Origin: a virus
DNA length: 64,000 nt
Reading direction: 5' to 3' (one strand)
Virus record (IMG/VR): IMGVR_UViG_3300033149_003526
Span: 2,852-66,851 of that record
The position numbers and the translations under genes are program-made. The notes below the pieces were generated by a model, which saw nothing but the letters and a program-made list of their open reading frames with translations, ran no database searches and had not been told where the DNA came from. This document shows, in pieces, positions 1 to 64,000 of the stretch (the first letter of the stretch is position 1; each line of letters begins with the position of its first letter).

Positions 1-339
1 AAAAAACAAAATAAATACTCATTACTTAATATACAAAAAACAAAAGATAGAAAAGATATATCTATAAATAGAGTTGGAATTTCAAATGTGGGTTTTCCTA
101 TTTTAAAACGACCTGATGAAAAATGGGTAACTGAAAAAGCGTATGATAATCCTAAATTTGTAGAAGATATAGCAAGAGATGTATCTTGTGCTTTACAAAA
201 ATTAGGTATATTAAAACAATTTAAAGTAAAGGTAGAAAATTATGAATCTATTCATAATCATAACGCAGTTTGTTATATTGAACGATATTTAAAAGGTAAT
301 AAATGGAAAAAAAGTAATAAAAGTTTAAAATCGTTATGA
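1..339 (+). CDS. folE2: GTP cyclohydrolase FolE2/MptA-like protein, 5'-truncated by the window and internally deleted (possible pseudogene)
   Basis: Frame open from base 1: [27 protein letters not shown] (FolE2 N-terminal motif) joined directly to [27 protein letters not shown]...[11 protein letters not shown] (FolE2 C-terminal motifs). The ORF-track start at 88 is an internal GTG. Confidence 0.85.
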
Positions 340-1268
340 AGTTTTTAATTACAGGAGATTTTCATATTTGTAAAAAGACATTTAACGAAGCAAAAACTTC
401 GTTAAATCAAATATTATCTATCATTAAAAAAGAAAAAATTACAGACATAGCTATATTAGGAGATGTTTTTGATAATACTAATCCTTCTTTAGAAGATATA
501 GGTCTTTTTATTAATTTTATTACATCTATTCCTAAGAAAACTAAAATATATATTATAGAAGGAAATCACGATAAAAAAAGAATAGATAAACCTTTATTAC
601 AGTGGATAACAAATATTAGAAACAATATAGTTTATGATCCACTAGAAATAAAATTAAATTGGAATAATTTTAACATACTTATGGTACATAAATCGTATGA
701 AGAAAGTGATATTATAGACAGAAATAAAACAGAATCAATAAAAGAATTAGATAATATTGATTTTATTTTTGCAGGACATGTACATAAACATCAAAAAATA
801 AAATACAAAAATACTACATTAATTCATCCTGGAAATATATATTATTTAAATTTTAAAGAAATAAAGGATAAGCAAAAAGTAGTAGTATTGTTTAGTAAAG
901 AAGGAAATATTGAAATTAAAAAATTAAAAGTTATCCCTTTATTCTATATAAGTGACACTAGCTACACAAAAATAGATAACACATTAAATAAATTAAATAG
1001 TAATACTAAAGTAAAAGTAAAATTCATAGTAGAAAATAAAACTGCAGAAATTCTTATAGAAATAACTAAAATAATTAATAAATACAAACAAAAATTTGTA
1101 AGTTTTGATTATGAGATAGAAGAAAATAATATTATTGTTGAAGATAAAAATAATAAAAGTGTTAGCATTAATAGTATAAATATGAAAAAAATTTTAAACG
1201 AATTTTATAAAAAATTTAATGTTCCTAAAAACATACAGAAAGAACTTAATAGTATATTATGCAAATAG
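336..1268 (+). CDS. sbcD: SbcD/Mre11-like nuclease
   Basis: Metallophosphoesterase motifs GDFH, LGDVFD, GNHD, AGHVH; adjacent to an SbcC-like ATPase. Confidence 0.88.
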
Positions 1269-2773
1269 TAGAATTAAATTTACAAAATTTTTTATGTTAT
1301 AAAAATGCTACTGTAACTATCCCTAATAATAAAAAAATTATACTAATTACAGGTTATGATAAAGATAGAAATACATCTAATGGTATTGGTAAAAGTGCTA
1401 TTTTAGAGGCTATATTGTTTGTTTTGTATGGAAAGACTAGAACTAATTCTTTAAAAGAAATAATTAGAAAAGGAGCTAATTCTTGTAAAGTAAGTATTAA
1501 ATTTATATTAAAAAATAATAAATATAAAATTATTCGTACTTATTCTAATCATTCTACATTAAAAATTTTAGAAAATAATAAAGAAATTAAATTTCATACT
1601 ATTTCTCAATCACAAAAATTTATTAATAACTTGTTAGAATTAGACTATAATCTATTTATAAACTTCGCAGTGTTTGATATTTTAAGATTTACTGATATAT
1701 TATCATTATCTTCAAATGATATTAGAAATATTTTTAGAACAGTATTTGATTTTGAATACTTAGAAGAAATTTATACTGATATAAAATTGAAAATAGAATC
1801 TTTTGAACAATCATTATCTTCATTATCTAATGTACGTAAACATTTTTATTCTAAAAAAAGAGAACAAATATTAAAGCAAGGATTAGAAAAAATACAAAAT
1901 GACATAATTAAAAATCAAAAATTAAATCAAGAATTGCAATCTAAAATAGCAGTATTATCAGAAAATATTGGTAAATTGTCAGGTATAGTTAATAGGGATA
2001 AAGCAAAAATGAATTGGTTATTAAAAAACAATACATGTCCTACTTGTAAACAATCTTTACCTAATAGAGCAGTATTATTAACACAATTTCAGCAGAATAT
2101 AATAGAAAATACTAACAGAATAAAAGATTTAGAAGATGACTTACTAACAACAAAAAATAAAATAAAAAACATTCAAGATATAAATAACAAACTAACTATA
2201 AAACAAGTAAAACTTCAAAAACTACTTAGTAATTTAATGCAATCTAATGACATTGATAATATTAAAGAAGATTTTAATAAAAAACTAATAGAACGCAAAC
2301 AATTATTACAATATCTAATATTGTTTGAAAGTTACTTAATGAATTTATTAGTATCTAAATTAGAATTAGTCATAAATCAGTATATATCTCAATTGATCGA
2401 TTTTAAATGTAAAATATCGTATTTGCATAGATCTAAATTATTAACTAAAAACTTATCTAAATTTGCTATTAAACTTTATAGAAACGATAAAGAATATATG
2501 TTCTACCAATTAAGTAGTGGAGAAAAAATGTTAGTATCTTATGCTTTTAAATTAGCTATTAATATGTTAGATTTTAAAGATACGTTTTTGTTTATAGATG
2601 AAGGATTAAATAGATTAGATGAAAATAATAAATTAAAATTGTTAAATTTACTTAAAATAGCACCTTTTAAGCAAATATTTATTGTTAGTAATTATAAATT
2701 ACAAGAAGAATATATAGATCATTATATTTATATAGAAAAAGAAGAAAACATAAGTAAAATTTTAAATATTTAA
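1259..2773 (+). CDS. sbcC: SbcC/Rad50-like ATPase
   Basis: Walker A NGIGKS, coiled coil with CPTC zinc hook, signature LSSGE, Walker B FIDEG. Confidence 0.9.
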   Translation: MQIVELNLQNFLCYKNATVTIPNNKKIILITGYDKDRNTSNGIGKSAILEAILFVLYGKTRTNSLKEIIRKGANSCKVSIKFILKNNKYKIIRTYSNHSTLKILENNKEIKFHTISQSQKFINNLLELDYNLFINFAVFDILRFTDILSLSSNDIRNIFRTVFDFEYLEEIYTDIKLKIESFEQSLSSLSNVRKHFYSKKREQILKQGLEKIQNDIIKNQKLNQELQSKIAVLSENIGKLSGIVNRDKAKMNWLLKNNTCPTCKQSLPNRAVLLTQFQQNIIENTNRIKDLEDDLLTTKNKIKNIQDINNKLTIKQVKLQKLLSNLMQSNDIDNIKEDFNKKLIERKQLLQYLILFESYLMNLLVSKLELVINQYISQLIDFKCKISYLHRSKLLTKNLSKFAIKLYRNDKEYMFYQLSSGEKMLVSYAFKLAINMLDFKDTFLFIDEGLNRLDENNKLKLLNLLKIAPFKQIFIVSNYKLQEEYIDHYIYIEKEENISKILNI

Positions 2774-2778
2774 TATAT

Positions 2779-2799
2779 TTTAGTATATAATATATATGA
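2779..2799 (+). promoter_or_regulatory. Conserved promoter-like motif TTTAGTATATAATATATATGA (class II)
   Basis: Identical 21-mer at 25122-25142 (- strand); GTATATAATAT core also at 46157, 56011 and 63182; all copies lie just upstream of gene starts. Confidence 0.65.
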
Positions 2800-2825
2800 G
2801 AGAGAGAAAAAAGGAAAGGAAGTAT

Positions 2826-3053
2826 ATGAAATATATAATTAAATTTTTAGATTTATTTGCTGCAATTGGAACAATAATTTGTTTAAATTATACAGTAAAA
2901 TCGTATAAATTTTGGCTATACTATACGATACTAACTATAGCATTTATAATAGTAGTAATATACAAACAGTTAACAGGGCAAACTATATTAGGATTGTTTT
3001 TATTATTTACTGGTATTAGGAATTATTATTTAGAAAAAAAGAAATATGAGTAA
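2826..3053 (+). CDS. Small multi-pass membrane protein, PnuC/SemiSWEET-like half transporter (tentative)
   Basis: About 3 hydrophobic helices; ATG at 2826 follows a purine-rich RBS (track start 2796). Confidence 0.45.
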   Translation: MKYIIKFLDLFAAIGTIICLNYTVKSYKFWLYYTILTIAFIIVVIYKQLTGQTILGLFLLFTGIRNYYLEKKKYE

Positions 3054-4173
3054 TAAAATACAAATAGATTTACAAAAGTTAGTTATTTTATATAATGAAG
3101 GGCTAACTATTCCAATGCTAGCAAAAACATTTAATGTATCAGAACGAACTATAAGTAGAAGAATATTTGAACTTAAACAAAAAGGTTTAATTATTAATAA
3201 TAAAAAATCACAAAAATTAAGATTTAAGCATAATGAAATTTTACATTATGTAACTGAATATATAGAATCAGCTAAAAAATATATTTTCAACTATAATGAT
3301 ATATATACAAATATCCCATTAAAAACTAAACCAAATACTAAAAAACAATCTGAAGATATGGTAATACTATGGTCTGATATGCATGTAGGAATGATAAATA
3401 AAAATCCATTAACTGGTAAAATTACGTACAACGATGAAATATTAGAAAAAATTGAATTACCTAATTTTATAAAAGGAATATATAGATTTTATGAATTATA
3501 TAAACCTGCTTACAATATAGAAACATTATACATACTAGATTTAGGCGATAATATAACTAATGATAGAATTTATGAAGGTCAACAATTAGAAATTACTTGT
3601 AATGTAGGCAGACAGATATTAAGATTATTTCAATATCAAAGTGATTTTATTAAACACATGCTTAAAATATTTCCTAATGTAGTATTTGTAGGAGTACCTG
3701 GTAATCATTCTAGAACTACTTCTACTCCAATTTCTGAAGATGCTACTAATAGTTTTGAATTTCTTAAAAATCAATTATTAAAAGAAAGGTTTAGAAATAA
3801 TAAAAGAGTTAAAATTATAGTACCAGAAACATATATGTATTCTATTAAAATAAGGGGACATAAATATTTACTTTTACATGGTAACATTATTAGAGGAACT
3901 TCTTTAAATTCTATTGAAAAAGCTACTATGCAACTAGCAGATTTAGCTAAACAAGAATATTATGATATTATTATTATGGGTCACTTACATACTGCATTAA
4001 AATTAAAAATTAAACCTACTACTAGTTTATTAGTTAATGGTTGCTGGATAGATGTAGATAGTTACGCTTATAATACATTACGAAAATATTCAACTGCTAC
4101 ACAATGGTCTTTTTTAGTATCTAAAAAATCACCTATGCACAACTTACAAGAAATAAATTTATTATGGAAGTAA
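3046..4173 (+). CDS. HTH-fused calcineurin-like metallophosphoesterase
   Basis: N-terminal HTH (LAKTFNVSERTISRR); motifs SDMH, LGD, GNH, LHG, GHLH. Confidence 0.8.
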   Translation: MSNKIQIDLQKLVILYNEGLTIPMLAKTFNVSERTISRRIFELKQKGLIINNKKSQKLRFKHNEILHYVTEYIESAKKYIFNYNDIYTNIPLKTKPNTKKQSEDMVILWSDMHVGMINKNPLTGKITYNDEILEKIELPNFIKGIYRFYELYKPAYNIETLYILDLGDNITNDRIYEGQQLEITCNVGRQILRLFQYQSDFIKHMLKIFPNVVFVGVPGNHSRTTSTPISEDATNSFEFLKNQLLKERFRNNKRVKIIVPETYMYSIKIRGHKYLLLHGNIIRGTSLNSIEKATMQLADLAKQEYYDIIIMGHLHTALKLKIKPTTSLLVNGCWIDVDSYAYNTLRKYSTATQWSFLVSKKSPMHNLQEINLLWK

Positions 4174-4736
4174 ATGAAGAATTGTTACAATTTGCTAGAT
4201 TAATTAAAGGATTTAAAAGCTGTTATATGGCTGGTGGTATACAGTCAGCTGCGCATCCTAATAGTTGGAGAGATCTTGTTTCTAAATTTTTAGAAGCTAA
4301 TGGTATTACTATTTATAATCCAGTAGAAGACAATAAACTAATTTTTAATCAATCTATATTAGGGTTTAAAGTAGATGGAACAGAAATTAAATTTGAAGAG
4401 ATGCAAGATGTAGACGAATTAAAAGAAGCTATTTTATTAAGACAAACTGAAATAAACGATAAAAAATATATAAAAGATTCTGATTTAGTTATATTCTATT
4501 TAGATGATAGAATAGGACACGGAACTATGACTGAATTTGATTGGTGTTACTATTGGAGAAAACCGATGATTATAATTAGAACTATTCCTAGAAGACAATT
4601 AGCTCATTGGACTAAATGGAAAAGATATTTTGCTATGAAAGTAGACAGATTTGCTATTGAATTTAAAAGCATAAACGATATGAAAAAATGGTTTATTAGT
4701 TGTTTAAATTTTAAAGATATAGAAGTAGAAAGTTAA
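4164..4736 (+). CDS. Nucleoside 2-deoxyribosyltransferase-like / nucleotide N-hydrolase
   Basis: YMAGGI...WRD...YNP, D-x3-I-x2-SD, GTxxE, KP pattern of the NDT family. Confidence 0.7.
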   Translation: MEVNEELLQFARLIKGFKSCYMAGGIQSAAHPNSWRDLVSKFLEANGITIYNPVEDNKLIFNQSILGFKVDGTEIKFEEMQDVDELKEAILLRQTEINDKKYIKDSDLVIFYLDDRIGHGTMTEFDWCYYWRKPMIIIRTIPRRQLAHWTKWKRYFAMKVDRFAIEFKSINDMKKWFISCLNFKDIEVES

Positions 4737-4755
4737 AAAAGGAGGTAAATAATTT

Positions 4756-5163
4756 ATGATAGTGTACAAACAAATTATAATTGAAATTGCTCATAGATTA
4801 AATAATTATAAAAAACCAAAAGACTGGAATAAAGCTACATTTGGAAAATGCTATGAGTCTATTCATGGGCATTCTTATAAAATTGAAATTTGGGTAGATG
4901 GAAAAGTTAATACAGAAACTGGTATGGTAGTTAATTTTTCTGACTTATCTAATTTAGTAAAAAAATACGATCATAAATTTTTAAATGAGTATTTAGGGCA
5001 GTATTTTGTAGCTACTGCTGAAAATTTTGTAAAAATTTTAATAGAAGATATTAAACTATTATTAAAACAAAAAGATGTAGAATGGAATAGTATTAAAGTA
5101 AGAGTATGGAAAACTAATACTGCATATGCAGAACTAAAGGAGGTTAATGAACTATGCAAATGA
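4756..5163 (+). CDS. queD: 6-carboxytetrahydropterin synthase QueD
   Basis: AHRL, C-x4-HGHSY, GMVVNF, DHKFLN, TAEN motifs; the C-terminal ET motif reads KT. Confidence 0.9.
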   Translation: MIVYKQIIIEIAHRLNNYKKPKDWNKATFGKCYESIHGHSYKIEIWVDGKVNTETGMVVNFSDLSNLVKKYDHKFLNEYLGQYFVATAENFVKILIEDIKLLLKQKDVEWNSIKVRVWKTNTAYAELKEVNELCK

Positions 5164-5492
5164 TAATAACTAAATATTATACTTTTAATATTACTCCATT
5201 AGAAACGGTAGATTTAAAATTAATATTAGATAGCGAACATGAAAATATATTAGACTATGAATATATTAAAAATTTAACATTTGACATATTAACAAAATTT
5301 AATTTAAAAAACGATAATTTATCTCGTTATTTATTACTAATAGCTTTAAAATTAATAAGAAAATATAAAAATGAACTTTTAACTGTTTCTATATCACATT
5401 CTTTTCAATCGACTATTGATAAAAATAGCGAAATTACTATTTTACCTGCAATAATAAATCCTAAAATTAATAAAAAAGAAGGAGGTGAATAA
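5154..5492 (+). CDS. Hypothetical protein
   Basis: Strong RBS (AAGGAGGT); overlaps the queD stop. Confidence 0.6.
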   Translation: MQMIITKYYTFNITPLETVDLKLILDSEHENILDYEYIKNLTFDILTKFNLKNDNLSRYLLLIALKLIRKYKNELLTVSISHSFQSTIDKNSEITILPAIINPKINKKEGGE

Positions 5493-5501
5493 TTTACATA
5501 T

Positions 5502-5882
5502 ATGATTAAATGTTTATGTAACGATGGATTTAATGAAGAATGTCCTATTCATGGCAATAAAGGAACTAAATATGACCAAGGAAAACCAGCATTAGCACTT
5601 ATACCTGCAGAAGCTATTTTTGAAATAGGTAAAGTATTTACATTTGGAGCTAGAAAATATGGTGCATATAATTGGAGAAAAGGATTATCTTGGACTAGAT
5701 TATTAAGTGCTACATTAAGACATATTTATGCTTTTTTATTAGGAGAAGATAATGATCCTGAAAGTGGATATAATCATTTAGCACATGCAGGTGCTTGTAT
5801 TTGTATGTTATTAACTTTATATAAAAATAAGACGTTAGATGATAGATATGTTGAAAAAAAGAAGAAAAAAAAGAAAAAATAA
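5502..5882 (+). CDS. dATP/dGTP diphosphohydrolase domain protein (DUF5664-like)
   Basis: KYDQGKP...GARKYGAYNWRKG...RH...GED.DPESG..HLAHA. Confidence 0.85.
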   Translation: MIKCLCNDGFNEECPIHGNKGTKYDQGKPALALIPAEAIFEIGKVFTFGARKYGAYNWRKGLSWTRLLSATLRHIYAFLLGEDNDPESGYNHLAHAGACICMLLTLYKNKTLDDRYVEKKKKKKKK

Positions 5883-6231
5883 ACAAACAAAAAGAAAAGC
5901 TAAATCTGTAGGTAATATACCATCTAGAATAGTTGAAATTATTAATTATTTATCTACTGTTTTTAGTAATAAACTAATGGAAAAAGAAGATCTTAAACAA
6001 GATTTATATTTATTATATTTATCAATGTTAAAAAACGATAAAAGAGCTAAAAATGCTAAACCTGGTTATTTCTTTTTAAGATTTAAATGGTATTTATTAA
6101 CTAAATATAAAAGAGAAATAAATCGTAAAAAAAAGGAGTGGGAATATGTACAACAATTTAATCCAAACAAGACAAGAGATCAGTCAAAAATTGGATACAT
6201 TAATCCTATTAGAAATACTAAAAGAAAATAA
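5839..6231 (+). CDS. Sigma-70 region-2-like protein (N-terminal half of a split sigma)
   Basis: EKEDLKQDLYL...YF...YLLTKYKR resembles ECF sigma region 2. Confidence 0.55.
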   Translation: MIDMLKKRRKKRKNKQTKRKAKSVGNIPSRIVEIINYLSTVFSNKLMEKEDLKQDLYLLYLSMLKNDKRAKNAKPGYFFLRFKWYLLTKYKREINRKKKEWEYVQQFNPNKTRDQSKIGYINPIRNTKRK

Positions 6232-6373
6232 AAGTAAAACACATTTTAATATTGTAAAATTATTTATGCAAGGGTATAATGTAACTGAAATTTCTAGAGA
6301 AATTGGTATTAGTAGATATAAAGTAGATAAAATGCTAAAAGAAAGTTTACAATTTTTGAGACAATATGTTTAA
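6146..6373 (+). CDS. Sigma-70 region-4-like HTH protein
   Basis: IVKLFMQGYNVTEISREIGISRYKV...SLQFLR; own RBS AAGGAG at 6133-6138. Confidence 0.65.
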   Translation: MYNNLIQTRQEISQKLDTLILLEILKENKSKTHFNIVKLFMQGYNVTEISREIGISRYKVDKMLKESLQFLRQYV

Positions 6374-6388
6374 TAAAAGGAGGATAAT

Positions 6389-6907
6389 ATGGGTAATACA
6401 AAAAAATTAAAAGTATATAAAAGAAGATTAGCAGTAAAAAAAGATTATTTAAAAGGAATGAGCATACCAGAATTAGCAGAAAAATATGGAGTATCTGAAT
6501 CTGTAATAAAAAGAGATATTAAAAAAATAAATGAAGAATATATAGCAGCAGTACAAAAAAACCCATATATATTAGAGAGACAAGCTGAATATATTTTAAG
6601 ACATTTAGATGAATTAAAAATGATTAAAGAAAAATTATGGGAAATAGAAGAAAAAGCGTCAGATAAAGAAAAAATAGCAGCATTAAAAGCTATTTTAGAT
6701 GAGTTACATCATGAAGCTAGAGTATTAAAATTAATTGATGTATCAAAAACTATTAATAATTATATACACATAGATAAAATTGAAATTGTATTAAATAAAG
6801 TCATAGATATTATAAAAGAATTTGTTCCATTAGAAAAGCAAGAAATAGCATTAGAACGATTAAAAAATATAGGAGAAACAGTATTTAGAGAAGAAGAAAG
6901 GAGGTAA
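6389..6907 (+). CDS. Probable terminase small subunit
   Basis: N-terminal HTH (SIPELAEKYGVS), helical oligomerisation region, position upstream of TerL. Confidence 0.65.
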   Translation: MGNTKKLKVYKRRLAVKKDYLKGMSIPELAEKYGVSESVIKRDIKKINEEYIAAVQKNPYILERQAEYILRHLDELKMIKEKLWEIEEKASDKEKIAALKAILDELHHEARVLKLIDVSKTINNYIHIDKIEIVLNKVIDIIKEFVPLEKQEIALERLKNIGETVFREEERR

Positions 6908-6914
6908 AGGTTAT

Positions 6915-7265
6915 ATGGAATGTTATGAAGCTCATAAATATAATGATGAATATAAAAAACAAATTTTAGATATTTACTATAAGTTATTAAATGTTATACA
7001 AGAAACAGAAGATAAAAATAAACATTTATATGATGGTCCTTCGTTTTCTTCTATAATTGTAACTCAAGCATTATTATTAGAATTAGCTAATACATTACAG
7101 TATTTAAATGAAGGAAATAAAAAATTATTAACTCAGGTAATAAATGATACTATATCTATTATGTTAATTACGTATTTAGGATCAAAAATAGAAGATACAA
7201 ATAATGGTAATATAGAAGAAAATAATACTGATAAAAAAGAAAAAGAAGAAGATAACGATGAATAA
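6915..7265 (+). CDS. Hypothetical protein
   Basis: ORF with RBS between the terminase genes; acidic tail. Confidence 0.6.
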   Translation: MECYEAHKYNDEYKKQILDIYYKLLNVIQETEDKNKHLYDGPSFSSIIVTQALLLELANTLQYLNEGNKKLLTQVINDTISIMLITYLGSKIEDTNNGNIEENNTDKKEKEEDNDE

Positions 7266-9090
7266 TAATAAAAGTAAAAAATCTGCTTCTTCAAAAATAA
7301 GGGAATTATTTTCTAATACTATAAATAGGGAATTAAAAGATTTAGAACATAAAAAAACTAGTAAATTTAGAACTCCTCTAGTTACTCCTAAAGAATTTTT
7401 TGAAGACTGGTTAAAAACTCCATTATTTCCTGCTCAATATTCAGCAGTTAATCATATATTTACTGAAGATTATCAAGATTTAAGAACTGATATAAATGAA
7501 ATTATGTTAAAATGGGCTGAAGGATCTGGTAAAAATTTTACTTGTGCTAGAACATTAGCTTATGTAGCTTATTGGTTAGTAAATTTAATAGATCCACAAG
7601 AGTATTTGGGAGTAGGTAAAAATACTCCTATTGTATTAGTAAATGTATCGTTTAGAGAAGAACATGCTAAAGGTATATTTTTTAGACAATTTGTAGAGTG
7701 CATTAAATCTACTATAAATCCTAGAACAGGTAATAACTGGTTTGAAGAACAAGGAATGGATTTAAGAGAAGGTAAAGATATACAAACTAGAAAAACATTA
7801 TTTCCTAGACATATAGAAGCAGTAGCAGAAAACTCAGTTCATTATACTGCTGAAGGTAAAAATATATTAGTAGCAGTATTTGATGAAATTGCAGAATTTA
7901 GATATGATAAAGCTAAATTACTTTATAATAATCTTAAAAATACTGCATTTTCAAGATTTCCTCATCACTATAAAATTATTAGTATTTCTTATCCTAGAGA
8001 TCCTTATGATTTTTTTGTTCAATTATATGATAGTGTAGATAGTTTACCAGAAAAAGAAAGATCAAAAGTATATAGAGAAACTAAAGCAGCATGGCAAATT
8101 AGAAATAAAAAAGGCGCTCATCCTATTCTTATTAAAAAAAGAGCTTACAGAACTAAAGAAGATTATGCTCCTGCTTATAGAATAGATCCAGAAGATGCAG
8201 CTAGAAGATTTGAATGTAAATTTTTACATGGATATAAAGGTAGGTTTTTAAAAAGGTTTGAATTAGTTTTAGAAAAATGTGTTAATTTTGATAGACCAGT
8301 TCCTTATATATTAGAATCAGATTCTTTAGCTATTACTGATGTAGAATTATTGAATTTAACTTGGCAAGCTTGGTTTAAACCTAGATATTCTTATGAAGCA
8401 TATTTGTTAGAACAAAAATATATAAAAAATAGAACAGATACGTTAGAGAACCAAATAAACAAAGAGTTAGAACGACATGAATTTGCTCAATATTTTGTGC
8501 ATATAGACTTATCTAGAGGTATAGAAGACTTTGCAGGATTAACCTTATTACACACATATAAACATTTACCTACTTCAGTTGGTTATTATGTGGATTTAGC
8601 AATTCAAATAAAACCTGAATCAGACGAAATAGAATTTGATAATTTATATAAATTTATATTACAATTATTATCTATGGGTTTTGATATACAAAAGGTAACT
8701 TTTGATGGATTTCAATCTACTCATTTAATACAAAAATTAGAAAATAACAACGTTGAATGTGATATAATATCTGTAGATAGAAGTAGAAAACCTTATGATA
8801 CTTTAAAACATCTATTATATCAAGGATTAGTTAATATTTATTACTATGCACCTTTAGTAAGAGAGTTAAAAGAATTAATTATTACTCCTACTGGAAAAGT
8901 AGACCATCCAAAAGAAAGTAAACAAAGATTAATGGAAGAAGGTATAAAAAAAGGATCTAAAGATGTAGCAGATAGTTTAGCTGCTGCTGTATATAGTGCA
9001 TTAGTTACTAGTCAGAGTACTGAAAATATTGTTATAAGTACTTTAGATGTAGATATAGATAATTTAGATAAATTAAATAAAATTTTATAG
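7258..9090 (+). CDS. terL: Terminase large subunit
   Basis: Walker A EGSGKN, Walker B VFDE, nuclease motifs HIDLS, FDGFQS, VDHP, SKDVADS. Confidence 0.9.
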   Translation: MNNNKSKKSASSKIRELFSNTINRELKDLEHKKTSKFRTPLVTPKEFFEDWLKTPLFPAQYSAVNHIFTEDYQDLRTDINEIMLKWAEGSGKNFTCARTLAYVAYWLVNLIDPQEYLGVGKNTPIVLVNVSFREEHAKGIFFRQFVECIKSTINPRTGNNWFEEQGMDLREGKDIQTRKTLFPRHIEAVAENSVHYTAEGKNILVAVFDEIAEFRYDKAKLLYNNLKNTAFSRFPHHYKIISISYPRDPYDFFVQLYDSVDSLPEKERSKVYRETKAAWQIRNKKGAHPILIKKRAYRTKEDYAPAYRIDPEDAARRFECKFLHGYKGRFLKRFELVLEKCVNFDRPVPYILESDSLAITDVELLNLTWQAWFKPRYSYEAYLLEQKYIKNRTDTLENQINKELERHEFAQYFVHIDLSRGIEDFAGLTLLHTYKHLPTSVGYYVDLAIQIKPESDEIEFDNLYKFILQLLSMGFDIQKVTFDGFQSTHLIQKLENNNVECDIISVDRSRKPYDTLKHLLYQGLVNIYYYAPLVRELKELIITPTGKVDHPKESKQRLMEEGIKKGSKDVADSLAAAVYSALVTSQSTENIVISTLDVDIDNLDKLNKIL

Positions 9091-9092
9091 AA

Positions 9093-9109
9093 TTTAAATC
9101 TTTTTCAAT
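9093..9109 (+). promoter_or_regulatory. Candidate late-promoter motif TTTAAAT(C/A)TTTTTCAAT
   Basis: 16/17 identical to 27206-27222 (- strand, upstream of the protease); lies just before the portal RBS. Confidence 0.45.
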
Positions 9110-9118
9110 AAAGGAGGA

Positions 9119-10357
9119 TTGTATATGTTCTGGAAAACATTATTTTCTGGAAAAAAACAAAACGAATCTGATAAAGAATCACAAATTATAGAAACCCCAT
9201 CAGCTTATGCTACTGAATTAGGAGGAGCTGAAAGTGTATCTGAAACATTAGATCCTAACACTATTGCTACTTTATATAATCGATCTGTATTGCTAAAACG
9301 TTATATTAAATATATAGTAAGTGAATGTTTAAGAAATGATATTATAGCAAGACCTAAACCAGAATATCAAAACAATAAAAAATCTAAAGATAAAGCAGAA
9401 AAACTAAATAATTTATTAGCATATTGTAATAAATACGAAACTTTTAGGGAAATAAGAGAAAAATATTTAAAAGATTATCTATTGTATGGTAGAGCAGGCA
9501 TAGAAATAGAACCTTCAGATGTGCATGAATTTCCTACTGCTTTATATGCTGTTCCCGGATACTGTATTAAATTAAATACTGATAATTCAGGTAATTTTAA
9601 AGATCCTGAAAAAGCATATTTAATAGTTAATCCTAGTAGAACAGATGAAATAGTAGCTACTTTTTCTTATTATTCTTTAGTGTATTTAATTTACGATAAA
9701 TTAAGTGATAGAGTGTATGGTGAATCTCCTATTTTATCTATATATAATGAAATTGTAGCAGATTTAAATGCTTCTGAAAATTTACAAAATGCAGGATCAT
9801 TAAAATCTGGTATAGTATCAGTAAAAAGGGCTAATAGAACAGTATTACAAAGTTTAATTGAAAAAATAAAGCAATTAATAAGAGTTAATGCTAAAGTTAA
9901 AATAGCTTCTATTAGTGCAGAAGATGCTAAATTTATAGATTTAACTAATGCTACAGTAGAAGAATTAGTATCTTTACAAAAATGGATAGCTCAAAAAGGT
10001 AATGTATATAATATTCCACTGTATATATTAGGTTTAGAAATAAAAGGATCTGCTACTGCAAGAGAACAAAAAGATGACTTTAGAGCATTAGTAGAAGAAA
10101 TAATTAAGTATGAAATAGATAAATTAAACGCTATTATTCTTAATGCTAGATTAGGCTGGAACGATGTAGAATTTTATTGTCCTAATTTAGCTACTAGAAT
10201 TACTTATGAAAGAACTAGGGTAGCAGTAAGATTAGTAAATGCAGGAATAATTACTCCTAATGAAGCTAGAACAGAATATTTAGGATTAAAACCATTAAAC
10301 GATCCTGAAGCAAATAAACTTCACTCAAAAACTTCTCCTAAAAAAACTGAAGAGTAA
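9119..10357 (+). CDS. Portal protein (HK97 family)
   Basis: DYLLYGRAGIE, YGESPI, GIITPNEAR..LGL motifs; follows TerL. Confidence 0.9.
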   Translation: MYMFWKTLFSGKKQNESDKESQIIETPSAYATELGGAESVSETLDPNTIATLYNRSVLLKRYIKYIVSECLRNDIIARPKPEYQNNKKSKDKAEKLNNLLAYCNKYETFREIREKYLKDYLLYGRAGIEIEPSDVHEFPTALYAVPGYCIKLNTDNSGNFKDPEKAYLIVNPSRTDEIVATFSYYSLVYLIYDKLSDRVYGESPILSIYNEIVADLNASENLQNAGSLKSGIVSVKRANRTVLQSLIEKIKQLIRVNAKVKIASISAEDAKFIDLTNATVEELVSLQKWIAQKGNVYNIPLYILGLEIKGSATAREQKDDFRALVEEIIKYEIDKLNAIILNARLGWNDVEFYCPNLATRITYERTRVAVRLVNAGIITPNEARTEYLGLKPLNDPEANKLHSKTSPKKTEE

Positions 10358-10359
10358 TA

Positions 10360-12933
10360 TTAAGAAATTCTCATTACTAATGCAGCTAAATTATATTTAA
10401 ATGAAATGTTATTTCCATAATATCGTCGTATAGAATAGTGTATTTGTATATAATGACCAGGTTTAATTGATTGTACGTTTGCATATCCTTGAAATCTAGT
10501 AACTGTTTCATTATTTGCAGCGTAAAAACTTCTATTTTGATTAGTTATAGAATCTTGTATTGTTATAACCCAAGTTGGATAACCGATAACTTCTATACCT
10601 GGTTTAGTAACATATAATACTTTACCAACTGCGATACCGTACTCTTCAGTAGTTTCTTTATACCCTGCCATAGCTAATGCATCAATTCTATCTTCTAAAG
10701 TAGCAAAATAATCAGTTAAATCTGTACCAAACCAATAATTACTAGTTAATACTAATTCTGTAGTTTTATTTTCTAAATTATACTTAACTTTTTGTATTAT
10801 AAGTTTCTTATTTTGTAAATAAGATAAATTAGTATTATCAATTTTTACAGCATATCCAATGCTTAAATCTGTTTTTACTCCATCAACTACACAGCTTCCT
10901 CCTATATAAGCATCTTTATAAGGTGCTATATACAATTCTGCAAATTTTTTAAGATCTCCAGTATCATCTCTTTGTCCTTCTATATATTTGAATCGATCAT
11001 CTACTAATGTTTTAATGTTTTTTACTCCAAAATCAGTATAAGCAGATCCAACCCATCCTGTATCGTATATTAAAAACAATGGATTACCGCTCTCATCAGT
11101 CATAATTGCTCCATCTTCATCCCTTTTGTAGTCTCCTCTTATTACTAACCTAGTTATTCTATCGGATAGATTATAGTTTACATTTAAATCTATAACTGTG
11201 TATTTATTGCTATCTACTGACTCTCCTTCACTGTGAACATATAAATTTTTAGTAGACAAATTAGTCAGATCGTAAACTTTAAAAATTTTGTCAAATCCTA
11301 AATACCAAGCATATATACCTGCTGATTTAAAAATGTATGATAATCCATTTCCAATTGTAGCGTTATTAAAATTTACTTTATAAAGAGTAAAATCTGGTAA
11401 ATCTCCAGCTATATCTCTACAATATAATTTTGGGGATGAATTTACTATTTTAATAATAATTGATTTAGAAGATACATTATAATCTGTATAGTTAAATACC
11501 CAAGGTGAGTTCTCGAAATATTTTCTAAATCCTACTGCATAATACTTAATAATTTGTTCGTTATTTTTAATACTATATGTAACAGATTCAATAAAACCTC
11601 CAAATTTTACTTGCCCATAAATAACTCCATATACCAACTGTCCTTCTTTAAACAGCGGGGTACTATCAAATTTAGTATATTGAACAAATTCCATTACATC
11701 TGCTTCATTAAAACTATTTGTAATATATGTAATACGAACGTTAGGATAATAAAATACTCCATTATGACTGACAACTAAACCATCTACTTGATCGTAAGGA
11801 GCATCACCTATATAAGTACCATTAGCATCTCTAATTTGTACACTAGACGGTAAATATATAATATCGATTTGATCATCACTATAAACTGAATTAGGTAATT
11901 TATAAGATATTAATCCTTGAGAATCTGGGAAAGAATCTGTTCGTTCTAAATCACTATCAATTTTAACACACTCACCATTTATACAAGTGTATCCAGAAGG
12001 ACAAGGATTGTTAGCATCACATTCTAAAGTTCTTTGATTTAATTCAGTAGTAGTTACTGGATCTTTTAATTTTTTAGGGGAATACACTAACCTTAGATAG
12101 CTAATATCTGAATATTTAAAACGGTACGTTTCTTTATTAAGCGTTACAGTAGTACCAAAAAAAATTCCAGTAGTAATTGTACTAACATCTTTTTCTACTA
12201 TATTGTTATCATTTTCATCTAACCATTCCCATTGTAGTAATAATTCTAAACTACGTATGTTTTCTTCATATGTAGTGGACGATACTTTAGATGCTTTAAT
12301 TGCCAAATAATTAAAAAAATTATTACTAGTTGCTATTCTAATAGTTTGTCCATCATTGCTTACAAAATCTACACCACTAAAAATATAATTAGATGGATCA
12401 GGATTATAGTTATTAATTAAATTTATAAGAGTAGATACATTTACTTTTACAGTATAATCGTAAATTTCATTATATATAGCATGCTCATGCTGCAAATCAA
12501 AATCAAAAAGTCCATGACAAGGAGTAGTTCCTGGATAATATCCTATATATCTTAAATTAAATCTATAATCTTTATATAGTTTACCATCTGCATTAACTGT
12601 AAATGCTGTATTAAATGGTAATCCATTTATATAATTTCCATTTTCAGAAATAACTCTTATTTCTGGTGCATCTCCATCATATACTACTACTGGATTATTT
12701 TTAGCTATGTTAAGTATAGAAGGCTTACAACTAGGATGTGTAGGATGTGAAATAGAATAATCCAAAAACATTATATAATTATAATATCCTTGACTAGCTG
12801 CATTTTTAAATACATTACTTAATAATAATTTAGTTTTATACTTATAATGTTTATTAATTTTATATGAAAATATATTTCCTATCGGTATTAAAGGAGAAAT
12901 TTCTACTAACCTAAATTTATAAATAACTCCCAT
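10360..12933 (-). CDS. Tail tip / hub-like structural protein
   Basis: Last gene of the tail operon; FGGFIESV, RLVIRG, IQKVKY patterns typical of tail hub proteins; contains a small Cys-rich insert. Confidence 0.6.
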   Translation of the reverse strand: MGVIYKFRLVEISPLIPIGNIFSYKINKHYKYKTKLLLSNVFKNAASQGYYNYIMFLDYSISHPTHPSCKPSILNIAKNNPVVVYDGDAPEIRVISENGNYINGLPFNTAFTVNADGKLYKDYRFNLRYIGYYPGTTPCHGLFDFDLQHEHAIYNEIYDYTVKVNVSTLINLINNYNPDPSNYIFSGVDFVSNDGQTIRIATSNNFFNYLAIKASKVSSTTYEENIRSLELLLQWEWLDENDNNIVEKDVSTITTGIFFGTTVTLNKETYRFKYSDISYLRLVYSPKKLKDPVTTTELNQRTLECDANNPCPSGYTCINGECVKIDSDLERTDSFPDSQGLISYKLPNSVYSDDQIDIIYLPSSVQIRDANGTYIGDAPYDQVDGLVVSHNGVFYYPNVRITYITNSFNEADVMEFVQYTKFDSTPLFKEGQLVYGVIYGQVKFGGFIESVTYSIKNNEQIIKYYAVGFRKYFENSPWVFNYTDYNVSSKSIIIKIVNSSPKLYCRDIAGDLPDFTLYKVNFNNATIGNGLSYIFKSAGIYAWYLGFDKIFKVYDLTNLSTKNLYVHSEGESVDSNKYTVIDLNVNYNLSDRITRLVIRGDYKRDEDGAIMTDESGNPLFLIYDTGWVGSAYTDFGVKNIKTLVDDRFKYIEGQRDDTGDLKKFAELYIAPYKDAYIGGSCVVDGVKTDLSIGYAVKIDNTNLSYLQNKKLIIQKVKYNLENKTTELVLTSNYWFGTDLTDYFATLEDRIDALAMAGYKETTEEYGIAVGKVLYVTKPGIEVIGYPTWVITIQDSITNQNRSFYAANNETVTRFQGYANVQSIKPGHYIQIHYSIRRYYGNNISFKYNLAALVMRIS

Positions 12934-12936
12934 TTT

Positions 12937-15054
12937 TTACCTCCGCTTTATGTAAAATCTAGTATATATATTATTTGGTTTAGAAACATCAGTTATTATT
13001 TGTCCATTTCTAATTTCATCGCTGTAATAAGACTCTAAAAACATTCTATAAGTATAATCATATAGTTTTTCTTGGTTTGTAATAGTAGTATATCCTACTC
13101 TGTTTGCCAAATCTATGTATTTCACTGTTATACCTAATTCTGGAAAAATTGGTAAATCAAATACAATAGTAAAATAATCTTTATAAGGCAATATAATATA
13201 CTTTATATTAGAATTTTCTCTATACAATAATATTCCACTAATAATAATTTTAGTTTCGATATTGCCTATATCACTAGTTAATAAATCGTATTTTTGATTT
13301 ATAAGACTAATATTTTCTCTTATAAAATTTTCTTGCAATGGTAAATTGTACAAATTGGTATTTCCTTTTCTAATTTTTAAATTTATATCAGTATTATATG
13401 TATTAAGATTAACAAATACTAAATATAATAATCCTTCATTAGCATTTATAGTATCAGTAGTTAAACTATTCCCATTTATAAACTGTAATTCGCTATTATT
13501 GTCTAGTATGTAACCATTAGATACGCTAATAGTAGCAGTTTGATTCCCATTATCTGTAACAGTAATATTAAACCCAGATAATGGTAAATGACTTAAAAAT
13601 ATTTCATGTAATTTAATATTGTTATAATTATTATAAATTTCTATTTTTTTAGGAGGTATCACCGTAGATGTAGTTGGTAATTCGTATTTAATAACAAATT
13701 TATTTCTATCTATCCTATCTAAATATCCACTATATTTTATATTTATATTTGTGTTAGAATAATAATATTTAATATTTAAAGCAACTTGAATATAATTGTT
13801 ACTATTGTTATTTTTAAATCTTACATAAACAGTTTTGTCTCCTTCGTTGTTATTACCTCCTACACTAGAGTTAGTTATATCTATATTAAATGGATTAGAT
13901 AAAGAAAAATACACAGTCCAATCAGTATTATTTAAAGAATACGAATATAAAGATATACAATTAGGAACTATTTTATCGTCTGTAAAATACACAGGTAGTA
14001 TATTATTACTAATATATCTATCATAAGATAATAAATCACTAATATGCTGATTAAAAAATAGTAATTCATAAGTAAATGGTGTTTGATTATTAAAAGACGA
14101 TGAAATAGCATCTGATATGTTTAACGAATAAATTCCATTAAAATTTGAAGTATCTATGTATTCAGTTTCAACTGTATCGTTTGCATTATTAGTAGAATAT
14201 ACTTTATTAATTTGTACAGTGGTAGATGTACCATCAGGCAATCTTAACGTAATTTTTGGATAAAATAAAATTGACGTATTAAATGTAATTACAAATTTTA
14301 CAGAATTTTCTTTTAAAATTACTGAATTGTATACGAATCCGCTATTACCTACTACTTTTACAGAACTTACTTCCAATGGAATTACTGTCTGAGAAATAGA
14401 TACGTTTACAGTTAAACCACTAGCACCATTAGCAATTTCTAGTATGTCTAAAGTAAGTATATCTCCTTTACTAAGCATATCTTTTACTGGTTTATTACTA
14501 AAAGCTACATTTGAACTACTATTTGCATATAAAACAGGATAATCATCTGGACTATAAAATATACTATCTCCATTAAGTTTTACATCTACTACTGTTTTAC
14601 CTGAAATACCTTTATTTTTACAATGTATAGATACATTTTCAATTTTTCCTAAAAAATATGGTATTAAAATTTGTTTCACATTTGAACCTACAGTAGGATC
14701 TTCTATATACCAAGTTTCATAGTGATATGGAGGTGAAATTTGGTATTCTCCAACCTTATAAAGTACTATATAATCCTTAGAAAACACACATTTATCAATA
14801 AACGATAACGCTGGGATTACCGTCTCATTAAACATTAGATAATCTTTTATATTTATAGTTTTTAATATATTTTCTTTTAAAGTTACACTGTCAATACTAT
14901 TAATTAACTGTATCAACTTTTTAAAAATAGTATCTTTATCTTTAATACTTAAATTGTCAGATAAATACATCCATTCAGATATATACCCAGAATGATATAA
15001 ATTACTAGGTGGATATTCTACACTAATTGTATTGCTATAAATGTTAGTACCCAT
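12937..15054 (-). CDS. Tail-associated structural protein
   Basis: Beta-rich N/S/T-rich sequence, Ig-like segment (EGDKTVYVRFK), position in the tail operon. Confidence 0.55.
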   Translation of the reverse strand: MGTNIYSNTISVEYPPSNLYHSGYISEWMYLSDNLSIKDKDTIFKKLIQLINSIDSVTLKENILKTINIKDYLMFNETVIPALSFIDKCVFSKDYIVLYKVGEYQISPPYHYETWYIEDPTVGSNVKQILIPYFLGKIENVSIHCKNKGISGKTVVDVKLNGDSIFYSPDDYPVLYANSSSNVAFSNKPVKDMLSKGDILTLDILEIANGASGLTVNVSISQTVIPLEVSSVKVVGNSGFVYNSVILKENSVKFVITFNTSILFYPKITLRLPDGTSTTVQINKVYSTNNANDTVETEYIDTSNFNGIYSLNISDAISSSFNNQTPFTYELLFFNQHISDLLSYDRYISNNILPVYFTDDKIVPNCISLYSYSLNNTDWTVYFSLSNPFNIDITNSSVGGNNNEGDKTVYVRFKNNNSNNYIQVALNIKYYYSNTNINIKYSGYLDRIDRNKFVIKYELPTTSTVIPPKKIEIYNNYNNIKLHEIFLSHLPLSGFNITVTDNGNQTATISVSNGYILDNNSELQFINGNSLTTDTINANEGLLYLVFVNLNTYNTDINLKIRKGNTNLYNLPLQENFIRENISLINQKYDLLTSDIGNIETKIIISGILLYRENSNIKYIILPYKDYFTIVFDLPIFPELGITVKYIDLANRVGYTTITNQEKLYDYTYRMFLESYYSDEIRNGQIITDVSKPNNIYTRFYIKRR

Positions 15055-15057
15055 AAT

Positions 15058-16155
15058 TTATGCTCCAAAATGAATAAAATTAAGTACATTATAATTAATT
15101 CTAGGATGCATTTGTAAAGAAGGTCTATACCCATATGTATTAGGAGTTAAAATTATCTCAGATTCCCATGTACTTATATCTTTTTTATATCGTCTACTAT
15201 ATACTTTATAATCGTCTCTTTTAGTATATATTACAATAATATTATCATAAGCATCGCAACCTAAACTAAGCATACCATGCATTAAAAAGTCTGACGAACT
15301 ACTTATAGATAATATTTCAGTACTATTTTTAAATACTTTAAAATAGTATGTAGAATCTGAATAATCGTAAAAATATACTGACCAATATACGTTACCATTA
15401 GAATCTACCACTAAACTTTTTGATAACCATTGATCGTTTATATCTGAAGATAACAGCATGTCTACTATAACAGTTTTAGATGACGCATCTATAGGACATT
15501 TTATAATTTTTACTCTACATTCATTAAAAAACGTAGAATAATAATATATTAAACCTATATATATATATCCTGAAGCATCTATATCAGCTCCTAATAAATA
15601 CGCATAAGGTGTAAAACTTAATGAGTGTATTAGATGATGATATGTGGTATCAAAATTATTTCCTTTGTCACTTGAATATTTTATATTCACCCATACACCG
15701 TTATATGTACCTTGATTAGGTATGTATCTGCTATCAAATGAAAAATAAATGTTATATAATGTATTAGAAGAAGATCTATTACTTAAAACTATTGATTGTC
15801 CTCTATTTCTTGAATAACTAATATCGTGTTCTAGTATAAATTCCCATGATCCTCCGTTTAATTTTCTATATACTTTTGCATTATAATTATTACCAGAAAC
15901 ATACACATTAAATCCTAAAAATATATCGTTATCTGGAGATCTTGATAAACTTACATACGCAGGACTATTCAAACTTTGTATTGTGTAATCCAACTGCCAA
16001 CCATTACCTTCATTTTTATATATTTCTATATCATTACTATCGTTGATAAAACATGTATATAAATGTCCGTTATTAAGCTGAATTATTCTATTTTGACCAA
16101 ATCCATATGCAGATTCTCCTATAATCTTAGCATCAGTATCTATTAATATACTCAT
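15058..16155 (-). CDS. Beta-propeller tail / receptor-binding-like protein
   Basis: Blade-like repeats (DASGYIYI, DSNGNVYW, DAYDNIIV) and an Asp-box-like YSSDKG. Confidence 0.5.
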   Translation of the reverse strand: MSILIDTDAKIIGESAYGFGQNRIIQLNNGHLYTCFINDSNDIEIYKNEGNGWQLDYTIQSLNSPAYVSLSRSPDNDIFLGFNVYVSGNNYNAKVYRKLNGGSWEFILEHDISYSRNRGQSIVLSNRSSSNTLYNIYFSFDSRYIPNQGTYNGVWVNIKYSSDKGNNFDTTYHHLIHSLSFTPYAYLLGADIDASGYIYIGLIYYYSTFFNECRVKIIKCPIDASSKTVIVDMLLSSDINDQWLSKSLVVDSNGNVYWSVYFYDYSDSTYYFKVFKNSTEILSISSSSDFLMHGMLSLGCDAYDNIIVIYTKRDDYKVYSRRYKKDISTWESEIILTPNTYGYRPSLQMHPRINYNVLNFIHFGA

Positions 16156-16178
16156 ATTAACCTCCTTCTAATATAGTA

Positions 16179-16619
16179 TTATGATCTACTTAATTCTATA
16201 GTCCATATAATTCCTACACTTTCTCCAGCTGTAAAATTCTTATCTGAAAAAGTTACTCTAGATAATAGTGTACCACCTGATAAACTATCAAATATACCTG
16301 CTTCTCTAATAGTAACAGAACTATTAAAAGTAAATATACCAGTTAATTTAGCTTTAAATGGAGATTCATAAGAAGCTCCTGCTAATACTCTATCTACTTC
16401 ATTACCTAAAGTAGTATCTCCATTACTAGGAGCTGTGCTACTACTTCCTATAGCTATATACTGAAACGGAGTAGTCTCTAACCCTATTAATAATTTAGCT
16501 GCTCTTTCTAAACCAGTATTTACTATTAAATTACTATGTCTCCATTCTTTTACAATATTACCATTTTTATCAAATTTTATTAATGTTATTACTCCTTTAA
16601 GTTTAAATAAATCGTTCAT
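16179..16619 (-). CDS. Tail fibre / collar attachment protein
   Basis: NLIVNTG...YIAIGS...TTLGNE...IREAGIF pattern common in phage tail-fibre base proteins. Confidence 0.65.
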   Translation of the reverse strand: MNDLFKLKGVITLIKFDKNGNIVKEWRHSNLIVNTGLERAAKLLIGLETTPFQYIAIGSSSTAPSNGDTTLGNEVDRVLAGASYESPFKAKLTGIFTFNSSVTIREAGIFDSLSGGTLLSRVTFSDKNFTAGESVGIIWTIELSRS

Positions 16620-16636
16620 AATTATTACCTCCTTTT

Positions 16637-17017
16637 TTATAAACTTTTAACAAATTCTATAGTAAAATGACTCCATCTATTATTTTCTTCTGATGGTCTA
16701 ATACTAACCACTGAACAATTATCTAGTGTTAAAGTATTTTCTATTTTTAATGTTCCTTTTTTATTTGCTATATTATTTATTAGATTTATTAAATATTGCT
16801 CTATCTCTAACCTACTATTAGCTATTTTAAATGCTCCCACTGTAATTCTAATTAAACCACCTCCCATTTCATCTCCCGAATATATTTGAACCCCTCTAGC
16901 TCTAGGTATTATTCTAGTCATTACGTTTCCTTCAAAAGTAGGATTCATCCAAGCCATTTGTCCTAAATCATATTCATTACTATCTACTATAAATTTTATT
17001 CTAGGTGCATAAGACAT
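16637..17017 (-). CDS. Probable distal tail protein
   Basis: Small beta-rich gene directly after the tape measure. Confidence 0.5.
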   Translation of the reverse strand: MSYAPRIKFIVDSNEYDLGQMAWMNPTFEGNVMTRIIPRARGVQIYSGDEMGGGLIRITVGAFKIANSRLEIEQYLINLINNIANKKGTLKIENTLTLDNCSVVSIRPSEENNRWSHFTIEFVKSL

Positions 17018-19317
17018 TAAAATTTCCTCCTATTTCTAGTAGATTCTAACATATTATGTAATCGTTTAACTGATTCATTTAAATTTAAATATTCTTCTTG
17101 CATTGTTTTTAAATATTTTTCTAAATTTACCCCTAATTCTTTTAAAGAAACTATAGTATTACTACCATAAATTCTTATATTTTCGTTAGTTTTAGCTGCT
17201 ACTCTTACAGCTTCTTTTGCATTAGTTACCACAGCATCCCCAATTATATATATTGAATCGTAATATTTTGATAAACTTTTAGCTATCTCATCTGCTGTAA
17301 ATAATTTTTTACCTTTTTCTATCTTCCCACCTGTAGCTAATTGTTCTTGTAATTGCTTTACTGTTTCTGCCACTACACTAGAAATATTTACTAATGATTC
17401 CATTTCTTGTAACCTTCTTTGCTCTATTTTTTGTCTTAATTTTTCTAATGTCTCATAATACTTTTTTTCTCCATGTAAAAATTTCATAAAACCTGGATGC
17501 TCAGTCCAAAATTTATATTTAAATTCAGGAGCTGTATATCTTTTATATGCTTCCCAAGGCATCCATTTATAAGTAGTTTTTAAAATTTCTGGTGTTACTG
17601 CCTCCTTAAATCCTTTACCAAACAGCCTACCTGCTTCTATACCTGCTATTTTAAATAATTTCCATATTCCATTAATTACTGTGCTTAAATCTGATAATAA
17701 TTTTTCCCATCTAATTTTTAATTCTATTTCAAATTCTCTTTTAGCATATTTTTCTGGATTTCTCAAAAGTTCAAATATGTTTTTAATATCTTCTGATATT
17801 CTTTCTCCATATTTTTTCATTATATTTTGTATTTCTGGTTTCATTAAAAATTGAGTTATAGGAGTAATTACATATTTAGTCAAAGCATCAGCTATAGGCG
17901 CCCATAATGTTTCTAAACCTAAAGCTCCTATTACTGTTTTTAGTTTAGTTAATGAAGTTCTAAATACTTCAACTTTACCTGGTGCTGTATCTAATATTTT
18001 AGAAACCATTCTATTAAATTTAGACATAGCAGTTTCCAAATCACCAAAAATACCTACCATTTTATCAACTTGTAAAGATAAAGTTTGTACTCCTTGTGAT
18101 TGCCTTATAGAAAACATTTCTTCTAGTATTCTTTGAAATTCTAAAGCTCCTATTTTATCTTTTAATTTAGCAAATTCTGCTATAACTTCATTTAATGGTC
18201 TAAATTTACCTCCTGCTTGGGTAAATAAAGTGTATAATGAATCTACTGCATCACCATAAGAGTTAAATTGATCTTTTAAAGCAGATATTTTTTCTGCTAA
18301 TTTATCTGCTTCTTCTGCTCTATTTTCTAATCGTAATTTATTTTCTTCTGCTACTAACTTATTAATAGTACGTTCTAAATTTAACATTTTATCTCCTAAA
18401 GTTTTCATTCTTTCTGCATAAGTTCTAGCTTTACCATCTGCTTTATATAGCTCTATTCCATACATTTTCATTAACCTAGCTGCCCTACCAGAAGGAGCCA
18501 TCATTCTAATTAATGCAGTTCTTAACCATCTAGCAATATGAGTAGATTCAGCTCCTGCTGCAGTACCAGCCATTACTGCTGCTGTAAATGATTTAACTGA
18601 ATCTATACCAGTACCATAAGTATTAACTATAACAGGTGCTAAATATTTAGATGCTTGTACTAATCCTCTAATAGTACCCACTGCATCAGTAGAACCTACT
18701 ACTAATATTGCTACTAATTTTCTAAAATCTTCAGCAGGCACTTTAAAAGCTGTAGCTAATCTAACCAAATCTAAAGCTAATTCTTTTGCATCTTCTCCAG
18801 TAACTAATTGAGCATCTGATAATGCTTGTAACATTTTTTCATATTGATTTAAATTAATACCTGCTTTAGATAAAGATACTGCTATATTTGCGATAGAATT
18901 AGATGTTAACGCTACATTTTTAGAAGCATCTAATGATATTCTTTTCATTTTTGATAAAGTATCTGAAAAAGTAAATCCTCCTTTAGTCATAATAGCAGAA
19001 GCTCTGGCAAAATTTAAAAATTGCTGTTGGGTATCTTTCATATAATTTTTTATAGAACGATTTATATCTCTAAATATATTAATTAATCCATAAGCTGCTG
19101 TTCTTAAAATCGCTGATCTTAATGTTCTAGCCATATCTCTAACAAACCTAGTAACACTTTTAGTCATTGAGCTAAATAAAAATGATACAGTAGTAGCTAC
19201 TGGTCTAAGTCCTTTAGCTATTGTTCCTAATCCTTGTAAAGCTGAATTTATATTTTTAAGCTTATTATAAACGTCATTATAATTTACCAGATTAAGCACT
19301 AATTTAATATCAGCCAT
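17017..19317 (-). CDS. Tail tape measure protein (TP901-like)
   Basis: Ala-rich helical protein, SKYLAPV / LRTALIRMMAPS / GKFRPLNEV motifs; follows two chaperone-sized genes. Confidence 0.88.
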   Translation of the reverse strand: MADIKLVLNLVNYNDVYNKLKNINSALQGLGTIAKGLRPVATTVSFLFSSMTKSVTRFVRDMARTLRSAILRTAAYGLINIFRDINRSIKNYMKDTQQQFLNFARASAIMTKGGFTFSDTLSKMKRISLDASKNVALTSNSIANIAVSLSKAGINLNQYEKMLQALSDAQLVTGEDAKELALDLVRLATAFKVPAEDFRKLVAILVVGSTDAVGTIRGLVQASKYLAPVIVNTYGTGIDSVKSFTAAVMAGTAAGAESTHIARWLRTALIRMMAPSGRAARLMKMYGIELYKADGKARTYAERMKTLGDKMLNLERTINKLVAEENKLRLENRAEEADKLAEKISALKDQFNSYGDAVDSLYTLFTQAGGKFRPLNEVIAEFAKLKDKIGALEFQRILEEMFSIRQSQGVQTLSLQVDKMVGIFGDLETAMSKFNRMVSKILDTAPGKVEVFRTSLTKLKTVIGALGLETLWAPIADALTKYVITPITQFLMKPEIQNIMKKYGERISEDIKNIFELLRNPEKYAKREFEIELKIRWEKLLSDLSTVINGIWKLFKIAGIEAGRLFGKGFKEAVTPEILKTTYKWMPWEAYKRYTAPEFKYKFWTEHPGFMKFLHGEKKYYETLEKLRQKIEQRRLQEMESLVNISSVVAETVKQLQEQLATGGKIEKGKKLFTADEIAKSLSKYYDSIYIIGDAVVTNAKEAVRVAAKTNENIRIYGSNTIVSLKELGVNLEKYLKTMQEEYLNLNESVKRLHNMLESTRNRRKF

Positions 19318-19320
19318 TTA

Positions 19321-19626
19321 TTATTTCTTTCCTCCTTCCAACTGTTGTAATAATTTTTTTAATTGTTCAAAATTTTTAACTTCTTCTTCTGCTGACAATT
19401 TTTTATCTTTTTTAACATAATAATTAGGTGATATTTTACCTGATAATGCTTTTATAATATTTAATTGCTGTCTTTGATCTTCTATGTTTTTTCTTTCTAT
19501 TATAGCTTTTATTAAACCAGTTATCTCTGGCATAGTTAAATTTTGTATATATTCTATACTCCATCCATATTCACTAGCTAATAAATCTATTATATAAAAA
19601 AATGATTTATCTAATTCAGTATACAT
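19321..19626 (-). CDS. Tail assembly chaperone (downstream gene)
   Basis: LASEYGWSIEYIQNLT pattern; position before the tape measure. Confidence 0.65.
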   Translation of the reverse strand: MYTELDKSFFYIIDLLASEYGWSIEYIQNLTMPEITGLIKAIIERKNIEDQRQQLNIIKALSGKISPNYYVKKDKKLSAEEEVKNFEQLKKLLQQLEGGKK

Positions 19627-19961
19627 TATATAGTAGTACCTCCTCCTAATAATTCACTAAAAGGATCTCTTAATGCATATTTAGCTATTTGCTCTATTAA
19701 ACTATTATCTAATAAAGTATCCACATCTTCTCTTTTAAAATCCTTATTGGTACGAGTAATAATATAATGTATAATATCCCCCTGCCACTTTATATAAGAA
19801 TCAGCAAAAGTATTTTCGTCGTCTAACTTAAGATTTTGAGCTAAATTGATACAATATTTACGTTCTGCAAGAGTTAAAGGACGAATAGTAATTATAGAAC
19901 CATTTAAAAGTTTGATTTCTAATTTATCAGGTTCAATTATTCTTTTATTTTCATTAAACAT
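19626..19961 (-). CDS. Tail assembly chaperone
   Basis: ITIRPLT motif; lies between tail tube and tape measure. Confidence 0.65.
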   Translation of the reverse strand: MFNENKRIIEPDKLEIKLLNGSIITIRPLTLAERKYCINLAQNLKLDDENTFADSYIKWQGDIIHYIITRTNKDFKREDVDTLLDNSLIEQIAKYALRDPFSELLGGGTTI

Positions 19962-20007
19962 ATTTTAAACACCTCCTTCTACTAATTTCATACTAAAAAT
20001 ATTAATA

Positions 20008-20382
20008 TTACGAACTATATGCTTTTCTTAATTCTAATCTATATGTAACAAATCCATTTTGAGTAGACGCTGTTTCCCAAGATACTGCCTTACATCTAGA
20101 TAAAGTTAAACCAGAAATGCCTCTATTTGGATTAGCTGCTGACGGTAATAATTCTACATCAACATATGTATTAGGTAATACAGTATCAGGATCTAATCCC
20201 TCAGTCCATTCAGCAAAAGCCACTGTGACGGTAATAGCTCTATTTCCTATTTCAATTTCTAAAGGATCCATATACCCACCACCATAAAAATCTACTGGAT
20301 TTCCATCTACTCTTACAGTTATTTCTGTACATTTAGCTATTGTTTTATTTCCTAACTTTATTCTACCAACACTAAAAATCAT
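20008..20382 (-). CDS. Major tail tube protein (minimal, 124 aa)
   Basis: Beta-rich, strong RBS, lies between the tail terminator and the chaperones. Confidence 0.65.
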   Translation of the reverse strand: MIFSVGRIKLGNKTIAKCTEITVRVDGNPVDFYGGGYMDPLEIEIGNRAITVTVAFAEWTEGLDPDTVLPNTYVDVELLPSAANPNRGISGLTLSRCKAVSWETASTQNGFVTYRLELRKAYSS

Positions 20383-20431
20383 AATTTTACACCTCCTTTT
20401 TTTAAGTCAATAGTTATCCAATATTGAAAAA

Positions 20432-20851
20432 TCATCTCTGCACTATAAATTCAAAAATAATTGCTAACTCATAAAAACCAATATTTTCGTAATGCACTAT
20501 ATCATCTGCATTAGTTTTTCTAATCCAATATATTTTATTGACATATTGATTAGTAAAAGGACCTTTTAAATCTAATAATTCTAATACTCTATTAGCGATA
20601 TTAAATATAGTTTGAATTGGATTGTTTATATTATCTTTAACTAATATATAAACATTAACTTTTCCTTCTTCTATTGGTTGTACATCGTCACTTGCTGTAA
20701 TAGCACTAGTAGAACCATAAGCAAAAGACACATTTATTTGTTTATCTACAGTATCTTTAAAAACATTAGTAACATAAACATGTCTACCACCTAATAAATT
20801 TTCTAATTGATTATCATTTTTTAATATGTCTATAATAGTCTGTGTAATCAT
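20432..20851 (-). CDS. Tail terminator / completion protein
   Basis: IIDILKND..L..LLGGR.Y N-terminus; synteny. Confidence 0.65.
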   Translation of the reverse strand: MITQTIIDILKNDNQLENLLGGRHVYVTNVFKDTVDKQINVSFAYGSTSAITASDDVQPIEEGKVNVYILVKDNINNPIQTIFNIANRVLELLDLKGPFTNQYVNKIYWIRKTNADDIVHYENIGFYELAIIFEFIVQR

Positions 20852-21306
20852 TTAAAATACCTCCTAAAAGTCAAATCTACTTCTTCCGATAAATGAGTTA
20901 ATAACCAATTTTCAGTATTTGAAATAAAATGTATTCCTCTTTTATAAAAACCTTTAGCTTTTTTAGTAAATATTATATCTCCAGTTCTACCTATAAATCT
21001 CATAGCTTTTTTATTAACTGGAAACCTAGTAGGAACATGAATATCAGCGTCTAAATAAACTGCATAATATACGTCTGTTTTAATATGTAAAATCAATGAA
21101 TATTTACTTTTTTCTATAAATACTTTAAATGAATCTCTTAAATGCGGTTTATTCCTATTTGATACTGGTATTAAACGTTTAAGATAATTATAGCTCCTAT
21201 TCCCTAATCGTAACAAATCAGGATATATTTTATTTGATATATTTTCTAAATTAAGCAACACCTTAACAAAATCAGATAAATTTAATTTTGGAGTTATTTC
21301 TACCAT
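20848..21306 (-). CDS. HK97 gp10-like neck protein
   Basis: PV...HLRDS, YAVYL motifs; synteny. Confidence 0.65.
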   Translation of the reverse strand: MVEITPKLNLSDFVKVLLNLENISNKIYPDLLRLGNRSYNYLKRLIPVSNRNKPHLRDSFKVFIEKSKYSLILHIKTDVYYAVYLDADIHVPTRFPVNKKAMRFIGRTGDIIFTKKAKGFYKRGIHFISNTENWLLTHLSEEVDLTFRRYFK

Positions 21307-21623
21307 TAATTCCTCCTCACTAAAACTTCTAAATGATGCCCTCTACCTGCTGCATCTTGTACACTTAATACTAAATACTTTATACCATCTACTACTAAAT
21401 AATCACCAGGTTGAATATTAACATTTATATTACAAAAAATTTTTTCTGTGGCTACATAATCTGTACCACCTAAATGAAATACTAATTGTTCTCTTAATGG
21501 CTGTATTGCACATTTAATAGTTTCTACTGAATCCAAAGTAAATGTAGATTCTCCAAAACTATTAGTACTAGATTCACTTTTTCTATAAATTGTAGCAGTT
21601 TTATTTAATAACGAATCAAACAT
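21306..21623 (-). CDS. Head closure / head-tail adaptor
   Basis: NSFGE, IQPGD.LVVDG.KY.V, HHLEV motifs. Confidence 0.75.
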   Translation of the reverse strand: MFDSLLNKTATIYRKSESSTNSFGESTFTLDSVETIKCAIQPLREQLVFHLGGTDYVATEKIFCNINVNIQPGDYLVVDGIKYLVLSVQDAAGRGHHLEVLVRRN

Positions 21624-21629
21624 AATTTA

Positions 21630-22211
21630 TCACTCCACACTTGGATATATAGAACCACCTTTAATTAACTCTACTAAATCTGCTATCCGTTCATCCCAAG
21701 ATTTGACAGTACCTTTAACATACCCACTATATTTAACCATATAATCTCCTATTCTTTCTTGAACTATAACATTAGAAGTTTGTGCTTTATCTGGATATAA
21801 AGAATAATACTGATTTATTACTAATAAAACTATTAGTAATTTGACTAATAAAGGAACATTATTTTTATTCCAACCTACTTTATAGTTAACAGTAACTATA
21901 GTACCTGGATTTAAAGTCTGATCTAATAAAACTAATCCCTTAGATTTTATTAATCTATAATTTTCTATTATAGTACTTCCAGAAGTAGAACTAGTAGTAT
22001 AACTTATTGATTCTATTGAAGTTATTGGTTTTATTTTTAAATTAATTTCATTAACTGTATCTTCGATAAAAATTTCTGCTTCTTTAGTTTCTTCTTCTAA
22101 AAAACCTATAAATGCTTTGGCTTGTGCTTCTCCGTAAGGAATCAATGACACTAAAGAAGAATCTGATAAACCAGTTAATTCATATATATCATCTAATGTA
22201 ATTAAACTCAT
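21630..22211 (-). CDS. Head-tail connector (gp6/gp15-like)
   Basis: LITLDD, PITSIESI, V.YKVGW...VP, ERIGDY motifs. Confidence 0.75.
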   Translation of the reverse strand: MSLITLDDIYELTGLSDSSLVSLIPYGEAQAKAFIGFLEEETKEAEIFIEDTVNEINLKIKPITSIESISYTTSSTSGSTIIENYRLIKSKGLVLLDQTLNPGTIVTVNYKVGWNKNNVPLLVKLLIVLLVINQYYSLYPDKAQTSNVIVQERIGDYMVKYSGYVKGTVKSWDERIADLVELIKGGSIYPSVE

Positions 22212-22228
22212 TACAATTCCTCCTTTTT

Positions 22229-22738
22229 TTAACTAATATTTCTCTTTTTATTAGTTAAAATCCAATATGGAATAAATATATAAGATAATTCGTTGTTTTT
22301 AATTAATAATTTTAAAAATTTATTAAAATTTTTAGTATCGTATTTTTTAATAGATTCTGAATTTAAAATAAATAAACCAGAATCAGATATTCTATAATTA
22401 TCAAAAATTAATTTATCATTTTCTATTCTCCAAGTTTTAGAACCTTTTAATTTTTTTAAAAATACTATATTTTTATTAGTATTTTCATGTTTTTCTAATA
22501 AAATCTTATATGCATTAATTGGAAAAATTCTTAGTCCAAAACTAACTGCTATTTTATCAAATACTTGAGCATGTTCTTTAATTTTTAACATTGTATCTTT
22601 TATACTACACTTTTCAAATTCCTTAGATTCAAATCTAGTGTATATTTTAGCATAGTTACCTTTAATTTCATCTAATAAAGATCTACCTAAAATAGATAAA
22701 TTTTTATCATATTCATTTATAAATACTAATAAAAGCAT
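22229..22738 (-). CDS. Hypothetical protein, possibly a degenerate sugar-nucleotidyltransferase fold
   Basis: SDSGLFILN resembles the INAGIYIL strand of NTP-transferases; no GxGxR motif. Confidence 0.3.
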   Translation of the reverse strand: MLLLVFINEYDKNLSILGRSLLDEIKGNYAKIYTRFESKEFEKCSIKDTMLKIKEHAQVFDKIAVSFGLRIFPINAYKILLEKHENTNKNIVFLKKLKGSKTWRIENDKLIFDNYRISDSGLFILNSESIKKYDTKNFNKFLKLLIKNNELSYIFIPYWILTNKKRNIS

Positions 22739-22749
22739 ATAAAATCCTC

Positions 22750-23763
22750 CTATAATTGAAAACTATTTTTAAAATACGTAAAAAAATGATTTTTTTCAAA
22801 TTTTAATATATGATTAATTTCAGGTAAATTGTCTAATTTTATATCACGCTCATTAGAAATTGCATACATATTTCGAATTGTGCTTATATTATCAAATAAA
22901 TACTTAACAATTAAAGAACGGCTATCATAAGAAATATGTAAAGTATTAGCCCCAAAATATAAAGATGGAATTGTACCATGTACTCTAAAAGAAATTACAT
23001 TTTTAGCTTTAGAATAAAATTCTAATAAATTTTTTGGATTATTTATACAAATTACATTATCTAATAAAGATTTAAAAACATTATAATCGTGAATATCATG
23101 ACATAAACATAATAAATTTTTAAATTTATTTTTAGCTATTTTATACAATACATTGACTATAAATTTGTTATGAGTATTTAAATCTTTAAGTACTAATATA
23201 TTAAATTCTTTAAAATTTTCATTTATTTTATAATATAATGGGGAAAAGTATACAGAATCTGCTAATTGAATAGAATTTATTTGCAAATTTTCTAATACTT
23301 TTTGAGTTAATAAATCTCTTGTAATAATTAAATCGTAAATTTTAAAATTATTTAAAATAAAATTTTTATGATTATTAATTATTAATCCAACTGATTTTTT
23401 TAAATCTCTATCTACTAATTGGTCTACAAACCCTACCCATAAATTAAAAATTTTAATTCCTTTAGATTTAGCTTTAAATAAAACATCATAAAAACTTTGA
23501 TTGAATCTATTAGGAATATAATCAGTAGTTAGCTGAGGAGTGCCACATAATACTATAACATCTGCTTCTTCTAACATTCTATTCCAGGTAATTTTATCAT
23601 TTAAATTAAATAAATTTACATAATTAAATATAGCAAATCTATTATTTATTTTATATTCAGCTTCGTATAGTAAATACTCTATTCCTTTTCCTATTAAAAT
23701 ATCACCTGGATTAGGATTTTCATAATGAGTATCTGTAAGTAAAAAATATTTTACTACTTGCAT
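22750..23763 (-). CDS. Polysaccharide pyruvyl transferase family protein
   Basis: NPGD, ITRD, DSV, SFRVHG, ISYD motifs. Confidence 0.8.
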   Translation of the reverse strand: MQVVKYFLLTDTHYENPNPGDILIGKGIEYLLYEAEYKINNRFAIFNYVNLFNLNDKITWNRMLEEADVIVLCGTPQLTTDYIPNRFNQSFYDVLFKAKSKGIKIFNLWVGFVDQLVDRDLKKSVGLIINNHKNFILNNFKIYDLIITRDLLTQKVLENLQINSIQLADSVYFSPLYYKINENFKEFNILVLKDLNTHNKFIVNVLYKIAKNKFKNLLCLCHDIHDYNVFKSLLDNVICINNPKNLLEFYSKAKNVISFRVHGTIPSLYFGANTLHISYDSRSLIVKYLFDNISTIRNMYAISNERDIKLDNLPEINHILKFEKNHFFTYFKNSFQL

Positions 23764-25091
23764 ATTTCTAATAATTTTTTAATTATCATCTCTGGAAATA
23801 TTTTATACAAACAAAACCCTTCTAATTGATATTTTACACAATGTCTATTTTTAGGTTCTACTCTCTGAGTATCCCAACAAGGAGAACAAGGAACTGGTGC
23901 TTGGATAGGGTAACAATTTTTATAGGTACTACATCTCCATTCTGCTGGTATAGGACCAAATAAAGCAATAGTTTTAGTATCAAATGCACCTGCTACATGT
24001 AATACCCCAGTATCTACTGTAATTAAATAATCCAACTTCCAAACAATAGCAAATAATTGTCTTAAATTAGTTTTACCTCTTAAATCTAAATAACTACCAA
24101 TAAAAGATGAATATGGTTCTTTATTATTTCCGATTAGTACTGGAGTAAACTTTAATTTATTTAATTCAACGATTAATCTTTGAACATGTTGTCTAAAATA
24201 CGATCTATTAGTGCCTACTGCACTCCAACAAATGCCTACTGAATTATTACAATTTTTTAAAGTATCTATTGCATATTGTTTTTCTTTTTCATCTAATATG
24301 ATAATAGGTTTATCTATTAATAGCTCATTGGGTTGTAAATTACATAAATATGCAGTAGAATAAATTCTATGTTGCTGATTAAATGTTAAATTATAAGCAC
24401 TTAGTCTATAACTTAATGTAATATAATTGTATTTATAAATAGGAATTTCGTTTCTATTAGTATATATTTTGTCAATAAAATCTAAATTTTTAAAAATATC
24501 TACCTTTGATTGATCTACTAAATACGCTACTTTATATCCTTTTTTATATAATGTATAAGCACTAGGTAAACTCATTAAAATATCTCCTAAACCATCATAA
24601 GTTTCTATTAAAATATCAGGTTTAGAATTACTCTTTATAAACTCTTTTAGCAATTTTAAATTACTATCTTTATTAATAATTGGTATTTTAAAACCAGTAT
24701 ACTTACTAAATAAATTAGCATATTTCTCTGCATCTTTAGTATTATTATGAAATACTCCATTAAAAATAAGAGGATTTTTAAATATTGTATGGATGAACCA
24801 TTCAAATCCAGTTTCTACATATACTATTTTATCACTTATTACATAATTTTCTGGTAATATATCACATACATATATAACCCCTATATTATGTCTAATTAAT
24901 TGTTTAATAAATTTTTTATCTATATTTTTATTATAATGGTGAAAACAAAAACCTACTACTAAACTTCTTATGTTTAAAGGAGGGAAAATTACAGTTCCTA
25001 AACTAAGTTTTAATTTTCTTTTATTAGAAACTTTATAGTAAATTTTAATAGGATTTAAATTTTCTAATGGATTAATATTTAAATAAATCAC
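23754..25091 (-). CDS. Glycosyltransferase family 9 (heptosyltransferase-like)
   Basis: GLGDILM, DLRGKTNL, ITVDTGVLHVAGA...TIALFGP, CSPC; GTG start after GAGGAGG. Confidence 0.88.
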   Translation of the reverse strand: MIYLNINPLENLNPIKIYYKVSNKRKLKLSLGTVIFPPLNIRSLVVGFCFHHYNKNIDKKFIKQLIRHNIGVIYVCDILPENYVISDKIVYVETGFEWFIHTIFKNPLIFNGVFHNNTKDAEKYANLFSKYTGFKIPIINKDSNLKLLKEFIKSNSKPDILIETYDGLGDILMSLPSAYTLYKKGYKVAYLVDQSKVDIFKNLDFIDKIYTNRNEIPIYKYNYITLSYRLSAYNLTFNQQHRIYSTAYLCNLQPNELLIDKPIIILDEKEKQYAIDTLKNCNNSVGICWSAVGTNRSYFRQHVQRLIVELNKLKFTPVLIGNNKEPYSSFIGSYLDLRGKTNLRQLFAIVWKLDYLITVDTGVLHVAGAFDTKTIALFGPIPAEWRCSTYKNCYPIQAPVPCSPCWDTQRVEPKNRHCVKYQLEGFCLYKIFPEMIIKKLLEICK

Positions 25092-25121
25092 TATAACATT
25101 CCTCCTCTACTAATCTTCTTT

Positions 25122-25142
25122 TCATATATATTATATACTAAA
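25122..25142 (-). promoter_or_regulatory. Class II promoter-like motif upstream of the GT9 gene
   Basis: Exact 21-nt copy of 2779-2799. Confidence 0.65.
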
Positions 25143-25144
25143 TA

Positions 25145-25170
25145 GCAGGGGAGTTTTTAATCTCCCCTGC
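25145..25170 (-). terminator. Hairpin / probable intrinsic terminator after the major capsid gene
   Basis: 9-bp GC-rich stem GCAGGGGAG/CTCCCCTGC followed by TATTT on the - strand. Confidence 0.75.
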
Positions 25171-25186
25171 CATATTTATTTAAATA

Positions 25187-26164
25187 TTATGATCCAAGAT
25201 GAATTTTAACTAAACCTTCAACTTTATCATTAGTATTCTTGTACACAGGTTTAAAATCTATTTCCTCTGCAAGTATTATTCTCTTGCTAAATTTCTCTTC
25301 AATATCTTTTTCTCTTACAAAGATGTCTTTTCTTACACCGAGTATAAACGCATCTTTTCTTACCAAAATAGCAACCTCACCACTTTCAGTACCATCTAAA
25401 TAAGAAGTCTCAAAAACTTTAATTCCCATTACTGGAGGCAAAGTTCCTGTTTTAAGCAAATCAGTATCAGGTCTAAAATCTGCTCTATAAAGCTTTTCAT
25501 TTTTTCTTAATCTATTCCCAAATGTTAAAGAACAAATTAACACTAAATCATTAGTATTTCTACCATAAACTCCTAATGCTTTTCTAGCATCAGCTATTTT
25601 AGCTACTATATCATCAGATGCGCTATAAGTAACTGGCGAAGTAGCACAAGAACTACTAGAAGCAATAGTATAAATTCCATCAAATATAGTATTATATCCA
25701 GAACCAGCACCAGCACTACCTAATAACATAGCTTTCTCTTCTGCCTCAGCTAACTTTTTAGTCAATGCTTGTCTAATTGCCTTAGCTAAATCAATTCCTG
25801 CTGTTTCCAAATCATCTTCAATTATATCTACAAATGCTACTAACAACTGTGGGGTAAGAACTATAGGCTTAGAAGTATCTATTGTAGTTTCATTTAATGT
25901 ACCAGGAGCTATTTCAGTCCCATAAGAAACTTTGTAAACATTCAAATCTGTACCGTAAAGTACAGAAGGAATAGTTAAATTTCTAGCATTTTTAGGTACA
26001 TTAATTTTAGGGAATATTTTTCTCAAAATATTAGATTCAGTAATTTCCTCTATTACTTTTTTAGAAACTGGTTTAGGTAGTATGTTACTACCAGTATTAT
26101 CAGGTATCTGACCTAAATCATCAGCTTTAATTAAATCTAATAATTTTTTAACTTTTTTCTCCAT
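25187..26164 (-). CDS. Major capsid protein (HK97 fold)
   Basis: G..LP..VS..VIE, IIEDD, LAEAEEKAMLLG, FDGI, GIKVFETS motifs; follows the protease. Confidence 0.9.
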   Translation of the reverse strand: MEKKVKKLLDLIKADDLGQIPDNTGSNILPKPVSKKVIEEITESNILRKIFPKINVPKNARNLTIPSVLYGTDLNVYKVSYGTEIAPGTLNETTIDTSKPIVLTPQLLVAFVDIIEDDLETAGIDLAKAIRQALTKKLAEAEEKAMLLGSAGAGSGYNTIFDGIYTIASSSSCATSPVTYSASDDIVAKIADARKALGVYGRNTNDLVLICSLTFGNRLRKNEKLYRADFRPDTDLLKTGTLPPVMGIKVFETSYLDGTESGEVAILVRKDAFILGVRKDIFVREKDIEEKFSKRIILAEEIDFKPVYKNTNDKVEGLVKIHLGS

Positions 26165-26178
26165 AAATATGCACCTCC

Positions 26179-26577
26179 TTATTTATTTGTTAAATATTTA
26201 TAAAATAATTCATCGGGATCTTCTTCTTTATTATTCTCTTCTTCTTTATCTTCATTTTTAATCAAAGATTTCTTATTGTCTACTACTGTAATTGTTTTAA
26301 CTTTTTCTTTTACTAATTTTGTTAACTCTTCTAACATATTTTTTATATCTTTAATTTCTGCTTTAATTTCCTCTATACTTTCTCTCATTTTCTTACCATA
26401 GTAATAGTAGTAATAATATTCATATTCTTCTTTATCTTCTTCTTTTTTTTCTTTATCAGTCATTTCCTCTTTAACTTCTTCTTTCTTTTCTTCTTCTTTA
26501 TTAACTTCATCTTCTAATAAATCTTTAATTTCTTTTTCAGATAATTCTTCTTGTTTTTTAATATCTTTCTTTTCCAC
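26179..26577 (-). CDS. Probable nested in-frame scaffold protein
   Basis: AGGAGGTG followed 5 nt later by an in-frame GTG at 26577, at the protease/coiled-coil boundary. Confidence 0.6.
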   Translation of the reverse strand: MEKKDIKKQEELSEKEIKDLLEDEVNKEEEKKEEVKEEMTDKEKKEEDKEEYEYYYYYYYGKKMRESIEEIKAEIKDIKNMLEELTKLVKEKVKTITVVDNKKSLIKNEDKEEENNKEEDPDELFYKYLTNK

Positions 26578-27171
26578 AATTTCACCTCCTTTTTCTTCTT
26601 CATTTTGTTTTATACATTTATATAAAGCCTTACTAAATGATTCCAATACTTGAGCTTGTGCATTAGCTGGTATACCTACAAAACTAACTTCATATAGTTC
26701 CATTTCTTTTATAACTAATACAAATTTTAAATTAGGTCGTTCTTTTTTAATATTTTCTGATAAATATCCATTTTTAATTGCTTCGTCTATAGGGATCTCT
26801 ACTGCATCAACTAATTTTCCTCCTATAGAAAACTTTGATATTATACCTTCTTGTATTTTTACTCTTAAATCTTTAGCTAACTGACTAACATATATTTTTA
26901 CTAGCAAACCTTTATCATCTACAGTAGCATCTATAACTTTACCTACAGCGTTATCTAAATCATATTGATGATTATAAAAGACAGTACTATTAATAGTTTT
27001 TAATTTATCAGCAGCTTTTTCTAATGCTTCTTTTAAGATAATATCTCCTTGTCTATCTAAATCCGTTGTAGCTGCATATCCAACTACATAAAAACCTTTA
27101 TCGCTTGGTTTTCCTTTTTGTTTAACTATAGGAACATCAAAACGAAATATTTTTTCAAATTTATATTGCAT
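26179..27171 (-). CDS. Prohead protease (HK97/U35-like) with C-terminal scaffold region
   Basis: GYA...DRQGD, YNH, FSIGG, LYEVSFVGIPAN; E/K-rich C-terminus. Confidence 0.9.
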   Translation of the reverse strand: MQYKFEKIFRFDVPIVKQKGKPSDKGFYVVGYAATTDLDRQGDIILKEALEKAADKLKTINSTVFYNHQYDLDNAVGKVIDATVDDKGLLVKIYVSQLAKDLRVKIQEGIISKFSIGGKLVDAVEIPIDEAIKNGYLSENIKKERPNLKFVLVIKEMELYEVSFVGIPANAQAQVLESFSKALYKCIKQNEEEKGGEIVEKKDIKKQEELSEKEIKDLLEDEVNKEEEKKEEVKEEMTDKEKKEEDKEEYEYYYYYYYGKKMRESIEEIKAEIKDIKNMLEELTKLVKEKVKTITVVDNKKSLIKNEDKEEENNKEEDPDELFYKYLTNK

Positions 27172-27205
27172 AATTTACACCCCCTCTTTCAACACTACCT
27201 CGTAA

Positions 27206-27222
27206 ATTGAAAAATATTTAAA
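27206..27222 (-). promoter_or_regulatory. Candidate late-promoter motif
   Basis: TTTAAATATTTTTCAAT, near-identical to 9093-9109. Confidence 0.45.
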
Positions 27223-27226
27223 TATT

Positions 27227-30200
27227 TTAAAATTTAAAATTAATAGCATATAATAATTTATATATATATTCAACATCAATTAAAAATTGCTTATCTCTTT
27301 TATTTTTTTCTTCATAAACTTCTTGATTTTTAGGTTTATAAAATAACCATATTCTTTTACCATTTATAGGAGCATACATAAATATATACCAACCATCAAA
27401 TAATTTACCTTTAAATTTAAATAATTTAAAATGTTTACCATGAGGAGAAGTTTGTCTACCTGCATACCAAGTACCTTTTTCATGTACCCAAAAAGAAGCA
27501 TAATTATTAGAAGTTGAACCTATAGAATCTGGAGGCACTATTAAAGGTTTACCGTCTCCTACAGTTAACCAACTTGCAGGTCCTCTTACTACTGGTTCTT
27601 TAGGTGTCTTATCCCCAATTTCTGAAACATGTGGAGTTTTTAACATAAATTGTAGATGAATATGTTCATTTACTTTTAATAACCTATTTTCTTTAAATTG
27701 ATTACCAGGAGTAGTCCAATGACCACCTTCAAAATAATCAGCTCCTTCTGGTACTAGTCTTAGATCTTGGTGTATACTAACTGGATCTAACAAAGCAATT
27801 AATTTTCTCATATTATCAGGTAAAGATTTATAATCTATATTTTTAAGTAATTTATTAATTAATTTAGTTAAATTTTTACTAGATTTGTTAGGGCTTTTAG
27901 CTTCACTTATAGCTTTTTTCCATTCTGTAATTGTAATATCTTTATATAAATTATGAATTGCTTTTATTTCATCATTAGTTGGTATAAAATATTCTCTATC
28001 TAATCCATATTTTTTTATGTCAGATAAAGTTAACTCATCGATAAAAATAGGTCTAATTCCTCTAGTATGACATTGGACACAATACTTACCTACCATACCT
28101 TCTTCTATAGTCCATTGACCAGTAATATTTTCTTTATCTGATAAAATATAAAAATCATAAAAAGTTTTAGTTTTAGAAACACTTAATTTATCTACTATTA
28201 AATAACTATCAGGTTCTTTTTTATCTGGTTTTAATGTTAATACTCTAGCTTGAAATAAAGTATATTTTATTTTTCCATCTACTATTTCTTTTTTATATTC
28301 TGCTGCTGCTATATTTAATATTTGTCCTACATTTGCTTCTATCTTTGTATTAAAAGTTTTGCCTAAAACTCCATAATATTTTCCATTTAATTCTTTTACA
28401 GGAGTAAACTTATCTTTTTTATCTTGCGGTATTCCATAACCTACTATATAATTATAATTACCTGCTCTATTTTTAATTTTTTCTAGCACTATGGTATCTA
28501 ACTCTAATGCATATTTTAATTTACACCACGTCAATGTATTCCCATCTAATTCATAAGTCCCAGAATAGTATTTTAACATAAAACCATCTATTCCGTGCAA
28601 TCTTCCTAATTTTAATTTATCTACATTATTTTCATAGTATTTAAATAATTTTTCTAACTGTTCTTTAGTTTTTATATCGTAACTAGAAACTAATATAAAA
28701 TGCTTTTTAAATTTTTTAGCTACTTCGTTTAGTATTTTAATTCTTTCAGATAAAGGAAGGTTATGTAAATCTTTTCCATTATAATATAAAATATCAAATA
28801 CAAATATTCTTACATTTTCATCAGATCCAGGATCTTTAGCTTGAGACCATCTCATTAAATCGTGTCTAGATAACCATACTTTTTTATTTGGAGATAATTC
28901 CATTAATTCTGAATCAAATATAATTCCATTTTCATTTAAATCCGATAATTCTTTAACTACATTTGGAAATTTCTCAGCTACATTCTTTTTACTATCTTCA
29001 AAATATATTAGAGTCTTTCCATTTTTATCTTGACTTAATACACATCGCCAACCGTCTATTTTTAAATCTGCTCTAATTTTACCTTCTGTTTCAACCCCAT
29101 ATTTTCCAAAATATTGCCATGCATCATCTACATTAAAATACTCTATATCATGATAAGCAGAACCTGTAGCTTTCAATGGAGGAAATACTTGTAATGGTTT
29201 CAACTTTTTATCCTTTTTCTCTATTTTATCTATAGTTAACTTAGTATTACATTTAGGACATCTATTTATAAATGAATTAGATATTATTTTGTATCCACAA
29301 TTATCACATGCAAATAAAACATCATTTAAACATAATATAAATTTACCATCATAATACTTAGAACTAGCTGGTCTAATTATAACTATATCGTACCGATTTT
29401 TTAGTTGTTTTAAAAAACCAAATAATTTATCTTTTTTAACTACCCATCTAAGTGGTACTAATTTAGGTTTATCTAGTTTATCTAACCATTTTTTTCCCAT
29501 AAAAAATATTCTATTTATCAATATTTCACTTAAAAAACTATCTTTTTTATAAGCTAATAAATCAGTTATAATTTCTTTATTGTTTTTAGTTATAATTTTT
29601 TCATATATAACTCTATTTTCTTTATCTACAACTAAATAAAAATCCCCATTTATATATGGTTCTACTATAAATTTTTTACTATTCATATTTAAGTTTTTAT
29701 TAATTTTACATATTGAATATTTTCTGTTATAATCAGGAACTGCAATAGTTTTTATTATAGGAACTTTTTTCTTTTTTAAAATTAAATCATAAACACTCAA
29801 TATTTCGCCATGACTAGCTACATTACCTATAAAATGAGGATTATATTTTTCTAAGTATTTTCTAAGTATTTTTTCTAATTCTCTTGGTGCTACAATATCT
29901 ACATCATTAGGATCAGGTTTATATAACACTGAACCAACAAATTTAACTATATCACTTTTTATAGTTATTTCATCTTCTAATTCATTCCATATTTCATATA
30001 CTTTAATTTCTTTCCCTAAAATTCTGTAAGTAAGTTTATCTAAATCATTAACTAAATTATGATTTAATCCTCTTTTCAACATTTCTTTTACTACCAAAAC
30101 ATGTACTTTTAAAATTTTATCTTTAGTTATAGCTTTAGTTTCTATAGATTTATTTCTTAAATCTTTTCTACTTAATAATCCCCATAACTGATGACATCTT

Positions 30201-31099
30201 AAATGTAAACTAACTAACTCTTTGTTTGATATGTTATGTAAAATAGATGGATCATTTAAAATTTCATCAAATCCTGGTTTTAATATTAACTCATCTTTTC
30301 TATAAATGATATAATATTTATTTAAATCTATATCAAATTTCTCTCCTTCTCTTGCTGTTCTAACTACTTTTGTTTTACAATCTTTATGTTCTTTTTTATA
30401 TTCTTTTAATTTTTCTTCTAATATATTATCTGCTTCGCATAATGGTGGATATTGATTACCCATACCTGTAAATAATAGATATTTATTATTTAATGAGACC
30501 AAATAATCAAAATGTTTTAAAACTGCTATATGATTGTTTAAAGGTATTTGATGATTCCAATATGCTCCATCTATAATTGCTAAAATATTATTAGAAAAAT
30601 ATTTTATATTATATTCATCAAATATAGGACCCATATCAGGTGCATACAAAAATACATCTTCAAAATTAAAAGCTATAGTAGGAAATCTTTTATCATGGAA
30701 TACTTTTAATACTCTTATACTTAATCCACCTATATTGTAAGTTTTATTTGATTTAATTTCTTGAAAATTAAATCCTATCCAATTTTTTATATTCCATCTT
30801 TCTTTTATCCTATTAAATACTTGTTTTAATAGATATACAGTAACTATCTTATTATTTTTTTCTAAAAATTGATTAAGTTTATACATACCACCAATAGCAT
30901 CATCGTGTCCATGAGTTATTAGTATAAAATCAAGAGATAATAATTCCTCTTCTAATGTTTTTTCTAAAATATCATCCCCTACATCTACCATTAAAGTAGT
31001 ATTAGCATGTTTAATTAAAATAGAAGGATGGTATTTACCTAGATATTTCTTAGTAGGTTTACTAGTTTCTGCTTTTGTTCCTAATACTTTTATAATCAT
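27227..31099 (-). CDS. Multidomain protein: MBL-fold hydrolase + minimal nucleotidyltransferase + Zn ribbon + ATP-dependent DNA ligase + LigD-type phosphoesterase
   Basis: THGHDD; VGS-x7-DVDI; CDNC/CPKC; ligase motifs KIDG, FDSEL, FDIL, DGFMLK, WCKLK; PE-like VQCH...HQDLRL...KGKLFDGWY..WLFYK. Confidence 0.82.
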   Translation of the reverse strand: MIIKVLGTKAETSKPTKKYLGKYHPSILIKHANTTLMVDVGDDILEKTLEEELLSLDFILITHGHDDAIGGMYKLNQFLEKNNKIVTVYLLKQVFNRIKERWNIKNWIGFNFQEIKSNKTYNIGGLSIRVLKVFHDKRFPTIAFNFEDVFLYAPDMGPIFDEYNIKYFSNNILAIIDGAYWNHQIPLNNHIAVLKHFDYLVSLNNKYLLFTGMGNQYPPLCEADNILEEKLKEYKKEHKDCKTKVVRTAREGEKFDIDLNKYYIIYRKDELILKPGFDEILNDPSILHNISNKELVSLHLRCHQLWGLLSRKDLRNKSIETKAITKDKILKVHVLVVKEMLKRGLNHNLVNDLDKLTYRILGKEIKVYEIWNELEDEITIKSDIVKFVGSVLYKPDPNDVDIVAPRELEKILRKYLEKYNPHFIGNVASHGEILSVYDLILKKKKVPIIKTIAVPDYNRKYSICKINKNLNMNSKKFIVEPYINGDFYLVVDKENRVIYEKIITKNNKEIITDLLAYKKDSFLSEILINRIFFMGKKWLDKLDKPKLVPLRWVVKKDKLFGFLKQLKNRYDIVIIRPASSKYYDGKFILCLNDVLFACDNCGYKIISNSFINRCPKCNTKLTIDKIEKKDKKLKPLQVFPPLKATGSAYHDIEYFNVDDAWQYFGKYGVETEGKIRADLKIDGWRCVLSQDKNGKTLIYFEDSKKNVAEKFPNVVKELSDLNENGIIFDSELMELSPNKKVWLSRHDLMRWSQAKDPGSDENVRIFVFDILYYNGKDLHNLPLSERIKILNEVAKKFKKHFILVSSYDIKTKEQLEKLFKYYENNVDKLKLGRLHGIDGFMLKYYSGTYELDGNTLTWCKLKYALELDTIVLEKIKNRAGNYNYIVGYGIPQDKKDKFTPVKELNGKYYGVLGKTFNTKIEANVGQILNIAAAEYKKEIVDGKIKYTLFQARVLTLKPDKKEPDSYLIVDKLSVSKTKTFYDFYILSDKENITGQWTIEEGMVGKYCVQCHTRGIRPIFIDELTLSDIKKYGLDREYFIPTNDEIKAIHNLYKDITITEWKKAISEAKSPNKSSKNLTKLINKLLKNIDYKSLPDNMRKLIALLDPVSIHQDLRLVPEGADYFEGGHWTTPGNQFKENRLLKVNEHIHLQFMLKTPHVSEIGDKTPKEPVVRGPASWLTVGDGKPLIVPPDSIGSTSNNYASFWVHEKGTWYAGRQTSPHGKHFKLFKFKGKLFDGWYIFMYAPINGKRIWLFYKPKNQEVYEEKNKRDKQFLIDVEYIYKLLYAINFKF

Positions 31100-32928
31100 G
31101 ATATAATTATATTATTAAAATTAGCTCCTATTGCATCTGGCACTGAAATATAATAAATTTTTTTATTGTTTATTTTGACTATATAATATGAATATGAATT
31201 ATTTTCCATATTTTCATTATCTATTAATTTTAATTCAAAATAACCATGCTGATTAGGATAAACTGTTATAGGTTTATTGTAAATTGTAATATTATTTTTA
31301 TATTTAACTGCTTGTTTATTTAAATATACTTGTATAGGTACATTTTGAATATCTTCTATAGTATTATCCAAATCTGTAATCCATCCAGTTACTGTGCATA
31401 TTGTTACTTCTTCTTTATTAGCTCCTGCATAATCATAATCCATAGTAATAGAGTCTAATTCTGGTGTATTTTTACCAGTAGCACTATATAATATTGCTTT
31501 AATACGAATATCAGATGGATTAGTCAATAATTTTGAAATATGTTCATTTAAATCTACTAAAAAATTTGATTGATTGTAACTACCATCTGATTGTACCCAA
31601 TTATTACCATCATAATAATAATCTATTCCATTCACATTTATAATATATTTAATTTCAGTATCAACTGGTTTAGCTGATACTTCAGCTAACAATAATATGT
31701 CGTCTGTTCTAATAGGAGAAGAAGTCATTATAAAAGCTCCATCAGTTATATACCCTTCTCCAATATAATCAATAGTTACATAATTAATCATATTTTGATC
31801 ATTACTATTAGGAAAAATTGCTTTTAATTTAATTGTAGTTAATCCTGATACATCTAATTCATCAATATGCTGAGATATAACATTAAATGAATTTGATTGA
31901 TTATACGATAAATCTGATTGTACCCATTGATTTCCATTCCAATATTTATCATTAATTACATAGTGAACTTCATCAAAATCTGCTGCATAAAAATTAGTTA
32001 AAGATACAATATTTCCAGGATAACCATCATGTACAAAATCAGGAAATTCAACTATACTTTCTTGATAATCAGCTTCTGGTACTGTATATCCTTTTTGATA
32101 ATTACTTGTATGTTGCACTTCACTAAATATTATTAAATCGTCTATATAAAAATTTGCAGACCATGAAGTGTCATCATTATGTAATGCTTTTCCTATTCGT
32201 AATAAATGTATATTACTGTTTCTAACTCCAGTTGCACTAACTACTCCATTTTGCAATATACCATCAATAAATAAATATATATGACCAGCATCTAAATCAA
32301 AATCTAACTCAAATTCATATTCAATCCCAGCAGTAGGATTCCAATTACCCAAATTAGGTTGTGTAATTACATTTCCATTTTGATCTCTAAAAAGCAGATA
32401 TAATGCTCCATTAGTAGAGTGATATATTGAAATCATGTTATTACTATTACCATTAGCATTAGTAATTAAAATAAAAGCTTGAAATTTAGATGGATAACCA
32501 TTGTAATTAGGTGTTAATTTAAATCTAATACATCCTTTTTGAACCATATTTGCATTATCAACTGCGCTATAATCTATATATTTATCAGAATATCCAGTTA
32601 AATCTAATTTACCATTAAATATAGTAGCATTATTACTAGCAATAAAATTTAAATTTCCATTTCCAAAACTTAAATTTTTAGAATTAGTAAAAGTAGCTCC
32701 ACATAAACAATTATTAGGTCTAAGATATTTTTGTTTTATTTTTTCATCTTCAAATTTAATTTTATCAGGATTGTATATAAAACCTGTATCACTATCACAA
32801 TCATTCCTAAATTGTAAATTTAAATGATTTACTTTTAATTTAGCTTTACCATTAATTACTTCTATTTTATCTGATTCAAATATATAATTACTAGAATTTT
32901 CAAATGGAAATGTAGTTTGTAAAGCCAT
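31096..32928 (-). CDS. Virion-associated protein with LamG/concanavalin-like domain
   Basis: G.IRF, LFIDG, LRIG, FYIDDLIIF; internal repeat WVQSD.SYNQSN. Confidence 0.65.
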   Translation of the reverse strand: MALQTTFPFENSSNYIFESDKIEVINGKAKLKVNHLNLQFRNDCDSDTGFIYNPDKIKFEDEKIKQKYLRPNNCLCGATFTNSKNLSFGNGNLNFIASNNATIFNGKLDLTGYSDKYIDYSAVDNANMVQKGCIRFKLTPNYNGYPSKFQAFILITNANGNSNNMISIYHSTNGALYLLFRDQNGNVITQPNLGNWNPTAGIEYEFELDFDLDAGHIYLFIDGILQNGVVSATGVRNSNIHLLRIGKALHNDDTSWSANFYIDDLIIFSEVQHTSNYQKGYTVPEADYQESIVEFPDFVHDGYPGNIVSLTNFYAADFDEVHYVINDKYWNGNQWVQSDLSYNQSNSFNVISQHIDELDVSGLTTIKLKAIFPNSNDQNMINYVTIDYIGEGYITDGAFIMTSSPIRTDDILLLAEVSAKPVDTEIKYIINVNGIDYYYDGNNWVQSDGSYNQSNFLVDLNEHISKLLTNPSDIRIKAILYSATGKNTPELDSITMDYDYAGANKEEVTICTVTGWITDLDNTIEDIQNVPIQVYLNKQAVKYKNNITIYNKPITVYPNQHGYFELKLIDNENMENNSYSYYIVKINNKKIYYISVPDAIGANFNNIIIS

Positions 32929-32943
32929 ATCTAACTCCCTTTT

Positions 32944-33264
32944 TTATAGACTATTTAAATACTCACTAGCTTCTTCTTCTGATACAATACCATCATTAAC
33001 TAATTCTTCTAATGCCATTCTAGTTAAAATTTCTAATTTTTTTTGTTCTATTAATCTTTGTATTTCAAATTTCCTTTGTCTACTATTAATTTCTTCTTTT
33101 TCTATTCGTTTTTCTTGATAATGAGTATTACAAATTGATACTAATTGATAGGCAGTACTACTATCTATTCTATTATAAACACAACCACATTCTTTAGTAA
33201 TTACTACTGGTAAATCGTCTATACTTTCAAATACATATTTACCATCACCAAATACATCTATCAT
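32944..33264 (-). CDS. Hypothetical protein
   Basis: ORF with RBS in the structural operon. Confidence 0.6.
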   Translation of the reverse strand: MIDVFGDGKYVFESIDDLPVVITKECGCVYNRIDSSTAYQLVSICNTHYQEKRIEKEEINSRQRKFEIQRLIEQKKLEILTRMALEELVNDGIVSEEEASEYLNSL

Positions 33265-33265
33265 A

Positions 33266-34753
33266 TTAATCCTCCTTTATAAATGTTTTCGCTATTAATA
33301 AATTAGTATCACTAGTAGCTATTCCTAATAAATAGCTGCTAGCATCGGTAGTCAAATTTCCATCTTTATTTACGAAATAATATTTTCCAGTTTGTAAATT
33401 ATTAAAAACATCAGCATTACCAGACAGCTTTATTTGTAATGAATCATTTTGGTTTGCATCTTGTAATGCTATACCAATCGCATCTACGTTTACTATTCTC
33501 TTACCTGTATGTAATATTATTTTAGCTGACAAATCATCTACACTACATGCTATAAATTTATCTGATTTTAAAAAATTAAAATCAGACCTAGTATAATTAC
33601 TTTCTTTTGGAAACTCTATAAAATCACTATCATAAAATGTATTATTTACACTATCATATCTTATAAATAAAATACCAGTTGAAGCGTTATTTTCTCTTAC
33701 TCTTAACAAAATAGTATCATCAAACAGTAATTCTACAGCTAATAGCTGTTTTAATGATAAATTTTTATTACTAACTAATATATTATCGCTTATTTGAATT
33801 TGATTAGAGTCATCTACTGTTGCTATTTTACAATAAAGTTTATCGTCATATCTAAAAAATAATAATATCTTATTTTTATCATAATACAATGGTTTAAAAG
33901 TTACTTGTAAATCCCCTAACTCATAAGTATTAATAATAGTAATAGTATCATCTTCATCGTTATCAGAAACCACTGAAGCTATATAAAATTTCATTACTAA
34001 ATTATTTTTATCATATAGCCATAATAAATATCTATCGTTTAGTTTTTTATTTAGAGTAATAAATCTACTATTATCATAAAGGGTTACAGAATCATCAATT
34101 ACTACTTTAGGTTTTACATTTCCATTAATATCAACTTTTACTAAAGTGGGTTTTTGATTGTTAGAAGCGTCACAAAAATATATATATGCTTGACCAGGTT
34201 TAAAATAATTAGCATGCATTTTCCAAGTATTTCCAGGATTATATGTGTATGTATTAATGTTTAAATTATCTGTACTATAATCTACTACTACATATTTTCC
34301 ATATAAAGATTCTGAATATGCTCTAAAATGAATAATAAATTTATTAGTATCTAATAATGTTGGATGATAATTTTCTGCAGGACTATTATGAAATGAATAA
34401 AAATTACTAGAAATAAAAATATTATTATTTCGAATATAAACATTTCTAATAATCCCTCTCTTATCACCAATGCTGTCTATTTTTTTTCTATATATAAGTA
34501 ATGCTCTATCGCTATTAACTGGCACTATATAAATTGGCATCGTTTTATATACAAAAAAATCAGCTACTTTACAATCAAAAAATTCAATTTTATTTATATT
34601 TGGATGTATTCCTTTATATACTACTCCATCTATAATAGTTACTACATCTCCTTTTTGAATATTTTCATTTGCTACTCCTTCTACTGTAATATCTGCAATA
34701 GTATTTCCACTAATTGCATCTAATTTATGGGTAAAAGGATTAAATATAAACAC
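33266..34753 (-). CDS. Probable capsid decoration / fibre protein
   Basis: A.ENI.KGDVV at the N-terminus and IGIA...L.TGKYYF...G.LT...LGIA at the C-terminus flank propeller-like repeats. Confidence 0.5.
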   Translation of the reverse strand: MFIFNPFTHKLDAISGNTIADITVEGVANENIQKGDVVTIIDGVVYKGIHPNINKIEFFDCKVADFFVYKTMPIYIVPVNSDRALLIYRKKIDSIGDKRGIIRNVYIRNNNIFISSNFYSFHNSPAENYHPTLLDTNKFIIHFRAYSESLYGKYVVVDYSTDNLNINTYTYNPGNTWKMHANYFKPGQAYIYFCDASNNQKPTLVKVDINGNVKPKVVIDDSVTLYDNSRFITLNKKLNDRYLLWLYDKNNLVMKFYIASVVSDNDEDDTITIINTYELGDLQVTFKPLYYDKNKILLFFRYDDKLYCKIATVDDSNQIQISDNILVSNKNLSLKQLLAVELLFDDTILLRVRENNASTGILFIRYDSVNNTFYDSDFIEFPKESNYTRSDFNFLKSDKFIACSVDDLSAKIILHTGKRIVNVDAIGIALQDANQNDSLQIKLSGNADVFNNLQTGKYYFVNKDGNLTTDASSYLLGIATSDTNLLIAKTFIKED

Positions 34754-34764
34754 TATTACCTCCT

Positions 34765-36447
34765 TTATTCTATTATTTTATAAAAATCAATATAAACATC
34801 TATATTACTTAAATTATAAGATATAAAAGTAAACGATGTTATATTGTCACTAGTATTTAACCATACTCCTGATAACATCCTACGAGAACAATTATTTAAA
34901 CTTGATCCGCCAGTAACTCTTATTATAGCTTCGCATATAACTGGTCTAATATTTCCACTTTTAGCAAATACATATGCTTTAGAAATTATTTGAACACTAC
35001 TATTCCATCCATTATCACCAATAGGTAATGCATTATTAAATCCTGCCCACCAACCAGCAAAACTATTTACAGATCCACCAGCAGCTCTACTAGACCCGTG
35101 TACCCAACCTGTATTATAATTTGCACTATCACTATCTCCATTAGGTCTTAATCCTATTCCACCATTAGTTCCACTAACATCTAATGTACCTCTTAATAAA
35201 ATTAAATATATGTTATCTTCATCTCCATTAAAACCACTAATAACTAAATCATTAATACTTGTAATGTGTAATGATGTAATTTTGATTAATTTACTAGATA
35301 CATTTGGACTACCAGGAATAAACATATTATTAGCACTATCCCATATAAGTGTATTTCCATCTTGTATTCCACTTAAATCAGTTTTTGGTAAATGATAATA
35401 ATTATTATTTAAACCACCTTGTAAATTAGTTAATTCATTATGATCTGTCACTGCTGCTACTTCTATTATACTTTCAAATGCTGATAAAATTTGTTCAAAA
35501 TGTGCAGCTCCTTCTTTTACTATTACTTTTCCTAATAAAATACATATATTTTTAATTAAATCAGGTAAATCTGAAGGTACATTTTCGTCTACTGCATTAG
35601 ATAATCTTGAATATTGATTTTGTCCCATTACTATATGTAATCCTCCATTAGGATCCATAAAAATATAACGACATGCTTTATAGTTATTACTTAAATTTGC
35701 CAAAGTACCACTACCATCATCATAATACTGATTATCTATTTGAGTTTGCCCTGTTACTTTAGTCCATCCGCCAACTCCATTTCTGTAATATAAAGTAAAT
35801 GTATCTCCTGCATTAGTATCTTTACTTGTAATATTCTTTTTTGTTAATCCTGTATATATTGATCCAGATGTAACATATATTCCTCTAGTACCACTTTCAG
35901 ATATTTTTAATCCATCTGAATATTGTATTTTACCGTTTACATCTATATCTTTCCATAGTGTTTTTTCTTTATAACTTGCTATTTCTTGTCCTGCTGTAAT
36001 TAGATATAAAGTAGTACCATCTCTATAAATAATACCCAAAGGAATAGTAGTATTATGATCAGTCGGAGTATTAGTAGTAGCTTCTACTATTGGATTTCCA
36101 TTATTGTATTTTACTACTATATAATTTAAAGCATTATCAGTCAAATTAACTACTGTTTGATTCCATTCAAAAGATACTACTGGAGCAGTATCACTGTTAC
36201 TAGTTTTAATTAATCCTTTACCTGCTGCTACAGTAACTGATCCATCCCCATTATCAGTAAAATCTCCTCCACTGATTTTTCCCGCTGATTCTAATACATT
36301 TATTAACTCTTGTAATTTATCTATTTCAGGAGAACCTAATTTATCTATATTTACATTAGAAGCATTTATATCAGTAGGAGGTTGTACTGTACTACTATTT
36401 ACTAAATCTGGTTTTTTAGTAAATGGGTTAAATTTAAAAATAAACAC
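34765..36447 (-). CDS. Probable head/tail fibre protein
   Basis: G/S/T-rich beta protein; DHNELTNLQGG..YYHL and DG.TL.WD fibre motifs. Confidence 0.55.
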   Translation of the reverse strand: MFIFKFNPFTKKPDLVNSSTVQPPTDINASNVNIDKLGSPEIDKLQELINVLESAGKISGGDFTDNGDGSVTVAAGKGLIKTSNSDTAPVVSFEWNQTVVNLTDNALNYIVVKYNNGNPIVEATTNTPTDHNTTIPLGIIYRDGTTLYLITAGQEIASYKEKTLWKDIDVNGKIQYSDGLKISESGTRGIYVTSGSIYTGLTKKNITSKDTNAGDTFTLYYRNGVGGWTKVTGQTQIDNQYYDDGSGTLANLSNNYKACRYIFMDPNGGLHIVMGQNQYSRLSNAVDENVPSDLPDLIKNICILLGKVIVKEGAAHFEQILSAFESIIEVAAVTDHNELTNLQGGLNNNYYHLPKTDLSGIQDGNTLIWDSANNMFIPGSPNVSSKLIKITSLHITSINDLVISGFNGDEDNIYLILLRGTLDVSGTNGGIGLRPNGDSDSANYNTGWVHGSSRAAGGSVNSFAGWWAGFNNALPIGDNGWNSSVQIISKAYVFAKSGNIRPVICEAIIRVTGGSSLNNCSRRMLSGVWLNTSDNITSFTFISYNLSNIDVYIDFYKIIE

Positions 36448-36466
36448 TATTACCTCCTTATTTAAA

Positions 36467-36721
36467 TTACGATTTTAAACTAGAAAAAGCTATACTAGGT
36501 TTAGAGTAATTTAAATTAGATCTATTACTCCAAGCAGTTTCCAAATTTTCATCTTGATTATATGCATAGTCAGTATTATTAGTATCTTTTTCTATTCGCA
36601 TAATATAATAATCTCCAAATATATTTTCAAATAAATAATAATTATAAGTACTATCTGATTCATCTACTTTATAAATCATAAAACCATTTATAGGACTTTG
36701 AAAAAATATATTACTTTTCAT
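36467..36721 (-). CDS. Hypothetical structural-region protein
   Basis: ORF with RBS; AWSNR..LNY C-terminus. Confidence 0.6.
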   Translation of the reverse strand: MKSNIFFQSPINGFMIYKVDESDSTYNYYLFENIFGDYYIMRIEKDTNNTDYAYNQDENLETAWSNRSNLNYSKPSIAFSSLKS

Positions 36722-36736
36722 TTTAAATCCCTCCTT

Positions 36737-36919
36737 TTATTTTAATAAAGCAATTTTAAGTAAATATAAACAAATTGCTATTCCCAATAAATTAATTGCC
36801 TGTACTATTCTATCTATTTTATGTGCAGAACAGTGATTTGAAATTTGTTTAGTTAATTCTTCTATTTTTACTTCTAATGCAGTTACTCTTTCTCTTAATG
36901 TTGTATATTTTTTACTCAC
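36737..36919 (-). CDS. Small coiled-coil + single-TM protein (holin-like, tentative)
   Basis: LRERVTALE coiled coil then a C-terminal hydrophobic helix; AGGAGGG RBS. Confidence 0.4.
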   Translation of the reverse strand: MSKKYTTLRERVTALEVKIEELTKQISNHCSAHKIDRIVQAINLLGIAICLYLLKIALLK

Positions 36920-37178
36920 TTTTACCCTCCTTGTTTTCTTTTTTCTTTTCTAAATATCCTGGAGGTATTGATTTTTTATTAATTAATTCATCTTTAAAAT
37001 CTTCTTTTACTATTCTTAATAGTTCTTCTAAAGTTTCTACCAATTCCATGCAGATATAAGATGCTTTTACTATTAATTTACGATGTTTTTTATATGGGCT
37101 ATATAGTCTCCAAATAATTCTTTGTAATTTATCTGCTTTATCTATTTGTATTTCTAATCTATGTGGAGTTAAATACAT
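36912..37178 (-). CDS. Hypothetical protein, first gene of the - strand operon
   Basis: GGAGGT RBS. Confidence 0.6.
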   Translation of the reverse strand: MYLTPHRLEIQIDKADKLQRIIWRLYSPYKKHRKLIVKASYICMELVETLEELLRIVKEDFKDELINKKSIPPGYLEKKKENKEGKSE

Positions 37179-37772
37179 AATACAAACCTCCGTATTTGAA
37201 AAAAATTATGAAATGATAATATTTTATTATTTATTGAAATTAATTGGTAGGAAATATTATTTTTACTACTTCTACTTCTACCCATTGAAAAATAATTTTT
37301 AATATAAGATTTTAAATAAAATTAAACAAATTTTCATATAAATATACTTCTTTTTTATTAATGTAAAGTAGGTAGGTAGCTTAGTTTTTTAATATAAATG
37401 TTTAAAGGGAATAATACGATAAAATTAAAGACATTCTAAAAAAATTATACTTCTTTTTTTTTTAAAATCTCTAATATTTATATTCAAAATCTTTCAAAAT
37501 TATATCTATTTTAAAAGTTTTTAATGTGAGTAATATCTAGATACTAATTTTTAATAAAAATGAAAAATAGGCTATGTTTTGAAGTATTTTTAAGTATATT
37601 TTTAATGGTATGTGATAATAAATTTAATAATTTTAAAAATCAATTTAGAAAAAAACAATAAGACAATGAAAATTAACAACTATCTATTTAATCATTGTAA
37701 ATGTATTTTATTAAGAATATAATAGCATAGCAATTGCATTAACAGGTTCATTTTATTTTTATTTTTTTAATC

Positions 37773-37801
37773 TTGAAAAATTTAATTATTTATGTTATAC
37801 T
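37773..37801 (+). promoter_or_regulatory. Sigma70-type early promoter
   Basis: TTGAAA-N17-TATACT with extended TG. Confidence 0.7.
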
Positions 37802-37811
37802 TTAATTGAAT

Positions 37812-37964
37812 ATGGAAAGAGAAAAGATAATTAAGATAATAACTGGTAATTGTAAGATATGTAATAAAAAATTAATAAAAACGATTTATTTAAATTTTAT
37901 GTATAAAAATTTTATAGATAATAAAAACATTTGTATTAAGTGTTATAAAAAAAGTTGTATTTAA
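37812..37964 (+). CDS. 50-aa Zn-finger microprotein (not in ORF track)
   Basis: MEREK...CKIC...CIKC; starts about 10 nt after the -10 box. Confidence 0.5.
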   Translation: MEREKIIKIITGNCKICNKKLIKTIYLNFMYKNFIDNKNICIKCYKKSCI

Positions 37965-38074
37965 TTATGTTAGCATTATTTTATTTATTAATAATTTGCT
38001 TAATAATTTTTAATTTAGAGTTTTACCCTGTAATTAATTATTTTTTACTTAATTTGATAAATTTTATTTTTATA

Positions 38075-38104
38075 TTGACTTTTATATTAATTTTATGGTA
38101 TACT
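38075..38104 (+). promoter_or_regulatory. Sigma70-type early promoter
   Basis: TTGACT-N18-TATACT with extended TG. Confidence 0.7.
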
Positions 38105-38114
38105 ATAATTAGAG

Positions 38115-38270
38115 ATGAGTAAAATAATAATAAAACACAAATATAAAGTAATTATCAAAAAAGCTAATAAAAAATATTATAATTTTATGTATATTTTTAT
38201 AGGTAAACATAAATATGTAGAATACGATACTAATAGATATTTTAGAATTTTAAGTTATCTAAATAAATAA
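38115..38270 (+). CDS. 51-aa basic microprotein (not in ORF track)
   Basis: MSKIIIKHKY...; starts about 10 nt after the -10 box. Confidence 0.4.
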   Translation: MSKIIIKHKYKVIIKKANKKYYNFMYIFIGKHKYVEYDTNRYFRILSYLNK

Positions 38271-38271
38271 T

Positions 38272-38394
38272 ATGTTTTGTGTAATTTGTAATAAAAAAAT
38301 TAATAAAAAATATTGTGTTTTTTGTAATAATTGTCTAAAAAAGTTAGGTTTATATAAATGTATTAATACTAAAAAATGTAAAAAAATTTGTTAA
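38272..38394 (+). CDS. 40-aa Cys-rich microprotein (not in ORF track)
   Basis: MFCVIC...CVFCNNC...C..; abuts the previous stop. Confidence 0.4.
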   Translation: MFCVICNKKINKKYCVFCNNCLKKLGLYKCINTKKCKKIC

Positions 38395-38591
38395 TTGTTA
38401 TGAATAATTGGAATTTAGAAAACAAATTAATGGAATTTTATAAATATGTATCTCTACTAAATGGATTTAAGAAATTAGGAATTGAATATACTATAGAATT
38501 AATTAGAAATACAGATTATTTAAGGAATATTTATAGTAAAGAATATATTAACAGAATATTAAGGAAAGAAATTAATTTAGATACTTTTTAA
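38388..38591 (+). CDS. Hypothetical protein
   Basis: ORF track; fills the gap in the early operon. Confidence 0.45.
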   Translation: MLIVMNNWNLENKLMEFYKYVSLLNGFKKLGIEYTIELIRNTDYLRNIYSKEYINRILRKEINLDTF

Positions 38592-38596
38592 GTATT

Positions 38597-38872
38597 ATGA
38601 TAAGTAATAAAATGATAAGAAATTTAGATAAATATAGCAAATTAGATTTATTTTATTATGTTAAAAATTTTATACATAAAACCTTGACAAAAGATTTTAT
38701 AATATGGTATACTTTAATTGAAATGAGAGAGAAAAGAATAAATCAAAAAAAGAATTGGAAAGAAAAAGAAAAGGAAATAGAAAGAGGATTTAATTTAATG
38801 GTCTATTTATGGATTATATTTATAATATATTGTGTAATAGAAATAATAAAAGTGATAAAAATAGGGGTATAA
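38597..38872 (+). CDS. Hypothetical membrane protein (true start may be 38723)
   Basis: C-terminal TM helix; an internal promoter precedes in-frame ATG 38723. Confidence 0.45.
   Translation: MISNKMIRNLDKYSKLDLFYYVKNFIHKTLTKDFIIWYTLIEMREKRINQKKNWKEKEKEIERGFNLMVYLWIIFIIYCVIEIIKVIKIGV
38684..38713 (+). promoter_or_regulatory. Sigma70-type early promoter
   Basis: TTGACA-N18-TATACT with extended TG. Confidence 0.75.
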
Positions 38873-38988
38873 AATGCTATTAATATTTATATGGATAATG
38901 TGGCTTAAATTGTTTATAATGATCAAAATAATAGAATTAATTATAAATCTTATAAAAATAAATATAGATGTAAAAAAAGGGGGTAGTA

Positions 38989-39342
38989 ATGACAAAAAAA
39001 TTAGCATTAGCTAAATTTTTAGAACTAGAAAAAGAGGATATTGAATTGTTAGATTTAGCAAATTATACTCATTATGGACTAACTGTATATAGGTATATAG
39101 ATGAGGAATATGCTGTAGGAACAAGTAATGAAGTAGAAATAGCACTAGAAAAGGCTATTAAACAATATATAAATGAATATGTATATTCTAACATTCCAGA
39201 GCAATATAATACATACTTTGATGAGGAAAGTTTTATTGAAGATCTAAAAGCAGATAGTATCTCTTTTTTAGCAACTTATAATGGGATAGAAAATGAAATT
39301 GTATATGATAATACATTATTTTATATTTACCGTTTAAATTAA
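38989..39342 (+). CDS. Hypothetical early protein
   Basis: Acidic 117-aa ORF, G-run RBS. Confidence 0.7.
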   Translation: MTKKLALAKFLELEKEDIELLDLANYTHYGLTVYRYIDEEYAVGTSNEVEIALEKAIKQYINEYVYSNIPEQYNTYFDEESFIEDLKADSISFLATYNGIENEIVYDNTLFYIYRLN

Positions 39343-39360
39343 AATAAAGGGGGGGGTATT

Positions 39361-40056
39361 ATGTTAAAAAATTGCTATACTGTTAATGATTTAATTGAAT
39401 TAAAAGAGAAAATTTATAAAAGATTTATAAAACATGGTAGAATGCAGAATAAAATAACTATTGCTTTTAGAAATTATTATAATATTATAGAAAATAAAAT
39501 AAATAACATAATGAATAAAGATAATTTAATTTGCGATATATGTAATAATATATATATTTCAAAGGATTATATAATTAAAAATTTTGATGATCATTTAAAT
39601 GTATGTAATAATTGCATAGAGAATTATTATTTTTATTGTTATATGTGTGGTAAACCTGTTTATAATGAAGATATAGATAATATAAATTTTATAAATGATG
39701 AGTTATATTGTAATAATTGTTTTTTTAAAGTTAAAGAAGATATAATCAGTAATAGAATTATAAAAGATAAAAAATTAATTAAACTGGATAAATATTTAAA
39801 AGAGAATAATGTTTCTATAAATTATTTAAATTTAAAAGATTTAGATTTTTATATTGATAATTATCCTTTCAATATAGAAATTTACGCTGATAGTTGTTAT
39901 AGATTAGGGAGTTTTAATGCTAATATTTGGATAGATCTATGTAAAAAAGAAGCTAATTTATTAAAAGCTATAGATTTTATATTAGAATATTATAAAGCTA
40001 AAACTTCAATACAAGAGATAAACGGGTATATAAATAATAAAAAAATTAATATTTAA
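39361..40056 (+). CDS. Zn-finger hypothetical protein
   Basis: Four CxxC pairs. Confidence 0.7.
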   Translation: MLKNCYTVNDLIELKEKIYKRFIKHGRMQNKITIAFRNYYNIIENKINNIMNKDNLICDICNNIYISKDYIIKNFDDHLNVCNNCIENYYFYCYMCGKPVYNEDIDNINFINDELYCNNCFFKVKEDIISNRIIKDKKLIKLDKYLKENNVSINYLNLKDLDFYIDNYPFNIEIYADSCYRLGSFNANIWIDLCKKEANLLKAIDFILEYYKAKTSIQEINGYINNKKINI

Positions 40057-40085
40057 AAGTAAAATAGGAAGGGGGGGGAGATGAT

Positions 40086-40415
40086 ATGTATAAAACTTGT
40101 GAGGAAAGAATTGATAAAGAATTAAAAAGAGTAATTGGAGATATTAAAAGAATTAATAATAATGAAGATCCTATAGAAGCATTAAATAACTATGCACTAG
40201 CATTAAGTGAATATAAAGTTTATAAATTAGAGTTATCATGGGGTGGACCTAGTGATTATATAGAATTTACTTATAATCCAGTAAATAAAGAATTAGTTAA
40301 TATTACCTATCATTTTTTAGATTGGTACGATGGAGCAAAGAGAAATATACCTTATAATACTGAGGAATGGAAAATTTTAGAGGAATTATTTTATAATACG
40401 ATTTTTATAGAATAA
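40086..40415 (+). CDS. Hypothetical early protein
   Basis: LSWGGPSD...YHFLDWYDGA motif; G-run RBS. Confidence 0.7.
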   Translation: MYKTCEERIDKELKRVIGDIKRINNNEDPIEALNNYALALSEYKVYKLELSWGGPSDYIEFTYNPVNKELVNITYHFLDWYDGAKRNIPYNTEEWKILEELFYNTIFIE

Positions 40416-40474
40416 AAAAAAGAAATATTTAAAAAAAAGTAAATAAATATATTATAATAATATACTAATTTGTT

Positions 40475-40723
40475 ATGAGATGTGATAAATGTAATAATAA
40501 ATTAAGTTTAAATTTAAAAACTGGGGAATTATATTGTAGTTATTGTGATAGTAATAAAAAACAAAAATTAATATTACAAAAAATTAAATTTAATCAATTT
40601 ATATTTTATAAAGTAATTGAAAGTGAAAACATCAAATTAAATAATGATTATATTTTAATAGAGGATTTAGAAAAGATGATTAAAGAGAAAAATTTAACTA
40701 TTAAAATTAAAGAAATAGTTTAA
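40475..40723 (+). CDS. Zn-ribbon hypothetical protein
   Basis: CDKC...CSYC. Confidence 0.55.
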   Translation: MRCDKCNNKLSLNLKTGELYCSYCDSNKKQKLILQKIKFNQFIFYKVIESENIKLNNDYILIEDLEKMIKEKNLTIKIKEIV

Positions 40724-40725
40724 TT

Positions 40726-40989
40726 ATGTATAAAGGATTAATTTTTTATAATAATGGCAGGTATTTAACTTATGTTAAAAGTGAAAGTTTAAAAATAGTA
40801 TATAGTTATATAAAAAAAATTTATAATCCTTTAAATAGTGATATATATTGCATTTATAATACTTTAACAGATAAGATAATTAAAGTAATAAATAAAGGTA
40901 ATAAAGGAATTAAAGAAAATATAGAAGGTAAAAGTTTAATAGAAGCAATAAAACATATAGAATGGGTAATAGAAGAGTATAACAGTTAA
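40726..40989 (+). CDS. Hypothetical protein
   Basis: ORF in the early operon. Confidence 0.55.
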   Translation: MYKGLIFYNNGRYLTYVKSESLKIVYSYIKKIYNPLNSDIYCIYNTLTDKIIKVINKGNKGIKENIEGKSLIEAIKHIEWVIEEYNS

Positions 40990-41183
40990 AATTATGATTA
41001 AACCAATTAGATTTAGCATTAAAAATTATCATAGTAGAAAACAATTAAAAATATTTAAATGTATAATTTTATTTTATAATAAATTTAAAATAACTAAAGA
41101 TTTTTATATAGAATTAGGAATAAGAATTAAAAAAATAGTAATATTTATAACTATTAAAACTTTATGGAATTAAATTAAAAATT

Positions 41184-41606
41184 ATGATTATATTAGTTTT
41201 ATTAATACCAATTATAATTAAAATAATTGAAATATTATTAAAATTAGCAATAATAATGCTATTATTATTTATTTTTATATTAATAATATTTGTTCTTAAA
41301 CGTTTATATTATTTTTATAGTTTAAACTCTATTAAAAAATATTTAGATTTAATAACTAATAATAAAAAAATTTTAGATAACTTAAAAAAAGAAGATAAAT
41401 TATTATTAGCTTTAACTATAGATAAATATTTAAATAATAAATTATTATTTAAAAGATCTCTTAAAAAAGATTTATATTCTATAGCATTAGGATATTCTTT
41501 AGGTCAATTAGGAATTAATAGAATATTAAAATACGGAGTAGGTTATTTAATATTTAGAAAATTTATTTATAACGATATTAATAAATTTTTAAAAAATAAA
41601 TCTTGA
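41184..41606 (+). CDS. Hypothetical membrane protein
   Basis: Long hydrophobic N-terminus. Confidence 0.5.
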   Translation: MIILVLLIPIIIKIIEILLKLAIIMLLLFIFILIIFVLKRLYYFYSLNSIKKYLDLITNNKKILDNLKKEDKLLLALTIDKYLNNKLLFKRSLKKDLYSIALGYSLGQLGINRILKYGVGYLIFRKFIYNDINKFLKNKS

Positions 41607-41631
41607 CAAATTTTTAAAAATATGTTATACT
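41603..41631 (+). promoter_or_regulatory. Sigma70-type early promoter
   Basis: TTGACA-N17-TATACT with extended TG, followed by TTAATT as in the 37773 and 38684 copies. Confidence 0.8.
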
Positions 41632-41656
41632 TTAATTAAAAAAGAAAGGAGAGAAA

Positions 41657-41980
41657 ATGGATAAAAAGTATAGGATAATTACAAAATATGGTACTGTATA
41701 TGAAATTGATGAGCATGGGTGTTTTTTAAGGTATAATAATCATTATTGGGAATGTCCACATGATAGTTGGCGATGTGTAGGATGTGCAGAGGTATTACCA
41801 TTTAACCGTTTGAAGTACTATTCTTTACCAGAATTTTTAAAGATGATAGAAAACGGGCATAATTTTAGGTTTAAAAATGGAAATCCTAAGTTTACTTTAC
41901 TAGATTGTGATCATGGTACTTATAGAATACATGGTAATATAAAAGCGCATGGAATTTCTATGGCATATAGAATAAAATAA
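41657..41980 (+). CDS. Hypothetical protein
   Basis: AGGAG RBS, downstream of promoter. Confidence 0.7.
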   Translation: MDKKYRIITKYGTVYEIDEHGCFLRYNNHYWECPHDSWRCVGCAEVLPFNRLKYYSLPEFLKMIENGHNFRFKNGNPKFTLLDCDHGTYRIHGNIKAHGISMAYRIK

Positions 41981-41994
41981 AAAAAGGAGGGTAT

Positions 41995-42309
41995 ATGAGT
42001 TGGGAGACTTTAACAATAGGGCATATTAAATTTAAAGAAAATGTAAATAAAGAAGAAAGAAGAAAAATTATAAAAGAATTAGAAAAAGTGGTAGAATGTA
42101 AAATAAAATATGATGATAAATGGGATGAGTATAATTTTACTGATATTAACTGGACTTCACACGTAGAAGGAAAAGCAATTTGGCAAATATTTAAAAAATG
42201 GAAACATAAACTTAAATTTTTTGATACGTCTATCTATTATTTAAGCGAACCACATGAAATAATTTATTTTAATAGGGAGAATAAACAAATTAGATTAAAT
42301 ATATTATAA
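41995..42309 (+). CDS. Hypothetical protein
   Basis: AGGAGG RBS. Confidence 0.7.
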   Translation: MSWETLTIGHIKFKENVNKEERRKIIKELEKVVECKIKYDDKWDEYNFTDINWTSHVEGKAIWQIFKKWKHKLKFFDTSIYYLSEPHEIIYFNRENKQIRLNIL

Positions 42310-42531
42310 TTTAATAAAAATTAATAAATTCTAGTATAATAATTAAAAAAAGGAAAAATGATGATTAAAAATTTTAATGAACTTAGTATAAAAAAATCAA
42401 ATATTATTTATAATCAAATATGTTCTAAAAACTGGTGATACAGATTATAAAGAATGGGATTTTACTCGTTTTTTAATAGATGAAAATAATTTAGAAATAG
42501 TAGAAAGTTAAAAAAAAGAGGGGGGTAATTT

Positions 42532-42723
42532 ATGATTAAATGTGATTTTTGTAAAAATAATAAAGCTAAATATAATTTACAAAAAGTATGGGTATTATGG
42601 AAAATAGACAAAAACGATAATTATAAATTTGTATCTACATTAGATATTGAAGAACCTGTAGGAGAAGAAAACTTACATTTATGTGAAAATTGTTTTAGGG
42701 AGGTTGAAGATCATGAAATCTAG
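42532..42723 (+). CDS. Zn-finger hypothetical protein
   Basis: CDFC...CENC. Confidence 0.65.
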   Translation: MIKCDFCKNNKAKYNLQKVWVLWKIDKNDNYKFVSTLDIEEPVGEENLHLCENCFREVEDHEI

Positions 42724-42895
42724 TTTTTTAGAAAAATTATTAAAATCTAAAGTAGTTAGATTATCTATTAAATATATGAATAAATATAATATTAAATTAA
42801 CATTAAGTAATTTAATTGATACTATGAAACTAATTAGAAATAGATGTATAGAATTAGATATAAGTTATGATGAATTTGAAAACAGATATTTATAA
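42683..42895 (+). CDS. Hypothetical protein
   Basis: GGGAGGT RBS favours the second Met (MKSS). Confidence 0.5.
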   Translation: MKIVLGRLKIMKSSFLEKLLKSKVVRLSIKYMNKYNIKLTLSNLIDTMKLIRNRCIELDISYDEFENRYL

Positions 42896-43098
42896 TTTAA
42901 AAAGAGGTGTAAAAATGTTAATAGAAGAAAGATTGATAACAGATACTAAATTTTTATCCCTTGTTAAAAACCATTTAAATACTTTTAAAATATAATAAAA
43001 AATTTTAGTCAGAGTTTAAAAGGTTAGCTTGGATTATTAGAATACTCAGTATTAAAGCAATATAAAAAAAGTACTAATAAAAAAAGGGGGTAATAACT

Positions 43099-43392
43099 AT
43101 GAATACTAATGTAAAATATAAAGTTGAAATTACAAAAGGTAAAATAATTAACGAAAAGAATAATGATAACGTGTTTTATAGGGTTATAAAATCAGAAGAA
43201 ATTGAATTTAATTCTTTAAACGAAGTAAAAAAATTTCTAAAGAAACTATATAATATAAAAAATTTATCTAAAGAATTAAAACTTGCTGATGAACTTCCTA
43301 CTTATTTTATAAAATATAAATATAGGTTTAACAAATACATAGATTTCATATCAATATCACAAATTATACAAATGTATATTAGTATTAAATAA
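43099..43392 (+). CDS. Hypothetical protein
   Basis: G-run RBS. Confidence 0.6.
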   Translation: MNTNVKYKVEITKGKIINEKNNDNVFYRVIKSEEIEFNSLNEVKKFLKKLYNIKNLSKELKLADELPTYFIKYKYRFNKYIDFISISQIIQMYISIK

Positions 43393-43402
43393 GGAGGTTA
43401 AA

Positions 43403-43579
43403 ATGTGGGGTAATATATGTCCACTTAAATTTATTCTATTAAAAGATATTATTAATAAAGATGAGTATTTAGAAAAATTAAAATGTGAAGAAGATAATTG
43501 TGCTTGGTATGTATGCATTTACAGAACAGGTAGGTATGAATGTATGTGTGCAATTAAACAATTAGCTGAAAAACTATAA
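43403..43579 (+). CDS. 58-aa Cys-rich protein (not in ORF track)
   Basis: AAGGAGGT RBS; CP...C-x4-CAW...C.CA pattern. Confidence 0.65.
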   Translation: MWGNICPLKFILLKDIINKDEYLEKLKCEEDNCAWYVCIYRTGRYECMCAIKQLAEKL

Positions 43580-43627
43580 TAATAATTAAAAAAAGGAAAG
43601 GAAGGGATATTTAAAAAGGAGGTTAAA

Positions 43628-44527
43628 ATGAGTTATGATATTATATATGATAAACAGTTTGTTAGATTAAATAATGGGGAAATAATTCCATTTATATTAA
43701 TTGGTAGTAGTAATTGCTATGAAATTACATATAAAGGACAAAGGAGAGAGAGAAGTTGGCAAGTACTTACTTATTATTATACTGATAAAGGAAAAATAAG
43801 TATAAAACCTAATGAGTTTATTAATAATATTGAAAATTATATTAATAGCATTGCTGAGAGATATAAAGAAGATGCAGGTAATAAAGAAGAAGTATTAAAG
43901 CGTTTAGGTTATTATACAGGAATAGCTATATATGGAGGACATCCAATTGATACTAATTATAAAAAATTTATAGGATTTTTTAAAAATGGAATTAAAAAAT
44001 CTTTAACAATAAAAGAATTAGCAGAAATTGGGGTTTATATTAAAACTAGTTATTATATAAGTTATCAAGCTGAGCAAGAAAAGATTGATAAAAACATTAA
44101 AAACACTTTACCAGAAAATAAAATTTGTCAGACAGAAGAAGACTTATATAAAGCAATAGAAGAATATGAAAAATGGAAAAATCAATATCCTCAATATATA
44201 GAATATGTATTTTTTTATTTAACTTTTCAAGGATACTGGGAGAATGTTTTAGGTAGGTTAAAAAATTATAGAAGAGAAAATAAAAATAAAAGAGAGAAAA
44301 AAACTATTATGCAAGATTATTATTTTATTCTTTATTCTAATCAATATGGAGCATTAGTAAAATATACGAAAAAAGGGTTTAGATATAGTTATGGCTATAA
44401 TGGTAAAAAATTTAGAACTTTTAAAGAAGCTGAAAGATACTTAAAAAAAATTAAAGAAAAACAGTACTATAAAGCTGATATTTGGGAGATAAAAAGAATA
44501 GATAAACCTATAACATTTTTAGTGTAA
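43628..44527 (+). CDS. Hypothetical protein (299 aa)
   Basis: Long ORF, AAGGAGGT RBS. Confidence 0.75.
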   Translation: MSYDIIYDKQFVRLNNGEIIPFILIGSSNCYEITYKGQRRERSWQVLTYYYTDKGKISIKPNEFINNIENYINSIAERYKEDAGNKEEVLKRLGYYTGIAIYGGHPIDTNYKKFIGFFKNGIKKSLTIKELAEIGVYIKTSYYISYQAEQEKIDKNIKNTLPENKICQTEEDLYKAIEEYEKWKNQYPQYIEYVFFYLTFQGYWENVLGRLKNYRRENKNKREKKTIMQDYYFILYSNQYGALVKYTKKGFRYSYGYNGKKFRTFKEAERYLKKIKEKQYYKADIWEIKRIDKPITFLV

Positions 44528-44552
44528 TAATATAAAAAGGAGGAGATATTAA

Positions 44553-45386
44553 ATGATTGACAAAATAATAGGGCTAAATAATATTAAAAAAGAGCTATTA
44601 AATTTAAAAGAAATACCTAATATACTGTTTATTGGAGCAAGAGGTACAGGTAAAACTACTTTAGCTAAAGCTATTGCTGAATATAAGAAATTAAACTTGG
44701 TATTTTTAACTGGTAATAATCTTAAAAAAATAGAATTGTTAAATAGTTTAATACAATTAGAAGAAAATTCTATTTTATTAATAGATGAAATCCATAGATT
44801 AAGACCAGATGTTGAAGAAGTACTATATCATCCTTTAGAAAATAAACAATTAGTAATTAAAGCAGTAAATGGCAATTTTCAAGTTATAGATTTACCTAAA
44901 AATATATCTTTTATAGGTACTACTACAAAACCATCTTTAATCAGTAAACCTTTATTATCACGTTTTCAATTAGTTATACATATTCCACATTATAATCTAA
45001 GAAATTTAGCAAGAATTATAAAATTAAATTTTCCTAATTTTAATAACAAAGAAGCATTACAAATTGCTATTAATATAACTACTCCTAGAGAAGCTATAAA
45101 TTTAGCTTATAGAATTAATCAATTAAAAAATAGTGGATTATCAGTAAATAAAGCATTGGAATTTATAGGATATAAATTTGGATTATCTAATAGTGAAAGG
45201 GAATATTTAAAAATTTTATTTCTTAATCATAAAATGTCTCAATCTTCTTTAGCTAGTGCTTTACAAGTGGATAAAGATGAATTAAAGTTTATAGAAGACT
45301 CTTTAATAAGAAAACGCTTAATTACTATTACTAGTAAAGGAAGGGAATTAACTATTAAAGGATTAATGGTAAGTAAAAAATTATAA
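44553..45386 (+). CDS. ruvB: RuvB-like Holliday junction branch-migration AAA+ ATPase
   Basis: GARGTGKTT, LIDEIHRL...EEVLY, GTTT, PLLSRF, TPR, C-terminal winged helix T.KGR. Confidence 0.85.
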   Translation: MIDKIIGLNNIKKELLNLKEIPNILFIGARGTGKTTLAKAIAEYKKLNLVFLTGNNLKKIELLNSLIQLEENSILLIDEIHRLRPDVEEVLYHPLENKQLVIKAVNGNFQVIDLPKNISFIGTTTKPSLISKPLLSRFQLVIHIPHYNLRNLARIIKLNFPNFNNKEALQIAINITTPREAINLAYRINQLKNSGLSVNKALEFIGYKFGLSNSEREYLKILFLNHKMSQSSLASALQVDKDELKFIEDSLIRKRLITITSKGRELTIKGLMVSKKL

Positions 45387-45438
45387 AAAAGGAATTGGAT
45401 ACACTAATGATTAAAAAAAAAGAAAGGAAGGGATATAA

Positions 45439-45735
45439 ATGGTAATTTGTAGTAGTTGTAATAAACAAATTAGAAAAGAAAAGAATAATATAGCATTGCA
45501 GATAAATCCTTATCCTTGTGAGAGAGGTTTTGGATGGTGTAAAAAATGTTTTGGAGACGAAAAATCCAAAAATTTTAAAAAAAGAATTGGTTTGATAGGA
45601 CAAATATTTTTTGAGACAATATTTATTATTATTAAAAGTTATTTATCAGAAGAAAATAAAAAAAGATGGAATACTTTAACCTATGAACAAAAATGTTATG
45701 TAGTAGCTAAAATGATTGAGAAAAAAATATTTTAA
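45439..45735 (+). CDS. Zn-finger hypothetical protein
   Basis: CSSC...CKKC. Confidence 0.65.
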   Translation: MVICSSCNKQIRKEKNNIALQINPYPCERGFGWCKKCFGDEKSKNFKKRIGLIGQIFFETIFIIIKSYLSEENKKRWNTLTYEQKCYVVAKMIEKKIF

Positions 45736-45751
45736 AAGGAGGTGCGTATAT

Positions 45752-46141
45752 ATGAACTTAACAAAACAATTATTAAAATTAAAAGAAAATAAAATGACTA
45801 ATAGTGAGTATCAGCAATTTAAAACAGAGTGTATGAAAATGATAGAAAAAATTGGTAATAAATATCATTTTAGAAAGTTAGTATTTAAACCAATAGATAT
45901 TGAAAGAATTAAAAACGATGTGTACATTAAAGCATTATTAAAAACACTTAAATACTTAAATATTAAAAAAGGTTCTTTTAGTACTTATTTTTACTATAAA
46001 GTTAGGTCTGCTTTTGTAGTAGAATTAGCTAAGTATAAAAGAAGATATAAAATATTAAATACTGATGAATTATATAGTAATTACAACTATACAGAAACAA
46101 ACAAGCAAAAACACAAGAAAATTAATAGAAAAAATATTTAA
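45752..46141 (+). CDS. Sigma-70 region-2-like protein lacking region 4
   Basis: ALLKTLKY...KGSFSTYFYYKVR; ATG 45752 after AGGAGGTG (track start 45716). Confidence 0.55.
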   Translation: MNLTKQLLKLKENKMTNSEYQQFKTECMKMIEKIGNKYHFRKLVFKPIDIERIKNDVYIKALLKTLKYLNIKKGSFSTYFYYKVRSAFVVELAKYKRRYKILNTDELYSNYNYTETNKQKHKKINRKNI

Positions 46142-46169
46142 TTTAAATTTGAATTGGTATATAATATAA

Positions 46170-46439
46170 ATGGAGGATAAAAATATGGAATATCTAAAGA
46201 AAAAATTTTCAGTATATTTTAATTCCGATAAATATAATGAAAATTATGACAGAATTTTTAATAGAAATAAAAAAGACTATACAGATAAATTATGTCCTTT
46301 TAATTGTCCTCACTTAACTATCATAGATATTTCTAAAGGATATTGTAAAAAATTTAAAGTTAGTTTAGAAGAACCTGTAGATATTTTAAAAAACATTAAT
46401 ACATTTGTGAGATATAAAAAATGTAATCTAAAATTTTAG
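46170..46439 (+). CDS. Hypothetical Cys-rich protein (start probably 46185)
   Basis: GGAGG RBS; C-x3-C...C...C. Confidence 0.6.
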   Translation: MEDKNMEYLKKKFSVYFNSDKYNENYDRIFNRNKKDYTDKLCPFNCPHLTIIDISKGYCKKFKVSLEEPVDILKNINTFVRYKKCNLKF

Positions 46440-46451
46440 TAAAGGTGTTAT

Positions 46452-47090
46452 ATGTTGTATGTATCAGAAATATTTAAAAGTATACAAGGAGAAGGAAGAT
46501 TTCAAGGTATTCCTGCACTGTTTATAAGACTATCAGGATGTACTAGAAAATGCTCTTTTTGTGATACTAAATATCATACTAATTATAAACTATATAAAAA
46601 TTATGAAATAGAAAATATCATTAAACATTCTAATATAGAAACTATAATATTTACTGGAGGAGAACCATTATTACAATTAGATTCTATGATTTTTTTAATT
46701 GGATATCTAATTAGTAAAGATTTTAATTACCTAAAATTTCATTTGGAAACTAACGGTGATTTAATTACAGAAAAAAATCATACTAATATATTAAAATATT
46801 TTCATTATATTTGTATAAGTCCTAAAGAAGTAAAAGTAGCTAAAAAAATTAGGGAGTTGTATAAAGATTATTTATATAATTATGTGGATATAAAAGTAGT
46901 ATCAGATTTAGATAAAGTAAATATAGATTTAATTCTTTATGCTACTATGTTAATGCCGTTAACTACTGATAATGAAGAATTGAATAAAGAAATTAGAAAA
47001 AAAGTGTGGGATTATTGTGTAGACAATAATCTATTTTATAGTGGAAGATTGCACGTAGAAGTGTGGGGTAATAGTTATAAAGGTAAGTAA
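46452..47090 (+). CDS. queE: 7-carboxy-7-deazaguanine synthase QueE (radical SAM)
   Basis: EIFKSIQGEG, CxxxCxxCDT, TGGEP, LETNG, SPK, RLH. Confidence 0.92.
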   Translation: MLYVSEIFKSIQGEGRFQGIPALFIRLSGCTRKCSFCDTKYHTNYKLYKNYEIENIIKHSNIETIIFTGGEPLLQLDSMIFLIGYLISKDFNYLKFHLETNGDLITEKNHTNILKYFHYICISPKEVKVAKKIRELYKDYLYNYVDIKVVSDLDKVNIDLILYATMLMPLTTDNEELNKEIRKKVWDYCVDNNLFYSGRLHVEVWGNSYKGK

Positions 47091-47104
47091 AACTAGGAGG
47101 TAAA

Positions 47105-47362
47105 ATGCCATATATCAAGAAAAATTTAAGAATTAAATATGATGAAATATTACAAATGATGAATATTCCAAATAGTGCTGGAGAATTAAATTATTTTATT
47201 TCTAAATTATGTTTAAAATACTTAAATTTAAAAGGAGTAAAATATCAAAATTTTAACGAAATTATTGGAGTTTTAGAATGTGTAAAACAAGAGTTTTATA
47301 GAAAAGCAGTAAGTAAATATGAAGATAAAAAGGAGAGAGAAAATGGAACAATATGGAAATAA
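47105..47362 (+). CDS. Conserved phage hypothetical protein
   Basis: MPYI...GELNY...GVLECVKQEFYR...YED.K...NG. Confidence 0.7.
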   Translation: MPYIKKNLRIKYDEILQMMNIPNSAGELNYFISKLCLKYLNLKGVKYQNFNEIIGVLECVKQEFYRKAVSKYEDKKERENGTIWK

Positions 47363-47531
47363 GATTTATATTAATTGTATTTGTGGTAATAAAATAGAAG
47401 ATACTATGGATAACAAAAGTATTATATGTACTAAATGTAAAAGAATGTATACTAAATATTATGACCAGTTAAATAATGTTTACATAATTAATTGCATTTA
47501 CAATGGAGATGATGTAAATGATAGGAGATAA
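47319..47531 (+). CDS. Zn-ribbon hypothetical protein
   Basis: CICG...CTKC. Confidence 0.5.
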   Translation: MKIKRREKMEQYGNKIYINCICGNKIEDTMDNKSIICTKCKRMYTKYYDQLNNVYIINCIYNGDDVNDRR

Positions 47532-48156
47532 AATTATTATCACTAAAAACGATATTAAAAGAGCTAAATTAGTTATTAACGATATATTAAATTTAAAAGA
47601 TAAAAGTGTAATTACTATAGGTGGTGGTTCTGGTACTAAAAAAACAGAATTAGCTAATTGTATAGCAGATTTGCTATTAGAAAATAATAAACATTCTTTA
47701 ATATTATCTTTAGACGATTACTATAAAACACATTTTTTAGATAGGCATAGAATAAGAATTTTAAAAGGATTAAAAATAGTAGGACCACAAGAAATTGATT
47801 GGAGTTTAATTAAGAAAATAATTAAAAAATTTAAAAATAAAAATACTAATAAGTTAGAATTGCAACAAGTAAATAAATATACTGGTGGTTATGATACGGT
47901 TTATAGCTATAATATTAAATGTGTTAACTACTTAATAATAGAAGGTTTATACTCGTTATATTTAAATTTTCTTAAAATTGCTGATTATGGAATATTTTTA
48001 GAAGGAACTCCAGAACAAACATTAAAATTTAGAAAGAAAAGAAAAAAAGAAAATGAAAATGACAATTACAGAAAATTAATAGTAGAAAAAGAATACAAAG
48101 AGGCAAATAAGTATAAAAAATTTGCGAATGTAATACTAAAAATAGAAAGGAGTTGA
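47518..48156 (+). CDS. Uridine kinase-like P-loop protein
   Basis: ITIGGGSGTKKT, LSLDDYYK, IIEGLY. Confidence 0.75.
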   Translation: MIGDKIIITKNDIKRAKLVINDILNLKDKSVITIGGGSGTKKTELANCIADLLLENNKHSLILSLDDYYKTHFLDRHRIRILKGLKIVGPQEIDWSLIKKIIKKFKNKNTNKLELQQVNKYTGGYDTVYSYNIKCVNYLIIEGLYSLYLNFLKIADYGIFLEGTPEQTLKFRKKRKKENENDNYRKLIVEKEYKEANKYKKFANVILKIERS

Positions 48157-48160
48157 TAAT

Positions 48161-49003
48161 ATGATTTATAAACAAGAAAAAAATAAAAATATACTATTAT
48201 TTGTAGTAGCAATTTGTATTTATATATTATTAATTTTAAATGTTAAGCTAACAGCAGAAAATACTCAGCGTTTTATAGATTTAGCACAATTAATTAAAAT
48301 ACAACAGTTTATATTTAGAACTAATAATAATGAATTAATTTCAAAACTTAATAAAATTACTAATAAAAAAATTGTTACTAATGAAACATATCCAAATTTT
48401 GATAAATTAATTAAGGCTAATTGTGTAGTGTTAAATTTTAATAATGCTTCTATAGGATCTGGAACTATAATCCAATATAATAGTAAGATTTATATATTAA
48501 CAGCTTCTCATTTAGTAGATAGTACTACTGATTGCGTAAAAATTAAAACTTATATTAAAAAATGGTATAAAGTTAAAATAATAAAAATTGATAAAAATAA
48601 TGATCTAATGCTATTATCAATAGACTTTAATAATATAACTATAGAAGAGAAAAAATATTTTATTAATAACGCAATTGAAATTTCAGATGTATACCCAAGA
48701 TTAGCTAGTAAAGTATATGCTATTGGTAATCCTGCTGGTATAGAAAATATAATTTCTATGGGTATAATTTCTAAAATTAGTAGTAAATATTATTACATTA
48801 CTGCTCCTATATTTTATGGTAATTCTGGTGGTGCTTTAATTTATAAAGGAAAATTAGTAGGAGTAGTTTCTTCTATACAATATGCTTATCCTAAACTTAA
48901 AAAAACTCCATATTTTGCATTAGGAGTTGTAATAAAATTAGAATTAATTAAACAATTTTTAGATGAATATGCTGAGCAATTTAGTAGTAAAATTAACAGT
49001 TAG
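48161..49003 (+). CDS. Membrane-anchored trypsin-like serine protease
   Basis: N-terminal TM; triad motifs TASH, DLML, GNSGG; AIGNP. Confidence 0.88.
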   Translation: MIYKQEKNKNILLFVVAICIYILLILNVKLTAENTQRFIDLAQLIKIQQFIFRTNNNELISKLNKITNKKIVTNETYPNFDKLIKANCVVLNFNNASIGSGTIIQYNSKIYILTASHLVDSTTDCVKIKTYIKKWYKVKIIKIDKNNDLMLLSIDFNNITIEEKKYFINNAIEISDVYPRLASKVYAIGNPAGIENIISMGIISKISSKYYYITAPIFYGNSGGALIYKGKLVGVVSSIQYAYPKLKKTPYFALGVVIKLELIKQFLDEYAEQFSSKINS

Positions 49004-49391
49004 TACTATTTTATCTAGTATTATAGGTTATGAAAGAGAAAGATTTGATAAACCTATAGGATTAAGAACTATTATTCTTACTAGCAATAGTGCTACTGTA
49101 TTTACAATTATATCGTTAAAATTAACTAAACTAGCTACTTTGTATAATGTAAATTTTGATATTTCAAGAATAATCGCATATATGATTGCTGGTATAGGAT
49201 TTTTAGGTAGCGGTATTATCATTAAAAGAAAAAATGATTTAGAAGGTACTACTACTGCTATTTGTTTATGGATAGCATTAGCTATAGGCATATTAATAGG
49301 TTTGAATTTATATTTATATGCTATAGTATTAACTTTATATACTGTATTTATATTACAAATTAAATTATTTACTAAACGTAAAAATAAATAA
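48963..49391 (+). CDS. mgtC: MgtC/SapB family membrane protein
   Basis: IGYERE...GLRT...RI.A...GIGFLGSG.I...G.TTA..LW. Confidence 0.9.
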   Translation: MNMLSNLVVKLTVSTILSSIIGYERERFDKPIGLRTIILTSNSATVFTIISLKLTKLATLYNVNFDISRIIAYMIAGIGFLGSGIIIKRKNDLEGTTTAICLWIALAIGILIGLNLYLYAIVLTLYTVFILQIKLFTKRKNK

Positions 49392-49424
49392 AATATACAA
49401 TAATAATGAGAGAGGTGATAAATT

Positions 49425-50138
49425 ATGAATAATATTATTGAATTATTATTGTTTTTTATAGGTGGTATCGTATTTTCTTACATTAACAAAAGAATAATGT
49501 TATCTGCTATTAACAGTACTAAAAATAATAAAGTAGTGAAAGAAAAATTTAATTCTACTAAATTTAAAAAAGGACTATTAAGTTTAAATGATAAAGTTTT
49601 ATGGATTAAAGATTTAGTAAGCATTTTTAATATTAGAAAATTAATAATTTATATTTTTATTTTATCAATAGTTTTTGGCTATGGTTGGTATAAAGGTAGA
49701 TTAAACACTCCTGTATCAGTAGATATAAATTATTCTAAAGAAATGAGAATAGATTTAAATAAAAATCAGTATTTGTATAAACCTAAAAACAGTAATAGGT
49801 TAGAATTAAGAGATTCTAATACTGGAAAATTAATTAAAGTAATTAAAACTAAAGATATTCCAGAATTAAAAGAAAAATTAAAACCAATTGGGTTTGATTT
49901 AGAACCTATTTTTGTTGCTGGATATGGAATAGGAGAAAAAGAAAATAAACCAGAAATAGGTGGTGGTATTAGTTTTTTAAGGTATTTTAAAATGAAGTTA
50001 GATACATTTTTAACTAATAGAGGAATTTATTTAGGAACTAGTTATAAAATTACTGATAATAGTGGAATAGGAGTTGGAGTAGGTAAAGGATATAAAGGAG
50101 ATAACAGAGTGCTATTTTATTATAAATGGAAATTTTAA
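49425..50138 (+). CDS. Membrane protein with Gly/aromatic beta-strand C-terminus
   Basis: Two TM helices; amphipathic strands ending YYKWKF. Confidence 0.55.
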   Translation: MNNIIELLLFFIGGIVFSYINKRIMLSAINSTKNNKVVKEKFNSTKFKKGLLSLNDKVLWIKDLVSIFNIRKLIIYIFILSIVFGYGWYKGRLNTPVSVDINYSKEMRIDLNKNQYLYKPKNSNRLELRDSNTGKLIKVIKTKDIPELKEKLKPIGFDLEPIFVAGYGIGEKENKPEIGGGISFLRYFKMKLDTFLTNRGIYLGTSYKITDNSGIGVGVGKGYKGDNRVLFYYKWKF

Positions 50139-50139
50139 T

Positions 50140-51201
50140 ATGATAAACTTAAGTTTACTAAAAAATTTAGTTTTAATTCCATCTCCTAGTGGATACGAAA
50201 GATATATAGCTCATTCTATTTATGATTATTTAACTAAAAATAAAATAGATAATGTAAGCATAGATCATTTACATAATGTATCAGTTGTATTTAAAGGAAA
50301 ATTACCATTTACTGTTTTAGTTGATGCTCATTTAGATACTATAGGATTTATAATAACTCATATATCTAAAGAAGGTTTTATTAAAGTTAATTGGATTGGT
50401 GGTAGTATTGATACCATTACTAGAGGAAGAGAAGTAATTATTTTAAAAGAGTTAGAAGGAAAAGTAATACCTGCAGTTATTGATATTAAACACGCACATT
50501 TAGTTAGAGATGAATCGGACGATGTTTTAGTAGGTAAATTAAGTGATATATCTTTAGACATTGGAATAAGAAAACATAAAGCAGTATCTAAAATAGTAAG
50601 TATAGGAGATCCAGTTGTATTTACTCCAACTTTTAATATTTTATACGAAGATAAAAATAATACTTATTTATATGGTAGTGGCTTTGATGATAAAGTAGGA
50701 TGTTATATATTAATAGAAACTATTAAAAAATTAACTAAAAATTTTAAACCTAAAAATTTTCCTACTATTATATTTACTTTTACTTCTTTAGAGGAATCTA
50801 CTCAAGCTGGTATATTAGAAGTAATTAAAAGATATAAACCAGACGTATTTATTGAAATAGATGTAGGATTCGCTAGTGATTATCCTGATGTAGATGAAAA
50901 AGAAATAGGTTTATTTGAGGTAGGTAAAGGAGTAGGTATTGTGAAAGGAGTAGGATTATCTAACTATCTAATAGATAAGGTAATAACAATTGCAAAATAT
51001 AATAAAATTAAATTTCAAGTTATAGCAGATAGTGGAAATACGGGTTATGTATCAGATAAAGCTCCTAAGCATAGAGTTAAAAAAACTATGTTATTTACTA
51101 TACCGTTAAGAAATATGCATACTCCAGTTGAAATCATTAGTACTATTGATATAAAATCTAGTATTAAATTATTATATACAGTATTAAGTAAATTAAAATG
51201 A
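50140..51201 (+). CDS. M42 family metallo-aminopeptidase
   Basis: SPSGYE, DAHLD, FDDKVG, EE, IDV, MHT. Confidence 0.88.
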   Translation: MINLSLLKNLVLIPSPSGYERYIAHSIYDYLTKNKIDNVSIDHLHNVSVVFKGKLPFTVLVDAHLDTIGFIITHISKEGFIKVNWIGGSIDTITRGREVIILKELEGKVIPAVIDIKHAHLVRDESDDVLVGKLSDISLDIGIRKHKAVSKIVSIGDPVVFTPTFNILYEDKNNTYLYGSGFDDKVGCYILIETIKKLTKNFKPKNFPTIIFTFTSLEESTQAGILEVIKRYKPDVFIEIDVGFASDYPDVDEKEIGLFEVGKGVGIVKGVGLSNYLIDKVITIAKYNKIKFQVIADSGNTGYVSDKAPKHRVKKTMLFTIPLRNMHTPVEIISTIDIKSSIKLLYTVLSKLK

Positions 51202-51251
51202 GGTGTTGTTTTTTCAATAAAAAAGTGATTAAAAGAATGAGGGAGTAATAT

Positions 51252-51596
51252 ATGATTAGATTAATTAGAAAACTAACTCTAAAAGCAGCAGAAAAAGGAG
51301 ATATAAAATGGTATGAAGGGATCGTTTTTAAAAATCCCTACTCGTGTATTTTATATGTAGCTCCTATACCACTAAATATCATTTTTGGAATAATTTTAAA
51401 TATTTATTTTCGTTTAAAAAAGGGAGTAGTTAACAATATAATAAAAAAAGCTATAAATAGAGAAAAAGATAAGATATATTTATTAGGATACAAAAAAGGA
51501 TATGAAAAAGGATATTTACTTGGGTATGATTTTGCAATAAAATTATGTTGTATTGCTATAAAAGAAAAATTCAAAAAAATTAAAAATAATGATTAA
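51252..51596 (+). CDS. Hypothetical protein
   Basis: GYxxGYxxGY repeat, one hydrophobic segment. Confidence 0.6.
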   Translation: MIRLIRKLTLKAAEKGDIKWYEGIVFKNPYSCILYVAPIPLNIIFGIILNIYFRLKKGVVNNIIKKAINREKDKIYLLGYKKGYEKGYLLGYDFAIKLCCIAIKEKFKKIKNND

Positions 51597-51795
51597 AGTA
51601 TTGTTAAAAACAAAAGAAGGTTTTAAAATGGAAATGGCACTAGAAGAATTTCGTCCTGTGATTCATATAGTAAAAAGACCTAGAATTACAATTAACGATA
51701 TACTACATCCTGATGAATCTAGTCCAATTGTAGAAAAAATGGAGTTCGTCTATTCTTATGCAATAGATGAAATTTATGTATATGAAGAAGTATAA
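51589..51795 (+). CDS. Hypothetical protein
   Basis: ORF coupled to its neighbours. Confidence 0.55.
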   Translation: MIKVLLKTKEGFKMEMALEEFRPVIHIVKRPRITINDILHPDESSPIVEKMEFVYSYAIDEIYVYEEV

Positions 51796-52459
51796 ATATA
51801 TTACAAAATTAAGTATATTTGAACAAAAAGCTAGATTATTAGGCAATAGTGTTGTAGGTATAGATGAAGTTAATGTATGTAGTTATGTTGGACCTATAAT
51901 AGTATGTGCTGTTAAATTGCCTAAAAATACTGATAACTTAATTCCTGTAGCTGATTCTAAAACTTTAACAGAAAAACAAATAGAATATATAGCAAATAAA
52001 TTAAAAAATAAAGTAGAATATAAAATAGCAGAAGTTCCTATTAAGGATATCGATAATCATAAAATGTTAAAAAGTAAATATAGAGTTATAAAAAATTTAG
52101 TATATAATATATATGGAAGCATAGTTTTAATAGATTATAATACAATACCAGAAATGAATAAATATCCAATATGGCAAATAGGAATTAAAGATGGCGATAA
52201 AAAATGCTGGTGTATAGCAGCAGCTTCTATATTAGCTAAAGACTACTGGAATAATTGGTGTAAAAAATTTCATAAAATATATCCTGAATATAATTTAATT
52301 AACAATAAAGGTAGCTTTGGAAATCAATTATTTAATTTAACTTTAAAATATGGATTAACTAAATATCATAGAAAAAATTGGATATTATCTGCTTGTAAAA
52401 CAAAAGGTTTAAATATTAGATTAAGAATAAATAATAAAAAAGAGGTGGTGAAAATATGA
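51767..52459 (+). CDS. rnhB: Ribonuclease HII
   Basis: GIDEV, GPI, DSKTL, LID, GD, IAAASILAK, HRK. Confidence 0.88.
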   Translation: MKFMYMKKYKYITKLSIFEQKARLLGNSVVGIDEVNVCSYVGPIIVCAVKLPKNTDNLIPVADSKTLTEKQIEYIANKLKNKVEYKIAEVPIKDIDNHKMLKSKYRVIKNLVYNIYGSIVLIDYNTIPEMNKYPIWQIGIKDGDKKCWCIAAASILAKDYWNNWCKKFHKIYPEYNLINNKGSFGNQLFNLTLKYGLTKYHRKNWILSACKTKGLNIRLRINNKKEVVKI

Positions 52460-52863
52460 CTATTAAAGAACTTAAACAAAAAATGATTGAAGAATTTAAA
52501 ACTTCTACAGGATTAGACGAAATGATGCCTGTTATAGTATTTGATGAAAATGGGGAATATTTAAAAGGAAGAATAGATTATTTTAGAGTAAACGAAGATA
52601 CTGATGAAGTAGAAGCGGTTATTCAATATTGTGATGAGATGGGAGGATGGTTTTTAGGAAGAAAAAGATGTATAACAAAAGAAATGTTAAGAAATAATAA
52701 AGTTAAAATTTTAAAAGATGAAGATTTAACAGAATGTTTCCATTATTGGGAATATATATCTGGCACAGGAAGGTATCATAAAGTATTAACATTAGGTGGG
52801 ATGATAGAAAAAGAATATAACCTTTATCGCTGTAGGTTCTGTGGTAAAGAAAAAATTTACTAA
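52456..52863 (+). CDS. Hypothetical protein
   Basis: GAGGTG RBS; C-x-H...CRFC. Confidence 0.65.
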   Translation: MTIKELKQKMIEEFKTSTGLDEMMPVIVFDENGEYLKGRIDYFRVNEDTDEVEAVIQYCDEMGGWFLGRKRCITKEMLRNNKVKILKDEDLTECFHYWEYISGTGRYHKVLTLGGMIEKEYNLYRCRFCGKEKIY

Positions 52864-52900
52864 ACGGGAAGTGGTGAAAATATGAAGGAGGAGTGGGTAG

Positions 52901-53134
52901 ATGAAGAAGAAATATAAAATTAAATGTTTTTGTGATAATGGAAAATTAGAATATTTAATTGGGTTTAAAAGCACTATAGATACTTGTTATCGGTGTAATG
53001 GTAAGGGTTATATAATGGGGACTAAAGAGGATGAAGAAATGATTGATTTGATGAAGGAATTTATAGGAGTTTGTGGGAGAATTTCAAAAATAGCAAAAGG
53101 AGGATTAAAAGATGAAGAAAAAATTGATAATTGA
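52901..53134 (+). CDS. Small DnaJ-type Zn-finger protein
   Basis: CFCDNG...CYRCNGKG. Confidence 0.6.
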   Translation: MKKKYKIKCFCDNGKLEYLIGFKSTIDTCYRCNGKGYIMGTKEDEEMIDLMKEFIGVCGRISKIAKGGLKDEEKIDN

Positions 53135-53306
53135 AGTAGAGATTAATTGTGAGAGAAAGTTTTGCGATGGATGTGATTATAATGATGGGGAGCATTGCTA
53201 CCTTTTTGGTAAAAAATTAGAAATAGAAATTAGAAAAGATGGAATTGCTGATTATATTCGTTGTCCAGAGTGCCTTGAGGCGGAAAGGAGGGCTAAAAAT
53301 GCCTAA
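53112..53306 (+). CDS. Small Cys-rich protein
   Basis: C-x4-CxxC...C.LF...RCPEC. Confidence 0.65.
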   Translation: MKKKLIIEVEINCERKFCDGCDYNDGEHCYLFGKKLEIEIRKDGIADYIRCPECLEAERRAKNA

Positions 53307-53532
53307 AATTATTCAAACCATAACTGGATGGTATTATCCTTGTAGTAAGAAAATATTTGAATGGGATAAAACAGGAAAATTTTTAGATGTTTGTTTAGAT
53401 ACTTCTGTATATAAAACAAAGAAAGATTTAGAAGAAGCATATGAAAATAAATGTTTTTGTGGCAAAGGTTGTAAACCTCAAAAAATACGAATAGTAGTAG
53501 AGAAGATATTAAACGTAATAGAAAAATTTTGA
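53299..53532 (+). CDS. Hypothetical protein
   Basis: ATG 53299 after AGGAGG (track start 53239). Confidence 0.6.
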   Translation: MPKIIQTITGWYYPCSKKIFEWDKTGKFLDVCLDTSVYKTKKDLEEAYENKCFCGKGCKPQKIRIVVEKILNVIEKF

Positions 53533-53623
53533 AAGGCACAAACGGTGGATGAGTGTGATACATAGAGAAAAATTGCTAATGCTATTGTTAATATTATAAT
53601 TAAAAAGGAGGAGAGATAAAAAG

Positions 53624-53875
53624 ATGTTAAAAATACCATGGGAAGTAGCAAATTATCTTTTAGATACATTAGGTTTTGATAAATTAGGGTATGTATATGA
53701 AGAAGGCGGAGGCGGTGGAGTAAAGGAGTTTACTATTTGGGTTAAAGAAAATGGGGATATTTATTTAGTTCATCAATGTGAAATTGAAAAGAGTGGGTTT
53801 TGGATAAAATTAGCGGAAAAAAATTTTGAGAAACATAAACAAGATATAGAAGATGAAACCAGTGAAATGAAATAA
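53624..53875 (+). CDS. Hypothetical protein
   Basis: AGGAGG RBS. Confidence 0.6.
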   Translation: MLKIPWEVANYLLDTLGFDKLGYVYEEGGGGGVKEFTIWVKENGDIYLVHQCEIEKSGFWIKLAEKNFEKHKQDIEDETSEMK

Positions 53876-54064
53876 GTGAAGTAAAAATTTAAGTGACTAT
53901 ATTAAGAAATATGCTGAAGTTAAAGCTAATTTTAATAAAAATTTAATTGATACAGAGATAAGAAAACAGTATTTTATTTATTGGATAGTTGCTGATGAAT
54001 TATTTATTCCTAAAAAAGTGTTAAACATTGAGGCTATAAAATAATAAAAAAGAGGAGTGAATAG

Positions 54065-54580
54065 ATGGAGAAGAAAATAATTATAAATAAAATATGTAAA
54101 AAATGTGGTGTTTCTTTCGTTATTGGCTATCGTTATTACTCTGACGATGGACTACCTAAATTTCCAAAAAATATTAAACAAGTATGTAAAAAATGTGAAG
54201 AAGAAATCAAAAAAGAAAAAATAAAATTGTGGCTAAAACAGAAAGATGCAATCGAAAAGATAACTATGTTAGATATAGAAAAATGGAATAAAATAGAAAA
54301 ATTTCGTTCTAACCTTAAAAAAATAAATATTTTCTTAAATATTTTTTTATTCTTTTTGTCGTTTTTATTTCTTTTATTCTATCCTTCATTATTACTTTTT
54401 ATTTTTATAGGGTTTATTGTTATCGAATGTTTTCAAGTAGATTATGAAATTAATAAAGTAAATAAGATTATTGAGGAATATAACGACAAGATTAAATTTT
54501 GGGAGGATGAAGTAGAAAATTTAAAAAAGAAAGTGGAGATATTGACTAAATTTGTATGGAAAGATGAAGAAAAAGATTAA
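54065..54580 (+). CDS. Zn-finger membrane protein
   Basis: CKKC x2, TM hairpin, coiled coil. Confidence 0.65.
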   Translation: MEKKIIINKICKKCGVSFVIGYRYYSDDGLPKFPKNIKQVCKKCEEEIKKEKIKLWLKQKDAIEKITMLDIEKWNKIEKFRSNLKKINIFLNIFLFFLSFLFLLFYPSLLLFIFIGFIVIECFQVDYEINKVNKIIEEYNDKIKFWEDEVENLKKKVEILTKFVWKDEEKD

Positions 54581-54697
54581 GATTGAAGTAGAAATTGATT
54601 AAAAGAAAACTTTATTAAAAATTTCTAAAGGAAGATGTCCTTGTAATAGAGGTTGTAAACCTTAAAAAATACGGATAATAGTGGAGGAGGTAGAATA
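54561..54697 (+). pseudogene. Decayed duplicate of the 53112 gene start and the 53299 gene end
   Basis: MKKKIKIEVEID* vs MKKKLIIEVEIN; CPCNRGCKP*KIRIIVE vs CFCGKGCKPQKIRIVVE. Confidence 0.7.
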
Positions 54698-55795
54698 ATG
54701 AAACAATTAAAACTTAATCATATTTATCAAGGCGATACGTTGGAAGTGTTAAAAACATTCCCGGATGAAAGTGTGGATTGTATTATTACTTCTCCACCTT
54801 ATTGGGGATTAAGAGATTATAGAGTAGAAGGACAGATAGGATTGGAATCTACGCTTGAGGAATATATTGAAAAAATATTGAAAATTACCAATGAACTTAA
54901 AAGAGTGCTTAAAAAGACGGGAGTGATGTTTTGGAATCACGGCTCAAGTTACCAAGATAAATGTGATACGATGCAAAACTATCGTTTAATTCTAAAAATG
55001 ATAGATGAACAAAAATGGACTTTGCGGGATACTATTATTTGGGCTAAAAAGATATGGATAGCAAAAGAAAATAAATCAATAGGAAATGCAATGCCTTGTT
55101 CAGTTCGTGACCGTTGTAATTTTACTTATGAGCCTATTTTTATGTTAGTTAAAAATAAAAAATATTTTTTTGATTTAGAAATTTTAAAAGTTCCATATAC
55201 TAAACCTTTAAATAGATGGGGTGGAAATAAACTAAAAGTAGCAACAAATAAAAGTAGTGTATGGGATAAGTTAACTAATCAATCCACATATAGAGATAGA
55301 AATTTAAGACCAGATCCATTAGGGTCTAAAAGACCTAATGTATGGCAAGTAAACACAAAGCCATTAAAGTTATTACATTGTGCAGCTTATCCTACTACAT
55401 TAATAGAAGATTTAATTAAAGTAGGATGTCCACAATGGGTATGCAAAAAATGTAATAAACCAAGAGAAAGAATAATAAAAATAAAATATTTAAAAAAAAG
55501 GGAAAATAAACGAAATAAAAAACCAAGAGAAGAATTAGGTAAAGTTATGCAAGAAGTTCCTACAAAAGGATGGTTAACAGAAAAATTAACAGTAGGATGG
55601 ACAGATTGTGGATGTAATTACGGATGGAAATCGGGTATAGTTTTAGATCCATTTATGGGTTCTGGAACTACGGCTGTAGTAGCTCAAAGTTTAGGTAGAA
55701 ATTGGATAGGAATAGAACTTAACCCTGAATACATAAAAATGGCTTATAAAAGAATAGAAGATAAATTTGGGGTATTCATAAAGAAGTTGGAATAA
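54698..55795 (+). CDS. N4-cytosine/N6-adenine DNA methyltransferase (beta class)
   Basis: TSPPY before DPFMGSGTT; GIELN. Confidence 0.92.
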   Translation: MKQLKLNHIYQGDTLEVLKTFPDESVDCIITSPPYWGLRDYRVEGQIGLESTLEEYIEKILKITNELKRVLKKTGVMFWNHGSSYQDKCDTMQNYRLILKMIDEQKWTLRDTIIWAKKIWIAKENKSIGNAMPCSVRDRCNFTYEPIFMLVKNKKYFFDLEILKVPYTKPLNRWGGNKLKVATNKSSVWDKLTNQSTYRDRNLRPDPLGSKRPNVWQVNTKPLKLLHCAAYPTTLIEDLIKVGCPQWVCKKCNKPRERIIKIKYLKKRENKRNKKPREELGKVMQEVPTKGWLTEKLTVGWTDCGCNYGWKSGIVLDPFMGSGTTAVVAQSLGRNWIGIELNPEYIKMAYKRIEDKFGVFIKKLE

Positions 55796-55864
55796 AATAA
55801 AAAAGCTCAAAAAAAAATTAAAAAATGATTTATAAACGAAATATTTAAAGCAAGGAGGTAAAAT

Positions 55865-56005
55865 ATGGAAAAAATAATTGAGTTATTTACTAATGTGATA
55901 GTTATTACAATTGCTGTAATATTGGGAATTTTTATCGGTATTATATTTGCTGCTATATTAGCTAGAATTATAATTTTTATAAATAAGATATTTAAGAAAA
56001 ATTAA
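55865..56005 (+). CDS. 46-aa single-pass membrane peptide (not in ORF track)
   Basis: AAGGAGGT RBS; long hydrophobic helix. Confidence 0.55.
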   Translation: MEKIIELFTNVIVITIAVILGIFIGIIFAAILARIIIFINKIFKKN

Positions 56006-56038
56006 AATTAGTATATAATATAATTGAAGGGGGATAAT

Positions 56039-56233
56039 ATGGGAATAATTAGAAATATAGTAAATCAAGAAGTGTTACATTATATTAAAAATAAAGAAAA
56101 AGAAATTTCTAATAATGATAATAGTACAAAATCTAATATGACTTTTGTTAAAGCAGATATATATATTTTAGCTAATTTAATTATATCTAGGATAGAAGAA
56201 TTATTATCAGATAAATTTATAGAAAGAAAATAG
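56039..56233 (+). CDS. Hypothetical protein
   Basis: ATG 56039 after AGGGGG (track start 56024). Confidence 0.55.
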   Translation: MGIIRNIVNQEVLHYIKNKEKEISNNDNSTKSNMTFVKADIYILANLIISRIEELLSDKFIERK

Positions 56234-56236
56234 AAA

Positions 56237-56995
56237 ATGATTAATATTCTTTTAATAGACATTACTGAATTATTTTTTATTACTAATTATGTTCAATATT
56301 CTATATACCTTAAAAAAGGAACGAATATTAAATGGGAATTTTTCTTTTTAAATAAATTAATATCTATTTTAAAGCAATTTAAAGAAAACAATAATATAAT
56401 TTTAGGTATATGTGATGGAGTAGATAATTGGAGAAAACATTTATTTCCAGAATATAAATCAGATAGGAAAGAAATTAGAAAACTACAAAAATATATGAAT
56501 TGGGAAAAAAGATTTGAAGAATTTGAAAAAATGAAACAATTTTTAGATGAGTATACTTGTATAAATATACTAGAACATCAAAATTTAGAAAGTGATGATA
56601 TTATAGCTTCTTTATGTAAACTTTATAGTAACAATACTCAATTGACTATACTATCATCAGACCATGATTTACATCAACTATTGGTATATCCAAATGTAAA
56701 ACTAATTTCTTTACGTACTTTGAAAGAAAAGAAAATAAAAAATCCTATAGCAGAGTTAAATAAATTAATAAGAAATGGGGATAAAACTGATAATATTCCT
56801 AAAGCAGAAAATTATATAATGCTTATTAAGAATGAAATATTAGTTGATTTATTACATTTGCCTAAAACTATAATCGAAATAGTAGATATCATGCGTAAAA
56901 TTAAAACAAAAAAAGAATTAAATAAAGATAATATTCCTTATAAATATAAAAATATTTTAAAAAATATAGAATTACTAAAAGGAGGAAAACTATGA
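56237..56995 (+). CDS. 5'-3' exonuclease / flap endonuclease (T4 RNase H-like)
   Basis: LID, WRK.LFPEYK..R, ESDDIIA, SSDHDLHQL, GDKTDNIP. Confidence 0.9.
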   Translation: MINILLIDITELFFITNYVQYSIYLKKGTNIKWEFFFLNKLISILKQFKENNNIILGICDGVDNWRKHLFPEYKSDRKEIRKLQKYMNWEKRFEEFEKMKQFLDEYTCINILEHQNLESDDIIASLCKLYSNNTQLTILSSDHDLHQLLVYPNVKLISLRTLKEKKIKNPIAELNKLIRNGDKTDNIPKAENYIMLIKNEILVDLLHLPKTIIEIVDIMRKIKTKKELNKDNIPYKYKNILKNIELLKGGKL

Positions 56996-57324
56996 AAATA
57001 AAATTAAAAAAAGAAATAAGAAGAACAGTAGCAAGTATAGCAGGATTTGTATTAAATTATCATACGTGTAAACAAATAGATAACAACATTACTGATATAA
57101 TATTTGACTCTGATTATAAAAAAGGATTACGTTTTTATGAAAAACACTTACTTAAACTTATAAAAATGTATATTACTGAATTAATACTTTTTAATAGTAT
57201 ATCTGATAAAGTAATTTTAACAATTAAAAAAAATAAAAATTGGAGTGTAGATAATGTTATAAAATATGTATGGAATGCTTGTAAAGAAGAATTATTAGAA
57301 AAAATAAAAAAAAGTATAAAATGA
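56992..57324 (+). CDS. Hypothetical protein
   Basis: AGGAGG RBS. Confidence 0.6.
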   Translation: MKIKLKKEIRRTVASIAGFVLNYHTCKQIDNNITDIIFDSDYKKGLRFYEKHLLKLIKMYITELILFNSISDKVILTIKKNKNWSVDNVIKYVWNACKEELLEKIKKSIK

Positions 57325-57415
57325 AAAAGTATAAATGGTATAATGTAAAAATGAATTACCTAAAAATAATTGAATGGAGATGTGTTTAATATTTAATAAA
57401 AGGGGGTAGATAATA

Positions 57416-57823
57416 ATGAATAAAGGTATTTTAAAGCAAGTATCAGGAAATGTAGTTAATATTGATAATTTATGGTTAGACGCAAGTAAAGTAATACAGT
57501 TTTTACCAAACAAAACTGGTATAGAAGTAGAATTTGATTACGACCAGTCTAATATGTCATTAAAATTTATAAGACTTGCTAGTAACAGTAATAAATCTTA
57601 TAGTAAAAGTAAAAAAAGTTATAGTGGTAGAACAACTTATAGAAAAAATAGTGCTACACCTACTAATAAATCTAATTCAACTACAGTAGATAAAAGAACA
57701 GATAGTATAGTTAAACAAGTTATTTTCAAAGCTGCTATAGAAGAGCATAAATTATATCCAGATAAAAATTTAATTGATATTTATGAAGAATTATTAGATA
57801 CATTTTATAATGAGCTAGTATAA
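57416..57823 (+). CDS. Possible ssDNA-binding protein
   Basis: Beta-rich N-terminus, S/K-rich linker, IVKQ...KAA helix; lies in the replication cluster. Confidence 0.35.
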   Translation: MNKGILKQVSGNVVNIDNLWLDASKVIQFLPNKTGIEVEFDYDQSNMSLKFIRLASNSNKSYSKSKKSYSGRTTYRKNSATPTNKSNSTTVDKRTDSIVKQVIFKAAIEEHKLYPDKNLIDIYEELLDTFYNELV

Positions 57824-57825
57824 TT

Positions 57826-58035
57826 TTGCTTATGAAAGTAAAAATTGTTAAAATAAAAGAATATGATTTAAAACATAAAGGATTAATTTATAGGATATAT
57901 TTAGGCAATAACTCTAATTTTGTAATAAAAGTAAAATCTAAACAATTTAAATTAATAGAACCTATAATTAAACACTATTATACATCAAAAGAAAATACAT
58001 ATATACCAGATAACATTATTAATAAGATAAAATAA
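57826..58035 (+). CDS. Hypothetical protein
   Basis: Fills the operon gap. Confidence 0.5.
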   Translation: MLMKVKIVKIKEYDLKHKGLIYRIYLGNNSNFVIKVKSKQFKLIEPIIKHYYTSKENTYIPDNIINKIK

Positions 58036-58048
58036 AAAAGTATTTATT

Positions 58049-58702
58049 ATGAATAAAAATCAGTATAAATTTACAGGTTCAGATGAAAGTTATACTTACC
58101 CATCTTTAATAATACCTTTAATTCCATTTATAGAGAAGTTTAGATTAAAAAAAGGTATTAAAAATAGAAAAGATTTAGTTATTTGGTGTCCTTTTGATAC
58201 AGAAACAGATGTTTTTTATAATGGAATTAAAATATTAAAAAGTAATTATGTATATATATTTAGAATTTTAGGTTACACTGTAATATCTTCACATATTGCT
58301 GAAGGAAAAGATTTTTTTACTTATTCTCCTGATTATTTTGATATAATAATTAGTAATCCTCCTTTTAAAAATAAGAAAAAATTTTTTATAAGAGCAAAAG
58401 AATTTAAAAAACCTTTTGCTTTAGTATCTATGGCTAGTTGGCTTAATGATAGTGGAGTTTATGATCTTTTTTATAATTTTGATTTGCAGTTACTTATATC
58501 AGATAAAAGAGCAAAATTTTTTAATTCTGAAGGTAAACCTATAGGAAACAGAGTTAGTTTTAAAGCTATTTATTATTGTCATGATTTTTTAAACAAAACA
58601 ATAGATTGGTTTACAATAGATAGAAATCTTGAAAAAAAATGTTATTTAACTGAACAAGAAATAAAAGAATTATTTAATATTTATAAAAATATTAAAATTT
58701 AA
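58049..58702 (+). CDS. Adenine-specific DNA methyltransferase-like protein
   Basis: IWCPFD, DFF, IISNPPF, KPFAL. Confidence 0.75.
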   Translation: MNKNQYKFTGSDESYTYPSLIIPLIPFIEKFRLKKGIKNRKDLVIWCPFDTETDVFYNGIKILKSNYVYIFRILGYTVISSHIAEGKDFFTYSPDYFDIIISNPPFKNKKKFFIRAKEFKKPFALVSMASWLNDSGVYDLFYNFDLQLLISDKRAKFFNSEGKPIGNRVSFKAIYYCHDFLNKTIDWFTIDRNLEKKCYLTEQEIKELFNIYKNIKI

Positions 58703-58703
58703 A

Positions 58704-60887
58704 ATGATTAAAAACATAGGAACTTTAATAAAAATACTTAAACCTAAATTAGAAGAGTATTTAAATAGTCAGGGAATAAAAACTAACTCTAAACTATTTA
58801 AATGTCCAAACTATAAAGCACATAATAATCTAGATGCTAAACCTTCTTGTAATTTTTATCCAGATAAAACAATGTTTAAATGTTTTGCTTGTAAAGCTAG
58901 TGGTGATATTTTTGATGCATTATATTACTTAGAAGGTAAAGATATAAAAGGAGATAATTTCGTAGAAGCTGTTAAATATCTATGTAATAAATTTAACATA
59001 CAATATGAAGAAATTGTTACTGAAGAAGAACAATTTTTCAAAGAAGTATCTAGTTTTTTAGATAGTTTAGTTAATATTGCATATATAAATCTTAAAAATA
59101 TTATATCTCAGAAATCTGATACTAAAATAATCAGTTTTTTAAAAAGTAAACAATGGGACGCATCAATTGATAAATTTAAATTAGGTATATTAACTAAAAT
59201 ACCAGATATTAATGTAGATAGTGATATATTAACATACTTAAGGCTTGGTAATGATAAATTAACTGACAAAATACTTAATAGAATAATAATTCCAATATAT
59301 AATGATAAAAATGAAATCTGTGGAATAACTTGTAGGAGTATTGAAGAAAATGTAACTAATAAATATCTTCATTTTATTTATTATCAAATCCAAAACATAT
59401 TATTTAACCTTAATAATATAAATAATTCTGAATCAGTATATATAGTAGAAGGTCCTTCTTCTGTTATAACATTAAATAAATATAATGTAACTAATGTAGT
59501 AGCTACATTTGGTAATACTTTACATGAAAAACAATTAGAGTTATTAGTAAAGAAAAATGTTAAAAAAATTATAATGGCTTATGATAATGATTTTGGTGGT
59601 ATAGATGGTTTAAACAATTCTTTATTATTACTAAGCACAAAGAAAAAAGATTTTGAATCTATAAAAATATTACAATTAGATAACGATTTAGATCCTGGTG
59701 AACATATAATACAGCATAAAAGTTTAGAAGTAAAATCTAATGAAATATCTTTATTAGATTATATTTTTAATAATTATAAAAAAGATACTAAAAATAAATA
59801 TTTTGAAAAATGTTTAGCATTTTATTTAAATAATATAGAAGATTTAGTATTAAAAGAAAAAACAATTAAATTAATTGCTAAAAAATTAGATATTAATAAA
59901 TCTACTTTAGAACAAATTATAAAGTCCTATGTATCTAAAGAGTCTGATATAAAAGTATCTGATGTTATATTAGAAAAAGAATCTTTAGTGCAAGTAATTA
60001 CTGATTTTGAAAGATGGTCTTGGAGTAGAGGAAAATTATTAGGATTATCTTCATTTAGTCAGTTTGATAAAAAATTAGACGGTATTCAGCATGGATTAAC
60101 TTTAGTAGCAGGAAAACCTAATAGTGGTAAATCTGCTTTGTTAATATCTCTAGCTATACAATTTTTATTAAAAAATAAAGATATTTATGTATTATATTTT
60201 TCTATAGACGATCCAGTGTTTACTACTCTTGCTAGATTCGTATCTAATTTATCAAATTTACCTATAAATGTAATTAGCAATCCTACTTATAAAATATTAA
60301 AAGCTAACTTACCTAATGAAACTAAAAAAGAATATATAAAGAGAAGAGAAGAAGCTATAAATTTTCTAAGACAGCATGCTAAAATATTTTCACTGAAAGA
60401 TTCTACTTACTCTACTGTAGAAGCATTAATTGACAAAATACATACTGTAAAAACGCTAGCTCAAGATCAGCAACTTATTATTATTATAGACAATTTACAT
60501 AATATAAAAAGTGAAAGAAGAATTTCAGATAGGCATTTGTATTCACAAATTTCTAATGAATTAAGTCAGTTAGCTAATACATTAAAATGCCCAATAATAA
60601 CATCTACTCACATCACTAAAGAATCTATAAAAAATAAAGATTTTGAAGGTACTGCTATTAAAGAAACTGTAGATTTGTTTTTTGATGCTAAACTAATTTT
60701 AATGATAGATTTATTGGAAGATACTGAATCAGAAGTAGTAAGAGATGATGTTTCTATGAATATTTATATATCTAAAAATAAAATGTCTGGATTTAAAGGA
60801 AAATTATCATTTATATTTTATAGATCATTGTCAAAAGTAGAAGAAAAAGAAGAAATTGAATATAATGATGCAAATATTTTCGATTAA
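58704..60887 (+). CDS. DNA primase-helicase fusion
   Basis: CHC2 Zn finger (CP..H...CFAC), TOPRIM IVEG/YDND/DP, DnaB-like GKPNSGKS, IIDNLH, SKNK. Confidence 0.92.
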   Translation: MIKNIGTLIKILKPKLEEYLNSQGIKTNSKLFKCPNYKAHNNLDAKPSCNFYPDKTMFKCFACKASGDIFDALYYLEGKDIKGDNFVEAVKYLCNKFNIQYEEIVTEEEQFFKEVSSFLDSLVNIAYINLKNIISQKSDTKIISFLKSKQWDASIDKFKLGILTKIPDINVDSDILTYLRLGNDKLTDKILNRIIIPIYNDKNEICGITCRSIEENVTNKYLHFIYYQIQNILFNLNNINNSESVYIVEGPSSVITLNKYNVTNVVATFGNTLHEKQLELLVKKNVKKIIMAYDNDFGGIDGLNNSLLLLSTKKKDFESIKILQLDNDLDPGEHIIQHKSLEVKSNEISLLDYIFNNYKKDTKNKYFEKCLAFYLNNIEDLVLKEKTIKLIAKKLDINKSTLEQIIKSYVSKESDIKVSDVILEKESLVQVITDFERWSWSRGKLLGLSSFSQFDKKLDGIQHGLTLVAGKPNSGKSALLISLAIQFLLKNKDIYVLYFSIDDPVFTTLARFVSNLSNLPINVISNPTYKILKANLPNETKKEYIKRREEAINFLRQHAKIFSLKDSTYSTVEALIDKIHTVKTLAQDQQLIIIIDNLHNIKSERRISDRHLYSQISNELSQLANTLKCPIITSTHITKESIKNKDFEGTAIKETVDLFFDAKLILMIDLLEDTESEVVRDDVSMNIYISKNKMSGFKGKLSFIFYRSLSKVEEKEEIEYNDANIFD

Positions 60888-63174
60888 TACTATGAAATGT
60901 AATAAATGTGCTTTAGGCAAAAAAAATACTTGTTTTTTTGGATTTGGAGATAAAAATTCAGATATATTTATAATTTTAAGATCCCCTGATAGTTATAACC
61001 AACCTATTTCTACCACTACTAAGAATATATTAAATAAATTGCTATCTTTATCTAATTTATCTAATATTTCTATATATTATAGTTTTGCAATTAAAAGTCA
61101 TATACCGTTAGATAAAACAATTAGTAAAACGTTTTTAAAAATTTGTTCTTTTAATTTAATAGATGAAATACAAAAAGTGCAACCAAAAGTGATTATAGCA
61201 CTGGGTAAAGAAGCTTCATATTTATTTGGTAAAAAATTTATAGTAAATACTATATTTTATGATAAAAATTTTAATAGTTATGTTATTATTACTCATAATC
61301 CTTTGATACTTACACAAACAAAAAATCAAAAGTTAAAACAAGAAATAGTGCAAGCATTTAAAATAGCTAGTGAAATATTAACTGGAAACTATAAAATTGT
61401 TGAAGCAATATCTTCACCAAATGTAAAAATTATCGACAATGTAGAAGAAATCAATAAAATAGACAATATATTATCTGATATAATAGCTATAGATTTAGAA
61501 ACTACTGGATTAAATTTTTTAGTAGATGATATATTATCTATAGGAATATCAGATAAAAATAATAATTATGGGATAATTTATTCTTCTGATTTAAATGACG
61601 CAATTTATAATTTGCTGAAAAAACGAAAACTTATATTTCAAAATGGTAAATTTGATTTAAAATTTCTTAAAAAAGTAAAAATTGATGTCATACAAAATTA
61701 TTATTTTGATACTAAATTGGCATATTACGTTATTTCTGGATGCCATTCATCTTCAAGTTTAGAATCTTTAGCACTTAAATTTTTACATACGAAATTAACT
61801 AAAGGTACTATAGATTTTGACAAAGTAAATTTAGAAAATTTAAATGAATATGCTATATATGCTACAAATGATGCTTATATGACTTATTTATTATATGAAA
61901 TATTCAGTGAAAAAATTAAAAATAATAAAGATTATAACAAACTATTTAATACGATTATTATTCCTACTGCTAAATGGCTTACAGATGCTGAATATTATGG
62001 AATTTTAATAGATAAAAAATATGTAACACAAAAAATAGAAGAAATGAAAAAATTATTAATCGACATAGAAAATAGATTAAAAAATAATAAAAAAATTATT
62101 GAATTTTGCAAAATTAATAATATTGAAGAATTTAATATTAGATCTCCATTACAATTAAAAAAATTATTAAATTATCTATATGATAAAAATATTTCAAACG
62201 TATCAAAACAAACTATAGAACAACTTCAGTCTCGTATAAAAGATGATTTATTATTAGATATTTTAACATATAAACAAATTTATAAAGGTTTTAGTACTTA
62301 TTTTGAAAATTTAATAAAATACAGTAAGTATGATAATTATATCCATACTGAATATTTACAAACTAATACTGCTACTGGTAGATTATCATCTAAAAACCCT
62401 AATTTACAAAATATTACTAAAAGAGGGGTATATGCAAAGGAACTAAGGCAAGCATTTATTGCAAGAGAAGGGTATAGTTTAATACAAGCCGATTATAAAT
62501 CAGCAGAATTAAGAGTATTAGCACATTATTCTAGAGATGATAAATTAATTCAAATGCTAAATGAAGATCAAGATATACATCGTTTTATTGCTTCATTAGC
62601 ATATAAAAAATCTCAAGAAGAAATAACAGATGATGAAAGATCTATTGCAAAAACTGTAGTTTTTGGACTCATATATGGCAGAGGAATAAAATCAGTAGCA
62701 AATCAATTTAATTTAACATTAGAAGAAGCTCAAGATATAAAAGATATTATATTTAATACATTTAATAAAGCAGTTATTTGGATAGAGCAAGTACAAAAAT
62801 TTGTAACTAAATATGGGTATGTGAAAAATTTATTTGGTAGAAAAATTTTAATTCCTGATATTTATAGTGTAAATAAGGAAGAATATCATCATGCTTTAAG
62901 ATGTAGTGTAAATTACCCTATACAATCTACTGCAGCTGATTTAACTAACCTAGCAGGTGCATTGTTATTTGAAAAATTTAAAAAATTAAATTTAGATGCT
63001 AAAATTTTATTAAATATACATGATGCACTAGTAATAGAAACTAAAGATAACTTAATTAAAGATATTATTGAACTAATTAAAACTACTATGATAATTGATG
63101 TACAAAAAATTTCCAAATTAAGGGTTAAATTATCAGTAGATGTAGTATATGGAAAAACATTAAATTTTGAATAA
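60856..63174 (+). CDS. Family A DNA polymerase with N-terminal uracil-DNA-glycosylase-like domain (start probably 60892)
   Basis: CNKC...PKVIIALG...THNP; exonuclease DLETTG, QNGKFD, YA..D; TGRLSS, DY..ELR, R..AK...FG..YG, IQS.AAD, HD. Confidence 0.92.
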   Translation: MNIMMQIFSINTMKCNKCALGKKNTCFFGFGDKNSDIFIILRSPDSYNQPISTTTKNILNKLLSLSNLSNISIYYSFAIKSHIPLDKTISKTFLKICSFNLIDEIQKVQPKVIIALGKEASYLFGKKFIVNTIFYDKNFNSYVIITHNPLILTQTKNQKLKQEIVQAFKIASEILTGNYKIVEAISSPNVKIIDNVEEINKIDNILSDIIAIDLETTGLNFLVDDILSIGISDKNNNYGIIYSSDLNDAIYNLLKKRKLIFQNGKFDLKFLKKVKIDVIQNYYFDTKLAYYVISGCHSSSSLESLALKFLHTKLTKGTIDFDKVNLENLNEYAIYATNDAYMTYLLYEIFSEKIKNNKDYNKLFNTIIIPTAKWLTDAEYYGILIDKKYVTQKIEEMKKLLIDIENRLKNNKKIIEFCKINNIEEFNIRSPLQLKKLLNYLYDKNISNVSKQTIEQLQSRIKDDLLLDILTYKQIYKGFSTYFENLIKYSKYDNYIHTEYLQTNTATGRLSSKNPNLQNITKRGVYAKELRQAFIAREGYSLIQADYKSAELRVLAHYSRDDKLIQMLNEDQDIHRFIASLAYKKSQEEITDDERSIAKTVVFGLIYGRGIKSVANQFNLTLEEAQDIKDIIFNTFNKAVIWIEQVQKFVTKYGYVKNLFGRKILIPDIYSVNKEEYHHALRCSVNYPIQSTAADLTNLAGALLFEKFKKLNLDAKILLNIHDALVIETKDNLIKDIIELIKTTMIIDVQKISKLRVKLSVDVVYGKTLNFE

Positions 63175-63208
63175 TAAATAAGTATATAATATATATGGAG
63201 GACTTAAA

Positions 63209-63547
63209 ATGGTATATAAGATATTAGGTAATGAGAATATTAAAAAATGTACTATAACAGAAATAAAATTATCTAAATCTAAAAAATATCTGTTATGGAT
63301 TTTTTCAGATAATAAAAATACTTATACTGGGATAACATCTTCTGTAATTTGCTATGGGAATAAACCTTATATGTGGTACTCTTTATTAGTAGGATATTTT
63401 TTACCACCTTCTTATACAATAAATTTAGATACTATAATTAACAAACAATGTTATATTACTGTAAACAGAAAAGGAATAGTTACTTCTGTAATTCCGATTA
63501 TAGATAATAAAGATAAAAAAAGTAAAGAAGAAGAATTGTTTTTATGA
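63209..63547 (+). CDS. Hypothetical protein, possibly OB-fold SSB-like
   Basis: Beta-rich with an acidic-hydrophobic tail EEELFL. Confidence 0.45.
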   Translation: MVYKILGNENIKKCTITEIKLSKSKKYLLWIFSDNKNTYTGITSSVICYGNKPYMWYSLLVGYFLPPSYTINLDTIINKQCYITVNRKGIVTSVIPIIDNKDKKSKEEELFL

Positions 63548-64000
63548 AGTACTTGTGTTTAGATATATCAAGTATTAGTACTGGTTTTGCTATTTTTAAG
63601 CAAAATGGCAGTTTATTAGATATAGGTAGAATTATGCCAAATCAGCAATCTCATCCATTAACTAGATTAACTTATGTGGTATCTCAAATTATAAAGAAAT
63701 TTAATAATGTATCAGAATTAATTATTGAAGATGTATATTTAGGAAAAAATGTAAAAACACTAATATATTTATCTAAAATAGCAGGAGCTGTTATTTATGA
63801 ATGGATAGAAATGACTACTAAATTTCCTATATTTTATAATCCAGCATTTGCTAGATCTACTATTGGTTTAAAAGGAAACTGTAATAAGATAGATGTACAA
63901 TTATATGTGTTACAAAAATATAAAGGAGCATCTAGTAAAATGATAAATAAATTTAAAAAACAAATAGAAATAATTAGAAACGATAAAAATTTATCAGCTT
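63544..64000 (+). CDS. ruvC: RuvC-like Holliday junction resolvase (runs off the window end)
   Basis: MKYLCLDISSISTGFA...LIIEDVYLGKN...L....GA...G...K.DV; absent from the ORF track because it has no stop in the window. Confidence 0.82.
   Translation, partial: MKYLCLDISSISTGFAIFKQNGSLLDIGRIMPNQQSHPLTRLTYVVSQIIKKFNNVSELIIEDVYLGKNVKTLIYLSKIAGAVIYEWIEMTTKFPIFYNPAFARSTIGLKGNCNKIDVQLYVLQKYKGASSKMINKFKKQIEIIRNDKNLSA

Follow-up and report, generated by a model that had tools for sequence, protein, structure and literature searches.

A 66.9-kb virus record carries, in its late structural operon, a single open reading frame (ORF) that encodes an ATP-dependent DNA ligase together with a divergent LigD-type 3'-phosphoesterase (PE)-like domain. 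This PE-like domain defines a large family, most of whose examined members are fused to a prohead protease, which is a new finding. Features were mapped in a window of 64,000 nucleotides, the whole stretch of the record that we analyzed (Table 1). The analysis firmly identified the ligase and an N-terminal metallo-beta-lactamase-fold hydrolase, supported the PE-like domain through its relatives, and established a genomic and fusion link to the capsid protease. We interpret the 1290-aa product as a capsid-targeted polyvalent protein of the head module with LigD-like DNA end repair, a reading that we give about an even chance of being correct and in which packaging and activity are inferred, as are cleavage, delivery, and substrates.

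The ORF is real and lies on the minus strand (the first-pass annotation had named none), where its frame is open from an ATG, while the plus-strand frame over the same interval is full of stops. Its ATG overlaps the stop of the upstream gene (ATGA), a homologue of which is likewise found upstream in another locus, L002. Downstream, a gap of 55 nt leads to the prohead protease, which is preceded by a strong Shine-Dalgarno sequence; nothing resembling a terminator separates the two genes in the window. A position in the head module, far from the replication genes, had been proposed from the sequence. This was confirmed by the protease and the major capsid protein directly downstream and by replication genes (PolA, primase-helicase, 5'-3' exonuclease, and RNase HII) at 56-63 kb in the window.

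Table 1. Features of the 1290-aa ORF and its neighbors; coordinates are positions in the window.
Feature	Residues	Coordinates	Strand	Evidence or remark
Whole ORF P0001, 1290 aa + stop		27227..31099	minus	ATG start at 31099
Metallo-beta-lactamase (MBL)-fold hydrolase, PhnP/YhfI/Apyc1/RNase Z-short structural group	1-262	30314..31099	minus	Pfam, Foldseek, motif
Conserved helical domain	277-362	30014..30271	minus	Alignment, AF2; weak Pyr_excise match (E = 0.0089)
Candidate pol-beta-type minimal nucleotidyltransferase (NTase) signature	380-445	29765..29962	minus	G389-S390, D399, D401, D438, H422, H430
Putative lysine-less ligase/capping-enzyme-like domain	455-592	29324..29737	minus	Alignment, AF2, hhalign, ESM
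Four-cysteine zinc ribbon, CxxC...CxxC	595-622	29234..29317	minus	Pfam weak; varies among relatives
ATP-dependent DNA ligase, nucleotidyltransferase domain	640-866	28502..29182	minus	Pfam 6e-25; PDB profile 4eq5
Ligase OB-fold domain	867-985	28145..28501	minus	AF2 strands, Foldseek
Divergent, putative LigD-type 3'-phosphoesterase-like domain	992-1264	27308..28126	minus	Q1009, H1011 ... H1110, D1112, R1114
95-aa helical insert separating the two His motifs of the PE-like domain	1015-1109	27773..28057	minus	
C-terminal helix	1265-1290	27230..27307	minus	Place of fused XkdF protease in relatives
Upstream 610-aa gene		31096..32928	minus	Family unknown; translationally coupled to the 1290-aa ORF
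Downstream prohead serine protease (S78)		26179..27171	minus	EK-rich linker and C-terminal helix
Major capsid protein, HK97 type		25187..26164	minus	

The assignment of an ATP-dependent DNA ligase, consisting of an NTase and an OB domain, is firm. The Pfam model DNA_ligase_A_M (PF01068) matched residues 672-862 (E = 6e-25; 88.6 bits against a cutoff of 26.2) and reached 92.1 bits in a six-frame search, and the PDB profile 4eq5 matched the ligase at 2e-17. Motif I (K680-I-D-G) lies at 29051-29062, and motifs III, IIIa, IV, and V are conserved. The first-pass annotation was therefore right to call the ligase intact and exact in placing KIDG near 29060 (K680 = 29060-29062). Ten residues (K680, D682, G683, R685, E731, D838, G839, K843, K860, and K862) hardly vary across 14 sequences. 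Using Foldseek, the AF2 model of the ligase fragment was aligned over both NTase and OB domains with archaeal ligases and human LIG1 (350-410 columns; E = 1e-18 to 1e-13), while the Pfam C-terminal ligase model had no match in the 1290-aa protein. One relative carries an intein after ligase motif I, which points to a constrained active site.

The identification of the C-terminal domain as a LigD-type phosphoesterase, which had also been proposed from the sequence, is supported through its relatives. When 23 family members with short inserts were compared by hhalign with the PE domains of six plasmid LigD proteins, the two groups matched with a probability of 91% (P = 1.1e-6, 130 columns), although selection of these members by a motif regular expression may favor the result slightly. 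The pairing covered the QxH motif, the HxDxR motif, and the C-terminal strands. With all 108 PE-like members, the probability was 43.6% (P = 2.4e-4), and a control against the LigD Pol domain gave 0.2% (P = 0.36). The corresponding ligands are near-totally conserved (Q1009 in 101 of 108 members, H1011 in 108, and H1110, D1112, and R1114 in 107 each), and the family also retains K1154, W1177, and H1223. Between the two His motifs, the insert ranges across the family from 3 aa, which is LigD-like spacing, to the 95 aa seen here. Together with the Pfam match of the ligase, these alignments bear out the earlier description of one chain that joins a ligase to a LigD-type PE domain with a long insert.

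Other searches show how divergent this domain is. The Pfam model LigD_N (PF13298; cutoff, 31.1 bits) found nothing in the genome at E ≤ 10. It was sub-threshold in relatives (8.9e-5 in 1 of 48), among them P0130 (16.6 bits, E = 0.0091, profile positions 3-104 of 107) and P0016 (14.4 bits). No PE structure was matched in sequence-profile searches of the PDB, and the Foldseek lists of the best 50 matches were filled by ligases. The EDHP..Y motif, which we take to hold the second catalytic His and the Tyr of LigD PE (His84/Tyr88), faces a non-conserved stretch in the hhalign alignment, with no clear conservation at the equivalents of these two residues.

The PE-like family comprises 617 clusters at 50% identity. 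We counted architectures in 161 members, ran a Pfam check on 48, and assessed ligand conservation in the 108 mentioned above. Of the 161 proteins, 94 include a fused XkdF prohead protease, which directly follows the PE-like domain in 93 of them; in the Pfam check, Peptidase_S78_2 was detected in 31 of 48. The ligase is present in 86 of 161. Fusion of relatives to a capsid protease suggests a DNA-mending kit inside the virus particle. In the window, the protease has a gene of its own and there is no processing peptidase inside the 1290-aa ORF, so the physical link to the protease holds for this protein by analogy. The C-terminal helix that stands in place of the fused protease may be a docking tail. 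The architecture seen most often consists of the PE-like domain and XkdF with nothing else (38 of 161), and maturation commonly destroys prohead proteases and scaffolds. Both points would fit a PE-like domain that serves one clade of prohead proteases in assembly or as a scaffold, without catalysis, with the rest of the chain as core material degraded at maturation instead of being delivered. We judge this the least probable explanation, and very improbable, given that the residues binding metal and phosphate in LigD are almost entirely conserved across the family, that the catalytic motifs of the ligase are intact, and that a relative has an intein at the active site.

Other modules vary across the family, including methyltransferases, uracil-DNA glycosylase (UDG), MBL, and 2H domains. 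Some of these would be expected of an RNA (tRNA) repair kit in the style of Pnkp/Hen1 or T4 Pnk/Rnl, which would heal, modify, and ligate RNA ends that anticodon nucleases leave with a 2',3'-cyclic phosphate. A class-I SAM methyltransferase is inserted between the helical and NTase parts in 14 of 48 relatives, 2H phosphoesterases occur in 2, and an RNA-ligase domain occurs in 1. Furthermore, RNA or cyclic phosphates are the substrates of RNase Z and of MBLs of the PhnP type, and LigD PE is active on 3' ribonucleotides. We nevertheless consider RNA repair highly unlikely. Pfam found no polynucleotide kinase domain in the 1290-aa protein, the ligase matches DNA ligases and has an OB domain, and modules of other relatives clearly target DNA, with D12 Dam methylase found in 7 of the 48 and UDG in 5.

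Genes of this family usually sit between the portal and protease genes, in diverse viruses. At 10 of the 12 viral loci, the protease is either fused to the family protein or encoded beside it with at most one gene in between, and a portal gene lies just upstream in four of our loci (L005, L009, L011, and L012) and in ANMV-1. The latter, a metagenome-derived record, is the sole named record with a family protein; among 50,697 phage records, no cultured phage had a protein of the 1290-aa type. The idea that the protein is packaged in the virion, put forward in the first-pass annotation, gains real support from this slot and from the XkdF fusions. Cleavage into pieces, injection, genome recircularization, and reversal of nuclease-based defense, which the same annotation envisaged, would be hypothetical further steps.

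The record encodes no other ATP- or NAD-dependent ligase. It does encode a lagging-strand set (primase-helicase, PolA, 5'-3' exonuclease, and RNase HII), and the ligases nearest to that of the 1290-aa protein are replicative archaeal and LIG1-type enzymes. The protein could therefore be an ordinary cytoplasmic replication or repair ligase that is expressed from a late operon, seals Okazaki fragments or nicks in concatemers before packaging, carries accessory end-cleaning domains, and is never encapsidated. We regard this role, the main alternative, as unlikely. Many relatives fuse the ligase-PE chain to a prohead protease, the portal-protease slot is kept over 27-66% identity and 24-60% GC, and the gene is translationally coupled to structural genes. 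In addition, a host ligase serves many phages of similar size.

At the N terminus, the call of an MBL-fold hydrolase is also firm. Pfam Lactamase_B_2 matched residues 49-193 (E = 9e-11; 42.2 bits against a cutoff of 27). The AF2 domain (residues 1-260) shares its fold with PhnP, YhfI, Apyc1, and RNase Z structures, which were its best Foldseek matches (target TM, 0.72-0.78), among them 3md7 (E = 1.7e-13), 6kns, 7u2s, and 6b9v. The fold named in the first-pass annotation is thus upheld, and its metal motif reads HGHDDA, that is, HxHxD-A. The complete HxHxDH is absent; in 14 of the 17 relatives in which the motif was found, the final His is replaced by Ala or Ser, and 3 have HxHxDH. The protein differs from MBL phosphodiesterases, moreover, in that the domain is the N-terminal module of a 1290-aa chain.

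It had also been suggested that the MBL domain might degrade nucleotide signals. Under such an anti-signaling counter-defense, an Apyc1-like MBL, perhaps with the PE-like domain, would break down immune signals made of cyclic nucleotides or oligonucleotides, with only a secondary part for the ligase. Three Apyc1 structures are among the structural neighbors of the domain (7u2s at 1.3e-12, 7u2r, and 7t28), the Apyc1 model PF23023 is among the precomputed Pfam tags of the family, and signal-degrading enzymes have been proposed as components of polyvalent proteins in passages of two papers (PMC5512222 and PMC7824862). But PF23023 scored only 12.3 bits against a cutoff of 50 (E = 0.003), matching positions 16-77 of its 250, and the model also gives matches below its own cutoff in 13 of 14 control genomes, which leaves the cyclic-nucleotide idea weak. 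With PhnP-family, YhfI, and RNase Z structures equally close, HxHxD-A in place of HxHxDH, and MBL in 19 of 161 family members versus 86 of 161 for the ligase, we find anti-signaling decidedly unlikely.

Between the MBL domain and the ligase, the earlier description held in part. The His-rich helical segment is present, but its histidines are near-invariant only among 14 close sequences, whereas R301, Q304, E339, and R343 are kept in 34-42 of 42 wider relatives; Pfam gave only the weak Pyr_excise match. The minimal NTase is suggested by motif. We take the pol-beta pattern to be hG[GS]-x(9-13)-Dh[DE]h plus a third carboxylate, and G389-S390, D399-x-D401, and D438 fit it. Although this signature is conserved in the wider relatives (G389 in 42 of 42, S390 in 34, D399 in 41, D401 in 42, and D438 in 37), there is no Pfam NTase match in the 1290-aa protein, MTPAP-like_central is weak in the relative from L012 (E = 0.054), and AF2 pLDDT is 30-49 over residues 363-452. 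The segment that had been called degenerate and ligase-like does exist, with EPYING where KxDG is expected, columns that do not vary within the close family, and a confidently predicted fold (AF2 pLDDT about 90). Its homology to ligases, however, is only weakly indicated (hhalign P = 0.0064, with controls at 0.16-0.54; ESM look-alike score, 0.89), and no more than 13 of the 161 PE-family proteins have the domain. The zinc ribbon reported earlier is present, though its Pfam matches are weak (E = 0.003-0.4) and it is missing in 5 of 14 aligned relatives.

If the protein is indeed capsid-targeted, a chain predicted to run from MBL through helical domain, pol-beta-type NTase, lysine-less ligase-like domain, zinc ribbon, and ligase to the divergent PE would be produced together with capsid proteins and would enter the procapsid beside the prohead protease. 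It may then act on the viral DNA while still inside the head, but a newly infected cell is its more likely place of action. The PE domain would clear 3'-phosphate or 3'-ribonucleotide ends, the small NTase would add nucleotides, and the ligase would seal the ends, with the MBL domain as a possible extra phosphodiesterase. A pre-adenylated ligase can carry out one sealing event without ATP. Loading into the prohead, processing by the prohead protease, and delivery with the DNA, which such enzymes protect or establish, are known for T4 Alt, the T4 internal proteins, and the P1 Dar proteins. The loading and delivery proposed here would follow the same mechanism, although to our knowledge those proteins include no ligase or end-repair enzyme.

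Like LigD of Ku-dependent nonhomologous end joining (NHEJ), the phage protein is predicted to unite an ATP-dependent ligase, a 3'-phosphoesterase, and a nucleotide-adding module in one polypeptide. The PE motifs (QxH...HxDxR) and C-terminal strands align, and in tblastn its ligase domain matches plasmid ligD genes. In contrast, its order is NTase-Lig-PE, whereas LigD has PE-Lig-Pol or Pol-PE-Lig. Its module is apparently a pol-beta-type minimal NTase, whereas LigD Pol is of the archaeo-eukaryotic primase type, a domain that Pfam did not find in the 1290-aa protein. Furthermore, its PE has the 95-aa insert and fails LigD_N, and the protein comes from a viral head module tied to the prohead protease. 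A search of the record with the Ku model gave no match at E ≤ 1, in agreement with the Ku independence proposed earlier.

To call this protein the best candidate for a new system was an overstatement, since polyvalent proteins that end in an assemblin-like peptidase, thought to be packaged in capsids, have been published (Iyer et al. 2017, PMC5512222). As described in passages of that paper, those proteins are likewise large, multidomain, encoded with head genes in portal-terminase phages, and variable in enzymatic modules (methylases, NTases, 2H, and GNAT). Their C-terminal peptidase is absent from the 1290-aa ORF, where it is the next gene, and present in 94 of 161 relatives. In the same passages, however, the ligases are RNA ligases only and do not associate with 2H domains, and neither the terms MBL or LigD nor a ligase-PE-protease core appears. 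Another protein to compare is an 866-aa product of ANMV-1, an archaeal-virus metagenomic record (KP703175.1, CDS 3200-5800). MBL, HelNT, and ligase-like domains were not detected in it, but it combines the ligase with a PE-like domain, lies directly downstream of the portal gene, and is annotated only as "ATP-dependent DNA ligase."

The single reading frame that the first-pass annotation had placed in the head module, far from the replication genes, is borne out by the gene map (see the table). The frame lies on the minus strand, where it is open from an ATG start; a plus-strand reading of the same coordinates was rejected, as it contains stop codons throughout. The window covers bases 2852-66851 of an IMG/VR virus record (66,851 bp) that carries direct terminal repeats at its ends, and GC content in the window is 20 to 28%. 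The ATG of the ORF overlaps the stop codon of a 610-aa upstream gene (ATGA), and 55 nt separate its own stop from a strong Shine-Dalgarno sequence and the start of the next gene, which encodes the prohead protease. A terminator scan found no terminator-like sites between the ORF and the protease gene. A promoter scan was uninformative (104 found versus 109.8 expected).

Features of the 1290-aa protein (residues) and of its genomic surroundings (nucleotides of the window)
Feature	Position	Strand	Evidence or remark
Whole ORF	27227..31099	-	1290 aa
MBL-fold hydrolase	residues 1-262		Pfam Lactamase_B_2, E = 9e-11; 42.2 bits versus cut-off of 27
Helical domain	residues 277-362		AF2 helices
Pol-beta-type nucleotidyltransferase signature	residues 380-445		motif conservation
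Ligase-like domain	residues 455-592		AF2 pLDDT about 90
Four-cysteine zinc ribbon	residues 595-622		absent in 5/14 relatives
Intact ATP-dependent DNA ligase	residues 640-985		Pfam E = 6e-25
Putative LigD-PE-like domain	residues 992-1264		homology to LigD phosphoesterase supported by profile comparison
Prohead serine protease	26179..27171	-	Pfam Peptidase_S78, E = 2.2e-10; phrog_80, E = 2.6e-25; next gene after the ORF
HK97-type major capsid protein			directly after the protease gene
Large terminase and portal	7258-10357	opposite to ORF
Tape-measure gene	17017-19317
Replication genes	51.8-52.5 kb and 56-63 kb		RNase HII, 5'-3' exonuclease, primase-helicase, PolA with UDG-family domain

The ORF is preceded by four genes of the same operon (31096-36447, minus strand; 610, 106, 495, and 560 aa), for which a family search returned a single match, phrog_5668 "tail fiber" on the 560-aa protein. 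The 610-aa protein, which is translationally coupled to the ORF, has a homolog upstream in L002, one of the viral loci carrying relatives. The window's protease continues beyond its catalytic domain with a long linker rich in Glu and Lys, a run of YYYYYGK, and a C-terminal helix that is conserved; this extension resembles a scaffold or docking tail fused to the enzyme.

The ATP-dependent ligase was confirmed as intact. Its motifs I and III to V are near-invariant, with the lysine of the KIDG motif (K680) encoded at 29060-29062. The AlphaFold2 (AF2) model of the ligase fragment (mean pLDDT, 81.7) aligns the nucleotidyltransferase and OB domains to archaeal ligases and LIG1 (best Foldseek E = 1.3e-18). 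Insertions directly after ligase motif I were seen in two relatives: an intein (PF14890, precomputed) follows KxDGxRC in P0004 (L003, 6392-11293), and the protein at L004 3-3311 carries about 358 additional residues there.

The C-terminal domain had been described as a LigD-type 3'-phosphoesterase (PE) whose two histidine motifs are separated by a long insert. Standard searches did not name it. No library model identified residues 992 to 1264, Pfam LigD_N had no match in the genome at E ≤ 10, and PDB sequence-profile searches with two family profiles (A1 and A4) returned no PE entry; the weak PDB matches of A4 (E = 0.43 to 1.7) were dismissed as chance. A homolog search with the PE profile at near lengths yielded four proteins and no LigD, and a search of genome contigs with A1 found no relative. 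We scored A4, which was built from the PE-like domains of the window and eight viral loci, against 1.84 billion representatives. This produced matches in 617 clusters (50% identity) at E ≤ 0.001 (348 with E ≤ 1e-10 and 89 with E ≤ 1e-30), and the PE-like domain therefore defines a large family.

Within this family, the long insert proved to be one end of a gradation. A regular expression for the spacing between QxHxxG and HxDxR was readable in 86 of the 163 stored proteins, with values of 3 residues (3 proteins), 16 to 22 (21 proteins), 27 to 40 (30 proteins), and 63 to 95 (32 proteins); a spacing of 3 is LigD-like, and that of the window's protein is 95. Insert-poor members approached the LigD_N model at subthreshold scores (8.9e-5 in 1 of 48; E = 0.0091 in P0130, covering profile positions 3 to 104 of 107). 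When 23 short-insert members were compared by hhalign with an alignment of the first 200 residues encoded by six annotated plasmid ligD genes, the match had a probability of 91% (P = 1.1e-6, 130 columns) and paired the QxH and HxDxR motifs, a PG/YG turn, and the final G..L.G.W...W.L.K strands. The same 23-member query against the LigD polymerase domain, used as a control, gave 0.2% (P = 0.36), and all 108 full-length domains against LigD PE gave 43.6% (P = 2.4e-4). ESM Atlas pointed independently to viral LigD_N clusters (score, 0.88), which we treat as a lead only. The LigD ligands are conserved at Q1009 (101/108), H1011 (108/108), and H1110, D1112, and R1114 (107/108 each); the second catalytic histidine of the LigD EDHP motif has no evident equivalent in the hhalign pairing. 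Because these profile comparisons support homology to LigD PE but the curated LigD_N model does not recognize the domain, we classified it as LigD-PE-like.

The N-terminal half was modeled separately (AF2, residues 1 to 650; mean pLDDT, 75), and its MBL part is confident. The best Foldseek matches of the MBL were a nucleotide-bound MBL from Brucella (3md7; 1.7e-13), YhfI, three Apyc1 structures, a PhnP-family diphosphatase, and RNase Z. These enzymes have an HxHxDH metal motif, whereas the window's protein has HGHDDA. Ala or Ser replaces the last His in 14 of the 17 MBL-bearing relatives whose motif could be located, and likewise in a stand-alone MBL gene of L011; the change is therefore a clade trait rather than decay. 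The presence of Apyc1 among the structural neighbors raises the possibility that the MBL domain degrades signaling nucleotides of the host defense. We consider such an anti-signaling role quite unlikely, given the divergent metal motif, a score of 12.3 bits against the cut-off of 50 for the curated Apyc1 Pfam model, and the status of the MBL as a minority module of the family.

The His-rich helical motif noted previously held up in part: its histidines are near-invariant in 14 close sequences but not conserved in 42 wider relatives, where R301, Q304, E339, and R343 are conserved instead. A metal cluster formed by these histidines was consequently rejected. One weak Pfam match (E = 0.0089) hints that the helical domain may be a glycosylase of the T4 endonuclease V type. 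At the motif level, the adjacent segment appears to be a pol-beta-type nucleotidyltransferase (NTase), with conservation of G389 (42/42), S390 (34/42), D399 (41/42), D401 (42/42), and D438 (37/42) among the same relatives. A Pfam scan of this region of the window's protein gave no match, one relative had a weak match to MTPAP-like_central (E = 0.054), and AF2 did not resolve the fold (pLDDT, 30 to 49). The following segment may be, as proposed, a lysine-less ligase domain. It holds all 18 invariant close-family columns found within residues 1 to 650, and its identity has weak backing from two comparisons. Aligned by hhalign with the ligase domain of the family itself, it gives P = 0.0064 (controls, 0.16 to 0.54) and brings motifs IIIa and IV into register; its ESM Atlas look-alikes are mostly viral PF01068 clusters (score, 0.89; lead only). 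PHROGs gave one weak match on the whole protein, to a family of unknown function at the zinc ribbon. It is highly improbable that the protein is a noncatalytic scaffold, a reading contradicted by the near-total conservation of active-site residues.

To describe the family, we used two sets of models. First, 48 of the 150 top-scoring family representatives were scanned with Pfam, which identified the protease (31), ligase (25), class-I methyltransferase (14), D12 Dam methylase (7), MBL (6), UDG (5), 2H phosphoesterase (2), GNAT (1), and RNA ligase (1). Second, custom HMMs from Pfam-verified seeds, run over all 163 stored proteins, detected the PE-like domain in 161. Among these, the XkdF-type prohead protease was fused in 94, directly C-terminal to the PE-like domain in 93 and mostly 3 to 50 residues from it; ligase (86), the helical-NTase unit (65), MBL (19), and the ligase-like domain (13) were also found. 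The commonest chains were PE-XkdF (38), helical-NTase-ligase-PE-XkdF (21), and ligase-PE-XkdF (21), and the window's own type, MBL-helical-NTase-ligase-like-ligase-PE, occurred 10 times. These architecture counts are floors, since some metagenomic proteins are fragments. The class-I methyltransferase and 2H modules of relatives could indicate RNA repair; nevertheless, no kinase domain was found and the ligase belongs to the DNA-ligase type, making this very unlikely. The DNA-directed modules of relatives (Dam methylase and UDG) point to DNA, not RNA, as the target.

The class-I SAM methyltransferase (in P0114 and the L005, L007, and L009 proteins) replaces neither the helical domain nor the NTase motif but sits as an insertion between them. 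L011 encodes an AAA+ ATPase (PF00004 plus lid) at 13861-15105, and AAA+ domains are fused in P0007 and P0015 in place of, or beside, the PE-like domain; the ATPase may be an unfoldase or loader for large cargo. In BFVD, the unnamed 827-aa viral protein A0A516LT18 matched the ligase-plus-PE fragment over 720 columns (E = 1.1e-30) and is a UniProt-listed member of this architecture.

Gene order across 12 viral loci extended the link to the protease. Distant viral-contig relatives (27 to 34% identity; GC, 36 to 60%) are single ORFs ending in an XkdF-type protease (L005, L007, and L009; Peptidase_S78_2, E = 2e-26 to 5e-30), and L013 and L010 are near-duplicates with blastp statistics identical to those of L005 and L009, respectively. 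The protease gene adjoins the ligase-PE gene in L003, L004, and L012, follows a split-off PE piece in L002, and is separated from the ligase-PE gene by the single AAA+ gene in L011; none was detected beside L006 or L008. L005, L009, L011, and L012 also have a portal gene upstream, at a distance of zero to three genes. In ANMV-1, an 866-aa protein annotated only as "ATP-dependent DNA ligase" combines ligase and PE-like domains and directly follows the portal gene, a CDS (1913-3193 of KP703175.1) annotated as "MutT-like phage hydrolase" that scores as a portal (Phage_portal_3, E = 3.2e-22). Searching genome contigs with a further family profile (A7) revealed one Methanothrix MAG contig with helical-NTase-ligase-PE-XkdF in one 1050-aa ORF. 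Several relatives lie in archaeal-associated sequences, and the replication genes of the window are bacterial in look (DnaG-DnaB, PolA, RuvB-like, and 5'-3' exonuclease). By tblastn against 50,697 phage records, we found no PE-like domain in cultured phages; XkdF proteases in phage records are ordinary proteins of about 210 to 400 aa.

The analysis demonstrates the domain chain, the conserved catalytic residues of ligase, PE, and NTase, the late-operon coupling, and, in viruses that have diverged widely, a link to the prohead protease that is either covalent or positional. It is conceivable that the protein is simply a replication ligase, as it is the record's only ligase and the remainder of a lagging-strand set is present. 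The protease fusions, however, speak against a purely cytoplasmic role, and we regard this explanation as unlikely; even if it were correct, one would still have to explain why DNA enzymes are fused to prohead proteases. Prohead proteases reside inside procapsids, and we propose that the protein enters the procapsid alongside the protease, is possibly trimmed, and then acts on viral DNA. Its three conserved activities would parallel those of LigD, namely, nucleotide addition, 3'-end cleaning, and sealing. A preadenylated ligase seals once without ATP, and a single ATP-free seal by a packaged ligase would fit repair or closure of an incoming genome. On sequence and context, capsid association is probable, and repair of the entering genome is a tentative suggestion. 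For the reading as a whole, a packaged protein with LigD-like action on viral DNA, we see the chances as even. It is rather doubtful that these proteins are widespread virion-carried end-joining machines. In that scenario, a protease-tethered LigD analogue (pol-beta NTase, ATP ligase, and PE) would be loaded into the capsids of tailed viruses that infect bacteria and archaea and would enter the cell with the genome, re-sealing or healing DNA attacked by host nucleases or circularizing the genome; counter-defense would then operate through repair and not through inhibition or modification.

The pairing of ligase and PE in LigD is textbook knowledge. The capsid-delivered phage proteins known so far act by modifying, masking, or transcribing DNA as it enters, or by attacking host factors; we know of none that is a DNA ligase or end-repair enzyme, and our literature searches found none. 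Head-packaged polyvalent proteins with a C-terminal assemblin-like peptidase have already been described, and the peptidase was likewise interpreted as a sign of capsid entry (PMC5512222). Our literature searches, which took in PMC7824862, bioRxiv 10.1101/2025.02.15.638363, and PMC5512222, found no ligase-PE(-NTase) chain linked to a prohead protease, although the supplementary architecture lists of PMC5512222 might contain related proteins. Should the family prove to be packaged, phages and archaeal viruses would arrive in the cell equipped with LigD-like repair enzymes of their own. This bears on the survival of genomes that meet restriction or Cas cleavage on entry, on the closure of linear genomes without host ligase, and on the origin of LigD-type PE domains. 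The large and modular PE-like family is testable with recombinant domains and prohead coexpression, and its compact Ku-independent ligase/PE/NTase chain is a possible reagent.

The window encodes other features of note. Between the major capsid and head-tail connector genes (22750-25091, minus strand) are genes for a GT9 heptosyltransferase-like protein and a polysaccharide pyruvyl transferase, in an order kept in L002 to L004, that may serve virion glycosylation. The family A DNA polymerase (60856-63174, plus strand) has an N-terminal UDG-superfamily domain and a 3'-5' exonuclease domain, and an SMC/SbcC-like ATPase is followed by an HTH-bearing, SbcD-like calcineurin-type phosphoesterase (1259-4173, plus strand). 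The early region (46452-51201, plus strand) encodes a radical SAM protein, a trypsin-like peptidase, and an M42 aminopeptidase (E = 2.3e-50), a set that is unusual phage cargo.
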